A stretch of DNA of 64,000 bases, from NCBI GenBank assembly GCA_004022145.1, contig RCNU01000004.1; one strand, given 5' to 3'. The notes under the pieces are model-generated. The model was not told the origin of the DNA. It ran no database searches and saw nothing but the letters and a program-made list of their open reading frames with translations. Position 1 is the stretch's first letter; the number at the start of each line of letters is the position of its first letter. Positions 1-64,000 of this stretch are shown piece after piece. This DNA is from Paecilomyces variotii (taxonomy: Eukaryota). A program made the position numbers and the translations under genes.

Positions 1-100
1 ATGCTCCGCCTTGCTTTCGTCGCAAAAAAGAAAAGGGAAAATGGATAAAGAGAGCCCCGGACCAGAAAGTGCAATTGTCTAACAGTCACCAGTTGTTTAT

Positions 101-2536
101 TTAGAGATCCTCGTCATTGTCCATACTGAGCCCATCATTGTCCCAGTATTGTGTCGGTTCTCGGTTCGTAGGGACCTGTATCTGACTTGGAAGGCCAGTG
201 GCGGCTCGTATACTTTGCGTGTGTTGACTGTTCGGTGTGCCTTTGATGACGACAGGGATATTCCGAAGGGGTGGCCCTTGGCCATGGCCAAATCCGAATT
301 TGCTCAGCCCCCATGGCTGCACTGAAGATGGAGAGTCGTCCAAATAGCCGTCCCAAAAACCGAAGAGTTGAGCGATAAGCCGAAAGAAGGCGACGAGGAG
401 TGTCAATACCGGTGTCAAAACCGTGGAGAGATGCGACCAGCGCCAGAGCATTGTCGGAAGGACGAATGGGAAGCGGGGTGCATCAGGAGCGAGACAATTG
501 CGATCGCAGGTGTCTGCGACGAAGGGGTGGCAGTAGTAGCTGCACATAACGTTCTCTGTCCAGTACCAGATGATAGCGGCGAGGATGAACCATCTCAGGC
601 GATAGATGCGATGGGAGATACCATCCTGTCGATATGCTGCTTTCCTGCCGGAGAGATAGCCTTCGAGATCGCTGCCTAGATTGTGGAGTCCCTGTCTTGC
701 CTCGTGGATGTTCTTGCCCATAGAACGAAGTTTAGTGCTCATATTATCTAGGAAAACGACTGGTTCTCCAGGTAGCGAGGGGTCGTCGTATTCTGAGATC
801 GTCGGATCAACCTGGTCATCGGTAGCAGAATCATCTTCGGTCTTGATGAAGCTTGAGTCCTGATCAAGCATATTCTGGAGAGAGTCGATCGTATCGTCGC
901 CCAACATCAAAGAGTGGTCTTCGGATTTAGCGTGTTCAAGGACACTCTCCAAGGCGCTCTTTGGTAGGCGAGGTTTGATCAGCTCCAGCTTTCTCTTCAC
1001 TTTCTTCTCTTCAGGCTTTTTAGGCTCCTCTTTCTGCGCGGGTCTCTTCTGTGGCTCATTTCTCGCCGGCTCCTGCTTCTTCGTTTCTTCCTTTTCTGAT
1101 CCGTATTTCTTCGTCTCCTGCTTCTGCGGTGGCCGCTCTTCTGGCGCTTGAGGGGTATCTTCAGATTTGGGATTTGTTTTGCGCGCTGTATTGCTGGGCG
1201 ACAGTATCTCTTCTGTTACGTCTTGCGGAGGTTTAGCAACTCGTTCAGTCATGGGCGTGTCCACCCACGCGCCAGTTACGACTGGTGTTTTCGCCAACAT
1301 CCATTTGTCGACAGGTTTTGATTCTGGAGTGCTAGTCTGCGGCGTATTCTGAGGCGGGCTTTCTGCCCTTGCAAGCTTGCGCAGAAGCTCTTGTGAATCG
1401 TTCTTGGCCATGGCGGGCTTGTTGCTTGAATCCTTGTAGATGACAACTGGACTGTTGGGGATCGGACTTCCACTCTGCGACGGCCGCCCTTTTTCTGGTG
1501 AGATATTCTTTGGCGTGTCTTCACTGGCCGACCTTGGAGATCGACGTCCCATCACTCTTTCCGTTCCCATTCGCGTCTCAGCCGGTCTGCGCATGGGAGG
1601 GCTGTCGGATACCTGCAGCGATCTGGCCGTGAAGTCAATCTCGGGCTCCCATCCTGGAACGACTGGTTCGTCCTTGGATGGTTCTTCCATTGATGCATTC
1701 CCATTGCGACGTTTGAGGGTGCTCAGCCAGTCCCTATGACTTCGTCGCCCATTACCCCAACTTCTTGGAAGGTTCAATGATGGGTCCATGCCGTCGTCGA
1801 CCTCCTCCGCCTGCTGTGTCTCGCGCCGTTGCAGATTGTCTGCCGACAGCGCCGCCTTGATTCCCACTTTTGCTCTGCTGAACACGGGAGATTCCTTTGC
1901 GGTGACGCGCTTGAGTCGTTGCTCATCCCGGATATGGTTCGCGAGGTTCGCCCGCAGCGAGTCGTCCGTCAGCTCGTCCAGGAAGCTTAGATCTTCATCC
2001 ATGTGATCTGAAGCTCTCCTATGAGTATCTCTCATCGTGTGTCGCGGTGAGGGGTGCCGCATGCGGTCCGTTCGTAGCTGGTCCTGTTGGAAGTCATACT
2101 CGTCCTGTTCGACCAAATCGACCAGGTTGTCCGCATCGTTGATCTGCCGGTACGCATCGAGCAATTCTCCCGGCGGACTGGATACGTCTGATACCGGCGA
2201 CCGTGCCGATCCAGACGCATTTCTCTGTCGTCTAGTCTGGGGGCTTGGAGTCCTCCCCGCAGAGCGTATCGGCGGGATTATTGGCCGCGAGCTGTCGTCT
2301 GCCATTGTTGTGCCTGTTCGGGATGCCGCTTCATAGGCGCCTCTCAGTGTCCGCGTCTGGCCAAAGCTCCTCCGTGGACTCGCGCCATATTTCGCACTGG
2401 GACTGGGGATGCGCGACACATCGATATCGGGTGCGGAGTGGTTATTCAGGCGCGCTCGTCGGAAGGGCGACTCGTATGGGAGATGGTTGTTGCGCCGGGA
2501 AGAGAACCGATCGAACTTGCGATCGGGGGTAGACAT
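101..2536 (-). CDS. Hypothetical protein, 811 aa: long disordered S/P/R/K/E-rich N-terminus and C-terminal membrane region with a Cys cluster
   Basis: Uninterrupted 811-codon ORF. Hydrophobic segments WFILAAIIWYW and LSTVLTPVLTLLVAFFRLIAQLFGFW flank CSYYCHPFVADTCDRNC...PRFPFVLPTML. Confidence 0.8.
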   Translation of the reverse strand: MSTPDRKFDRFSSRRNNHLPYESPFRRARLNNHSAPDIDVSRIPSPSAKYGASPRRSFGQTRTLRGAYEAASRTGTTMADDSSRPIIPPIRSAGRTPSPQTRRQRNASGSARSPVSDVSSPPGELLDAYRQINDADNLVDLVEQDEYDFQQDQLRTDRMRHPSPRHTMRDTHRRASDHMDEDLSFLDELTDDSLRANLANHIRDEQRLKRVTAKESPVFSRAKVGIKAALSADNLQRRETQQAEEVDDGMDPSLNLPRSWGNGRRSHRDWLSTLKRRNGNASMEEPSKDEPVVPGWEPEIDFTARSLQVSDSPPMRRPAETRMGTERVMGRRSPRSASEDTPKNISPEKGRPSQSGSPIPNSPVVIYKDSSNKPAMAKNDSQELLRKLARAESPPQNTPQTSTPESKPVDKWMLAKTPVVTGAWVDTPMTERVAKPPQDVTEEILSPSNTARKTNPKSEDTPQAPEERPPQKQETKKYGSEKEETKKQEPARNEPQKRPAQKEEPKKPEEKKVKRKLELIKPRLPKSALESVLEHAKSEDHSLMLGDDTIDSLQNMLDQDSSFIKTEDDSATDDQVDPTISEYDDPSLPGEPVVFLDNMSTKLRSMGKNIHEARQGLHNLGSDLEGYLSGRKAAYRQDGISHRIYRLRWFILAAIIWYWTENVMCSYYCHPFVADTCDRNCLAPDAPRFPFVLPTMLWRWSHLSTVLTPVLTLLVAFFRLIAQLFGFWDGYLDDSPSSVQPWGLSKFGFGHGQGPPLRNIPVVIKGTPNSQHTQSIRAATGLPSQIQVPTNREPTQYWDNDGLSMDNDEDL

Positions 2537-2987
2537 TGTTAGGACGCGTATACTGCGGTGGGCATCGTGTTAGCCACCGTTCGAGTAGCAAAACAGAACT
2601 GGTTCAACACCGTTGCCAGGGAATTCCCAGCGCAAAAGAGGGACGTGTCTCGCGTTCTAAAATGAGCTTCGGAAGGCGGAGAGTGAGGCCCCGATGCGGT
2701 TAGGCTGGCCTACGATAGAGAATACGGCGTTAAGTCGAACAGTCGCTCCTGATCGATATCAATATCATTTAAATAGAACAATATTACAATCCTCCAGATC
2801 CGGGATCTATACCCATTTCCTGCAACGATTTGAACCAGAGCAGGCCCCTTCATCGAACCGAATTCATCCACATGAAGTAAACAAACCATCCTCCTTTCCC
2901 GCCTAAGTACAGTACATGACCCTCCACGGACAACGCAAGAGATAAGACATCGTTCCCAACGCTCCTTTTTTCAACATCGCAAACACC

Positions 2988-4049
2988 ATGACCAAAGCCA
3001 CCAGACGGTCCGGAAAGGACAAAAGCTCTGTCTCCGGCTATGCTTCCAAAACAACAACCTCCAAGCAAACAAAGCCTCTCACACCCTTCGTCAAAGCCCC
3101 ATCCGACCTCCAACCATTCCTCGAACCCCTCTCCGCCAAAGAAATCTACCTCATCCACATCGACCGCAATCCCATCGAGCTGAAGAAACAAGCCTTCATC
3201 GTCCCGATCATCTTAAACGCCCTCATCACCGCCCTCATCGCATGGCGCGTCTACAAGGGTCTCGCCATCTACCCGCCTCTACTAGCCACGGCGCTTGGCT
3301 TTACCAGCTCCATGAGCATCGATACCTCCGCTATCTCCTGGGAGGAGATTGGCGGACACATCTTTCGTCGCGCGGGGACGTTTATCGTCGACTATATCAT
3401 CCTGTCGCTATTTCTCGCATGGCCGATTCGATTCGTGCGCGGTCCCGTGCGCTGGCGTTATGTAGTCGGTTTCCGCGAGAGGGAGGTTATTGTTCGTCGT
3501 AGCCAGAAGAGCTGGAGTGAGAAGCTGAAGCCGAATAAATGGATCTATGAAGATGAGGAGACGGTGCAGAAGATTGTTGTGCCCGCTGTGACGCCTGAGA
3601 AGATTCAGAAGAGTGGGTTGCTGCTTGTGGATGCGCATTGGGATTTGGATTATGAGGGCATGATCCGCGCGCATGGACTGGTTGATAAGACTCGTAAGGG
3701 GGAGGGCGTGCCGTTGGATGAGTTCCGGACGGCAGTGCTTGTTCATACGGAGGATGATGGGTGGTTGATTTGGCGGGTGGCGGATGAGGAGACGGATGAG
3801 GAACGGAAGAGGCAGAGGGATAAGATTGTCCTGTTCAAGGATAAGTTGACGTTGATGGGTAAGGAGAGTCTGTTCTTCCGCTGGGTAGAGTTGATTCAGT
3901 ACGAGAGCACCCAGCCTGGTGGCTTTACGCCCGAGAGGCAACGGTCCGCTATGGTACAGGCGAAGCAGATGTTTGAGAATGAGGGCATTGACTTCTCCCA
4001 GTTCTGGCGGGAGGTCGGTGGTATGGAAGGCTTACCCGGATTCGAATGA
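2988..4049 (+). CDS. Hypothetical membrane protein, 353 aa
   Basis: Single ORF with good start context (ACACC ATG) and two hydrophobic helices (FIVPIILNALITALIAW; FIVDYIILSLFLAWPI). Divergent from the 101-2536 gene. Confidence 0.8.
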   Translation: MTKATRRSGKDKSSVSGYASKTTTSKQTKPLTPFVKAPSDLQPFLEPLSAKEIYLIHIDRNPIELKKQAFIVPIILNALITALIAWRVYKGLAIYPPLLATALGFTSSMSIDTSAISWEEIGGHIFRRAGTFIVDYIILSLFLAWPIRFVRGPVRWRYVVGFREREVIVRRSQKSWSEKLKPNKWIYEDEETVQKIVVPAVTPEKIQKSGLLLVDAHWDLDYEGMIRAHGLVDKTRKGEGVPLDEFRTAVLVHTEDDGWLIWRVADEETDEERKRQRDKIVLFKDKLTLMGKESLFFRWVELIQYESTQPGGFTPERQRSAMVQAKQMFENEGIDFSQFWREVGGMEGLPGFE

Positions 4050-4392
4050 TAGGAACGTTGTCACTTCCATTGTGGTTGGGCTCTAGCAGGCAGTCGTTTA
4101 CGCAGGATTAGATGTAGGCTTGTCTATGTTCATATGTACAGTACCAATACACAATAAATCATGGAGAATAAAAGGACATGTCCATGAATCTCAAATACAC
4201 AGCGCCCCTTGTCAAGGTCCCCACACAAGTACTCAATCTCATCCGGTCCATTGTCCATGGTAAATAGCAAGCTATACGTGTACTCCAAATAAGATGGGTA
4301 TCTTCAAACTATGACTGATCTATCTCCATCGCTTATACGCTAGAAATAAAAACCCGGACTCCTCCACATCGAGTTCAACCTTCACTTTCCTT

Positions 4393-4587
4393 TCACTGTC
4401 TTCCACCTTCCACTCGGTAATCGAGGGACCAGAGCTTCTCCCATGGCCGCGATCGGGCGATGGAGTGACGTTTGTTCGACGCGGGAGTCGGCGAGGGAGA
4501 GCCCGTCATGCTGGCCCTTTTGCTCGAGGAAGAGGGTGAGATACGCCCCTGTTCTGGTCCTCCCCGCTCGATTCCCCATTCCGAGCC
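4393..4587 (-). CDS. ATG11: Putative alternative terminal exon of ATG11 (64 aa, ending ...RPWEKLWSLDYRVEGGRQ*)
   Basis: Donor GAG|GTTCGC at 4675, branch GCTGAC, acceptor TAG at 4588 (88-nt phase-0 intron), then 65 open codons to TGA at 4393. Confidence 0.55.
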   Translation of the reverse strand, partial: GSEWGIERGGPEQGRISPSSSSKRASMTGSPSPTPASNKRHSIARSRPWEKLWSLDYRVEGGRQ

Positions 4588-4645
4588 CTATATGGGTCTG
4601 TCAGCTGCCATGAGACAACACAAATAGTCTGGCAAGAGGACCGGT

Positions 4646-7600
4646 TCAGGGTCCCAGGAGCTGGTCTTTGCGAACCTCATCAGATCTAGGGTCTCCCTCT
4701 CTTCGCTGTGTCCCGACATCTGCTGCCGCAGCCTGCTCGCTGCTATCGCCCGCGGGTTCCCCAGCCGGTGTCGACGCAGTAGGGGTGCCTTTCTTGGAGG
4801 CGGAGCTGTTTCGACGGCTATCGAGACTCTTGGTCAATGTTTTGGCGACATTCCCGCCGCTAGCCTTGAGACGAATACTGCCTTTGGCGTCAACATGAGC
4901 CGACGCAACCGTACTCTTCCCCAGACCCGGCGTACTGGGTGCTCCTGGCTTTTCCTCCTGAGCATCTAGCAGATACCAACGAAGGCCATCGGACAGTTCG
5001 AATGGGTTCTCGTCGTCCAAAGACGCACCGTCGCTCGCTTCGGCTATCGACCGGCGATCCGGGTTGAAGTTGTTCATTGATTTAGACAGATCCACCACTC
5101 GCTCCTCTACCTTGCTAATCCGTGCGAGCAACCAGTCCCGACTCGACAGCTTGTGCACATCCTGCTCGCGCAGGAAGTAATGCGGTGCGCCGACATTGAA
5201 TGCTGCCCATGACCGGATCGTCTGGTTTCGGGTTGGGAGGAACAAGGCGAGATCGCCCTCCTTGAATGACCGGTAGGCAATCTTATCATGTGCTTCACTC
5301 TGGGCACGGTGGTATTTGTCGCGATAACCCCGAGCCTCCTTCTGCCATTTCCTTGCCAGAGTCTCGATATCTTTCACTCGCTTGACGACCGCGTCCCCAA
5401 AGATGTCGATGTCGAACTTCGTGAGGGATTCCATAAAGGAGGCAAACCTGGCAGCCTCTTCATCCGGATCCTCAGACTGGACCCAAGTGACAAGTTGTGC
5501 ATCTGGTCGTACAGAGGCTATACCGGAGGTCGCAAGACCTTCTCCAATACCCGACAAGCTATTAACCTTCGATGATCTCTGCACCGTGATATTGCCATCT
5601 TGGCGGACCACTGTGAATCCAAGATGTTCCAACATGCGTCCAACTTTCTCTACCTGTGCGTAAAGCTGGCCTGATATCTGCCGCGCTCTTTCGCCGCGGG
5701 CATTCAGGCGAGACACGGCGCGCTTTTCGGATTCTATAAGACTTTCACCTTTCTTTCTCCATGTAAGCAGTTCTTCCTCCGCAGCGCGAGATTTGCATTC
5801 CACTTGTGAAAGCCTCTCGGAAAGACTGGCCGCTTTCTTTTCTTCTTCAGCGACACGCTCTCGGAGGACTTCTGAGCCGGTCTCTCCGGCAGCAAACTTC
5901 GATCTTAGATGCTGAAGCTGTGATTGTTCTTCCACCAGTTCAGCTTTTGCCGCAGACAATCTCGACCGCTCAGATGAAAGCTCGTCCTTAAGCTGCGAAA
6001 GTTCTGATTCGCGCATATCTGAGAGCTTCTTCAGCTCCTGTGTCTCGTTTTCCAATTGTGCAAGGCGCTCTTTCAGCGACTCCACTTCAGCAATGGCATT
6101 GGCGTTCTTCTCTTCTGTTGTCCTAGCATGGATAGCCAAGCCTTCAGACAGAACTTCAATTGCCTTCACAAGCCTAGAGAAATCATCCGGCGCAGAGCCC
6201 TCTGGCGACAGTTGCATATGGGCCGCCTGCAGAGAACTGATGCTTTCACGTTCACGTCTCTCCAGTTCCTCGACTTGCTTCTCGAGCTCTCCAGTCCTAG
6301 CCCGTAGTCTCTCGGCCTCTTCTTTCTCAGCCAGGACCTGCGCGTCCAGAGCGTCGGACTTTTCCTTTTGAGATTCATAGTCGTGCTTGATTTGCTCCAT
6401 CTGCTCACTGATGCTCTGCAGCTCTTCCGCAGTCTGCGCTCGAACAGCCTCAATCTCGGCCTCCAATGTCTGTATCCTTTCGTCGGATTCCTGCTTTTCA
6501 TGCTCCCTGCTGTCCATGGCCCTGTCAAGTTCCTCCTCCGCTTCTTCCGCTCTGAGCTTGAATTTCTTTACTTCAGACTCGAGGAATCTTCGCTCATCTT
6601 GAAATTCACGTTGTCTGGCTTCGAGATTACCTATGAGGTCCTTCTTTGTCGACTGCGCTTCCTGCATCTTATCTGTGCTAGACTGCCGCTCCGCGTGTGC
6701 TTCTTTCTGCAGCCTTTGGACTGTGTCCCTCTCCGCAACAAGTTCCGCTTCCAGAGCGACGATGCGCTGGACAAGGGCCTTTTCTTCCGGTGGCTGATTG
6801 GATGACATCCGCCTAGACGATACGGACGACCTCCTGGAAAATGGGTCCGGCCGAGGTGAGGCAGGAGAGGTCGGTATATCAGCGCCGAAATTGCCACTTA
6901 CAGGCCGACTGATTTGGCTTTGTCTATGAAGGAGATCTTCGAGCTTGCGAATGCGACTCTCGGAACCTTTCAGCTTATCCTCCAATTTGGTTTTCTCGTC
7001 CTTCAAACTTCGAACCATGTCGTCGCCACGGATCAGAAGCGAGCTGCGTCCCATATCAAACACACTGCCATGCTTGAAAGCTTTCGCCCTGCGTTTTTGC
7101 TGGCGAGTAGGAGCGTCAATATCTCTATACATCTGTGACAACTGTTCGACGATGCCAGACATGCCATTCGCTTTCAATTCATCGATATATAGTTCGACTT
7201 CCTTGCGGGCAACGTCGGGCCATTGTAGTTCATGACCCTGTAGATTAATCTCAATGCCCGGTGTGCTGTCATCGGACAACGACAAGAAGTCGCCCATCGT
7301 TTTCAACCATTTTCTCCTTCTACGCTGTTCTTCATCCCTGAAAACGGCCATCTCTTCCGCCAGGGTCAAAGAGTCCGTCTTCATCTTTTCACCCCATTCG
7401 CGTCGGCGCACAGCCTCAATGAGAACAGACCCGTAGACAAACGGCATATGAAAGACAGAGTAGAGAGGTTCAAAGGCGTCCCCTTCAACGTCCAAGTTGA
7501 CAATCTGCGCTTGGACCTCGGCAAGACGGGATTCGATAGAGGAGATGGTCCGCATATGATTGATAGCTACTTTTGTGGCCGCATTGCGCCTCTTGACAGC

Positions 7601-8755
7601 CTGGTCGAGTGCTGCCTGGAACTCGAAGACGATCTCCCGTAGAGACGGCAAAATGTTCTTCGTATGACTTAGCGCCATCCTTGAGACGTTGGCGAGAGTT
7701 TTCGTGTTGCTTGGTAGTCCTAGTACATGCTCATAATCCGAACTGATCTTCTTAGCAAGGGCCTCGACCTCCTCTAAAAGGCCCTCCACAGTGTCACCAT
7801 GCTCCGGTCGTGCTTCGACCAACAAGGTCTGCGTGTCGGAGGCGATGTCTCCCACCGCCTTCTCTATGTCCTGGATTCGGTGTGCGAACTGCTGAGATGC
7901 AGCTGAAGCATGCGGCCCTGCTTGCCGTACCTCCTCCACGTCCACAAAGTCTTGCAGTGTCCCGTTCGAACGATCCCTGTCCTTCTTGGGAGTGGACGGC
8001 CGGCCGAGAAAAGTGAAATCCTTCCTCGCAGGGATATTCTCCAATTTGGATAACGCTCCTTGCCACCCTTCCAGAACGGACATCTGCTCCTTCAGGAGAT
8101 CATTTGCCCATGCCTGAGCCTCTTGGAATCTGTGCTCCAGGCTGCCCACGTGAGCCTTTAGATTCTCCAGAGCGACACCAACAGCTCTGTAGATGTTATC
8201 CGCCCGTTCAGTGTGCTCCTGGATGGCGTCGTTGATGGGGACGCAACGTTCTGCAACGTCCAGGGCCCAGGTCCTGCGGGCCATGTAGAGATTCCGCCAT
8301 GCCTGAAGGTTATTCTGGTCCGCCAGCGTGTCCGGAGCTGGGCTCAATTGCAGCGGCTGTGGTGAAGGTATTTCGGGGACCTGAATTTTGCCGGGTTCAC
8401 TGACATACTGCCTATCGTAGACGAAGATCTCGTTCTATAGATCACTCCTGGTCAGCTTCGAGAGCTTCGAGTATGACGACAGGATTAAGCAGCAATACCT
8501 CAGTGGCAAGCGTCTGAATCTTGACGTTCTTACCCCGAGCAGTCATCAAGATCTGCCTCTGGGGCGAGATGGAAGTACTGCGAGCGATCCATGACCGTAG
8601 TGCGTCTGGCCTAGATAGTTGGAGATGGCGTCAGTGGCATTCCACGGGAGCCGCCCTAACAGCGGTGACTCTCTTGAGACTACATACGAAGCAAACGACA
8701 CCGGGTCAGCAAGCAAACGCTCACCCGTATGGGCGATGTAGATCTGTAATGACAT
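4646..8755 (-). CDS. ATG11: Autophagy-related protein 11 (selective-autophagy scaffold); exons 8755-8688, 8610-8499, 8434-4646
   Basis: Spliced N-terminus MSLQIYIAHTGERLLADPVSFAS/PDALRSWI...QRQILMT..., long coiled coil, and C-terminal Atg11 claw-type domain (KIAYRSFKEGDLALFLPTRN...WAAFNVGAPHYFL...DENPFELSDGLRWYLLDA). GT..AG introns restore the frame. Confidence 0.93.
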
Positions 8756-9043
8756 CCGCTGCTCACCGACAGAAGCACAGGTTCATGGTTAGTTCCAGGT
8801 GAGATCGGAGATTTAAGAGCGGTGGAGAGGTAGGAATGATACTGCAGTTAAGCTGTTCGGGGTGCCTTGGGCGACTTGAAGCTCCCCCCGAGCTAAGCGA
8901 ATCCGTCCAGTGACAGCGCCGGCCGGGGATCCCCACCGTCCGCCGAATCGGTCGCAACTGGGCGAAACGATCAGCTTTCATTCATGACCTTTCCGATCAC
9001 GCGATGGCCGTCGTCTGCTGCCACGAGATCGAGATCGCAGTTC

Positions 9044-9899
9044 ATGGCATCGATCTCCGGTGCGCGCGACGAATCGCAGCTGCCACCGGCTGAGGCTGCT
9101 CTTCTGGAGCTGGCTGGCAATGACCGCAGAGACGCGTTGTCTTTATCTGATAAGGAATCATTGACGCTGCGGTTGTACGACCAGATCTTAGAGCAGGCAC
9201 TCGAGAGAGCGCTCCTCGAACAAGGTACGCGTGCAGACCGGCGACATTTACAACAAGGAAAAGGCTATAGCTGAACAAGTTCTACCAGATGTGGAAGAAG
9301 CATCGGACGATGACGATGTCGAGCAGCAAATCGCTATCGCGGAACGCGAACTCCTCGAGGCACGAGCAACATATTCCGTGAGGAAGAAGGCTGTCGAGGC
9401 CGTTCTTATGACCGATCCCAGCCTGAAAGCAGTGCACTTAAAGGCAGTGTCACCTGCTGAAAGGTAATCCGCCCTTTATCCAGTATACCTGGTCTACGCC
9501 CAATCTACAGAGACACTGACGCGTAGCAGAGCTCTGCTTCCTCTGATACATCGGCGAGATGTACTCGCCCTCGTCCACGAGAACCTTGCCGCTGCGCATA
9601 CGGAGATCCTAGAGGCACTCTCTAATGCAGAAGTAGATAATAGACAGATCACAGAGAAGAACCAGCGGCTCGTCCGCACACTGCTCGAACTGACGGATCA
9701 AGAATCCTCGTGGAAAGAAGAGATCACGGACCCAAAGCTCAGGGCACAGCTGCAGGAGCTTGAAGCAGGCCATAAGAAGAGCCGGGCACGGTGGGAAACC
9801 ATCAAAGGTATCGCCAGTGCTGTTGTTGTGGCCAGCGGAGTCGACTGGGCCCGCGATGACGCACTGCGCGAGCTGGTGCTAGACGAGAGTGACGATTGA
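9044..9899 (+). CDS. CENP-H (Fta3/Mcm16)-like kinetochore protein; exons ~9044-9224, 9289-9463, 9530-9899
   Basis: Spliced coiled-coil protein ending ...RWETIKGIASAVVVASGVDWARDDALRELVLDESDD, the SGVDW motif typical of the CENP-H C-terminus. Canonical introns. Confidence 0.8.
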
Positions 9900-12719
9900 A
9901 ATCGAAAGCTACCTAATAGTGATAATAGATCTATCAGAATTGCTCGAGTCCTAAAGTAATATGTACATGCCGCTTCAGGTCTAGCTTCCAAAGCAGGTAC
10001 TGCAGTAAGCTTAAATGTACTACTAGGAGATTGTCATAATAATACTCCCTTGCACTATCCGCCCAGCTTGTTTCCCCAGAAGCAAATCAGCTAATTACCC
10101 AATGAGTCAAGCAGGCGAGCAAGCCCTTGAAGAAGTGGCTGCGACCTCACGTGACATGACACTATGGTACAGTCTGGCGGAGTTCGGTCTGTCTCTGACA
10201 AGAGTACAAGAGTCTGATTCAGAAAAAGATACTGATTCCTCGGTGCAGCGACCAGGTCGAAAGCAGGATGACAGGGCAACAAGTGGGGGGTTCCGTGTGT
10301 GCCGCAAGAGTGATGCTCGCAGGAACTGCCCCAGATAGCAGGCAGTACCATAGTTACTGAGTCCCCGACTGCTCTGGGACAGAGTTGATTGCGCTCAGGC
10401 AGAGCATCCTGCGCCAGTTTCGTTGTGAGAACGGCAGAAACCCACTGGGACCCAGAACTAAGCAACAAAGTGGACAGTGGACAGTTTGGGAATCCCGCTG
10501 CCAGTTACCGATGACGTTCAGCTTTCTGGAGTCGGCCATCATCAGTAGTGTATGATATTAATATTATTAAGCTTGCCTATCTGCTTCTGAATGGCTAGGA
10601 ATGTTGTGGCATTAATTATTTTTATTATTATCATCTTCGTATCATACAAAGGTTGGATCGGCGTGGGGATTCCAGAACGGATCTGCACACCTGAAGACCT
10701 TGCTTTTACAGCCTGCAGGCATCGATACGGAGACTAGGCCAACAACCCGCGCGGTCAGATGTTCGGCGCCTGTGATACCGACTCCCAACAATGTGGCCGT
10801 GAAGCTGGAATGCCTTTTATTTCAACACCTTCTCCAGCAATGGATTTTGATAACAAATTTCAAGGGATCCTCGTGGCTTGCATTCTTCTGGGACCACAAC
10901 TGAAGAGACGCCGGCAGTAACAGGAGGGAACCACACACGGCCATGGTTAATTGCCGCAAGGATCACTACTCTAGGAGCTGGTGATCGGACTTCTGACCTT
11001 ACTACCTAACTATGAATTGTGTGCAGAGCGCTCTTAGCAGTCGTAGAGTTGGTTATTTATTCCTCCCGCGTAGCAGCGTCCGGATCCAGCAAGTGTCGGC
11101 AGGGATACCGGAGCTGCAAACATCACCGATGGTACACCACTCCCTAGTAAGAAAAAAAAAGCACGCCAGTAACGACATTATTGCGCGGAATCTAGGCCAG
11201 CCGGGGAGAAAAGTCGAAAAATGGCCGCAAGGAGGGTTGACAGCATCACGCTATAGGGTCATAGCATCAATACAGGCTCAGCTAGACTGCTACTTAGAGG
11301 GGTGAATGCGGTCCACCGCGACCGAGCATTGCCTTTGTCGAGCATATGTAGCCGGAGCAGAGTCGCGAAGGGGATGCATGGAACATTATTTTCCGCCGTG
11401 AGATCCATCAATGACCATGGAAAGGCTGAGCACGGAAGACCTTCGCGACGCAGCAGCAGCAGTGGTATGTTTCTTGGCCCCTGGCCGTAGAGTAGTAGAG
11501 TAATACTGCATTTCTGCGGGCGCGCTATTATGATTATTATTATGACTACGTATTAATCTCGCCGTTGCCGGCAGCAGAGCTTCTCTCGGCTGCTGACCAT
11601 ACCAGAGACAGCCGCCTGCTTGGCGAGTGGTTCTGCTGGGGAAGCGAGATCGGTATCGGCTGCGTATGATACCATACCGTACGCTCCAGCTGATTATTGC
11701 CGTCTGCTGTGGTGCTCTGCCTTTGTCTGCCCGCCGTCCGACCCGTGCTGCACCCACCGCCGCACAGAGACACGCACCACACAGAGCAGACGGTCTGCCC
11801 TCACCCACACCTCAGCGCAGCCCAGAGTCGAGCAGCTGGCAGCAGCAACGCCGCCGGCTGACAAGACGTGACGGGTACGGTACGAAACCAGCGGGCGCTG
11901 GCCAGTGACACGAGCGTATCGCTCCAGTGTCTGCTGCCCTTGCCTGCTGCTGCTCTCCCCCTCCCCCAGTGCTGACGCTGGCCTGCTCGCTGGTCTCCGT
12001 CTCGTCTCTCTGCTCCAGGTCCAGGCCAGCGCCCGCCCTCTCGCTCTTCTACTACTACCCGCGTACTCTCCCTCCTCTCCTCACTCAAACCTCTCTCACC
12101 CAATTCTCCCCCCATACAACTTCGCCCATACAAAATAAGTACTACCAATCCGTACAGGTGAGCTCCCTCATATACATGCCGCACCGTGCACCTCAACATC
12201 CTGACCACAACGCCACTTTGCTTTCCCTCAAATCCTTTTCCTGTCATTCTCCTGCGTCGATTTTTGTCGTCATTGCCTCTTAATTTCTTCATGTTGGCGC
12301 GACCTCGCTGTCGCGCATCTGCCAGCAGCCATGTTATAGTTCCATGGCCTGTGGACTGACCTGATTCCCTTATTTCTGCAACCCCCCAGGCCAATTTGCC
12401 TCGTTTTCACCATCTTTTGCTGTGTTCTTGCATCCCATCTAGAGGTGCGTTTTTCTTCGTGTTCTTTGCGCCGCGTGCCTTTGATTGCGCCCCCAAGCCC
12501 GATCGCATCGTTGTTTGGGCGCGCGCGCGCGCAACGCAACCTCCACCCTCATCTTCCCTCCTTCTGCCACTGGAACCCCCTCCATTGCTTTTTTGTTTTC
12601 TCTTCCATGACACTGTCTTTTTTGATCGCTGCTGGGTGACCTGATCATCTCGCGCGCCATTGGCCGTCGCGTGCACGAACCTGATTTCTAACAGCTGCAT
12701 CAGCAACCGCACCGCCAAC

Positions 12720-13193
12720 ATGCCTAAGGAAAAGACCACTACCCGCAAAACCAAGGCCCGCGGTGTCGAGAAGAAGAAGAAGGGTAAGATTGGCTTCCTC
12801 AGCGACTCTCCAGCCCTGCGCTAACCGCTGTTTCAGACCCCAATGCGCCCAAGCGTGGTCTCTCTGCCTACATGTTCTTCGCCAACGAGCAGCGTGAGAG
12901 CGTCCGAGAGCAGAACCCTGGTATCTCCTTTGGTACGTCCTCTTCCCGTCGCCAATCTCGCGATCCCACTAACTGTCAAACACAGGCCAGGTCGGCAAGG
13001 TTCTCGGTGAGCGCTGGAAGGCCCTGAGCGACGAAGACCGCCGCCCCTACGAAGAGAAGGCCCAGGCCGACAAGAAGCGATACGAAGACGAGAAGGCCAG
13101 CTACAACGTAGGTTTTGCATGATATCGGTTCCACATGACATGACATGCTAATTCTGGCAGCAGGCTGCGGAAGAAGATGAGGAATCCGCCTAG
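12720..13193 (+). CDS. NHP6: HMG-box non-histone chromosomal protein 6; exons 12720-12783, 12837-12932, 12986-13107, 13161/13164-13193
   Basis: Spliced translation [10 protein letters not shown]...[77 protein letters not shown]. Not captured by the ORF track. Confidence 0.96.
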
Positions 13194-15677
13194 AGGTGGT
13201 GTGCTGTCTGGCGATTTCGGCATTTTTCTTTTTATGTCCCGCTAATTCTCTGAGCTGTATTCCTGTTTTCTAATGGCTTCTGGTATGGGATGACGGTGGT
13301 CTAACTATTTATGTTGTTTCTTTATTCCTCGTTCATGAAGGGTTATCGGGATTTTTTCTCTCTACGGATGGCGGCTTTTACGACCTCACCTCGACACTCG
13401 GGGCTGGCGCTGTCGCGCGGGGTAACCAGATTCGAGCTGGGAGAAGGTGCCAGGAGCTGCCTCGTGCTTTGAACAAGCCGGAACTATTGTACACTAGCTC
13501 CCTCAATTCACAATTGTTGCCCTTTTCCATGGGTTTTCTTTTTGTTGTTTGGTTTTTTTTGCTGGGAGGGCGTCTTGAAGCGTTCCTGACTGGATGGTGT
13601 TGGCCCAAGCTCCCTCGTGCGGGCGGGGCTGTCGCGCTTTGTTTACCTTTCTGACGCGTCGGACCGCGCTTTTCTCCGGCGCTTTTTTTCTTGTCCCCCC
13701 GCTTCCCTGTTAGCAGCCTTAGGCATCGGAATTTGACAGCAAAGAGACAAAGTCCAGGCTCTCTATTTTACTGCCTTGGGTGTCGACATGGCATCCAGAG
13801 CTCAGTCCAGACTTCATCAGGCTTCCTTCTGCTGTCTTTTGAGGAGCTGGGCCAAACTGGACCCGTAAGGCTGGCTGAGTGTGAAATGCTGAAACCGTAC
13901 ATATCTAGATAAAATAATAAGATGGACACCAACCAGGGTTACTTAGCCAACCCTCAAAATATAGCAGGGAGATGAAAGAGACCGGTATCATTGAAATAGG
14001 ACATAACCATCCCCCCCTTCGATCCTTGTACAGTATGTAGAGAGTTGAGTTTCCCTCTCCTGCCTAATGAGCACGATCTCCTCAGATCTCTCATAAGACA
14101 ATCTTCTGATTTGCCTCTTACGTAGGTATAGAATCCAAGATTAAAATAATCAATATCCCCGAGAAATGTATAATCTTCCCCCTTTCCTATGTACTACCAA
14201 GTATACTGTATAGTTAGCTGCTCTTCGCACATTTATGTAACAACACACACAAAACCTATTCCACACATGTTTAATCCGCCTGACAGCCACAAGTGCGAAT
14301 CTGACGTCTGTTGTGTAACAATAGCTAAATAGATGATCTGTTCACGTGAGCATTGGTACTGCAGAATGAGGGCAGGGGTTGTTATTGATGTTGTTGTCCT
14401 TGGCATCCATCATGGCAGTGATGATGATGATAATAATGATAATGATGATGAGGGCGGTGGTGTTGGGTGGAAAGAAATGATGGATTGGGATTGGTGTGAA
14501 GGGGGTGGTTTGGTTGATAGATAGAGGGTAATGGATGAGTTGGAGGATTGGATGATCTGTGGTTTTCGGATGTTTCTGGAGAGTAAGACTGTTGGCCTCT
14601 TGGTGATTCTGGTTATGGTTTTCTTCCCTTTTCCTTTTTTTATTTTGTTTTATCCCCTCTGAGAAGAATGACGTTCATATAGGGGAAGGACACTGCTGAA
14701 GAGTATATATCATTGGCAAATCATTCCAGGAAGGGGTCTTCGTAGATCTATATAGAACTCCCGGGTCATCCGCACACAAGATTCTCCTGGCCATGGCCAT
14801 CAACCCTACTGAATGTCCACGTCGCAGGCAGCTGCCATCTTGCCAATGATACCCCGCGCTAGACAAACAGCTAAGGAAGACGCACACGAGCAGCCAGCTC
14901 CCCCGGTAATTCATGGCTTGTCGCACCGCCTTATCTCGACTACCACACCCAACGTCAACACCAAAGTATGGCAGTGATTGCATTAAACTGCCCTTATCTG
15001 TTTGCCGGGAGCAGAAGAAAGCCAAATCCGATAGATATAATCTCCCATTGCGGGTCAATGGGCGACCTGGGGTTAAGTTTTGGGGGCCATTTGTCCAGGG
15101 CAGGATAATTCAAGCTGTGCCGCGGGGAAGCGCTGAGTGGACGATCGGGGTCAAGTCAATATAATAGGCAGACTGCTGGGCTGGTCAAGGTGCGCGGGCA
15201 GTGGAAAAGAGTCACCAATGCATGCGCATCCGGCAACGAGATGCTTGCTCATTGGTGTCGCTCATGGAGGAGAGGTTGACCACGTCAACACCCGACTGCG
15301 GCGTCATGATCCCACTTCCGAGCGTTGTCAGACCCCCTCGGAAAAGAGCCTCAAGTTAATAAACGCCGCCAAAGTTTGCGCTGTTCGTCTCGATGCTTCA
15401 GAAAGTGGGTTGTGGGTGTGTTCTCGGCGCGGTTGCGGCCAAGACAGTCATTCTATTCTGCCTTCATCTGCGGCCTTCCTGGCGCTGATTTTCTTTGCCT
15501 TTCTAGGTATCTTCTCCTTCGGCCGCCTGTGCTGCAGCGGATGCCCCTCCTTTGTTTATCATCTTCCGTTCGCATGTAAAAAGTCAAAAAAAAAAGAAGA
15601 GAAATTGTCGTGGGCCTGCTCTTGTTTGTCCATACTGTTCTTGTACAACTGATGGCCTGACAGCCGCCGTCGCAAGC

Positions 15678-17686
15678 ATGGCCTTGCGCACATCTGCTAC
15701 CAACGCAGAGGACGTTGCGGCCGGTTTTATGCGATTCCGAGAACCCCTGCCTGAACACGCGACAGAGATTACTGGGTTGATCGCAGATCTCTATGGAATC
15801 AGCACCTCTCTAAATGCTCTGGAAGAACTCACCAGGTCTGGTGATTTCCGCTATCGCCGCAACGTGCCCCTGGTTCGGCCCGATCTCGAACTGGTCCGCG
15901 CGAGTTTGAAGTATACCCTGGAAGATATTGTGGATTTCTTCGGGAATATCGACCCCAGAAGTCCTGCGACTAGGGAAATCTACAAACGAACGTGGTTTGA
16001 ATTATCCACATTCTTTCGTCGCGAGATCAATTATTCGCTGGCGACCCGTCTGCGGAAGTATAAGCTGTTTCTGAGGGAGTTGGAGGATTTCACAGCAGAG
16101 TATGCTTGATTCCGCTTAGCTCGGTAAAGGTTAGAATCATCGCTGACAGTCTTCTGTGAATAGTCACTTTCCCGACAAGGGGTTCATGTCTGATCTCCGT
16201 GACGGGATCAAAGCTCTGCTGGAAGTCCAGGACAATCGATTGGCTCTGCGAATTGGCGGGCTAGAGATAGGAGGCCCAGCATCCTCCGATAGTCACAGTA
16301 CAGGCCCAAGTAGCCCCATGAGTGAGCGGTTCCCGAGGATGCGTCGTTCGTACGAGCGCCATCGTCCACCAACATTGCCTCCACAGTCCCCTCAACCTCC
16401 TTTATCCCCGTCGACCGTGACCTTCTCGGACATGCCGCCATCCCTCTCAGAGGGGTCGACTTCTCCAACAACTATCTCCACCGCTCCATCCATGCTGTCA
16501 AACCCCGTTAATGAACACTGGGCAAAGGGGGTATTCGCAAGAGATATCCCAAGGACCCGTATCCCGTTTGTAGGCGACAAGTGAGTAGTTCTTTTCTGAT
16601 CCACTTTCCGTGAAAGTATCAAAGGACTGACCATGCGTAGTTCCGAATGTGTTGGAGACCCTCATCCGCGTCTCAGACGCTTTCTGATCGAGAATGAATT
16701 TGAGGAACTCTTGCAGCTGTAAGCAGCCGTCTTTCCTTTAGTGTCATAGACCTGACGGTTCCCAGGCCCTTCAATGACGGCGCGGGTTTCTGCGTCTACT
16801 TCTACGTTCGTCAGGAAGACCGTCGAGCGCGTATCGTGTGCGAAGTACCTCATGCGACACGGTCAAACGAGTATTTCTGCTACCCGCTCAACCTGCTTGA
16901 GATTTGCCGGGAAGGCTCGTGCCTTCAGATCTGTCGGAGGCGCCGTGCTGGTACAGAACTGCATCTCTGGGCAAACCTCAAATTCAACACAATTGAAAGT
17001 AAGTAGAAACAGCTGAAGATTTGCCGTGGCTGTAGTGGAGCTAACCGTGGTATCCAGAGATGGTCCTCTTCTTCTGCACCTTCCTGGCCCTTCGTTCTCA
17101 GGATATGGGCAAGCCAGTATCTCATATCCTAGATTGCGAACTAGACGGCGAAGAAGAAATTTTCGGAGGGTATGCTCCACTCACCGTCTGATAGTCTAAA
17201 CCAGGACCATGTGCTGACCATATGTAGACAAATAGTAGAGAATAATACGTTGCATGCACTGCGCATATACCAAGACACCACATCTAAGGCGGTACGGTTG
17301 CAAGCGTCCATCCATAGGGGCGAGATGAAACGGTAAGAAATAGGTATGACTATGCATTCAAGAGGAGACTAACATTCATAGGGCCCCCCTTTGGACTGCA
17401 TTTATCACGGATAATGTCCAGTCGTCCGGATGGATACGACGTATGGACTCTAAATCATTATACCTGCGTCACCTGCGCCGGACGGTCTTCTTCCCTCCCG
17501 AGTTTACACTCCCGCAGGGTCGCAAGCCCGAATACATTCTGCGTTTCGCAAGCAAATCTGGTAAGTGTGGGCAATGTCATCTCCCGCTTGAGCATCTATA
17601 CGACCTGATCCGAAGGGTAACTGGACCTACGTACAGACACCGACGATTTCATCGAGGCTGTCGAGGAGCTCGCAATTGACGTGTAA
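15678..17686 (+). CDS. Multi-exon hypothetical protein (helical N-terminal domain, S/P-rich linker, beta-rich C-terminal domains)
   Basis: ORF pieces 15678-16100 (MALRTSATNAEDVAAGF...) and ~16160-16580, plus several short exons bounded by GT..AG, ending ...DTDDFIEAVEELAIDV* at 17686. Internal exon edges are approximate. Confidence 0.72.
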
Positions 17687-18481
17687 GCCATAACCTACCG
17701 GTTTAAAAGTTCGTGCAAACGCACGAGTTACGACGACTATCATTCCTGCCCTGTTGACGATAATGACGTTCCGAACTTTCTGGTTTGCATATTATGAATT
17801 CTTACGACTGTTACGACTTGACGTTTGCATGATTCTGACGGCTTTCTATCACCCATACTGTTCGGATATTATCGGTATTATTCTCTAATTTCCTGATGAC
17901 GAATCGAAAATGGATAATACCCCCGATGGCTGAAGGGAAGGTTCCCCTACTCAAGGAAGGAAAGATGTTATATTGTTAGATTATTGTTATCATTATATTA
18001 CCCCATACTCATGAGTCATGCCACCATTCACCTACCCTTCAATGTTTTCGTTGGTGTCGTTGTTGTTACTACATGATGTTGGCCTGATTGCTTGGCTCGC
18101 TTCGCGGCGATTACCTTCCCCTTCTCAATTAATACCGGTTGATTCGCACATTTGACTTCATATTCCATACAATATCATGATGATCGTAATTGTAATTTTG
18201 TGCTGAAGATCTTTCGATGGTCCTATATCTTCAATATCGTCTTGGATATCATGGTAAAATGAGAATATGGATCGATGACCGTGACAATCTATGTGGGGAC
18301 CTATCTCGTAAATTAAAGACACAGATCCATATGATTGATATCGAAGTTCTCATGTCTATAAAACAGAGGGGGTATCTTATAATAATAACAGAACTGCCAA
18401 ATAGACAAGACAATATCATGCCAGAGGAACAAATATGTAGATGAAATATCATGACTGCCGCCAGGAGATGGGGGCTCCTTT

Positions 18482-19630
18482 TCATTGCGCCGACTTGATA
18501 GCACCCAGATCACCCAGGCTTTCCAGAAAGGCTTCTGCCTGCTTCTTCCCACGGAGTTCCTGGATCTTTTTCTTTCGCTCCTCTTTCAATCTGTCTCGCT
18601 CGCTCTTCCGCGCTCTCCTTTCTTCTCGCTCCTTTTCAGTCTCCTTTCGTGCTCGCTCGAGCTCTTCCATTTCTTTTCGCCGTGTCTCCGCATCCCGCGA
18701 GAACGCGTAGAATCCTGTTCCTCGACTGCGTACCTCTGCGTCCGCATCATAGTGTGTCTCCGCTGGTGGCGTCGCGGACCGGTCTCGACGCGCAGCTAGA
18801 TATGACATCTGAGCTGCGATAGGAGCATCTGGGTTGAATGCAGCGCTCTGGATTGCCTCGCCGTAGATGAGGTTCGATGGCCGTGCCGGACGAGATCGGT
18901 CGTGTGGTTCGCCTCGCGCCCCAGGGTCTTCTTGCTCAGCTCTTAACCTAGCAGCTCGTGCTGCTTCTGCTCTTGTTCCACGTCGCGACCGACCGAATTC
19001 ATCTTCATATTCAACGAGAGAGCCCGTCTCGTCAGCATCTCCATCACCTTCTTCATCCCCCGTTTGATCTTCCTCGTCCGATCGCTCTCCGCTTTCTAGC
19101 CTCTTCCGTTCCTCCTCTGCCCATTTCCGATCGAAATCCACAAGAGCATTCTTCTCCCGTCTTCTCATCCGCGCCGCGTGATCATCTGCAGTCATATCCT
19201 CTTCATCACTACTACTCGCCTCCGCCAGATGCGCACCGCTCTTTAACTCCTCATACACGCGAACTTTCTCCTCCATCCGCCTTTTTGACCGCTGCAGCGT
19301 CGCCGCATCCACTTGTCCAATATCCTCTGCTCGCTGATGCTTCTGGCGCGCAAATGCTGATGAATCATCATCATCTTCGAGATCAGCTGCGGCCCGTTTC
19401 TGCGCGCCTTTATTGTGGACGGAAAAGATGTCTGATTTGGAGCTCTTGGAAGAGCGTACACGGCCGCTGGACGTTTTGCTTTCAGACTTAGATGCGGAAG
19501 TACCGCCCTGGGCGATTAGAGAGGAGAGCTGCGTCGTGAAGGCGAGGGTGGATGATGAGGTGAGGTCCTTTTTGCTGGCCGCATTGCGGGGGCGAGGGAT
19601 TCCGTAGAGAGAAGAGGGATCGACTGGCAT
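18482..19630 (-). CDS. CCDC174 / DUF4078-like protein, 382 aa
   Basis: Motifs MEEKVRVYEELK, LVEYEDEFGRSR and HYDADAEVRSRGTGFYAFSRDAETRRKEMEEL followed by a basic coiled coil. Confidence 0.8.
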   Translation of the reverse strand: MPVDPSSLYGIPRPRNAASKKDLTSSSTLAFTTQLSSLIAQGGTSASKSESKTSSGRVRSSKSSKSDIFSVHNKGAQKRAAADLEDDDDSSAFARQKHQRAEDIGQVDAATLQRSKRRMEEKVRVYEELKSGAHLAEASSSDEEDMTADDHAARMRRREKNALVDFDRKWAEEERKRLESGERSDEEDQTGDEEGDGDADETGSLVEYEDEFGRSRRGTRAEAARAARLRAEQEDPGARGEPHDRSRPARPSNLIYGEAIQSAAFNPDAPIAAQMSYLAARRDRSATPPAETHYDADAEVRSRGTGFYAFSRDAETRRKEMEELERARKETEKEREERRARKSERDRLKEERKKKIQELRGKKQAEAFLESLGDLGAIKSAQ

Positions 19631-19916
19631 GACGTGTTGGGTCTTTTAGATGTTGCGAAATCGGTTTAGATTTTTATCAAGTGAAATATATCATGTGAAA
19701 CTGTACTTTTCCGTGGAATGGGTGGAAGTTGTAGCTTGGATTGAATAACGATTAACTATCGCCTATCGATTCACGATAGCTACCGCTGAAGTGAAGTCAA
19801 GCTTTACCGTAAACGGTGATACTAACCTCATCAGAAACATTAGTCAGCCGCCTAATCCTCCCGTCATACAAATGCAGTCTCCGCAATCTAGATAGTTACC
19901 ATATACTGGTACAGCC

Positions 19917-21105
19917 ATGTCGGCACAGATAGGACTATCGGGGGAGCCACCTGGTATATGGCCCGATCTTGCCCGCCGTGCAAAGGAAAAGATCAATCAG
20001 TATGAATACATCCCATCTCTAGACGATGAAAAGCTCGTTCCTTGCATGATCGCACTACTGGACTACCTACCCGAAGGAGGTAGGGAGTCGATTGCCCGCG
20101 ATATCCTGGGTTGTGAGAGCAACAAGAAGAAGCTGTATGATGTCTTTCAGAACATCCGTAGCTGCCTTCTTTTTGCTAGTAAGTGCACAGGATTTTTTGT
20201 GCATTTTTCTGAAATACTGAATTGTATCATACAGTGAAGGCTGCCGGACATAGTTCCATCAATAGAACTCCAATTGATGATGACAGGAAGGACAACGTTG
20301 AACCTATAATCTCAGAATTAAATTATCCGCAACACCGAGAGCGCCAATTTCGGGATAAGGTGCTCTATCGTGATAGATTTCGGTGTGTCGTGACGAAAGA
20401 TATGGACTTTAATCACTGGGAGAAGGTCGGGGAACCCGCCGGAATTATGTACTCTGAGCTGGAAGCAGCACATATAATCCCCCTTCCACTAGCCTCGTGG
20501 AAGGAATCCCCCGTAAGCATTATTCGATCCGCGTTCTCCTGATACAATACATGACTTGACTTGACTGAAAAAAATAGACTGCCTCGTTTGACGCCAGTAA
20601 CGTATGGGAGATGCTGTACCGATGTTTTCCGAAAGTGCGACAAATAGGCATGAAAGTGGACAATATTAATAACCCATGCAATGGCATTTCCTTGCGGGAC
20701 AGTTTACAAACCCAGTTCAGAAAATTTCACCTTGCTTTTGCTCCGACAGTATGTCTTAACATCAACCTAGGTGTTGGTGGCATGAAGCTTATTGTGCATA
20801 TTGTCTAGGCCATTCCTAACACATACAAAGTGAAAACATATTTAGCTTTCCCGACCTACCTAAGAAGAGATATCCCATATGATGGATTCATCTGCTTCAC
20901 GGACTCTAGCAATGCGCATGACGTTCCTTTGCCGGATGCAGCGTTATTCGATTGCCATTACAGGGTTGCGGAAGTTCTCAATGCATCAGGGATGTTGGGA
21001 GAGATAGATACAAAGATCGAAGAGTGGGAAGATATGGAAGTGAACATGTGGGATGACCATTTGGCGGAAGACGGGACAACGGACATTTCTGCTCAAAGTC
21101 CTTAA
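19917..21105 (+). CDS. Fungal HNH_2-type endonuclease-domain protein; exons 19917-20178, 20235-20512, 20578-20748, 20809-21105
   Basis: Spliced frame is intact and contains LYRDRFRCVVT...LEAAHIIP...NINNPCNGISL...LPDAALFDCHYRVAEVLNASG, the layout of fungal HNH_2 proteins. Confidence 0.8.
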
Positions 21106-22783
21106 AACTGAGGCGATGATGATTGTTTATCGAATATTAAATGGCACGGAAGTATGTCTGATTTCAACCGCATAGATTGTACATCTAGGCTGCTTGACTT
21201 GCTTGCTTGATTCTAGTTCGAAGGGGTCATTTGAAGTCATATTTATCCCCTATAGCATACAAAGAATCTAGATCCTAGTGATCTAGTAGGTAATTAGGAT
21301 TTAAAGAACCTGCTTCAAATAGATCACCTAGACGTACGCTTGTGCGTCGACACTGTTCAGAGTCTTCGAATTCAGAGTTCTTCTATGATACTTTTCCTAT
21401 ATCTTTGATCGATGTGCCGGCTGAGCCTGATAGAACGATTTGGATACACTCAGCCCACCCACAATATACTAACGCCCCTCTGGTTTAGGTGTTAGCGCAA
21501 AAAGTGCTGTCTAAAAAAGCACAACTGGACGAGTGCCGAATGCAAAGACGACTATAACTAATTATTATAAGAGAGACGCATTGTAGATTATCATAACTCA
21601 TGAAACTCTTGGGTAAAATGTCATATCACCAATATAAACCCACTAGAATAGGTATAGTACATATATTGGCAGCTCCTTCACGGGCCCATGTGAAGATATC
21701 CTAGCAGGGATAATTATCTACTCCCGAGTAATTGAATAACAAGAGCCACGTGCGGTCTCTAAATTGACTATTGGCAATAGGGAATTAGGCTCGCGTCTGG
21801 CGCTTCGAGTACAATCAACGCACGCATCCTTGGCATAGATAGTAAATTATATCAAGCTAATTCTACTCACGCGGGATGAGAAAGGACTATACTGATCGCT
21901 TAATTTTATTTTCTACAGGGGACTTTTATAGTCATTATGTAATTTTATCCTCCAAGCAGTTAACTAACTAGTTACCCTACTCTATTCCTCTTATGTCTAT
22001 CACTCCATCCTGCCAGACTATTTAATTAACGCTCAAGGTCCCCTCTTGTTTGTCCTTGTTATTATTATTGTTCGCTTAATACCTCAAATTAAACTTCCCC
22101 CTAAACTTCCCCCTTCGAATAAGCTAACGGATGTAGATCCCTATCTCTAGCGCATAAGATAAGCAGGCACGTTCGTGGTGATAACTTATGGGCGCATCTC
22201 TTCCCGATGAAAGATACATTATGATTGGACCAAGCTCGGAGAAAGCTTCTTTTGCCCAGATAAAACAGGGGCATGCATGTTAAATAATAGCTTTATGACC
22301 ATCAAAGCCAAAGTCGTGCATCGTTATCAGATATTACGAACCACGGGGATATATCCAAGATGGGATATTGTCGGATCTTGCTCCCATGCAGCAATCCAAG
22401 CAGCACCTGCAGGTGTGCTATTTGTAATTACGGATATGCAACTACAAACGGACGACCACTCATACCGTGGCTTAATTCCATGATACGAGTAGCAGGGTAA
22501 CAGCAGCAGCGATGGAAGCTTTTCTGGGAACTCAGCAAGTCCTGTATGATAAGTGCTGTAGCTACATCGTTTGATTGCGGTTCATTCTAGATATCGAGCA
22601 ATAATAGTTAAAAAAGGGTTTTGAACTTGACTCTATGTTCTGCCCAGCTTTTGGCTTCCCGTGATCTGTGATTCGACAGATATATAACTCCTCTGTTTTC
22701 CCCTCTCCCCCTTTACCCCCTTGTTAGCGTCATTATTATAGGCGATAATCTCAGTTCAACCTGCGGTGAACGCGTATATGCGG

Positions 22784-22789
22784 AAAAAC

Positions 22790-22818
<29 letters not shown>
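22784..22818 (+). repeat. Poly(A) tract of ~30 nt
   Basis: ggaaaaac followed by an uninterrupted A run in the AT-rich intergenic region. Confidence 0.9.
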
Positions 22819-22820
<2 letters not shown>

Positions 22821-23770
22821 AAAGAAAAAGATCATTCCGCTGACCAATCCATAGAATAGTTAGTTACTTGTCAAAGCTTCTCTGTCTCAAGTTCTAGAGA
22901 CCCACAGATTGAGAGAAGACGATCCCAGGACCCCCACCAGTTTCAGAACTCTGAGAACCGGGTCGTCGTGATTTTTTTCTTCTTCTGACTATAAATCTTA
23001 CGTATGGCGTATCCAACTGCTCTAACTATGGGTAGTGGACCGGTACAGTGATACCGGGAGCGAAAATCGATGGAAAAGAAAAAAAAGAAGCTACTACTAA
23101 GATCGTCCATGCAAGATGCAGATTAGCATCTGAGCTCCAATTCAATAGTCGTTCTAAACTTTCAGCTCTTTTTTTTTTTTTTTAAACTTCTTGGTCCCCG
23201 AGGACCGCCGAAGGAGCCGTTAAACAAGTTCAAGGGACGGCGTTGTTCTAAGAAAGTGTAATCATGATGATTAATGATTATTCCCCGCCAAGATCTGAGA
23301 TCACATGAAGTGTGGCCGTACATTTCCGGATGTGGTTAGTGTATCCGTGGCTGAGGACAAGTGGCTCACTCGAATTGTGGCGTCGTGGCTGTGGTATAGT
23401 TTTTATACAGGTACATTTACAGTAAAAGTTTTAGTTACTAGTGTAGAGGTTAAACGCAAACTCAAAAGCCCACGAGGTGACGAGTGAGACCCAGTAGCGG
23501 CCTTAGCACTTCTGATGGGGAAGACGGTAAGCTTAAACAGAAAAAAAAGGGGGGGCCAAGGCAAGAAACAAGCCAAGAGTCCGGATCGTGGCCGAGATGG
23601 ATTAGGCCGACCTTCTTGGAATTACGCTAGTCGTTTACTACTACTACGAGAGTCTAGAGTACTCTTGAGTTTTGATGTGTTATGCTAAGATACTACGGCT
23701 GTTACTACAGGGACGGTGTTCGATTATCTTCTCCGAAGGCAATCGTAAAGGATTGCCTATTCTTACTGTA

Positions 23771-23794
23771 GTGTGTGTGTGTGTGTGTGTGTGT
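23771..23794 (+). repeat. (GT)12 microsatellite
   Basis: gtgtgtgtgtgtgtgtgtgtgtgt, downstream of the 3' end of the GH16-AT3 gene. Confidence 0.9.
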
Positions 23795-24022
23795 GGAAGA
23801 GACTGACTGAAGTGTGAAAAGTGTTCGATGCAGTATTGAATTCTATAATGTATGTACTTCATGTATGTTGACGTGTCACGATCAATCCATAAATCCATCA
23901 AGTCTATGTATAGGGAAATCATGTACATGCCCGGAGATACGACTCCATACTCCGATATAAAATATGGAGAAACCAATCCAATAACACAGAAATGTACATA
24001 CAATGAAATATGTTGTAAAATT

Positions 24023-27000
24023 TCAGACCTCTGAGATCGTCTCTGATATCGTGGCCTTGCCATCGGGACCTTTGCCCTTCTTCTCATCTATCGTGTCTGG
24101 TGTATCGGCCCGGGCAGCATCCACATCACGGTTCAGCAGTTGCCTGCCAAAAGGATACGTGGTGGGCTTTCTCGGTGCCGGCTCCTGGCTGGCGTGCTCC
24201 CACACCGTCAGAGTGAAATTCTTACCGAGCAGCTCGATGGGCGGCGTCAAGATAGGGAGAACGGCAAAGATCATGCCATAGCAGATGATTGCCGTCAGAA
24301 GGACGCACAACCAGTAAGGTAGGCCATAGGAGAAGAGTGTCACCATAGCCCACGAACCAGCAGACCACATGATGAAACCGTGAATCAGATAGATAGTGAA
24401 GATGTGAGGGAAGACCCACTGCAGAACCTTGACCGAGAGCACTCTTTGAACCACAGGGGAAATTTCCACGATGGTTTGCATGCTGACCGTGGTGATCAAA
24501 GCATTCAGTCGAGGAATGTAGTAGTCCGGGTAGAGGCTGCGTCCAGCCTGTACGATGGCGAGACCAGTCGTCGTGTCGGGATGCCACCCATATTCCTTTT
24601 CGGCATACTGGACACCGGTGTACTGGGGAATCAGGTCGAGAGTGAAGCCGCCCAGAGTGACCGCGATGAGGAACCACAGGATAGGGTAGTAGACGAACGG
24701 GCGAGCATGCAGCCACTTCTTGTACTTGAAGGTAAGGTCAAGGTCTGCAAGAAGCACTCCGGCGTAGTAGTAGCTGCCCCACGAAAGACCGTACCAGTGG
24801 TTAGCGATGCAGAAGGCGTAGAAAGCCATCCGCTTCCAAGGCGTCTTGCATTGCTTGACCATGATCAGACCAATCAGAGTTTGCCAGGCGCCCTGCAATT
24901 GGACGGGGATGGTCCAGAGCACTCCGGTACAGTAGTTGTTGGTGATCTGGGGAGCGGCATTTGGAATCAGGAAGGCGAGCTCAACGATCTCACTGATGAA
25001 CACACCAGGGTTCTGCACAAGCGTAACGTACGGCCACTGTGACCACGTAACAGAAGGGAGGTATTCGAGCCAGTTCACGGCTCCCGAATCCATGAGGAAG
25101 TACTCGAGAAGAGCAATTGATGCGACCGGAGTGAGAAGACGGAACGGACGAGAAACAATTTTCTGGGCCATGTTTCCCAGGTTGCCTGTACGAAGATAAT
25201 TGGAGATGAGGAAGCGGGTGGAAATCATGAGGAACGGCCCGATCCAGAGAGGATCTAGGAAGTAGGTTGCGATAGTCTTTCTCGCCCACAACTCACTGGA
25301 ATAATGGTGGTCCAGTCCAGGCTCCAGGACGGATGCGAAGAAGGTCAAACAAAAATGGTTCACCGTGACCAGAAGCGCACTCATAGAGATGAAACCAGCC
25401 AAGTAGTCAATGCGCTGACGGGGCAGAGCAGCTCCTGCAGCCGGAGATGCTTTGACTGCAGGAGTCTTGCGTTCGGTCGCCGCAGGAGCCTGGGGATCCT
25501 GCCTCTGTTGAGGCACATCTGCAGAGAAAAATCCTGGGGTAGGGGGTGCGCTCAATTCCATCGAAGGATGCACCAGGGTGCTGCTGCTGGGACTACCATG
25601 GTATTCCACATCTTCCTTGATGGATCTAGGAGTTTTACTGGTCCCTGCACGGCGTCCCTGGGTTCGTGAGATGAGAGAGCTTGCCTGCGCATCTGCCGGA
25701 TAAATTGGCTGGATCGTCAGATCGTCAGCTGAGTTGGTTCGCGATGGCCGTGGGGATACTACTGGGGTTTGATATTGAGGTGCCGGGGTTTGAGGAACAG
25801 AGTACGCCGGCGGTGGTGACAGGCTAGCGTAAGAAGACACATTTGGAAGGTTATGTCTGCTCGCAAGAGGACTGCCAGTATCAGTGTTTGCGAGAGTCGC
25901 GCCGTCGTCAGTTGACTGAGCGTCGCTCTCGCTTCTGTCTGAGGCCGCAGAGGAGCCCGCAGTCTCCTTCCTTTCCTTAAGGCCAAGGAATTCATAGAGG
26001 GAGTCCCAGGAGGCTCTCCGCCACAATGTCTTGACGAGTAAGATTGTAAAGACAGAAAGGAAAGCAATGTCAATCGCAAGAGGAACCCAGGGAATCGTCC
26101 ACTTGGGTTGGGCCTGCTTCCAGGGTTTCGTGGCATCGAGATCATAGGCCGTGGAGCCTCGAAGAGCGTTGTCGCTCATGGGACAGGCTGCAGTACGTGT
26201 GCATCGTGCATCGAAATCCTTTCGTGTCTTGTCTGTCGCCAACGACGAGTTGTAGAAGATACGAGTCCAGCCGATGTTTGCCTGAGAGCGCTGGGTTGGA
26301 GGGCCCTGGCAGCTATATTTGTTTCCCGTTGACCAGTGCTGCCATTTCAACGGTGCCGGTGTGCTTGGTAAAGTTCCGTTTTCCTTCTTCGTGTACGTCT
26401 TTTGGAGCTGGCCGTCGATGTAGTAACTGATGTTGTCTCTGGTCCAGTCCACGCGATATTCGAGGTAGTACCACGGATCCTCTCCAGCATGGATGAGATC
26501 GGTGAAATTCTTTCCCAGCCAGATATCAGGGAAGACACCATTGGCAAGCATGGAGACCCAGGCCTGGCTGCTGTTGTCGGTGTTCATCACGTCGATGTTC
26601 CATCGCTCAGTTTCGTTGTGATAGAGCAGCATCGATAGAGCAGATCCCCTGTGCCAGGACCGCGGGGCACGCATAGAAGACCGGAAAGACCCGAAAAAGA
26701 TGTCTTGACGTTTGGTGCGGATACTCGCGCCATTGACCAAGTGCTCCTTGTCTGAGGGGTCAATGGCGAGCTCCAGGCTGGTGAGGTTGCGCGCGGTGGT
26801 GTCGTTGACGATGTTGACATTGTCCACCTTGGCTCCCTGACGGTAAACGGTGTTCCAGCCTAGATCATACCTGTGCTCGAATGACTCGATGACCAGGTCG
26901 TCAGGGACACCATTGGTTTCGTTGAAGTATACAATGGTGCTGTCTGTGAAGAGGAGGTCGGCGTCTTCATCATAGAAGCCGCACGTGCAGCTGGAAACCT

Positions 27001-27073
27001 CCCGGGTCGTCAACTCCTGAGCACGGCAGACAGAGACCAACAACACCAACACCCACGACCAGAGAGACGCCAT
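24023..27073 (-). CDS. Fusion protein, 1016 aa: signal peptide + GH16-fold (ConA-like) domain with degenerate catalytic motif + TM helix + S/P-rich linker + acyltransferase-3 (AT3) membrane domain
   Basis: Intronless ORF. Signal peptide MASLWSWVLVLLVSVCRA. GH16 hallmarks CTCGF, ASIRTKRQDIFFGSFRSSMR, YLEYRVDWTRDNISYYIDG, PAPLKWQHWSTGN...GPP. AT3 hallmarks RIDYLAG..., SRPFRLLTP, GVLWTIPVQLQG, IFTIYLIHG, with about 10 hydrophobic helices. Confidence 0.88.
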   Translation of the reverse strand: MASLWSWVLVLLVSVCRAQELTTREVSSCTCGFYDEDADLLFTDSTIVYFNETNGVPDDLVIESFEHRYDLGWNTVYRQGAKVDNVNIVNDTTARNLTSLELAIDPSDKEHLVNGASIRTKRQDIFFGSFRSSMRAPRSWHRGSALSMLLYHNETERWNIDVMNTDNSSQAWVSMLANGVFPDIWLGKNFTDLIHAGEDPWYYLEYRVDWTRDNISYYIDGQLQKTYTKKENGTLPSTPAPLKWQHWSTGNKYSCQGPPTQRSQANIGWTRIFYNSSLATDKTRKDFDARCTRTAACPMSDNALRGSTAYDLDATKPWKQAQPKWTIPWVPLAIDIAFLSVFTILLVKTLWRRASWDSLYEFLGLKERKETAGSSAASDRSESDAQSTDDGATLANTDTGSPLASRHNLPNVSSYASLSPPPAYSVPQTPAPQYQTPVVSPRPSRTNSADDLTIQPIYPADAQASSLISRTQGRRAGTSKTPRSIKEDVEYHGSPSSSTLVHPSMELSAPPTPGFFSADVPQQRQDPQAPAATERKTPAVKASPAAGAALPRQRIDYLAGFISMSALLVTVNHFCLTFFASVLEPGLDHHYSSELWARKTIATYFLDPLWIGPFLMISTRFLISNYLRTGNLGNMAQKIVSRPFRLLTPVASIALLEYFLMDSGAVNWLEYLPSVTWSQWPYVTLVQNPGVFISEIVELAFLIPNAAPQITNNYCTGVLWTIPVQLQGAWQTLIGLIMVKQCKTPWKRMAFYAFCIANHWYGLSWGSYYYAGVLLADLDLTFKYKKWLHARPFVYYPILWFLIAVTLGGFTLDLIPQYTGVQYAEKEYGWHPDTTTGLAIVQAGRSLYPDYYIPRLNALITTVSMQTIVEISPVVQRVLSVKVLQWVFPHIFTIYLIHGFIMWSAGSWAMVTLFSYGLPYWLCVLLTAIICYGMIFAVLPILTPPIELLGKNFTLTVWEHASQEPAPRKPTTYPFGRQLLNRDVDAARADTPDTIDEKKGKGPDGKATISETISEV

Positions 27074-29037
27074 TCTGTCTGGCTTGAGAAGTACAAAGGA
27101 TTATGCAGGTACGGACAAGGTCCCTGGCAGAAAGGCGCTGAAGAACAGGAGGACGATGGCGGCTCCTGGGTCTTAAGAAAACGACCTTCGACCAAGCTTG
27201 CTTCTGGTGCAGTCCAGTCCTGAACTTATCAATTATTATCGCCCGTGGGGCCCCAGCAGCACTGCTGATCCGCCCGTGGACGACACTAGATACGTCTCTG
27301 GGCTGAATCTTGGTTCTACTTCCGACGATGTCCTCCCGGTGTCGGTCTCGAATCGTTCTGGTTCGGATTCCCACCCACCTAGAGGAAAAGCTCGATAAGG
27401 CTACGGATGGATGCGGTCTGATAGACTCGATATTACCGAGATAGTATCTGACATGGGGCCTGCAGGCCTATCATCCAACAAACGGTCCACGCCCTTGATG
27501 AGATTTCCGTCTCAATGCTACTCAGCCCTGACGATGTGACCATAACGATTCTGTCAGCAGAACCATGAGTCGACTGAAAAGTATACTACTTTTGCAAGGA
27601 CCCCCAGCTAGGTCCTCCGCTTGACCCACCGTGTTTTGTGACGGTATTGAAGCACCGAGTATGGATATCTTGTGGCGCTCTCTTATACAGCTGCGGTCCG
27701 GCCAAATTATTCGGCCTTTTTTTAGCTTCAGCCATGACCTTGAGGACTTGACACTAAAAACCTGCTCGCCTTGAAGCTTATCTGAAGGTTACTGAGCAGA
27801 ATAGGTAATGCTTCATGGCGAAGATGGCCGAAGAAAAGCTTCCCTCAGAGCGATAATCTTGGTTGACGGACACCCTAAAGAAAATAGCTCATCGTCTGAC
27901 ACTGATCCCACGGAAAAGCAACCATCCCACAGGCTGACCGATATTCCGCATAAATGAAACGAACGGACGAACGAACGAAAGAAAGAAAGAAAAGGCGTGA
28001 TCATGGCACTCTGAGTCGTTTTCGATACAGATCGGCAACGCGTGCAACTGAGGATGCAGCGCATCAGCCGGGCGACAGGCACATCAGTAAGCAGCGCAGG
28101 CGCCGTTGGCGGTCTCGTGCCAGTGAATGCGGGAGAAGCGCAGTTGTTACCAGGGGACGCTGTCAGGCACGGGAAGTGATATCCTGCTAGTCGGGACCGA
28201 GATGTAACTTAAAATTCTGCAGGCTGTCGATCACTGGGGATCTCTCCACCAGCATCATCCATCGTCAAAGCGCGGATCTATCTGAAGTGGCGCCGACATC
28301 TGCGAACCGGTCAAGGGACTCCGACCCCAGCAGAACGCCACGCTACTGAGCCACGAGGGTAAGAAAGGGTAAACCTTGAATGCCGAGTCTCTGGTACCTG
28401 ACTACCAGTATTATGATTTTCTGGATCTCGGACAACATTCTGGCGCCCGCTACGTCAGTCAGTCCCTTCGGACGGGATCCTGCTGTCCCTACAATGCAAA
28501 TGGAATTGAATTTTTTTCTCTCGGTAATTGATCTCGGGCGATCAACCATAACCCATGAGTACCTACTACTACGACAGCACGTACTCGGGTACCCACGACG
28601 TATGGGAGCCAGACTAACTAACTAGTCGCGACGTATCTACTACCGTCTACGACTCTACGAGTAAGTACAATCCAATCCGTTAGTCGCCGACCGACTCTCC
28701 GGGAGATCGGCGGATGCTAGATAGTAGATACTAGGGTAGTAGAGGCCCGCTAGCGCTTTACAACCCAACTCTAGGCTCCGAGCTGGAGACGTGAGCCCAA
28801 AGATCCAGCAGGGTATCGACGAGATACGCAACTAAGTTATCCTTATCGGGTTCCCTGCTCTGATGGATTCCGAGAAAGTTTGCAGGCGCCTCGGCCGACG
28901 ACCGGGCTTGTCTTTCCTTTCTGGACAGCGCTGGGTTCATTCAAAGGTGCGCTTGCGCCAGCACATTTGATCGAAGTTCTCCTCGGTTTTCCCATCAACC
29001 ACAGCAGTCCAGTCTTGACGGAACATCATCCTGCAAG

Positions 29038-30639
29038 ATGTCGACCGCACCCATGGCGAACGGCTCTGAGGAGGACCTCTTTGACGGTGCGTACCAGCGC
29101 CAGTCGCGGCCAAGGCAGCTGCGCTCCAGCATGTCCAAGATGGTCAGTAGCCTCTCCTGGACGATCAAGACGGCATCAGATGGAATTCAAGACTGGACTC
29201 CATTCGTGCTCGTGTTTTGTTATTTCGCCTTTTCCATCTGCATCTACATGGTTGCGTCGTCGGGGGTCATGAAGGTCTTCTGGTTCGTCTACCTGATGAC
29301 CAACACTTACATCGCCGCTTCTACCGTTGTCGAAGCCATGTTCAGTGTGGGCAAATACCACGAAGCCAAGGTGGCCGCGGCCAAAGTCGAAAAGAACCAC
29401 TGGACCTTTCCGACCCCGGACGCGGAAATGAAGAACCTCGACCTATGCATTGTCGCCTACCTGCCCAACGAACAAGATATCATCCTCGACCGCATCAACT
29501 ATCTGTTGCAGGAGATCGTTTACCCGCGCGATAAGCTCCGCATTGTCGTTCTCTACAACACGCCAACCCCCATTGAGCCTCTTGAGACTGAGATGCGCGC
29601 CATGATGTTGAAGCACCCAGAACTGCGAGTTATCAAGGTGCCCAAGTCTAAGTCGAAGGCCGATAACATCAACTACTACTGTTCTCTTGAAAATGATGCG
29701 GACGTGACGGCCATCTTTGACTGTGATCATTACCCGCACCCGTACAATCCGCGATGGGCAGTGGAGAACTTCCAGCGCGATGATCAAGTCGATATCGTCC
29801 AGGGCCGCTGTGTTATCTTCAACTCAGACGACACCCTCTTGACTGCCATGATCTCGGTCGAGTTTGACAAGATCTATGCCGTCTCTCACCCCGGACGCTC
29901 TACCATGTTCGGGTTTGGTCTGTTCTGCGGTTCCAACGGTTTCTGGCGAACGTCTCTCCTCCGGCACCTGAAGATGGACGAGACCATGTTGACCGAGGAT
30001 ATCGATTCGGCCCTACGAGCCTTTGGTGTCGGTGCCAAGGTCATCCATGATCTGAACGTCGTCTCATTCGAACTGGCCCCGACTACATGGCCAGCTTTCT
30101 GGAAGCAGAGACTTCGATGGAGTCAGGGCTGGCTGCAGGCCAGCGTAAGACATATCCATAAGGTCTGGACTCGATCTCCGGAGGGCCGGAAGCGCACGCT
30201 TACCCACCGGTTTGGCTTGCTCTCGCTGCTCTACATTCGAGAATCCAGTTACTACTTAGTTACACAGTATCTGTGCCTGGTGGCTGCGATCGTTATCATG
30301 CGATGGCCTCAGTCGGGCGAAGACCTCTTTAAACTGGTGTTCTTCATGTACCCTGTTGCATGGTGGCTCTTTATGTTCAGGTAAGTCTCTTGCTAGCGTC
30401 CTTCTGCATGTTCCTATCCGAAGTTCGGACGGCTAATGTGCGCCTGCAGTTGCATTTCCTACGTTGTTACTCTCTGGATCACCTTCCACACACGATCCGA
30501 GTTTGTGCGGTGGTGGCATATCATCGTCTTCACTTTGACCTACCCGGCCCAGCTTATCCTGACAGCGGTAATGGGTCTATTTGGCCACGCACGCCAGGTC
30601 AGCAAATACGTCAAGTGGAACCCGACCCCGAGAAGTTAG
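29038..30639 (+). CDS. Processive family-2 glycosyltransferase (polysaccharide-synthase type), ~510 aa; exons 29038-30380, 30450-30639
   Basis: AYLPNE, KADNIN, FDCDH (DxD), IVQGR, GSNG, LTEDID and QRLRW motifs. Two N-terminal and several C-terminal TM helices. Intron GTAAGT..CTAAT..CAG. Confidence 0.9.
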
Positions 30640-31855
30640 CCGGCACGGGCTGGTCGGTGGAGCAAATGAGATTTGGTTACGTATGAGGAGTTTTGGTTTT
30701 TTTTGGACTTTTTGGGCTGTACACATTACATTTATCCCGGTTCTTTTTGGGTTAGCAAAAGTGGGATATAGAGTGGGATATAGATGATTCTTCATTTTTG
30801 GTAGCGAGAAAATGCTTGGCAATGCCTGTTTTCTTCCGACTTGGATCTTCACACCAAGCTTTCTATTATCTAACCAGTGAATTGGTTTCTTCCTCGCATG
30901 TGATAAGGGGACCGACGCAGCAAATCAGCGCACTCCTAAAAAAGAAAAGATGAAGAAGAAAGAAAGGAGAGTAAAGAAGCATTCGGACCTTGGTGGAAGC
31001 CCACTGGTCACATCGTCTACTGCAGGGCCCGGATCACCGCGTGGGACAGGGCCGCGTTGCTAGGTGGGTTACATAGCCGAGAGAGATCGACGTGCTTAGC
31101 CTTTGAATCACATCTTTGGCCATCAGAAGCACCATCCGTCAAGAGACAGAATGGCGGGAAAGGCCACCGGGTGGCTTCGGGGGCGCTCGACGAGACCCTG
31201 ATTTGGCACGGGAGCTTCCTCTGGTTCAGGTCGTTTCAGGTCCAACTCCAAGGCTAAAAAGCGAATGGAGAAGTCCAGAGCTGCCAAGGCGCGAGAAGAT
31301 GCCAAGAGTGCGGTCTGAATCCCCTTTCCGTTCCGTGGCGCGCGGAATCTAACATCCAGCATCCAGAAATGAACTATCCATGGACCCTAAAATGACGCTA
31401 GAGGGTAACGTACGACTCTATACCAGTTGCCGTTTAGTACAGCACTACAGCTCCATCGTGAAGTCTAAAATGCTTATCGGATCGACATCCAAAGAGGGGC
31501 GTGTCTAAGCTTTCTGCTCAAGAGCATTTTGCTGCGGATCGAGTCGGTGAAACGCCGTATTCTGTCGCCATGGAAGCTCTTGCACCTGGGCCACGAGCTG
31601 AACGGAGATCCGCTAGAGCACGGTCGAGAACTTCCTACTTGGTCCATGGACTACGCTCAGATCTACAACCCCAAATATTGGGCTATCGACCGGGTTCATG
31701 GTACAGTACCATCGCCCGTATCGTCCCAGTTGGTTTCTAGCGTCCGAGCGATGCATTACCTGCTCCAGTCTATCTAATGCAGAAGCGAAGCAGACAGTGC
31801 CTGCATCACAACCCCGGAGCTGGAATTAGCTTCTTACCATGATATGGTTACCGCC

Positions 31856-31875
31856 GTCTCTCTCTCTCTCTCTCT
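31856..31875 (+). repeat. (TC)n microsatellite upstream of the second AT3 gene
   Basis: gtctctctctctctctctcta. Confidence 0.8.
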
Positions 31876-32255
31876 ATCTGGGTCTTATTCGGACACGGAA
31901 CTGTACCGTAAGCCCACCATCCGTTCTGCTGTCCCCTCTTTGAGGACCCCGAGATCTCTCCAATGGTTCTGGACTCGTACGTGAGAGGCTAATCGGTCTG
32001 GTTCGGAGAGGTAGTAGTTTTCCTGGGTCTTTTTTTGCTTTCCCGCATTAGCCATTTACTTATGCTATCAGCGCAGGTGTCATTGAAATGTGAAAGCATC
32101 CCCAACTTCTCTTTCCTCTCAACAGATCACACGTCTCTTCTTGCTTTCTGTTGCTGTATTTGTCTGCAGTCGGCTTGGGAACTCCTCCTCATCTGCCTGA
32201 GGATCTCTTCTTGGACTGTTTGGATCTCGTTGCCCTTTTACCGTTTCTGCCAAAC

Positions 32256-33642
32256 ATGGGGTTCGCAGAGATCGTCAACAGTGCCCCCAAGCTCAAGATG
32301 GGCTCGCCCACGGAGTATGAGCAGCCCTATCTGTTGGGTTTCCGCGGCATCTTGGTGATCGAGACGTTTCTGTGGACATTCCTCCGTACCTTTGCTCCTA
32401 CTACTGTGTACGTTTCTGCGGATCCCAATGGTCCCTTTTCGTACCAGATAGTCCGCAAGATCTTTTCGGTCCTCTTCTGGAACGAATACTTCCTGTATGG
32501 TGCGATCATCTTTCTCTCCGCGCGCTCAATTGCCATTCCGTTTATCAGGAATCCAAAGGCGGAGCGGGCTGCCATGTCGATGATGTGTCGTGGTATCACC
32601 CTTTGGTTCCCAGTTGCTGTGTCCGTGGCCATTGCGACTCTGGCTTTTGCCATTGGTGGCACTGAGTACATCGCCGACTTCAAGACGCGGACCTCCAACC
32701 ATACGACAGCCGTGCCATATGTGATCCCCAACGCATTTGCCTACTTCAACTCCGTATTCAACATGTTCTGGACTACTCGTGACTACAACATCCAAGCGGC
32801 CAGCACGGCGTTCCCCACTGGTACCCTGTGGGTTATCTGTGCTGTGTACATGCAGAGCTACACTGTCTACATGACCATGCTCATCATCCCGTACACGCGC
32901 AACAAGTGGAGAGTCCAGGGCGCCTTCGTCTTCGTCCTGTGCGCCTGGTGGTGTCAGTCTTGGGCATGGTTCACCATCTCTGGTCTGATCCTGGCCGATA
33001 TGGTGATGAACATGAACTTCAAGGAGCGCGCTCAACGCGGTATTCCAGTCTGGACCCGCGCTGATGGCAGCCGGATCTGTATCCCCGTCTTCGTGCCAGC
33101 CGGTTTGTGTCTGATCGGTGGTCTTCTCATGCAATACCTCTGGGTGGCCTACCGGCCGGACCTTTTCGACAAGGAATGGCTGGTTCATACCGATCCCTAC
33201 TACACCGCATCGCTCAACTTTCAGTACGCGACACGCCACACGCAGGCCCGTGACGATGCGTATCTGATGGTCATCGGCATCTTCCTGTTCTTGGAAAGCT
33301 ACGATATCCTTCAGCGGATCTTCTCCAATGGCTTCCTCGTCGCTCTTGGAAAGCGCTCTCTCAGTAAGTTATCTTTTGCTATGCAATCCGGTTGTGAGTA
33401 ATCTTGCTGACTGCTTTCTTCCAGGCTACTTCCTCGTCCAGTCGAACATGATGTACATTGTCGGCATCCGCGTGTTCGAATCTCTGTATACCAAGCACCA
33501 CATCTCTTTCGGTGGCTCCAACATGGTCGCCTTGATCACCTGTCTGGTTGTCACCATCCCGTTGGCCGAGCTGTTTTATCGGTTGGTGGAGTTGCCGAGC
33601 AAGCACCTGGCGCACAAATTCTATGAGTTCATCACCGCATAG
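32256..33642 (+). CDS. Acyltransferase-3-like polytopic membrane protein, ~441 aa; exons 32256-33363, 33425-33642
   Basis: YLLGFRG TM1 motif, IIFLSARSI, FPTGTLWVI, LGKRSLSYFLVQ (equivalent to LGxxSyslYLxH), and C-terminal AELFYRLVELPSKHLAH typical of AT3 proteins. About 10 TM segments. Confidence 0.82.
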
Positions 33643-34385
33643 AGCGGGCTTTCTGCTGTGTTTGTACATGTACATATGGTCTAACGTTGTCTTCTGGCGT
33701 AATCGGGGTTTGAATTTCCATAGATGGGTCTGCACATGATAGAATCCGGTACATATTTAGTAATAGAGTTGCATGTTTTTATGACAGTGTCGATTGTGCC
33801 AGAAGATACTTTGTAACGTTCCAAAGTATGGTTTATCGTGGTGTATCCACCAAGTATTTTCCCGTCGTCGTCCGGATGTACTGCGGATCACAAACTGCGG
33901 TCCAGCGTTGCATCCTGTCATCTCGTTCCTGAGAAATCGCCGGAATTGGTAATAAGAGCGTTATCTCTCTCCACAGGGAACAGGATCTTCCTGGCTCGAC
34001 AGAAGATCTCCGAGGACCCAGCAGACTGGATCACAACGTGCGCGTTGAACCGAACTGTCTTCTCCCGGTACTGATTAAGTTAGAATTGGGATCTAGCATC
34101 CGCAGGATTAAGATTAATATTATTCTCCCTTGCGTCGTGCTTAAGTAGATTTTTACTTAGAGTTGGCTCCGATCTTCGCAGCCCCGCCAACAACGAGGAC
34201 TTGGGACGTTCTTACAACGTCCACTCTTCCCCTCTTTCTTTTCCGCTTCACCGTTGAAAGTCTCTCGCACGAGGTCCGTACCCAGTCGGCTGGTTCTCGA
34301 TTTCTGGTTCATTTCCTGCTTGACTTTCTGATTTCAATTGACTTTGTTCGTTCGGTTTTCTGGAAAAGTCTCTTATCGGATCATC

Positions 34386-35616
34386 ATGTCGGCTACCCCT
34401 CTCTATCTCGGAGTCATTGGTATGTCCCACCACGCTTCAGAACCACACATGGCACAAATCTTTCGGCAGAGATGATAGTCAACTCCCGAAGAACTACGGC
34501 TGACTTTTTTTTTCTCTATTGTCTTGATTTCCAGGCGTTGGTGGTGTTGGAGCCGCCTTTCTCAGCCAGCTGGCCCGTCTGCCCAATGCTCCATCGCTCG
34601 TCCTGCTCGCCCGCTCGACGCAGACGCTCCTCTCCCCAGCGCCGTCATACTCCCCTGCTATCCCGGCTGCAGACTGGCAGACTGCTTCGTCGACGCCTTC
34701 CTTGACCAAGTCTGGGTCTCTTTCGCCACAGGAGATCGCATCTTATCTCTCCGCTGCTCCAGGACGCTCTATCCTCGTCGACAACACCTCCGACCCCGCT
34801 CTCGCGAGCGCTTATCCGGTCTTCCTCCGTGCAGGTATCTCTATTGTCACGCCCAACAAGAAAGGTTTCTCGTCGGATCTGTCTCTGTGGAAGGATATAT
34901 TCGCCGCTGCGGCTGAGGGAAAGGCGCTTGTCTACCACGAGAGCACGGTCGGGGCTGGTCTCCCCGTCATTTCGACTCTGCGGGATCTCGTCGCGACCGG
35001 CGATGAAGTGACTCGCATCGAGGGTGTCTTCTCCGGCACCCTGTCTTTCCTGTTCAACACCTTTGCGCCCGTCTCGAGCAGCGGTGCGTCCGCGTCCTGG
35101 AGCGCTGTCGTCGCCCAGGCCAAGGAGCTGGGCTACACGGAACCCGACCCCCGCGATGACCTCAACGGCATGGACGTCGCGCGCAAGCTGACCATTCTGG
35201 CCCGTATCGCTGGCCTGGAGGTGCAGGCACCGGACTCTTTCCCTATCGAATCGCTCATCCCCGCTGAATTGGCCTCTCTGCCCAGCACCCCCGAGGGCAT
35301 TACGCAATTCATGACCCGTCTGCCCGAGTTCGATGGCCAGATGGCCTCGCTCAAGGAGTCGGCAGAAAAGGCAGGCAAAGTCGTTCGCTACGTTGGCAGC
35401 ATCGATGTTGGCAAGAAGGAGGTCCGCGTTGGACTGCAGCAGTTTGACAAAGACAGCGCCATTGCAGGATTGAAGGGCAGTGACAACATCATCAGCTTCT
35501 ACACGAAGCGATATGGCGCCAATCCCCTTATCGTGCAGGGTGCAGGAGCCGGTGGAGATGTCACCGCTATGGGTGTTACGGCTGATCTGATCAAAGTCAT
35601 GGAGAGATTGAGATAG
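34386..35616 (+). CDS. HOM6: Homoserine dehydrogenase; exons 34386-34419, 34535-35616
   Basis: MSATPLYLGVIG/VGGVG Rossmann motif across the intron, then LVDNTS, TPNKK, HESTVGAGLPVI, GYTEPDPRDDLNGMDVARKLTILAR and GAGAGGDVTAMGV. Confidence 0.96.
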
Positions 35617-36201
35617 AGGATAGGAATGTGCCTATATGGTGACTTGGTTCTCAAACCGTGTCAGAGCAGCACGGTGGGAAATCAATGGGGGGAAAAATAG
35701 TCCATACTTGATTAAAATCAGATAGAAGCGAATTGATACCGCAGGCAGAGTCCTCGATGCAATAAATGATGAAGGTGGAAGAAGCTAGATTGCTATCCCT
35801 TAGGCCGTGCCTTCCTGGCTATTCAAATATCATGATACCAATTCATCTCATCTCTCTTCACCTTTCCGCACATATCAATCAATATCTTCATTCCATGGAA
35901 GCTCGAAATATTCTCCCATAGAGAAGTAGACATAATCTGAATGAAAGCGGTTGATATCTGTTAGTGCACGAAGAAACGATCTGTCATATCATCCGTTTGC
36001 AGCAGGTTTTTTGGATATCTTAATTAGAGGATAGAAGCTACTAGATCAGTAGGATCTAGATCCTTTACATGCAAACTGATAAGATAAGTACCGCCTTCCC
36101 TTTCACAACATTCAAAATAAACAGTACTTTATATGAACTTTAGAATTGACTTCGAATATAGTGAAAAGCTAACCCTTTTGCTAGCGATCTCGGTCTTCCT
36201 C

Positions 36202-37792
36202 TTAACTCCTCAAATACGCCTTTACAGCCTCTCCCCATACAGCACCACGCTTATAGAAATGCATCTGCGGTACGCTCCCCTCCTTCAACCCATCAATAGC
36301 CCGCGCCAAATCCTCACCTAGTCCCTCGTCCTTAATATCTCGAATCGGATACCGATATGTATGAAACGCAAATACCAGAGCCCTCGACCACGGAAGACGA
36401 TGTAATGTCTGACGCTCACACCGAACAAAAGTCTGATCGAGATCCAATTCCTCCATTCTCAAAGGCGTTGTTGTTGATTCATCGTCCGCTCCACCGTGGA
36501 TTTTGTTCCCGAAGGCTGAGAAAAGTTCCGCGTCCGTGGTGACGCTCCAATTGACGCGTCGTACGTATTTTCCGACTTCGAGCTTATCGAAGAATCGATC
36601 CATGCTTCGTTCGAGTTTTTCTTTGTATCCGGGAACCGGGTCATGGATGGTTGCGAGCCGATGGCCGAGTTTCTTGCGCGTGTTGAATCCGGCTGGGTAG
36701 CAGGTCGCGTACGCTTCGAGGATGTATTTCGTTGCTTCTTCTTCTCCTTCTTCTTCTCCTTCTCCTTCTCCTTCTCCGTCTTTCTTCTTCTTCTTCTTTT
36801 TTTCGGAGGAAGAAGATTTCTCCGGGAGAAGAATCAAAAAGTCCTCATCAACAGTCTTGATTAACGTCTCCAAAGCCGTAATAGTCGGGGTACTCTTTCC
36901 CACTTCCACAGGCCAGAGTTCTCCCGTGACGAGATTCTGAACCATAACTGCTTTTCCAGCCTCAAATTCTGTCCGATGCAGCTTGAACATCGTCGGATAA
37001 CGACCTGGTAGATACGTTCCCATGAGATAAGTATACAGCTCATTAACAGCAGCGCGCGTGCGCGGATCCGAATCATCATTGACCGCGACGACGGTTTCGT
37101 GATATTCCTTCAAGAGGGAGCGTCGTAGTGCAAGACGTTCCTTGTAGGTTTTGTCCATGGGGATGAGGTCTGCTGGATCAAGGGTCTGGAGGCCTAGAAT
37201 GTCCCCAATTAGCATGTACATACTACATACATAAACACATACATGGTTATGTGATTTTAAATCAAGGAGCGTCCTCATACCCATTGTGAGATGGTACTTT
37301 GGTTTAAAGGGACGGAATTTCAGAGGTTCTGTCATTTCCCAGTTAAAGTCCTCGAGAGGTTCGATTGGTGGGAAGGTCGATGCAGGGAGATCTCTATTTA
37401 ACTTCGCTGCTTCTCGCGCTTCTCTCTGGGGGGTTGTTAGAAATGGCTCATAAATAAATCAAGACCGCTAGCTGAACGTAAGGACCACGAAAAAAAAAGC
37501 ATGAAGTAACTCCAAAATCAATAAACCAAACTTCAAAGGGAAAAAAAAAAAGGAATAAAACCAGGAAAGAAGCCATCACATCACATACAGCTCTCCTCTT
37601 CAAATTCCATACAAACAACCCTACGGTCACAAGGATAAATAGCATCTTCGGCGTGATCTTCACCTCCTCGAGTTTCGTCCGGAGAAAATCCCCCACATCT
37701 TGTCGCGATATAACACCCCGGATTTGATTCCATGGTACGTACATCTCGAGGTTCTTATCGGCCACGTCGCGGAGGTTTGACATGTCGATCAT
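36202..37792 (-). CDS. DUF3445 / HRQ-family protein (heme-dependent oxidative N-demethylase alpha-subunit-like) with N-terminal membrane anchor; multi-exon, start uncertain (37792 or ~37645)
   Basis: RPFKPKYHLTMG/L, DEDFLIL, CYPAGF..RKKLG..LATIHDPVPGY, RVNWSV, VRCERQTLHRLP...FAFHTY. Intron 37280-37194 and a donor near 37589. Confidence 0.82.
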
Positions 37793-38383
37793 TGTCTTAT
37801 CTTAAGTACGGGGAAACCCGTTCTTTAGGAGTATAGAAAGGAACAAGAACAACAGAATCGAATATCTCTATATAATAAAAGATAACCCGGTGCAAGCAAA
37901 AGTGAGACGGGTCACGATGAATCTAACAAGGATAGAGATAAGAGAAAAGAAGAAATCGGCTGTGAGGTTTCGAGTGAACGTTCGGACATTTAATTGTGTG
38001 GTTGACGGTGCCGCCGGACTTTTAACATTCCTTGTTTGTGATAGGTTGGTTTCTCCGCCGTTAGAGGGGACATATCGCCGTTGATAAGATAACTGGAGGA
38101 TAGATTATTATTATAAAGCCGGAACTATCATTGCCTACCCGTAAGATCAAGACCTTCATGTTTCTAACAACTATCAAGAACATCTAAAGTGGCTTACACC
38201 TGACAAATACGTTATAATTGACCCGCTAGGAAAAACTACCTACGTTGGAAGCCAAACTCTCGAATAGGTACCCTATCTACCTACTCAGTTTCTCTATCTC
38301 GCACATCGCTATCATAGAGTTCACTTCGCCAGAACGCTAGGTAAAAATTCCCTAAATATCCACGATTTCGTCCCGCTAGTTAC

Positions 38384-38859
38384 CTAAGTTAGTAACCAGT
38401 GTTCGCAAAATGCAGCCTTGGACTGAGAGCACAATACCGTAGGACACAGTGGAAACTGGACTTCCGAAGTGGGATCGCAAATGTTTTCGTTGTTCGTGGC
38501 TTCCCAGCAAGTTCCTGGAGAGAGATAAGACGTTAAAGGGTCAGCGTGTGTACAGTATAACGTGAAGTGTACCTGGTTTCAGGTATTAAGAAACGAATCA
38601 GTACCGTCACTGCAAATGCATGCCATTTCATTTACCCTGATAAAAGCCAGTTAGATTAATCTCATTTATCGCCAAACTTAGGTAGTTGCGCAGTCCTGAA
38701 AGGCTTATCAGACACATACGGATCTGGGTGGCATGGTTGAGGGCCATAAGATATATCAGGCTCGCGAGCATCGAGGACTGGAGACGGGGATAGGGAAAGG
38801 ACCTGGATAGCCAGGCTGGATGCCAAGACAATCGCAGCGGAACTGGTCAGAGTCTTCAT
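38384..38859 (-). CDS. Small secreted cysteine-rich protein (~95-100 aa); exons 38859-38720, 38636-38605, 38514-~38384
   Basis: Signal peptide MKTLTSSAAIVLASSLAIQVLS. Canonical introns (GTATGT..CTAAC..CAG; GTACTG..CTGAC..CAG) join PCHPDP/VNEMACICSD/GTCWEATNNENICDPTSEVQFPLCPT. The 3' end is ambiguous (possible third intron). Confidence 0.7.
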
Positions 38860-40053
38860 GATTAACTAGGACTTTGTAATGGATTATGTATACTGTAGTA
38901 GCGAGAAGAAGGACTGAATGGGTGTGTGCATGGGCACTTTTATAGTACCATTTTCTAGATGTCTACGAATTTCTCAACCTGCGTAACCTCTGAGTGACCT
39001 GTATAGAACAAAGAAAGAACAACAAAGAAATGCGGACAGTACGGCTCGTTGTGAGACTATATGGGCTCCACAATTGAGATCAATTGATTATCATTGTTAA
39101 GCTGATTATCATAATGTATATTTTCACCCATAATATGGTTCTTATTCCATGTAATCCACTAAAGAAGACCATTTCTGTATTTCCACCGAATAATCTGTAT
39201 TAGATTTACTGTTCAGTATAGCAGTAATATTGAACCGATATAGGTAGCAAAAAATAACGGTGTCAAGACATGGAAAAACCAAGAATCAGAGGAGTATCTA
39301 ACCCGCGAGAACACATCTCGATAATACCTACAGGCCTCGTTAGACGGCGTTATATTATTGCCTTCATATCCTCATTTCCTGAGCTTAAGAGAATCAATTA
39401 AACGCAATTATGATAAGATCTTTGTTCGACATTCGTAAGGAATGATAGCAGTACTTTCTGTGCTGGGATCGATTTCTCGTGCAAACTATGCAGCAGAATA
39501 CTGACCATATGCCGATTCCAGAGACCGAGTAGTACCGCCCACAAGACATTACCACACAATCATTAGAGGTTTACACTGTCACACAAAGACTGGATGCTCC
39601 AGACAGCCTCAATAGACATTGCTTGCCATCAGTCAGTGGAAGTAGCCTGCGGAGATCGCCGTAAGCCGATGCTTGTTTGTCACAAGAGCTTAAGATCAGC
39701 CACGTGGGAGTCGAAGAATCTTTGTTGCTGTGTTGCAGAATGATGTATATAAAATGTATACCATTACAATAACCATACCAGAAGCAATATAATACGAATA
39801 TGTATGCATTGGCAGTAATATGTTTAACGATTCTCTTGCTCACAACTGAAGGAAGAGACAGGGAGAGGGATCCGCTGGTTGAAGATAGAAGAAAAAAACC
39901 AACGCTATCATGAGGCAAAATAAGAAAATAAAAACATAGTAAGCTAGCAGAATAATAGTATTCAGAGCGGAATAGGCATAGACAATATGCGACCGTGGAA
40001 ACATAAAGATGACAACTCAACAGCACATTTGGATAGTTCACATTCGCAGCTGT

Positions 40054-40861
40054 CTAAATTTCTCGAATCCAGTGTCTGCTCATCTCATGCGCCATTAACC
40101 GATGCGCTCCAAGATGTTCCAGCAATATTTGCAATTTGGCGTGCTTGATTCGCGACGGAGGTACATCTCGAGGACTGGCTCCGCGGAAAGTCAGAATCTC
40201 CCTGACGCTCAAGGGGAGATGGTAGGATAGGAGAATGCGATCGAGTTGGGTGTCTGTGAGGCTGTTAGCTCATCATATCAAATCACACTACGAAAAGCCG
40301 CAAAGGTAATGCTGAGAAAGACATACTATCAAGTAACCTCATCGATTCTAGCGTTTTCGGCACTTGGAAGTCCGGCGGGAACCGCCCATCTGAACACATC
40401 ATAGGATGGATCTGCGAGTACTTCTGGTGGCTGGCGTAATGGTTCGCGAGTGCCACGGCCAAATTGGTTTTGCGAACCGTCTCATTAAGACTCATTTCGT
40501 GGTTATATCCTCCTCCCATCTCTTCGAACCGACCACTGCCGGCGGGAAATGGAGAACGAGGCGGCATCTGGCCTGGCGTGGTGAATCGGGGATTGTCACT
40601 GAAATAATCCGCATGAAGGCCAAACCGTGCTCCCTCGAATGCAGCGCCGATATCGTGGGGTGACATGCCCCTATCCTCAGGAGACCTAGTAAAAGGGCCC
40701 CTCGGCATGTTCCTAAAGCGCTCTTCTCCAGAATGCATACCGTATAAGACTCTCAATCTCTCAAGTTTTGAGAAGCGACAAAGGTGAATCCAAGGGCAGT
40801 TAATATGTGAAATGAACGATGTATAGCCGATAATTCCGACTTCAGATGGCATCAAGTCCAT
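40054..40861 (-). CDS. Hypothetical protein, two exons (intron 40326-40254); start uncertain (40861 or 40738)
   Basis: GTATGT..CTAAC..CAG splicing joins ...IHPMMCSDGRFPPDFQVPKTLESMRLLD to NTQLDRILLSYHLP...KLQILLEHLGAHRL...REI*. Confidence 0.68.
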
Positions 40862-41898
40862 GAAGGATGCGTCGTCTTATGCGGTCTCCTGACTTGTAAG
40901 TCCTGGCAATAACAACTCACCACGAGATGTCGTGAAACAGAAAGTAACAAGGAGCACCCTGTTTCATCCCAGTTTGCCAGTCCGCTGGAGCACCTGGAAA
41001 CGCTAAGTGGCGAAGACCGGGAAGCTGCAGGAAAAAGAAGCCAGTAGGCATTGTCTCATTTACTCCAGGGCTGTTCAACAAACGCCTTACGCGAATTGAC
41101 TTGCGCCCTTTGGGCTGCACTGGGCAGGTTGGACAGGAATATTATAGCCACAATCAACTGGGCAACAGAGTCCAGAACCGCATATGGCTTCGACGCGGCT
41201 GAGAATCTCACCCCAGGATTCTATTCCTAAGCGAGGATGTTTGCTTGCTCACGAGGGATCAGCGCAGCCTCACATGTCGCTGTTCAGAAATGGAAACTCT
41301 ATTCACAGTGTAGCCTCGGCCACAAAAGAATAGAGTCGTCAGCTCGCAAAGTATACCAAGTACGTTCATCGTAAGGTTATGGTGCATAGTGAGTCACGCG
41401 AGTATATTGCAGGATGCGAAGCCGTCAAACATCGTAAACGCAATGAACAAGATTTGGAGAGCAAAAACATACAATGCTCTAAGAGAGTCCCAAGCTGAAT
41501 TGCTCGCGGAACTCCGTCACATGAAGCAAGCCTCGACAAGTTACAAGACATGAGTAACTGATGTCCAATTGGCCCACCGGATGACAGACACAGCCTTGAC
41601 GTTGCCAGACGATCACAGTCGACGATCCCAGCTGAATATGAGAGATAAAAGGCATTAAATGATTATTGATATTCTGCGGCACGGTCGTCTCGTAGGACTT
41701 TCTATTGCATAACAAATGTAGACATGCCGGTTAGTCCAGCAATCGGCTTGTCGAGATAATTAAACCGCCCCGTATGGAACCCCGGAGTTGATTTCCGCAG
41801 GGCAGAATCATCCACGGGAAGCGGCATACGGGACCTGATGGCTTCCGAGGTGGTTATGGTAACGATGCCCTCAAATCAGGAGAGAGCGCGTCCCTCGA

Positions 41899-42410
41899 TC
41901 ACCCACTGCTGTCCTTTGGATACCTCCTTCTCAAATCTGCATCCCCGTTCGTAAATCTTTCTGCTTCCATTGCTTTGTCATTATGACTGGACCCGGGCCG
42001 TGATACAGGCCGTGATCCAGGACGGGAACCATAACCACTGCTTTCACGTTCCACTCCGCGAAGACTGAACGCTCGCCGGTGCCCACTTGGTCGCTCGCTC
42101 AGACTCGGGGCGCGGGGCTTCTCTCTGCCTCGTGCCCGGCCTCCAATAACGGGTATCTTGTACGTTGCCAGCCGCCAGATATAAAGTAGGAAATCAAAGA
42201 CTATCAAGAAAGCCCAGGGGCCTATAGTCAGTAGGCCGAGTACGAACTACATACACAGAATAAGGTTAGTATATGTTCTTCAAGTAGAATGCCACCAAAA
42301 ATTCCCGCAGGTGGCAGCGATAGAGCAGCTAGAAGAAGACATACAAAGATCCTCACAACCCAGGTTTCAAACGTAGTGAGATACGGCGGGAGAATCGAGT
42401 ACCACGCCAT
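41899..42410 (-). CDS. Small fungal membrane protein, two exons
   Basis: MAWYSILPPYLTTFETWVVRIF / intron GTATGT..TAG / FVLGLLTIGPWAFLIVFDFLLYIWRLATYKIPVIGGRARGREKPRAPSL. Confidence 0.8.
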
Positions 42411-43397
42411 TATACCTTCGCTGTTCCATGCACACGACCACGATTCCTAAGGATGTCCCCTCTCTTTCCTTATGACCGGCTTTCCTCCAGACAGCTCCCG
42501 CTCAGCTCGTCCGGGTCCGCGTGGTGTTCAACAGTCGGAAGGCTCCGTTGCCGAGTGTTCTGACTTTCCAGCACCGCAACACATTCAAGCAAGCGTTCGC
42601 GCTACGACAGCGACCGCAATCGCCTTCTGTTCAGCAATGAGGGTATAGAGTCACAGCGGATGCCCGAAGAGGGAGCCTCAGTTATCGCCAACGAGCGACA
42701 GGGCCGGATACGCGCGGGGGTTTCGTCGGAGCTGTCAATGCGCAGGGGAGCCTCCTCCACTTTTCAGGGGCGCCACGTCCAGGCAATCACGACAATAATA
42801 CGAGGCGAGCAATTGAGAGAGCGACAGATGATGGAGAAGGAAGAGGAAAGGAGGGGATTGATCTCCCTCCGGAGAGTGGAGAGGTGATGATGTCTTGCAA
42901 GTAAAGCTCCCGGAGTTGATCGGCGAAAGAAACGATCGCGGTCGCGCCTACCCGATCGGGAAATATCATATCAGATGCTCGGGGTTTCGTCCCGGGGAAT
43001 TATTATTATTATGCGAGCTATAGATACCTTGAGATAGCTATAGTGACGATAGAAAATATATAACAGAATGTTCCGGAAGCTATACGAGTACACGTGAAAG
43101 CATCGAATTTGTTCAGCTTAACTAGGTACCTCAGAAGAGCAGCCGGATCGTATGCCTTCACATGATCTTTCAAACGTCATCTCTGATCAACATCAACATT
43201 TTATGCTTCTAGTTCTCCGGCTATTGACCTGCAAATTAGATAGCCATAACTTCAACCGTCGACTCGTCAAATACCAAAGCGAGGCGAGACATGCTCAACG
43301 CTTTATCAGCTTAAATGTGCATAACTTTACATCAACGGTTATAACACCACATACAGCAGTATAGATGTGCGCCATATGATGTCAGTTGACTGTATCC

Positions 43398-44528
43398 TTA
43401 TTCTGACTCCGTAGGCAAAGCACGAGTCCAAGCAAAGTAGGTATGACCGTGTAGAGCGACTTCGCCATTCTCGTTCTTTTCCACACCATCACTCTTCAAT
43501 ATCTCAGCGACCTCTGCTTTGGTGTCCTGTAAACAGATGCATCAGTACAACAACGGACGACCAACAAAGTACCGGAATATCGAAATAGAATTCCGTGAAT
43601 TTACAACTTACTTCTAGTTCCTTTCCCTGCAGAATTGCGATCTGACTGAGCGTGTGGAATCGATCCCAAACCGCACTGGGCGACAAGAATTTTGTGAAAG
43701 GTACAGAGATCTCTTGCAAAGGCTGAGAAAAGAGAATAGGCTTTTGCTCCTTATCTTCCAGGACCTTTCTCCACGCACTATGTCTGAATCGAGGCTGGTT
43801 GTCATCGTGTCTCCAGATGATGTCTTTCATCTTAGCTTCGCCCTCTGTTCGGGGTGTCCATTCTCTGGGCGAGTTATCTCAGAAGAAAGTCAACATCTGA
43901 ATACGTACTTCTTTGAGTCAAGGCTGCGCAGCTTACAATCTTCAATATTCCAGATAACGCCGAAATATCCGCCAGGCTTCAAGACGCGGTGAATTTCCTC
44001 TAGAGAGTCCCGGTTGGAGAACCTGCAGGAAGCGTCAATCGAGGAGATTCGATCGACATAGTCATACTGGATGGAAATATACTCACCAATGCCACGCCTA
44101 AATATTAATTATATCAGTATCACTAGAGTAGATTTTTTTTTACTTCCTATTTTGGTTGGTTCTGAGATGCATACCTGAGCCGCGATGAGCCCGTCAACGT
44201 TCTTAGACGGAACTGGAATAGAAGTCGCCGTTCCATTTACCACCCTTACTCCAGGAAGAGACTTCCTCTCCAGCTCTGCGCGCATCTCGTCGTGTGGCTC
44301 GACAGCCAGGATATCGAATGCCTCCGGTCGCGCCGCAAGAACCTCGGTGAACTTCCCCGTTCCAGCCGCGAGATCTACCACCTTTGCACCTGCATTGCCC
44401 GCCAGATGAAGGGCCGCGAGCAGCTTATCGACCGCCTCTGCGGGGTATGAGGGGCGATGTTTATCGTAGGAAGATGCATTGGCAAAGCCGGCCTTCGCGA
44501 TGGCAGATAGAGACTTTGACGCTGGCAT
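43398..44528 (-). CDS. Class I SAM-dependent methyltransferase (Methyltransf_11-like), multi-exon including an 11-nt micro-exon
   Basis: YDKHRPSYP, VVDLAAGTGKFT (motif I), AVEPHDEMR, IAAQ/AWHW/F, EIHRVLKPGGYFGVIWN, WDRFHTLSQIA, ending ...HGHTYFAWTRALPTESE*. Confidence 0.87.
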
Positions 44529-45372
44529 TGAGTCGACTATACAGTATGTGCTGTCTGTACACCAACAATGTTGAATTTTGAGGTTGAGCCCTGATGATAT
44601 GTTTCCAGACAAGCAGGATAGTTAAACCATAAGATGCAGAATCAACGTTAGTAAGTCCGTCCCTGACTTTACCTATCCTCGATGTCCACGAGTTAAACAT
44701 CTGTCTACCACGTTGGTTAAGTGAAAGTATCCACCCGAAAGGCGGCTTATTCCGCAGCATTTAGTTACCGATGGCGGGAGCAGCAATACTTACTACATGA
44801 TCATTGAAATCGGGAGAACAAATATTATGTGTTCATATTAACAGAATTCAGGGATCGCAAATTTTGGACCAAGAACTAGCAATAGCGACTGCTTTTCTTG
44901 ATTTTCGAGACAAAATTACCTGGACAATCAGAAATTTACCAGAGGATAAGTCACGCCAAAACTAAGCCGGCCGAAAATGTTCCAGTTTTCTCTATAAACC
45001 ACAAGGTATATTCCCACAAAGATATAATAATAGACTAAATAGAGGGCAATAATTTCCATAATACAAACTACACCACTGGTAAAAAGAAGCAGACAAAAGA
45101 CTAGTTGACAGACGCGCAGGACGCCTAAAAATGACGAATCGGGCGCTATGATTGCGACAGGGAGATACAATAGGTAGATTGTAGTGCAGTGGACATGTCA
45201 GACTGCAGAGACTGATCTGACCTCAGACACACAACAACATCTGATCACGATTTAGCTAAAATAATCTCCAAATTTGCTTCGTGGTTATGCTACATCCCAT
45301 TAATCGAGGATAAGCAGGTACCTAGTTACCTTTCCATAAACCACATAATCAATATATATACAGTACACGAGG

Positions 45373-47125
45373 ATGTCAACGGCAACGCCACATTTTAAAG
45401 TCCTTATAGCTGGTGGTGGTGTTTCCGGGCTCACCTTGGCGCTTGCTCTTGAACGCGCTGGTATCGACTACGAGGTATTCGAGAAAGGTGACATCGATAC
45501 TGATCTCGGTGCATCGATCGCCATCCATGGACCTACTGTTCGAATCCTGGATCAGCTCGGTGTCTGGGCAGATATCGAGCCACTCGTGACTGATATGGAG
45601 AGGTGTTATCGAGTTGATGGTAAAACTGGACATGTGATTCTTGACTCTGATTTTCATCGAGTGCTACAGGATGAGTACGTATGACCTTATATTAGTTTCT
45701 ACTCTGGTACCGTTCCATTCTGTGTATTTTGGGCAGCAGATTCCAATGACTGCGAAGCTCAAAATTATCTCATTGCTTCATATATACTCTCAAAAATGCC
45801 TCTATGTTGTTCTAAAGAGCTATCTGACACAGATACAGGTTCCATTGGCCCATCGTATTCCTCGAACGGAGAATACTTCTCAAGGCCATCTACAATCGCA
45901 TCCAGAATCAGTCAAAAATCCATAGCCACGCAGCCGTGATTAAATACGACCAAGATGCCGACGGCGTTGTTGTAACCACCAGCGCGGGTGTATCCTGTCG
46001 GGGAGATATTCTCGTCGGAGCAGACGGTATACATAGTCACATCAGAACACTGATGTCTAAGCATACTAGAGAAACCAAGGAGCCTCTCAGCAGGGAAACC
46101 AATAATAGTACGGTATCTCCGAATAATGAACTCACCTTGTATCTCTCCAAGTCGCTGATCCAAACCAAACCAGCTTTCGTGACTGAGTTTCAAATCATCT
46201 TCGGTGTCTCCCATCACGAACCCACCGCATCTTGGTTGGCAGATGGACATACTGTCTATCTGACCCACGGCGACAATCACTCAGCAATCGTCATCAAGAC
46301 AAGACCAGATCGTGTATTCTGGTTCTTAATCAATAAGATCAAACGGACAGAATATGACTATGTCCACCGCCTTCACTATACCCAGGAGGATGCCCAAGCA
46401 CTCATTGATGAGCGCGGTGGACTCTTAATTGTGCCAGGACACCCTATCCGGGAGTTGTGGGACTCTCGAATTAAGGCGACTCTAGTCCCGATGGAAGATG
46501 GTATTGTCAAGAAATGGAACGATGGGAGAGTCCTCTTAATCGGTGATTCTGTACATAAGGCACGTCCTCTTCGTTATTCCTTCCATTGCAGAATCACAGT
46601 TCATGAGAACTTCAGCCCATTGCTAACTAGGAACTTTAACAGTTCACTGTAAATGCCGGTCTTGGAGGTAACATGGCCTTCGAAGCCGTTGCACATTTGA
46701 CAAACCGACTTGTTTCATTGCTGAAACAAAACCCTCGCCCAACATCACAAGATCTGACTTCGCTCTTCGAAGAATTCGAAAGCGCTCATCGACCGCGCAC
46801 AGAAATTGCCCGGAACATGTCGATCTACACCACACGCCTTGAAAGTCAAGCTAGTTGGTTCCTGAAGTTCTATGCTCGATACATCATGCCGCGGAATTCG
46901 GCCAAACAGCTCAGTCAACCAATATTGGAATGGGCCCTCGCTGCTCCGTGGTTGGAGTTCGTGCCGTTGCCAGATAGGGATGCTGATTTTCTGGCGAAGA
47001 AGGAAGAGCATGAGAAGGCTCAGAAAGATCGTGCGTACTCTGCAATTACGTGGTCTACTGTGGGTACCGGTCTGGTGTTAACTACCGCTGCGGTTATCTG
47101 GGGGTTGCGTCTAAGACGGGCTTGA
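45373..47125 (+). CDS. FAD-dependent monooxygenase (FAD_binding_3, group A flavoprotein hydroxylase/epoxidase-like) with C-terminal TM anchor, multi-exon
   Basis: VLIAGGGVSGL (GxGxxG), LVGADGIHS (DG motif), LIGDSVHK/FTVNAGLGGNMAFE (GD motif), C-terminal hydrophobic tail. Introns near 45677-45838, 46108-46173 and 46560-46641. Confidence 0.85.
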
Positions 47126-47665
47126 GTTTTTAGATGAGGTTTTTTCTAACAAATATCGAATCGATATGCCAATGTTTGACAGCTATTAAGTGATCGAAAA
47201 GACCAGTTAGATTGACACAGGACTGAAATCATGTAGGACTGGCTCTCTCGTGTCTTGCTATGTAGAACAATATCTCTTAGTCAATGACAGACAGGATCAT
47301 CCAGGAGATTGATCACAAGTAATCTATATGTTAGCTCATCTTCAAATACGGTACTCATCTATCGACGTAAACATCAAAACTGCCCACTGACTCATATATC
47401 CATGACGTAAGACTGCATTTCGTTCACTGTGTGATGCTAGCTATACATGTCGCACTCAGACTCTGCACATCCCTAATGAAAAAAAAAAACCCAGGTATCT
47501 GTGGCTTGAACCGGTCACAGCTGACGAGGGAGACAGGTTTAAAGATAGAAAATGTTGGAAAGAATGCCTCGCACAAGATAGGTATAGGAACTATGAATAG
47601 AGTTGCAAATCATAAAACATGAACCGACCCTCTAAACGCCTGTGGATGATCCTCTATGCCCTCAA

Positions 47666-48643
47666 TTATTTATTGTGAATCAAGAGGTTACGGAATGAGT
47701 CCCAATGATCAGAATCCGCATAACTGGTAATATTTGTCAGTAAAGTATAGCGGAAGGCAAAAAAGAAGAAGATAAATGGTACGTACATGTACTTCATACT
47801 GCTTCGCAAGCTCGAGGCCAATGTGTCGGGGTACCAGCGGAAGATATACATGACAAAGGCCCACGTAAAGCTTGCGAAAACTGGCCAGGCGTTATTTGTC
47901 ATCTTTTCTCGGGTATCTGGCGTGATCAGATGAGAGAGAGGGTGGACGTTAGGTTGGATGGCGATCTTAGCAAGAGCAAGCATCACTCGCGCAAACACGT
48001 AGATTACAATCTAAGAATATGTTATCAGTCATGGCAAGATCAAATATTTGGAGAAGGCATCCCATAGACGTGTGTATGCGCACCTGTTGGCTCACGCTGC
48101 CCGGGTTTCGGCCAAAGACGACATATCCTCCCAACAATCCGGCCATAAAGGTATCATATCGACCCTCTTTTCGGGACGCCGTAGGGCTCAACATCCTCAG
48201 AACTACCAGTGTTGCCTTATATACGATAGCAAAGGTCGCTAGGTTGCGAGCATGTAGCCGAGTGGCTTTCAGGACGAGCTTAGTCTTTTCTCGGATTCTA
48301 AATGCAGTATTCAATTAACAACTGACCGACTGCAGAATGCAGAATGCACAGGATATACTTACGTCCCCGATCTGAATAGGAATATCATCCTAAACACAGA
48401 GTATCAGAATTATCAATATTCTGACTGCAGCCATCACATTCTCTTCCAAGGTTCCTTACACCAGTGCGTGCGGAAACCGCACTTTAGCACCGTACACCGC
48501 GCCATTTCGAGCGCCTTTGATGATAGCCAAAAAGGGAGCGAGGTCCGGATCGAGGACAATGGAATTTAATCGTTCCTATAGTAGATGTCAGAGTCTGAAG
48601 CTTGTGTTAACACGTCGGGCATCGCTACCATGATGGCATCCAT
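47666..48643 (-). CDS. PXMP4: Peroxisomal membrane protein 4 (PXMP4/PMP24; Tim17-like family), multi-exon
   Basis: KGARNGAVYGAKVRFPHALV/MIFLFRSGT/IREKTKLVLKATRLHARNLATFA...AGLLGGYVVFG...WPVFASFTWAFVMYIF...LRSSMKYI/YADSDHWDSFRNLLIHNK. Confidence 0.92.
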
Positions 48644-49059
48644 GGCGCCGTTCTGCGGCCGCAACCTGGCCGAGATGCTAGTCAGCGGTAAAAGGGATCT
48701 CAGCCAGGCGCTGCGCGTGCATAGATAAACTATAGGTTAAATAGGTCTACACCAGCTGTGCCGTCATGAACAGTAACTGGCTCTGAAAGATCATTGAGGG
48801 ATGATGATGACCCCAAAAATGCGGGCAGCCCATCCAAGTCCGACCGGGAGACTCCTCGGCATGTGAAGCAGTGCCGCGGTTGCTTCCAGAGCGACGTCAG
48901 TGATGGTCACGTGAGTAACTGCCGATCGGCATCCGTGTATCAGAAGTTGTATCTAGTCTGGGCTGTAGGCCACGATGTATTTTCTGGATTCGGATTAAGA
49001 ATTAAATAAGTTCGCACTTCATCTATCCATTCTTTGTCTTTGCATGTATCGTATCAATC

Positions 49060-49811
49060 ATGGTTCTCCCGGAAACAACAAGACAACAGATCACTGCGGC
49101 TCTTTTTCGTCAAGAACCTTACCCGTACATCTGTCTCACCTACAATGTCTCTGACAGACAACTCCGGAGGATAGCACATTGTCTTCGAACATGGGGGACG
49201 ACGGTACCGCCACGAAAAGAGCATACAAAGCCAATGGGACGGCCTCCAGTTGTGCCGAAAGAGGTCCAAGAAGTATGCCGCGGGGAGGTACAGTTAAATC
49301 GTTTCAGATTAGATAATTGATTCCTATCCAGGAACTCCGAGATTATGTCGAGAAACACCCAATAGCTGGACTCAAAGAGATCCAGTCTTATCTGCAAAGT
49401 GAATGCAATACCAAGTTCGGCCTTTCAACGATATCGCGGCGGCTGAAAGATATGGGGTATGCCCTCAGCATCGTGTCTCGAGGAGCAACGTCGGTGGAAA
49501 AGGACAATATTCCCAACCTTAGCCAAGAGGACAGGGAACGCTTGTTACTGGATCCCGTTGCAACGGAAGCGATGGCTGGTCGCGGTACGGTCTATGCGTG
49601 GTTAAGAGGCACCAAGCCAGTTCCACGTCGGCAAGGCGTCCGACCAAAGAGGAAGAGAGCTTCCGATGATCCTCAAGGACACGAAGTAGAGGATGATAGA
49701 GAGCATTGTAGTGAATTTTCTGATGTGGACTCGCCAGAACACGATGCTAATGGCCCGGGTGCAAATATACGGGCCTCAGAGCCTTCAACCACCCATGGCA
49801 CCTTAGAGTGA
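49060..49811 (+). CDS. Tc1/IS630-transposase-like bipartite HTH protein without a DDE domain; exons 49060-49272, 49332-49811
   Basis: HTH1 (ICLTYNVSDRQLRRIAHCLRTWG), GRPP linker, HTH2 (YVEKHPIAGLKEIQSYLQSECNTKFGLSTISRRLKDMGY), basic NLS-like RPKRKR and acidic tail. 59-nt GT..AG intron in phase 0. Confidence 0.7.
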
Positions 49812-50107
49812 TGTTTAATATTCTTTACATTATTGCTTCGAGTTAATTTCATCGCCAAATGGCAGCAACCATTACATTTTCGGCGATCGATATCTCTTCT
49901 CCCTGTGCAAAGAAAGGATACGGAAAAGTGATCCAGGATGTTTGTTGGAAATAAGCTGGAAAGCATGCTTTTATAATTCGGGAAAGGTCGATATGCATCA
50001 TCTGGACAGGTACCCTAGTATGACAAACAGTGAAACTATTTTTCCGCGTGGCCCAAACCAACCATAACGCCGTGCTAAGAAACAGAATCGAGTCCCATAT
50101 GTGGGCT

Positions 50108-51158
50108 CTAGCCTGTTCTCGCTCTCTTTCTTCCCTCGTCATCTGAGACCTCGTCCACATCCATCATATCAGCGTCGCCTTCGTCGTCAGAATCGATTCC
50201 AGCGCGTCTCTTGAGACCCTTCATCTTCCTCGTCTGCAGACCACCAAGATCCTGCTTGCCCAGGTGCACTCTGCCGACTTTGTCACCGATGGAATCCATG
50301 CTGATGTTCTTCTTTGTTCTTTCCTCGTTCGGCTTCCTGCCTTGCTTCATCGCCGCTTTCATGGCATCTGGCTCCGCTTCACGGATACGGCCGATCTTGA
50401 AATCGAACTTGGGACCTATCTCATCCAGCTCAACACGGGGCAATTTCTGACCACTCTTCTTTGTGCGAATCTTATACCACCGCAGGTGGATCACGGGCGC
50501 AGTACCCTCAACAGGTTCCTCAGCGCCAACCATCAAGATGTACTGCAAACCCTCCACATCGATCTTGTCCGTTTCCTCTCCTCTGAAAATATCCAGCAGC
50601 ATGCTCTTCACCATCGCGTAGTTGGCGGCAGTCGAATCCTCCCAGGCGCTACCAGCGAACAGCATCATGGGCTTCAGTCCGACACCGATGTTCATCTTCA
50701 AGGCATTTGGAGGCGGGACAGCGCCCTCATCTTGCGGCGGCAGCAGCATCAGTTCACACATATCCAAAATTTTCGCATTGAATATTCTCGCAATCGTCAC
50801 ACAGTTGGGACGCTTCTTGCTACTGCTCCCAAAGACCACGACACCACACTCGTTCTTGTTGGCAAGGAATTCGAGGCTCTCCACATTCTCAAATGGGTGG
50901 ATATTCTCATTCTTCTTATGAAACAGGATCGAATTAGGCTGGGTAAGTCCATGGATAGTCTTCAGAACAGTGTGTAGAGGAGTAGGACATTTCGTGCCAT
51001 GTAGCAAAAGAGTGCGCTTCGCGGGCTCGATGAGCTGCGGTTCTCGGGCCTTGAGAATGCGTGCCGCACGGGCGGTCTTGGGCTTTCTGCAGAAAAAGTC
51101 AGTCTGGGCACCCTAGATGATAAATTCAGCCTGATACGTACACTTCTCTCAACATCAT
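50108..51158 (-). CDS. RPF2: Ribosome biogenesis protein Rpf2 (Brix domain), two exons
   Basis: MLREV/KPKTARAARILKAREPQLIE..., KKNENIHPFE, SSSKKRPN, KLPRVELDEIGPKFDF, GDKVGRVHLGKQDL..LQTRKMKGLK. Confidence 0.95.
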
Positions 51159-51262
51159 AGTGCCCTTTTCTTCTGCTGAAGGAGTGAGGTGAAGATGGCT
51201 AGTTCGCTGTGCGGAAAGAAAAGTTTTGGGGATGGAAGTCTTGGCGCTCTTGACCAAAGTTC

Positions 51263-51274
51263 CTTATCGATAAG
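51263..51274. promoter_or_regulatory. Perfect 12-bp palindrome CTTATCGATAAG (overlapping GATA sites) ~105 bp upstream of the RPF2 ATG
   Basis: The palindrome is seen directly, with a further GATAAG 12 bp away. A regulatory role is inferred from position only. Confidence 0.4.
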
Positions 51275-53530
51275 CTTATTCTGGATAAGTGCCAAGAACA
51301 TATCCAAAGTCTATCCAAGGCTTTCAAGAAGACACTTCTGTTGCAAAATCAACCAGTCTTTGAGGGAAGGACTCTACGGACCAGATAAAATGGTCGTGGT
51401 ATAGCATAAGTTTGTTCATATCCAAATTATGCGCCACTCAAGCTCGCAATATCCGTCCAGAAATCTATTCACTCATTGTATATTTTATCTCGCTCTTGAA
51501 AGGACAGGACTCAAAATTCCTTTCTATTCTCTTACCATGAAGAAACAAATACGAGCCCTCGAACTGATCGACTTCCGTCCATATGTAGAAAATTATAAAG
51601 CTATGGCTACTGAAATACTCACGCAGTAACTCGTCATTACTCACATAGAGCTTGGCACGAGCGTCCTTGACTGCCCCTGGGAAGAGATGGCGTTTTCGTT
51701 TCAGGCATTGTACGTGCTAAATCCTATGGTATGTTCATCTATTAGAAATCTAAAAACGGACATGTAGTTTAACTAAATCATACTTCCCGTGGACCAAGGA
51801 CTGAAGAGCTACCTAAGAGATTTCGCAGGATATCTCTGCTGCGAGCTCGTCAGAAACAATAATGACTACAGCGGAAACTCTCGAGTAGCCATGTTTCATC
51901 ATCCCATTGTACTCGATAATGCATGTCATCGATTATACGCAAAGGGCCCAATCGTCGCAAGAGGTCTTCAGACAATTCACCATCCTTAATAACCAGAACC
52001 GTCCTATAATAGCTCACGCTTCAAAGGTAAGATAGCCTAAGAAACAAAAAAAACGGTTTCTTTTTCTTTCCTGGGGATAATAATCCTTACCTCTATAACT
52101 CTACTTCGGCCCCATCCTCAAAGTATTGGTCATCACCATCTGCTGTAAACACTTAACACTAAAACAGGGTCAACAGGTACGCGGCCCCTCGAGTGAATTT
52201 CTGTACAGATCTAGAACCTGGCCAAACAGAAGTCAGATCTGAGGATTTGGCCCTATCGAGTTTCATCTAGAGACCGCTCGTATGGTAATGCCATTTCCAG
52301 TCCATCGTCGGCACTAGCATCTACTTAGATATGTCCTGCGCACCGACGATGTTTTAGCAGCACTAATGCTACTCCATGTAGGTGGGATTAGCAGCCTGTG
52401 TTATAGAATTTGAAATTCTATTTTAAAATAGCTTACTATGGATAGCTTCAACGCGAATGTAAGCTTTATTCCTAAAAGTTGGTACATTCTTAATTGGTGG
52501 TACATAATGTCAAGATAATCCCTTCGTTCACCGAGAGATTCAGCAGCTTATCCGATGCGGTAAGACCATGAGTTTCGGCAAAATGTTTCATTTGTTTCAA
52601 ATTAAGCCTCGAATAGCGATATGGGCATATACAAGTCACGTGAAATCAACTGTTTACCCCTGGTTTCACCATTAGATATCGCAAACTTTCCTCATGAAAG
52701 TAAACAGCTTCAGATTCTCTTGCCTGCAGATTGTCATTGTTTTTTTATTTCTATAGTGTATAAATCACTGGTCTTTGAGTATAGTCAATTGAATGCGATA
52801 TTGACTTTCCTTGCTCTGGCCACGTACCAATACCTGAGTTGTCAACGGAGCATGTAACTAAGTAATAAGCCAAGAGCAACGAGACGCTACTGATGAGTCC
52901 TGAGACGACTACTGTCTGATTTCACGGCCAAAGGGGCATGAGCAAGTGCTCCATCATGCGGCACCAGTACAGATCGAGCAATAATAACGGTCTTAGAACT
53001 CTGCTAATGCCAGATCCGAGTCCGCATCAAGGCAATCCTGCCGTAAGCTGTACACTAATATTCACCATGTTAAACAAACTTGGAACCTCTAGGACTAGGG
53101 TTTGCGCAACAGATGCCAAACCATGGATCAACATATACAGGAACAAGTAGTTAATTAGTTGCTGCAAGTAATAATAACTAATCGAAATCTGCGCACCAGC
53201 TTCCAGACTCCGTGCCTGATTGCTGAGCCCCGTGCAAGTCTCGTCTCTCTCTCTCTTTCGCTTCTTTTCAATTCTTTTTTGCGCAGGTCCGCCTAAAGCT
53301 TGCTAAGCGGGTACCTTTTCATTCCTTTTCTTTCTGTTTTCCAGGTGATCTTCAGGCCAAGAATAATAATAAGACAGTCTACACTCGTTTACTTTGCCCC
53401 TGGAGGGCCTCGCCTTTGAATCGCTGTGTTGTCTATCTCAATCTTCGGAAGCCCTCGACGCCTGGTTGCGGGTTCCTCATCAAGGTCTCGGACAGTAATA
53501 CAAACAGAGCACAGAGGATCATCCGTTACG

Positions 53531-55068
53531 ATGAGGAAAGGACAACATAATGGGATGGGGCCCAATCCCTCGTTCACATGGCACGTTGGAGTGCTTCTGC
53601 TGCTTGCGATATCCAAGGTCAGTACCCTCCAAGTAGTAGTATAACCCATACTGAATTCTCCGCAGAATACGGTCAACGCACAATGGAACGCCACTATGTC
53701 AAACGCAGGACAGCAGCTGTATGATGGCCCAGTACTGTGTCCCGTTGAGATTGAATATAGCTAATTGGCATCAAAGTGCTGCTGGAACGTTGGGATCTGT
53801 TGGACCTCTACCCGGAGCACCCACGCCGACACAATCATTATTGGTTGGGGTACGATTTGTTGATTGATTTCTTATATTAAGGACATGGCTAATTATCGAC
53901 TATAGACCGGAAACCTGAAGTCCAGTCCAGCGGTGGCAATAATCCCCCAAGCGCAAGGTAAGACGATATTCATAACTCGGAGTACCTGCAGTGGCTAACA
54001 ATAATGAAGCTGCAGCGGACACCCTTGGATCTGTTGGGCTTTTGCCCGGAGCACCTACGCCGACACAATCATTGTTGGTTGGGGTAAGATATGTTGATTT
54101 CTAAAATTTGTGCTGCTACTGATTCTTACCAACAATCATAGACCGGAAACCTGAAGTCTAGTCAGGCGGTGGCCGCATCATCATCAGTCGCCGTAGTTGC
54201 AACATCATCGTCGGTAGCCGCAGTCGCAGCATCATCATCAGTTGCCGCAGCTGCAGCATCATCGTCAGTGGCCGCAATTGCAATATCATCGTCAGTGGCC
54301 GCAATTGCAACATCATCCTCGGTGGCCGCAGCTGCAGCATCATCGTCAGTGGCCGCAGTGGAAACATCATCGTCCTCGGTAGTCGCAGTCGCAGCATCGT
54401 CCTCGGTGGCCGCAGTCGCAGCATCGTCCTCGGTAGCCGCAATTGCAGCATCATCGTCGGTGGCCGGAGTCAGTACACCCGCCATGTCTTCCGCAGCAGT
54501 TGCGGCATCGTCATCGGCTGTTGCAGTACCTGCTGCCACACCTGCAGGTAGTGCCGGGTCCGATTCGGGAGCTTGCGACTGTACCTGTCTTTGCCCGGCT
54601 AGCGCTTTCAGCATATACCCATCCAGTTCAGCTGCCGCCCTAGCGTCAACATTCGCAACCATAATGACACCCGCATCGAGTGCTGTTGTAGCAGGCTCTA
54701 CATCAGCAGTTATGTCTTCTAGTGTCGCTGTCCCTTCCTCGAGTAGTGTTGCGGCCCAGACAGAAAGCAGTACAGCAGTACAGGCCTCTAGCTCTGCAGC
54801 GGTACAGCAATCTACCTCTGCCGCAACGTCTTCGTCGTTCGTAGCAGAGACCACTGCAGCAGCAGCAACAACAACAGCAGCAGCCGCAAGTACAACTTTC
54901 ACAACTGCGACATCAACAACATCAACGACCAGTGCCACAGCAGAGGCAGGGGGTGCTGCTGCAGCGACTGCAGATCCATTCGATATCAACACGGTTGCAC
55001 TCCATAGCGCATTAACAATCGCGTTGTTTGGACGAGGGGAGGAAGCAGTGGCTACGGCGAGCCTGTGA
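53531..55068 (+). CDS. Secreted Ser/Ala/Val/Thr-rich (mucin-like) protein with a CDCTCLCP motif; six exons, last exon 54142-55068
   Basis: Signal peptide MGPNPSFTWHVGVLLLLAISK/NTVNA. Five GT..AG introns give one continuous frame through two copies of TLGSVGxLPGAPTPTQSLLVG/TGNLKSS into the 54169-55068 ORF. Confidence 0.8.
53778..54175 (+). repeat. Tandem duplication (period ~235 bp) of an exon-intron-exon unit
   Basis: ggatctgttgg at 53793 and 54027; acgccgacacaatcatt(a/g)ttggttggggta in both copies; tagaccggaaacctgaagtc at ~53903 and ~54139. Confidence 0.9.
54169..54470 (+). repeat. Coding minisatellite, ~11 copies of a 27-nt unit encoding (A/I/V)A(A/T/I)SSSVAA
   Basis: Repeated gcagcatc(a/g)tc(g/c/a)tc(a/g)gt(g/a/t)gccgca; protein SSSVAAxAx. 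Confidence 0.9.
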
Positions 55069-55315
55069 GGAGAATAATATTCAGAGAATCGGAGTTGTCA
55101 TCTCTGGAAGAGGCGGCTGCTAAATATTTTCGTATTTCATGTAATGGTTATCTCTTTTGTCTGTGTCTTCAGCAACCCTTAATCGCGAGATTAGAAATTC
55201 CGGTGACATCATGCTTAGATGCTAGCAGCACTGGTTTCTGTCCCTCGGATTCGTGACTGTAAACTGTAGTAGTGTTATGGCGTACCTTTAAGTCCGCCTG
55301 TATAGCCCGCTTGTA

Positions 55316-56284
55316 TCAAGGAGCATCTGGACCGTGTGCCTCTAGACGTGCCTTCTTAGCTCTCCGTTTCATCTCACGCTTGGACAGAGGCTTCTCGGAC
55401 TCCTCTGCTGGCGGTTCTGAACTGAGAGATGCCTTTCTCTTTAAGCTATCGGCGGCATCTGAGACTGCAGGGGCACTCTTCTTTGTCTTCGCAGGCTCAA
55501 TCTTGGGCTTCTCCCCTCCGTGGACCACATCCACTATACCCCGCCAACTACTTCTCTTCAATCTTGCCAGCGCAGTCACTTTTCTTGCTTCTTCGCAGAT
55601 TGCCTCTTTCCCGCGCTCTTGTGACAGACCCCAGACACAGGCAAGATTGATCACATCCCAGGGAGCACGCACACCTAGTGCCCTCTTGGCCTCACTCGAT
55701 ATGATGATGCCCCTTCCTCGCGTGGCACGAATTAGAGCCATAGCATTCCCAATGAGATTCCGTCGTGCTTCCAAGCCGCTTCCAGTCACACCAGGGCCAT
55801 AGCAGATCTCGAAACGAACCCCACGCGAGATGGCCGACGCCAGTGTCTTGAATTTGAAATGGAACGGAAGACGTTCTGAGAAGTCGAGTGAGATCAGATC
55901 ACAATCCAGGTTGTTGCATGCATTGAGAAGTGACTTTTCGTTCGTAGGTCGTACGGCAACCAGTGAATATGTCTCAGCCAGGGCCGTCAGACGTTGATTC
56001 TGCGAAGGATCTGCGAGCGGGATATTCACGCGGGACAGCAGCGTGAGAGACTTGGGAGCATTTGCTGGAGGAGAAGGCGGGGCAGCATTGGGGGGTATCT
56101 TCCCGGTGATCGTTTGAGACAAGGCGACAGTAGTGTAGCCCACTGGAACCCGGTCAGTTTCTCATGTCACGCGCAGAAATACAGAGAAAAAAAAAGGAAT
56201 TGACGTACATTCTGCAAGAAACTCCAGCGTGTGGAGGATCTCAGGGTCATCAGGGGAATACGGCACATTCAGATCATAAAACAT
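55316..56284 (-). CDS. RPP1: RNase P/MRP subunit p30, two exons
   Basis: MFYDLNVPYS...LEFLAE/xGYTTVALSQTI..., YSLVAVRPTNEKSL, DLISLDFSERLPF, RGVRFEICYGP, GRGIIISSEA...RAPWDVINLACVWGL. Confidence 0.93.
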
Positions 56285-56731
56285 TTTGGCAGCTTAAAAC
56301 CGTCCAGCCCGCCCTATGCCCTTCAGGGTTCTTGTCGATGGTGTAAAGTGAAGCTATTCTGCTGCTGTCCAGGAAAGGAAACTGAAAAGCGGCGGATAAA
56401 CAGCTTTTCCGCCACCGCTTTAATCCCGCTAGCCGCATCGGGGGGCTCCCCACATGATCACCCCGTGACTTGGATGAACGAGTCTCTTACGCTGGTTCAA
56501 CACCACCACCAGTGCGCGATCAGTTAACTGTTTCTGCAGTCACTTCGGGAAAAGTATCGCTGCTGATCGGTGGGCTCTTTGTCACCTACCTCTCGGCACG
56601 CATACCTCTGCCCATCTTACAATTCTCATTCCTATCTCATCGCCCTCCTACCTCACCGATTTTGCCCCGCCACAACGGGTTTCGAGGTCCGATTGTGGGC
56701 GAGTGGCATCAGCCTTTAAGCCGCCAGCAAC

Positions 56732-57945
56732 ATGGCGCGCGTCTATGCAGATGTCAACGAGCATATGCCAAGGTCCTATTGGGACTATGATAGTGTGAAC
56801 ATCTCTTGGGGCGTTCTGGAGAATTATGAGGTTGTGCGCAAGATTGGTGAGAGCCCCTCCTTGTCGCAAGCGGGAATAACAAAACAAAAACAAAAATTGA
56901 AAAATCGAGGGACTGGAAATTCTAATGTTTTATCTATTATCTCAGGTCGCGGAAAGTATTCGGAGGTGTTTGAGGGCATCAATGTCGTGAACTACCAGAA
57001 ATGCGTCATCAAGGTCCTCAAGCCTGTGAAGAAGAAGAAGATCAAGCGTGAGATCAAGATTCTGCAGAATCTGTCTGGAGGACCTAATATTGTGGCCTTG
57101 CTTGATGTCGTTCGTGACAGCCAGAGTAAGACGCCTAGTCTGGTATTCGAATACGTGAACAATACCGACTTCCGTACGCTCTATCCTCGTTTCGTGGACT
57201 ACGATGTTCGTTACTACATCTATGAACTTCTGAAGGCACTCGACTTCTGTCACAGCAAGGGTATCATGCATAGAGATGTGAAGCCTCACAACGTTATGAT
57301 CGACCATGAACGGCGAAAGGTGTGTGGTATCTGACACTTGAGATACCTTTATGAAACTAACCAGATGTAGCTCCGACTTATTGACTGGGGTTTGGCGGAG
57401 TTTTATCACAAGGGGACTGAGTACAATGTCCGCGTTGCATCAAGATATTTCAAGGGACCTGAGCTTTTGGTCGACTACCAGGAGTACGATTACTCTCTTG
57501 ACATGTGGTCGCTGGGCGCGATGTTCGCTTCGATGATTTTCCGGAAAGAACCCTTCTTTCATGGAAACAGCAACTCGGACCAGCTCGTAAAGATAGCCAA
57601 AGTTCTTGGCACCGAAGAACTCTTTGAGTACCTTGACAAGTACGATATTGAGCTTGACCCGCAATACGATGAGATCCTCTCGCGCTTCCCCAAGAAGCCA
57701 TGGCATTCATTTATCAATGCTGAAAACCAGCGATTCGTCAGCAACGAAGCTATCGACTTCCTTGACAAGCTTCTGAGATATGATCATGCGGTACGTCATA
57801 TGGTGCTCGTTTGAAGTTGATGTGGTTGCTGATATCATTATAGGAACGTCTTACCGCTAAGGAGGCCATGGCCCATCCTTATTTTGCTCCTGTTCGCGCA
57901 GCTGCCGCTCAAGGCTCTTCGAACAGTACTCCTTCTCACTCCTAA
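56732..57945 (+). CDS. CKA1: Casein kinase II catalytic (alpha) subunit; exons 56732-56846, 56946-57319, 57371-57790, 57844-57945
   Basis: [82 protein letters not shown]. Confidence 0.98.
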
Positions 57946-58999
57946 TGACTATGAACTATCATGAAGATGCCGAAGTACCTCATTTACATCCTCCATCAGC
58001 CCGAGGCCCTGGAGCTGGTATGAGTGGTAGTCGCTCCTACTTCTCAATGCCAAAACAATCGCCGGCGTTCTCAGCTCCCGTTCAATCCCGATATCATGGT
58101 GAAGAGGTCCAAGACGGTTAGGCGACAAGGTGTCTGGGCCTCGCGCTGCACTTATTACCTGCAAGAACTATTCTGATGATTGATGGAATGCTTGTGAAGA
58201 CGATTTCTGCACACACCGCGCTTACTGCTCAGTTACTCCGGTGCACTTATCGGTCCCGAGTCTAGATATATAGAGTGAGCGGAACCACTCGACCATGTCT
58301 AGAGCACCCAAAGTTATCACGTTTTCTGCGTAACTGTACATCCCAAGTCCTCTTTCCGCTTTTTATGTTCCTTCCGCCGGAAGACGGGATTTCAAAGGAG
58401 CTAATCACGGCTATAACTGTTCATCTTTCATCGTGTTTTGTTTTGGCCCACGTGTGGAAGCGGAATGATAGTGGGCAAACTCTTTGTCTGGAGCGCTGGG
58501 TTGTTGGTTCCGGTTGTTGTCTTTTCCTAGATTTCCAATGAACGTGCATAAAGATACCAACTTATTCCCGTGTAGAAAGTACATTTTCATTCCGAATAAT
58601 TCAGGAGTTCCATCGAGTTCGTCGTCGGCAACACTGCAGTCCTAGGCCTGTACATAATGGCTGTCCTTAATCTTATCGGTGAGCACTGTCCACTTTTCAG
58701 ACTTACGCAGGATAATATGTAATTAAATTCATTAATAACGCCTCTAGAAAGAAAGAGAAATCGCTATATCATTGTCTAAGTATACAATCCGACGTATATT
58801 CTCCCCAAGAGCATTTTCACGTGGTAGTGACGTATTCCCGTCAGATAAGAATATCAACAGGTTTTACCTCCTTATATACGTCAACACAGCGCCTAAGAAG
58901 TTTCTCCGTCAGTGAAGACTGCTCGACATTTTGAGATTACCTACAAGAGCGGCACCCCAGAGAAATAATATTCGATAAATAGAAACGAGAAAACCTAAA

Positions 59000-59265
59000 A
59001 TGTCCCAAGCCTCTGCATCTCAGAATCCTCGTAAGTCTACCTCTAACCGACGCTGTAACGTCTGACTAAATTAGTACCTTGGGAGTGGATAGTGGGACAA
59101 CCTACAGCTCCTCTCACAGAGTGGCCTCCGAATGCCAACGAAGAGACCAAGAAAGAAGTCCTTGAGGCTGCGAGGAAAGACCCTGAAGGGCAACATTTAG
59201 GTGGGCACGATAAATCTGAACCACCGAAGATAGTACTGGAAAAGAAAGTACAAGGGAAACCATAG
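59000..59265 (+). CDS. Putative small two-exon protein, 73 aa (exons 59000-59030, 59075-59265)
   Basis: AAAATGTCC start context and a 44-nt intron GTAAGT..CTGAC..TAG give MSQASASQNPLPWEWIVGQPTAPLTEWPPNANEETKKEVLEAARKDPEGQHLGGHDKSEPPKIVLEKKVQGKP*. Confidence 0.55.
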
Positions 59266-59498
59266 CGTTGTGATAATGTTCTCGAAGGCTATATACATGC
59301 TGAGGGAGGAAAGACGTACAGACTTATAAACATGGCATTGGTATTCCACAAGAATGACAGCATATTCAGATATCCAGAGTCTTGTATAATACCTAATGAG
59401 AAATGTATGCAGAGAAACATGTAACACTCGAACCGTATGGAATTCCCACCATAAACAGTCACTGCTCTAGGTTTAGAAGAAAAGAGCACAGAACGTCC

Positions 59499-60296
59499 CT
59501 AAGGACGGAAACCCTCCCACCTGCCCTCCGCAGGCATCAAACCATCTGTCTCTATACCAAAACAATCCAACATGCGCGCCACGCTATGGTTAACAATATC
59601 ATCCAGTCCCTTCGGCCTAGTATAGAATGCCGGGACAGCGGGAAAGATAATCACGCCCAATTTAGCCAGCGCTAGCATATTCTCAAGATGGATCGCACTG
59701 AGCGGCGTCTCCCTTACAACCAACACCAACGGTCTGCGTTCCTTGATACACACATCCGCTGCGCGAGAGATCAAGTCCTCTGAATAACCCGCTCGTATGG
59801 CAGCTAATGTTTTCATACTGCACGGCGCGATGAGCATTCCATCTGATTTCCAGCTTCCGCTGCTCATAGGTGCAGCCATGTCGCGGATGGGCCAGGATCG
59901 GCCCGTCGCGAGTGCCGCGACGTCTGCGACGCTGTATGATGTTTCGTATTTGATTGTCGCGTGTGCCCATTTTGACTTGATTAAGTGCGTCTCAATGCCT
60001 AGAGTGCGCAGATACTGCATGGCTACAACGCCATAGATGACGCCTGTTGCGCCGGTCATGCCAACTATGAGGCGGTTGTGTTTGAGACCCGTAGGCGGAG
60101 GTGAGGGCATAGAAGAGTATGGTTGCCTTGCATGTTGGGATATATGAGAAGTCGTTGGTTGATACAGTTGGTCAATTGGTGACGATAATTGTAAACCTTT
60201 CGCTCGAACTGGAGTTGTGGTTGCCGGTGTTGTTCTCAACCAAGAGGCATTGATTCTGCTCGCTGTGCGGGAAAATGAAGGAATTGGTCCCAGCAT
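59499..60296 (-). CDS. PAD1: Flavin prenyltransferase (UbiX/Pad1) with N-terminal mitochondrial-like presequence
   Basis: RLIVGMTGATG, SKWAHATIKYET, AAPMSSGS, IAPCSMKTLAAIRAGYSEDLISRAADVCIKERRPLVLVVRETPLSAIHLENML, PAFYTRP. The first ~60 aa are R/S/T-rich and nearly acid-free. Confidence 0.95.
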   Translation of the reverse strand: MLGPIPSFSRTASRINASWLRTTPATTTPVRAKGLQLSSPIDQLYQPTTSHISQHARQPYSSMPSPPPTGLKHNRLIVGMTGATGVIYGVVAMQYLRTLGIETHLIKSKWAHATIKYETSYSVADVAALATGRSWPIRDMAAPMSSGSWKSDGMLIAPCSMKTLAAIRAGYSEDLISRAADVCIKERRPLVLVVRETPLSAIHLENMLALAKLGVIIFPAVPAFYTRPKGLDDIVNHSVARMLDCFGIETDGLMPAEGRWEGFRP

Positions 60297-61215
60297 CCTC
60301 TCACAACACAGCTAATTTACTCGCCCGTCAGATCGTAGATCGAAGGCACAGTCTGACAAAAATAAATATCGATTTCCATGGGTGGTATAGCAAGCATATC
60401 CCATTTCAAGCGCTCGGTTAGCTCTTGTCTGTTTTGCATCGTCATCATGCGACAGCCGGCGTAGAGCCGGGAACTACTCCCGTTGTAACCGGATGCCGCG
60501 TCAAGCCGATCATTATTGGGGCAGATATGTTCCTGGTTTGAGGCACGAATAAGTTATGCTCCAGTGCGTCTGTATTATTATTTAATCTTTCTCTGGACGT
60601 GAAGATGCTGTCCCTTACTTGGAGAAAGATTCGTTCTTGTTTGGGTTGACAATATGTTGTCATCTGTTACTATGTATCGAGTATTCAACTGGACCAAGTG
60701 TAGCAGTAGCAGTACCTCGACCATCTAGCCATGTTACGCGGCACCTGCGAGCTGTATTAATTTTTCCACTCATAAGATTGAGGTTTACGTCTTCAATATT
60801 CTGCTCAACGGCGAAAGAAGGTGGCTGCTTCTAACGTAGTTACCTAGGTATGTTGGCGAGACAGAGTAGATCCAGTTGCTACTAACTTAACCAAATTTAC
60901 CAGCCGGCACATTCCAGTCTCCAAAGTTGGCTAGCCAACTACATAGCTATGTAAGTAGTCTATCTGGATTCTGAGGTAGATATCTCCAGAATCCAGATCA
61001 ACAGCCAGTGTGGAAATAGATGAGTCGGGCTTTTCCCCCGGCCTCCCCGATCTCCCCGTCGGGACCTATCCGCCGGCACTGACGAACGGCATAAACAGAG
61101 ACACGTTACCTCGGGATCCAATCTAATTATCTTTAGATGGATGTAGAGCCCTGTACTATTTTGTCAGTAGATTCTCTAAAAGAAAGTGACAAGGCTTCTG
61201 TATCCCTACCTGTAC

Positions 61216-62868
61216 ATGATGAGTTTAGCGACCGCGGGCAAGTGGACAACCAGGCGGTTGTTGAGTCCTGCTCAGCAGCGATGTTTCTCCAAAGCACCTT
61301 GCAGATGCAGCAGCAATCGTGCCATTAGTGAAGCAAACAACACTCCTCATCTCAGCTTCCGATCGTTCATATCTGCCCTGCGTGAGCAAGGAGACTTGGT
61401 GGACGTTAAGGAACCAGTATCAGCCGACCTGGAAGCTGCCGCAGTAACTCGTCGAGTATATGAGAAGCGCGCACCAGCACCGCTTTTCCACGATGTTATA
61501 GGTACAGATCCTAAAACCGGCCTCTTTCGGATTCTAGGAGCTCCAGTTGGACTCCGTAAGAATAAGAAGGACCAGTATGGACGTCTGGCATTACAACTGG
61601 GTCTTCCCGCAACAAGCACCGCGCGGGAGATTGTTGAGAAGATGATCGCGGCCAAAGAAGGCACTCCCCTGCCTCCGGTAGTTGTGGACAGAGCAGATGC
61701 ACCATGCAAAGAAAATATCCTTAAGGGCAGTGAGGTTGATATGACTAAGTGGCCCATTCCACGTCTACATGAACTCGACGGTGGTAACTACCTCGCTACA
61801 TACGGCTTTCACATCGTCCAGACCCCTGATAAGTCTTGGGTGTCGTGGTCCATTTCGCGGGCAATGCACCTTGCTGGGGAGCCACGGGCACTTACTGCTC
61901 CTGTCTTGAAAGGCCAACACATCCATGCCGTGAGACAGAGATGGATTGATGCTGGAGAGGAGAAGACTCCTTGGGCGTTAGTATTGGGCGGTCCTCCTGC
62001 AGCAGCCTTCGTGGCAGGCATGCCTCTTCCATACGAAGTCAATGAGGACGGTTATGTGGGAGCACTTTCAGGGTCTCCCTTAGAGGTCGTTAAATGCGAG
62101 ACGAACGATCTATATGTGCCGGCAAACTCGGAGATTGTTCTGGAAGGTCACATTTCCAACTCCAAAACAGTTCCTGAAGGTCCCATGGGCGAGTACCATG
62201 GCTATGCCTTCAAAGATAAGCCTGTCATGAAACCACTCTTCCATGTCGACTGTGTTACCTACCGAAAGAATCCGGTGGTACCCATCTGCGTTGCTGGTCT
62301 GCCGCCAGACGAGACGCACACAGTCTGGGGGCCATCTATTTCCGCAGAATTACTCTCAGCATTGCGCAAAGCTGGCTTCCCAGTGAATTTCGTTTGGCTC
62401 CCACTCGAAGCATTGTGCATCTGGATCTTCGTTAGCGTCGATACCAAGAAGCTTGCGAGCATGAACATCTCCCCAGAAGAACTTTGCAAGCGTGCGGGAG
62501 AGCTCATATTCGGCACACACGCTGGCTGGGAGATCCCGAAAGTGTTCCTTGTGGGAGACGATGTCGATATCACTGATATCAACCAGGTGCTTTGGGCGCT
62601 CTCTACCCGCTACCGACCTGGAGCGGACGAATACATTTTCGATGAAGCGACTGGGCTTCCCTTGTTGCCGTACATGATGCGAGCTACGAGGAAAGAGGTC
62701 CCTGATCCGGGCAAGGGAGGAAAGAGTGTTGTGAACCTGCTTCTGCCGGAAGAGTTTAATGGTGAGAGGAACTGGCTACCTAGCAACTTCGAAGGATCCT
62801 ACCCGGAGGATACCAAAGAGACTGTGCTCTCCAAATGGGAGAAGTATGGATATTCAAAGGATGAGTGA
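61216..62868 (+). CDS. prFMN-dependent UbiD/Fdc1-family (de)carboxylase with N-terminal mitochondrial-like extension
   Basis: FRSFISALREQGDLV, LEAAAVTRRVYE, APCKEN, PRLHELDGGNY, WSISRAM, QHI, VKCETNDLYVPANSEIVLEG, EGPMGEYHGY, DETHT, VGDDVDIT...WALSTR. First ATG is at 61216; the track start at 61186 is a GTG. Confidence 0.93.
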   Translation: MMSLATAGKWTTRRLLSPAQQRCFSKAPCRCSSNRAISEANNTPHLSFRSFISALREQGDLVDVKEPVSADLEAAAVTRRVYEKRAPAPLFHDVIGTDPKTGLFRILGAPVGLRKNKKDQYGRLALQLGLPATSTAREIVEKMIAAKEGTPLPPVVVDRADAPCKENILKGSEVDMTKWPIPRLHELDGGNYLATYGFHIVQTPDKSWVSWSISRAMHLAGEPRALTAPVLKGQHIHAVRQRWIDAGEEKTPWALVLGGPPAAAFVAGMPLPYEVNEDGYVGALSGSPLEVVKCETNDLYVPANSEIVLEGHISNSKTVPEGPMGEYHGYAFKDKPVMKPLFHVDCVTYRKNPVVPICVAGLPPDETHTVWGPSISAELLSALRKAGFPVNFVWLPLEALCIWIFVSVDTKKLASMNISPEELCKRAGELIFGTHAGWEIPKVFLVGDDVDITDINQVLWALSTRYRPGADEYIFDEATGLPLLPYMMRATRKEVPDPGKGGKSVVNLLLPEEFNGERNWLPSNFEGSYPEDTKETVLSKWEKYGYSKDE

Positions 62869-62915
62869 AACTTGAGCCTCAGATAGTATAGTATGTACAT
62901 GATATTCTGGCTGCT

Positions 62916-63928
62916 CTAGTTCTTAGCAAAACGCTTCCAAAAAATTAGTCTAGTCTTAGCATTCTTTCTTCGAGCGTCAGATATACCATTCCCCAATTCA
63001 TCATCCAAATATTCGTCGTCTTCTGTACTCTCCATTGGAGGAACCCAAGGAACAGCCCATTTGTGCTGAGGAATTTCACCTAACTTGGTGCTTCCAGAGC
63101 TGATCGAGAGGATAGAAATTCTATTATGCCCCTGAGACCTCTCTGGTGGATCTTTTCTGATATTGCAACATTGAGGAAACTCAACTTGGCCCTTATCTGT
63201 AGCGTCACCTACACTCCTGCTCTGACGCTCTGAGTGTGACTCCAACTGATCAGCAGTATAATATCCCACGGGCTCATTCGAGGAGGTTGCTGCTTGATCC
63301 GTACCGGACATGTCGAGTCTCGCGTATTTGCTATAATCTGGTCCATCGATCTGTTTCCCTGATGCGTGCTTATTTCTTAGTTTAAGGTTGGCGGTCTGCT
63401 GATGGTGCTTGGTGGATGTTATCGTTGCCATGTAGATCGACGAGTGGTTTTTCGATCGTACCCATGCCCCCTGAACCGGTTCAGAAGCCACCGACTTTGC
63501 TTTCGACGTCTCTGTTTTCCGCCGCTGTTGCGACGCATGGAAATTACTATTCTTAGTTCGCGCTGCGCTTATCACCGATGTTTCTTTTCTAGTTTGTTGC
63601 TTTACTCTTCTTGTTGCTTGCTGATTCCTAGGTCGCCTGGCCAATTCATCTTTTCTAGTCCTTCCATGAACAGCTTTTTGAGATATTCTCGCTCGTGGAT
63701 CTCCACTAGAAGCAAAAAGCGTAAGCCTCTCCCGAAGTGCTTGTAGTGAGCTAACCGCCTCTGCGGCAGAGGTTTGCGATAAACTCAGCAGAGACTGCCG
63801 CGCGAGTTTGTCGCATCTGCTGGACCCTGTCCCTCCGTTCGGTGGAGTGCACAGGCAGGAAGATATGATTCTCATCAGGCCCGCGTTCAGAGCAAGTAGT
63901 GTATGTGTCAGCGAGGCTTGGGCTAGTT
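62916..63928 (-). CDS. Last exon of a hypothetical fungal protein; 5' part lies at or beyond the window edge
   Basis: Long ORF preceded by a branch/acceptor (TTAAC..TAG at 63929). Contains AQASLTHTLLALNAGL and RISILSISSGSTKLGEIPQHKW, with a basic C-terminus. Confidence 0.65.
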
Positions 63929-64000
63929 CTATATATATGTTAATTTCATCAGTATACTCTCTCATCTATCATGAAAAAGCTGCGTGGACAGAGAAGAATA

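Follow-up and report, generated by a model that had tools for sequence, protein, structure and literature searches.

Three neighbouring membrane-protein genes of Paecilomyces variotii, designated g1, g2, and g3, are best explained as one conserved machine that makes a beta-linked surface or extracellular glycan and modifies it as it leaves the cell (probability, roughly 55%). The genes lie in a 64,000-nucleotide stretch of contig RCNU01000004.1 (the window), and our literature search found no paper on the trio. A sequence-only reading had proposed a compact pathway for an acylated glycan at this site. Its functional unit was upheld, whereas a hydrolase role is unlikely and neither AT3 retains the full R/K-X10-H motif; the product and its acylation are what we infer.

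The three described genes proved to be real, and all described elements were present after small corrections to the models. These included the intron counts (zero, one, and one), the divergent g1/g2 interval of ~1.96 kb, and the flanks, i.e., an AT-rich gap and HOM6 (Table 1). The g1 product is identical to a database protein (P0004; labelled "CAZyme family GH16 [Paecilomyces variotii]") except for I995V. The spliced g2 product (510 aa) matches P0124 at 479 of 510 aligned positions, and its splice joint (30377>30447, "GT..AG (cut +3)") was found in RNA contigs of X6 and X7, two RNA runs from a single sample. The spliced g3 model (441 aa) has the length of P0244, with D270N as the sole difference. 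RNA contigs cover g1 (in parts), g2, and part of the spacer, which contains short ORFs only; g2 is transcribed and spliced, and the g3 intron falls in none of the RNA contigs. The upstream gap (20543-23679) has a GC content of 0.42, versus 0.53 in the cluster, and contains no ORF of at least 100 aa.

Table 1. Coordinates of features at the g1-g2-g3 locus (positions in the window)
Feature	Position	Strand	Basis
g1, GH16-like/AT3 fusion, entire gene	24023..27073	-	Single ORF, 1016 aa, no intron
g1 reading frame	27073..24026, stop 24023-24025	-	ORF listing
g1 residues 1-19, N-terminal hydrophobic stretch	27017..27073	-	Translation MASLWSWVLVLLVSVCRAQ; model helix 2-14
g1 residues 29-320, GH16-fold ectodomain	26114..26989	-	PF00722, Foldseek
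g1 residues 159-164, NIDVMN, at position of GH16 catalytic ExDxxE strand	26582..26599	-	Translation, strand order
g1 residues 329-353, single membrane anchor after ectodomain	26015..26089	-	Model helix 329-353; hydrophobic, then RR
g1 residues 365-553, disordered linker	25415..25981	-	pLDDT ~30 across 367-553
g1 residues 554-962, AT3 (TmAT) membrane domain	24188..25414	-	PF01757, model
g1-g2 divergent spacer, 1964 bp	27074..29037	.	Gene models
g2 exon 1, processive GT2 synthase	29038..30380	+	ORF, Pfam, motifs
g2 intron, GTAAGT..CAG, 69 nt	30381..30449	+	Sequence and spliced RNA contigs
g2 exon 2, last membrane helices and stop codon	30450..30639	+	Gene model
g3 exon 1, divergent AT3/TmAT-fold membrane protein	32256..33363	+	Gene model, hhalign, fold search
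g3 intron, GTAAGT..CAG, 61 nt	33364..33424	+	Sequence; spliced model versus P0244
g3 exon 2 and stop codon	33425..33642	+	Gene model
Homoserine dehydrogenase, neighbour of trio	34528-35616		

Conserved linkage strongly supports the proposal that the trio works as a single functional unit for an extracellular glycan. Synteny across fungi had been suggested as a check, and among distinct fungal metagenome loci whose flanks sufficed (non-redundant groups; 5 kb or more upstream and 3.5 kb or more downstream), all three genes lay together in 14 of 14. Two gene orders occur among these loci, and the linkage survives rearrangement of g3. The g1-g2 gap is ~0.9 to 2.1 kb where the gene order is that of the window (3.4 kb in L006, which has this order and a shortened flank) and ~3.9 to 5.3 kb where g3 lies between g1 and g2. 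In 5 named genomes, the locus tags of the whole trio are consecutive, and in another 6, those of two of its members are, spanning 4 to 5 classes, including Eurotio-, Leotio-, Sareo-, and Dothideomycetes. Among bacterial relatives of g2 (36 to 46% identity), an AT3 gene accompanies the GT2 gene in 15 of 35 loci (3 fused, 12 directly downstream), and these AT3 partners are canonical (PF01757, E values of 7e-16 to 1.6e-29). P0399 is a PAS-AT3-GT2 fusion.

The predicted fusion of a GH16-fold domain with an AT3 domain in g1 was confirmed, except that the GH16 catalytic glutamates are missing. The N-terminal residues 1 to 19 are probably a signal peptide. PF00722 (GH16) matches g1 with an E value of 5e-10 and is matched by 25 of 26 g1 homologues. 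Foldseek matched the ectodomain best to two lichenases, 1mac (8.7e-10) and 1gbg (TMt 0.75), with laminarinases and Crh5 next. The model beta strand 157-164 contains NIDVMN, which was placed at the catalytic strand by strand order against a 1gbg fragment and by the family alignment rather than by residue-level superposition. In this alignment (A1), Asn occupies position 164 in 25 of 26 sequences, and none has Glu there. Since NIDVMN replaces the catalytic strand, the domain is probably a binding module; a hydrolase role is unlikely because the ExDxxE residues are not kept. The linker (S29, P25, A26, and T16 of 189 residues), which aligns poorly in A1, is probably cytosolic.

Judged by its motifs and profiles, g2 is a processive GT2, as had been claimed, and is BcsA/PgaC-like. 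Its DxD, TED, and QxxRW motifs are intact (DCD, 29719-27; TED, 29992-30000; QRLRW, 30106-20) and invariant across 28 aligned sequences, and the Pfam profiles PF13632 (3e-18) and PF13641 (4e-13) match. The translation reads as having two hydrophobic helices near the N terminus and about four near the C terminus. The closest solved relatives by profile are BcsA structures (7lby, 3.5e-18; 5ej1, 1.3e-15). In a related lineage (P0470), a GT2 gene is retained with all three motifs gone, so that in this lineage at least its role is other than polymerisation.

The choice of polymer is where the strongest competing explanation arises. An ica/pga-like machine is possible, but we consider it doubtful. 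Here g2 would make a GlcNAc polymer, either PNAG (poly-beta-1,6-N-acetylglucosamine) or a different one, to which the AT3 pair would add O-succinyl or O-acetyl groups in the way suggested for IcaC. Immunological methods have detected PNAG on fungi that are not known to have a synthase for it, which favours such a machine. So does the ranking of PgaC_IcaA as the top NCBIfam model, both for P0124 (71 bits, near full-length; CelA, 56 bits) and for 4 of 4 bacterial relatives scanned. All GT2 scores, however, fall well short of the equivalog cut-offs (422 and 699), and at 71 bits against 422, g2 is not a PgaC_IcaA member; in a sister fungal group (P0173), CelA is preferred (77 versus 63 bits). Fusions point both ways, with one relative (P0437) joined to a PgaA-type porin and another (P0397) to BcsB. 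Among solved processive synthases, the g2 profile matches only BcsA cellulose synthases, the ectodomain is closest in fold to beta-glucanases, and a deacetylase gene was not found in the cluster. Staphylococcal icaADBC and E. coli pgaABCD, which synthesise PNAG, are synthase-dependent systems that resemble the trio in combining a membrane GT2 (IcaA/PgaC) with IcaC, a protein consisting of AT3 only that is proposed to O-succinylate the polymer (PMC9558356), and bacterial g2 relatives share the GT2-then-AT3 gene order. Unlike these operons, the trio lacks IcaD/PgaD, deacetylase, and porin, has two proteins of the AT3 fold, against a single one in ica (a GH16-fold ectodomain being present on one of the two), and resides in a eukaryote.

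The C-terminal domain of g1 is, by profile, an AT3 domain, with ~10 long helices in the model. PF01757 aligns with g1 over the full profile length, with an E value of 0.24 and 10.8 bits, below the Pfam cut-off of 31 bits; it reaches an E value of 0.01 or better in 15 of 26 aligned homologues (best, 7e-9). The claim that g3 is a stand-alone AT3 held for the fold, although g3 is very divergent and has no Pfam match; its assignment is based on hhalign to the AT3 domain of g1 (392 columns; probability, 98.9; E value, 2.3e-17) and on a fold search. The latter recovered HGSNAT (8jkv; Z scores of 16.6 and 15.0, 291 residues aligned, rmsd of 4.5) and GWT1 (Z score of 9.8), both TmAT members (PMC12423673), with the next match at a Z score of only 4.8.

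Acyl transfer by these proteins, as had been claimed, is still the best reading. It is not assured, because neither keeps the full R/K-X10-H motif of TMH1: g1 retains the His without the Arg (I562...H573), and g3 the Arg without the His (R30...T41). In OafA, R14A and H25A are reported to leave 0.07% and 0.33% of activity, respectively (PMC7448272). A real unit whose AT3-fold proteins serve as export, scaffold, or regulatory subunits, with the dead GH16 domain as a wall-anchoring or chain-guiding lectin, is to be considered, and we regard it as rather improbable. It draws on the missing TMH1 residues and on the absence of both conserved histidines from g3, where the second one, present in g1 and bacterial AT3s, is Gln. 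IcaC, too, was initially read as a PNAG exporter, and its role is unsettled according to a review (PMC9558356); the dead-GT2 lineage indicates that non-enzymatic roles occur in the GT2 family. Nevertheless, the g1 AT3 domain has invariant H573, H831, H890, and H898 (H573, H890, and H898 in 26 of 26 sequences), and R30 of g3 is kept in 96% of sequences, along with many invariant charged residues. An invariant E...H loop motif common to both proteins (g1 E827/H831, g3 E307/H311) could supply outer-face chemistry, and the bacterial partners are canonical, as noted above.

Structure prediction suggests that the g1 AT3 domain and g3 probably form a heterodimer. For g1 residues 545 to 1016 with g3, ipSAE values were 0.77, 0.77, and 0.76, whereas the best of three controls scored 0.00; 51 of 78 solved complexes attain the mark for this test, compared with 2 of 108 mismatched pairs. 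The predicted interface comprises ~150 contacts (partner pLDDT, 80), with runs agreeing in at least 84% of contacts. HGSNAT has been solved as a dimer, so the pass may reflect likeness to HGSNAT. Since TMH1 lies outside the interface, the dimer does not unite the two halves of the R/K-X10-H motif. Interface residues are slightly more conserved than the rest in g3 (0.74 versus 0.66; P = 0.018) and about equally conserved in g1 (0.71 versus 0.70; P = 0.38).

That g2 is a fungal synthase of mixed-linkage glucan (Tft1/CelA) whose product is trimmed by a GH16 lichenase is very improbable. Fungal GT2s do make mixed-linkage glucan, as described for AfTFT1 (PMC4344333; 10.64898/2026.09.17.752320), Tft1/CelA of Aspergillus, a fungal GT2 as g2 is, yields beta-glucan when expressed in Komagataella (10.64898/2026.09.17.752320), and Bacillus lichenases are the top structural matches of the ectodomain. 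According to the accessible text of that source, however, the TFT1 lineage is 70 to 96% identical to AfTFT1 and includes Sordariomycetes, and its switch motif is at residues 548 to 558, past the end of the 510-aa g2; this text describes no partner genes for Tft1. Indirect evidence thus places the shorter g2 in a different lineage: among the 120 best g2 homologues, neither Aspergillus nor a Sordariomycete appears in the minority with organism labels, and outside Paecilomyces only two fragments exceed 73% identity (368 and 454 aa, 81% and 87% query cover, 75% and 74% identity). The GH16 domain also lacks its catalytic glutamates.

We give similarly little weight to a short oligosaccharide signal made by a NodC-like g2 and decorated by the AT3 proteins as NodX and NolL decorate Nod factors. 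NodC belongs to the GT2 family and NodX and NolL to the AT3 family; fungi release chito-oligosaccharide signals for which we know of no genes. Weak NodC matches were obtained for 3 of 4 bacterial relatives scanned (P0404, P0394, and P0437), but the fungal GT2s had none in NCBIfam at an E value of 1e-3 or better. In addition, g2 has several C-terminal membrane helices, as in chain-translocating synthases, and a GH16-fold glycan-binding domain fits a polymer better. Accidental adjacency of three separately acting genes, for which nothing speaks except that functional clusters are generally rare in fungi outside secondary metabolism, is extremely improbable given the complete trio in every judged locus in two gene orders, the consecutive locus tags across classes, and the bacterial GT2-AT3 fusions.

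Among bacterial systems, that for osmoregulated periplasmic glucans includes OpgH, a GT2 beta-glucan synthase, and OpgG, an extracytoplasmic glucan-handling protein. Together with OpgC (MdoC), a stand-alone AT3-type succinyltransferase (PMC9558356), they resemble the trio in logic; the synthase and outer-protein families differ, and Opg products are bacterial periplasmic oligomers. OafA, OafB, and OatA are reported to fuse an AT3 pore, via an extra membrane helix and linker, to an extracytoplasmic acceptor-handling domain (PMC7448272, PMC9558356), as in g1. Unlike in OafA/OatA, the outer domain of g1 is N-terminal and has a GH16 rather than an SGNH fold, and g1 lacks the Arg of R/K-X10-H; without catalytic residues, this domain can bind an acceptor but not perform an SGNH-style final transfer. 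In fungi, Cps1, ZtGT2, and FgGT2 are membrane GT2s putatively involved in outer-wall or matrix polysaccharide, from a Cps family reported in filamentous ascomycetes and not in yeasts, with an uncharacterised second subfamily, Cps2, that is confined to Leotiomyceta and often lost (PMC5653360, PMC9500679). A term search of the accessible text of these two papers found no mention of AT3 or GH16 neighbour genes. Cps1 is described as having a disordered tail and three membrane helices, one at the N terminus and two at the C terminus (PMC9500679), in contrast to the two and about four hydrophobic helices read in g2. The distribution of Cps2 resembles that of the organism-named g2 matches, and g2 may belong to this subfamily. 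The galactosaminogalactan cluster of Aspergillus, also a fungal exopolysaccharide cluster, combines synthase, modifying, and hydrolase-like genes of wholly different families (GT4, GH114, GH135, and CE18), and its modification is deacetylation, not acylation.

For the favoured single machine, the arrangement that we infer, extending to topology and to the identities of sugar and acyl group, is as follows. The membrane-embedded g2 protein would polymerise a nucleotide sugar at the cytosolic face, and the chain would be threaded through the membrane helices of g2 itself. Side by side, as a probable heterodimer of distantly related AT3/TmAT members, g1 and g3 would take an acyl group from acyl-CoA in the cytosol and move it by way of a membrane pore to an acceptor on the outside. 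There, where the acyltransferase opens outward and in the position of the SGNH domain of bacterial OafA/OatA, the GH16-fold domain of g1, with both catalytic glutamates lost, would most likely grip the nascent beta-glycan. The trio probably descends from a GT2-AT3 pair resembling the adjacent or fused pairs of present-day bacteria, and it looks like undescribed machinery for an acylated surface sugar polymer.

The three genes that the sequence-only reading had placed between an AT-rich gap and a homoserine dehydrogenase gene are present in the arrangement claimed. The first (g1) is an unbroken frame for a GH16-fold domain fused to an AT3 membrane domain, the second (g2) encodes a processive GT2 synthase, and the third (g3) encodes a protein with a divergent AT3/TmAT fold; each of the latter two contains one intron. 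Divergently transcribed g1 and g2 are separated by 1,964 bp, and g2 and g3 are separated by 1,616 bp. The upstream interval has a GC content of 0.42 (0.53 in the cluster) and lacks any ORF of at least 100 aa, and the homoserine dehydrogenase gene lies on the downstream side. The source strain is Paecilomyces variotii or very near it, as the g1 and g3 proteins each differ by one residue from database proteins of that species. Pfam searches of 23 long ORFs in the window detected no further glycan-related genes. Elsewhere in the window, a PF02441 flavoprotein gene adjoins one for a UbiD-family decarboxylase, a pair that presumably corresponds to the fungal Pad1/Fdc1 phenylacrylic acid decarboxylase pair, and an ORF with a weak match to a Tc3-type transposase helix-turn-helix may be a Tc1/mariner remnant.

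Positions of the three genes and of other features in the window
Feature	Position	Strand	Details
g1 (GH16-fold/AT3 fusion)	27073-24023	minus	single unbroken frame, 1,016 codons
g2 (processive GT2)	29038-30639	plus	69-nt GTAAGT..CAG intron at 30381-30449
g3 (divergent AT3/TmAT fold)	32256-33642	plus	61-nt intron at 33364-33424
AT-rich upstream interval	20543-23679		
RNA contig cover in g1-g2 spacer	27393-27650, 27724-27949, ~28196-28523		runs X6 and X7
g1 loop motif E827/H831	24581-24595		E-x3-H
g3 loop motif E307/H311	33174-33188		E-x3-H
ORF, Tc3-type transposase HTH match	49317-49811	plus	E 5e-4, under cut-off
Flavoprotein (PF02441)	59499-60311	minus	
UbiD-family decarboxylase	61180-62868	plus	

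In contigs from two RNA-labelled sequencing runs of one sample with the same species label (X6 and X7), the g2 intron is precisely spliced out; these contigs also provide coverage of g1, g2, and portions of the intervening spacer. Therefore, g1 and g2 are transcribed, and the gene model of g2 is confirmed. These data bear neither on expression levels nor on g3, and their zero cover at 31727-33642, where g3 lies, supports no inference. One of the spacer contigs, ending at 28523, carries eight loose A's that are absent from the genome, and the interval 27393-28523 contains ORFs of 50 to 83 aa only. This transcribed interval could correspond to extended 5' leaders, to a non-coding RNA made upstream, or to a small gene missing from the annotation. 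Contigs from two further RNA-labelled runs (X2 and X3, metatranscriptomes of a food fermentation) are unspliced, reach lengths of 12.9 kb, and cross both genes and intergenic DNA; they thus reflect DNA carry-over and were not taken as evidence of expression. Both contain the entire interval 24023-33642 in unspliced form, which in X2 is a single contig of 12.9 kb that differs from the window by 41 substitutions and a few indels; these libraries contain DNA from a closely related strain.

The linkage of the three genes is conserved across fungi. On the basis of database names and locus tags, the complete trio carries consecutive tags in five named genomes: Rasamsonia byssochlamydoides (6505/6504/6502), Claussenomyces sp. 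(006989/88/87), Rhinocladiella mackenziei (00323/22/21), Leptodophora sp. (011185/86/87), and Sarea resinae (002080/81/82). Two of the three members are adjacent in Talaromyces atroroseus, a Chaetothyriales isolate, Coniosporium tulheliwenetii, Lachnellula suecica, Hyphodiscus hymeniophilus, and Cryomyces antarcticus. A scan of metagenome contigs with the g2 family profile yielded 80 loci, 45 of which were fungal-like (41 to 72% identity) and were searched by tblastn with g3 and with each of the two g1 domains (ectodomain and AT3). After loci with GT2 DNA at least 95% identical were merged, 34 groups remained. All 14 groups with at least 5 kb of upstream and 3.5 kb of downstream DNA hold the complete trio; the other 20 are too short to judge, and partial flanks among them show the expected neighbor (e.g., loci L006, L009, L033, L036, and L039). 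The co-occurrence expected for a three-gene system is thus borne out in every judgeable group as well as in the named genomes. Besides the gene order of the window, with g1 divergent from g2 and g3 downstream of g2 on the same strand, a second order was found in 5 of the 34 groups (L015, L017, L025, L040, and L037), in which g3 lies between g1 and g2 on the strand of g1. That the genes stay linked despite this reshuffling points to selection on the cluster.

The homologue lists form two identity bands (for g1, approximately 55 to 68% and 41 to 46%), and either band has g2 and g3 partners of its own. Paecilomyces is represented in both, through P0316 of P. variotii (51% identical to g3) and P0067 of P. 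lecythidis (42% identical to g1), so an old duplication of the entire trio is likely. For two or more members of the trio, Paecilomyces appears to carry a second, older paralogue, which matches the group predominant in Dothideomycetes.

The synthase motifs DCD, TED, and QRLRW of g2 are invariant in 28 aligned sequences, including two chytrid proteins, and align with their BcsA counterparts; PF13632 and PF13641 also match, as expected of a processive membrane GT2. Among solved processive synthases, the g2 family profile matched only bacterial cellulose synthases (7lby, 3.5e-18; 5ej1, 1.3e-15), and it also matched 6yv7, a small archaeal GT2. The best NCBIfam model for P0124, a database protein representing the P. 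variotii type of g2, was PgaC_IcaA (TIGR03937), at 71.3 bits against a cut-off of 422.3. CelA came second (56.2 bits versus 699), and another cellulose synthase model (of the TIGR03030/NF008558 pair) scored 46.6 bits versus 992, so that P0124 falls well short of both the PgaC/IcaA and the BcsA assignments. In the sister fungal group, the order was reversed, with CelA (77 bits) ahead of PgaC_IcaA (63 bits). Neither PilZ nor BcsB was detected by Pfam in the window. Because the profile and NCBIfam scores are split between the two types, g2 is best described from its sequence as a BcsA/PgaC-like synthase, a description that does not reveal the sugar. Within the family, all three motifs are replaced in P0470 of Neophaeotheca and intact in g2 of the window. 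Two records labelled Quercus suber (P0481 and P0485) contain a GT2-like protein of the fungal g2 family, merged in one case with a GH16 domain (1,423 aa); these records probably reflect fungal contamination of a plant assembly, in which neighboring genes were joined into one model.

Two named groups of fungal GT2 proteins were considered as identities for g2. The description of AfTFT1 reports a lineage of 70 to 96% identity that includes Sordariomycetes and has a motif at residues 548 to 558 (10.64898/2026.09.17.752320). In contrast, g2 ends at residue 510, and among its best 120 matches, most of which lack an organism name, no named entry comes from Aspergillus or a Sordariomycete. Among the same 120, the only sequences outside Paecilomyces with >73% identity to g2 are two fragments of 368 and 454 aa (75% and 74%, respectively). 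These indirect arguments from length and the homologue list make it unlikely that g2 is Tft1. The second group, Cps2, to which g2 may belong, is described in two papers as a paralogous subfamily of the Cps1/ZtGT2 family that is restricted to Leotiomyceta, often lost, and uncharacterized (PMC9500679; PMC5653360). Cps1 is said there to have one N-terminal and two C-terminal membrane helices (PMC9500679), a layout that differs, by description, from our reading of the hydrophobic segments of g2. Cps1/ZtGT2 names were absent from the clusters of 20 representative GT2 relatives, and the protein atlas placed g2 relatives in generic GT2 clusters only.

Outside the fungal family, a library-wide search retrieved bacterial GT2s 36 to 46% identical to g2 over the catalytic domain, the named ones from Streptomyces and Nocardioides. 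Many have response-regulator, GGDEF, or PAS N termini; in others, the fusion partner is BcsB (P0397) or a porin of the PgaA type (P0437). We examined the 35 bacterial-like metagenome loci by running Pfam on 123 of their 164 non-overlapping ORFs of at least 250 aa, omitting those distant from the GT2 gene, and on three extra ORFs in L063. A canonical AT3 (PF01757, E values of 7e-16 to 1.6e-29) accompanies the GT2 in 15 of the 35 loci. It is fused to the GT2 in three (L050, L064, and L080) and encoded directly downstream in 12 (L046, L051, L053, L056, L063, L065, L068, L070, L072, L077, L078, and L079); 8 of the 20 loci lacking an AT3 have <1.5 kb of downstream DNA. The pairing is therefore a recurrent module rather than a fungal peculiarity, and the fungal trio looks like a derivative of this module. 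Direct similarity between the AT3 proteins is weak. The HMMs of the two fungal AT3 groups matched the 15 bacterial partners with a best E value of 0.0012. When hhalign was run against a profile of 14 of these partners (the incomplete one of L079 being omitted), g1 aligned over 339 columns (E 0.0042, probability 8%) and g3 over the last 93 columns only (E 5.3e-5, probability 67%). A regulated GT2 with an AT3, found among loci L046 to L080, constitutes a widespread and apparently undescribed bacterial module, with many Actinomycetota-like contigs. Genes for a PMT-type glycosyltransferase and PPK2 lie nearby in L052, L058, and L079.

The g1 protein probably begins with a signal peptide (hydrophobic residues 1 to 19), which is followed by an ectodomain with the beta-jelly-roll fold of GH16. 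PF00722 matches this ectodomain significantly (E 5e-10; 39.6 bits; cut-off, 22) and matches 25 of 26 g1 homologues, and the domain has a pLDDT of approximately 80 in the AlphaFold model of the whole protein. The top Foldseek hits were Bacillus lichenases (1mac, 8.7e-10; 1gbg, TMt 0.75), followed by laminarinases and the Crh5 transglycosylase. The catalytic signature of GH16, ExDx(x)E, lies on a central strand and supplies the nucleophile Glu, a helper Asp, and the acid/base Glu. In g1, the corresponding strand (residues 157 to 164) reads RWNIDVMN, that is, NxDxxN in place of ExDx(x)E. Across the 26 homologues, position 159 is variable (N, D, S, E, Q, or T), and position 164, never Glu, is Asn in all but one sequence, which has Ser; position 161 is D in the group of the window, whereas N or S prevails there in the sister group. 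The catalytic strand was placed by strand order and family alignment rather than by residue-level superposition, and by strand order it sits where a fragment of the 1gbg lichenase has I106-D107-I108-E109. The next strands, WVSMLA and EYRVDW, correspond to the following lichenase strands, the latter being aligned by HMMER. When the GH16 part was compared with the PDB by sequence and by profile, the alignments were confined to the C-terminal strands (Crf1, 6ibu, 5.5e-4) and did not reach the catalytic strand. Exchange of glutamate for an amide at both catalytic positions is the classical way to obtain an inactive, binding-competent retaining glycosidase. The GH16-fold domain proposed earlier is thus supported by PF00722 and Foldseek, and the proposed hydrolase role is not, with NIDVMN replacing the catalytic glutamates; the module is probably not a hydrolase.

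A helix at residues 329 to 353 of g1 is followed by RR and by approximately 190 disordered residues rich in Ser, Pro, Ala, and Thr (pLDDT of approximately 30), after which the model shows about ten membrane helices. If the ectodomain faces outward and the linker is cytosolic, the AT3 domain would enter the membrane from the cytosol, like bacterial AT3 domains. The match of g1 itself to PF01757 is below threshold (E 0.24; 10.8 bits; cut-off, 31) and spans profile positions 13 to 322 of 326. At an E value of ≤0.01, PF01757 is detected in 15 of 26 g1 homologues (best, 7e-9), and many members of the family carry precomputed PF01757 matches. The Foldseek list for full-length g1 was taken up by GH16 chains.

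No Pfam family matches g3 itself, and among 28 homologues PF01757 was found in 1 (1.6e-4) and DUF418 in 3. An hhalign comparison with the g1 family, in contrast to these searches, aligned 392 columns with residues 565 to 981 of g1 (probability 98.9, E 2.3e-17). The structure model (pLDDT 77, pTM 0.79) has the ten-helix TmAT fold. In a wide structural search (VIA), its best matches were HGSNAT (8jkv, Z 16.6; 8tu9, Z 15.0; 291 residues aligned, rmsd 4.5) and GWT1 (8xik, Z 9.8); the chain ranked after these had Z 4.8, and plain Foldseek against the PDB returned nothing at an E value of ≤1e-3. AT3 proteins, GWT1, and HGSNAT are joined as the TmAT superfamily (PMC12423673).

The first transmembrane helix (TMH1) of OafA bears an R/K-X10-H motif whose histidine, H25, is invariant in 31 characterized AT3 proteins, and residual activity is 0.07% in R14A and 0.33% in H25A (PMC7448272). 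We compared this motif by aligning g1 and g3 to the 14-sequence bacterial AT3 partner profile and to each other. In TMH1 of g1, H573 is invariant, and the residue 11 positions earlier is I562 (I or V in the family) instead of Arg. In g3, which has neither a significant PF01757 match nor the complete motif, R30 is present in 96% of sequences, and the His position is occupied by T41 (Val in most homologues). In this alignment, then, the R/K-X10-H motif is divided across the fungal pair, with the His half in g1 and the Arg half in g3. The second conserved His of a C-terminal motif is likewise present in g1 (H898) and replaced in g3 (Q375). Both proteins share an invariant E-x3-H loop motif (g1 E827/H831; g3 E307/H311), which by helix count would lie outside the cell and which was not seen in the bacterial AT3 partner profile.

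Co-folding of the two AT3-fold chains supports, but does not show, that they bind each other. We used residues 545 to 1016 of g1 together with g3, in the form of the database proteins P0004 and P0244, each of which is one residue off the protein of the window; the alignments supplied did not enter the prediction. The three ipSAE values were 0.77, 0.77, and 0.76, compared with 0.00 for the best of three controls; the two chains are distant homologues, and the controls did not include homodimers. The models have approximately 150 contacts and a partner pLDDT of 80, and the runs agree in at least 84% of contacts. The pair thereby passes a mark that 51 of 78 solved complexes attain, as do 2 of 108 mismatched pairs; the corresponding eukaryotic counts are 39 of 65 and 2 of 126. 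Interface residues are conserved about as well as the remainder in g1 (0.71 versus 0.70, p 0.38) and slightly better in g3 (0.74 versus 0.66, p 0.018). Residues 832 to 838 of g1 and residue 312 of g3, next to the E-x3-H motifs, fall within the predicted interface. TMH1 is absent from it, so the predicted dimer would not rebuild the divided motif. The structure of HGSNAT was solved as a dimer, and the pass may reflect likeness to that dimer.

Of known systems, icaADBC is closest in logic, pairing a GT2 with an AT3-only protein; the NCBIfam scores and bacterial neighborhoods make this an analogy and not membership. For a pore domain joined to an outer domain that handles the acceptor, the AT3-SGNH proteins OafA and OatA are the nearest parallel, and the OPG system is likewise a trio of a synthase, a glucan-handling protein, and an AT3. 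In the literature covered, which is incomplete, neither the fungal trio nor a fusion of GH16 with AT3 was found to be described, and the same holds for glycan acylation by AT3 proteins in fungi; term searches within the two Cps papers (PMC5653360 and PMC9500679) likewise found none of these.

Taken together, the gene content and linkage uphold the trio as a conserved fungal synthase-acyltransferase module of bacterial design, in which acyl transfer is inferred. The core of the sequence-only reading, a three-gene unit for a predicted extracellular glycan, is retained and sharpened by the linkage data, with the exception of GH16 as a hydrolase. Two features set the trio apart: an apparently catalytically stripped GH16 ectodomain and a complementary, probably dimeric pair of AT3 folds. 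A broader reading, to which we give a probability of roughly one in four, is that the trio encodes an exopolysaccharide machine of filamentous ascomycetes, built on the bacterial design and remodeled in acyltransferase, acceptor module, and product. The acyltransferase would be an obligate heterodimer of TmAT paralogues, each having lost one of the two TMH1 residues required in single AT3 enzymes, with a new, invariant E...H loop motif common to both on the outer face. A former glucanase with NIDVMN for ExDxxE would stand in for the SGNH domain, and the product would be an unrecognized O-acylated beta-glycan of the hyphal surface. PNAG has been reported immunologically on fungi, and an acetylated glucan is known from lichen fungi; the product may be the polymer behind the former reports or a glucan of the lichen type.

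If this broader reading is true, no fungal system for glycan acylation by AT3 proteins would have been described before the trio. Eukaryotic AT3 proteins have scarcely been studied (PMC9558356). A natural pair that splits R/K-X10-H, together with a dead GH16 domain in place of SGNH, would reveal which parts of the AT3 mechanism are dispensable. The trio is directly testable by heterologous expression, as recently succeeded for AfTFT1; according to the literature, the family is absent from Komagataella and Saccharomyces. Drugs and the immune system both target the walls and matrices of fungi, and the synthases for several of their polymers are still missing; the trio, widely conserved, transcribed (g1 and g2), and uncharacterized, predicts a new polymer and a new route for its modification.
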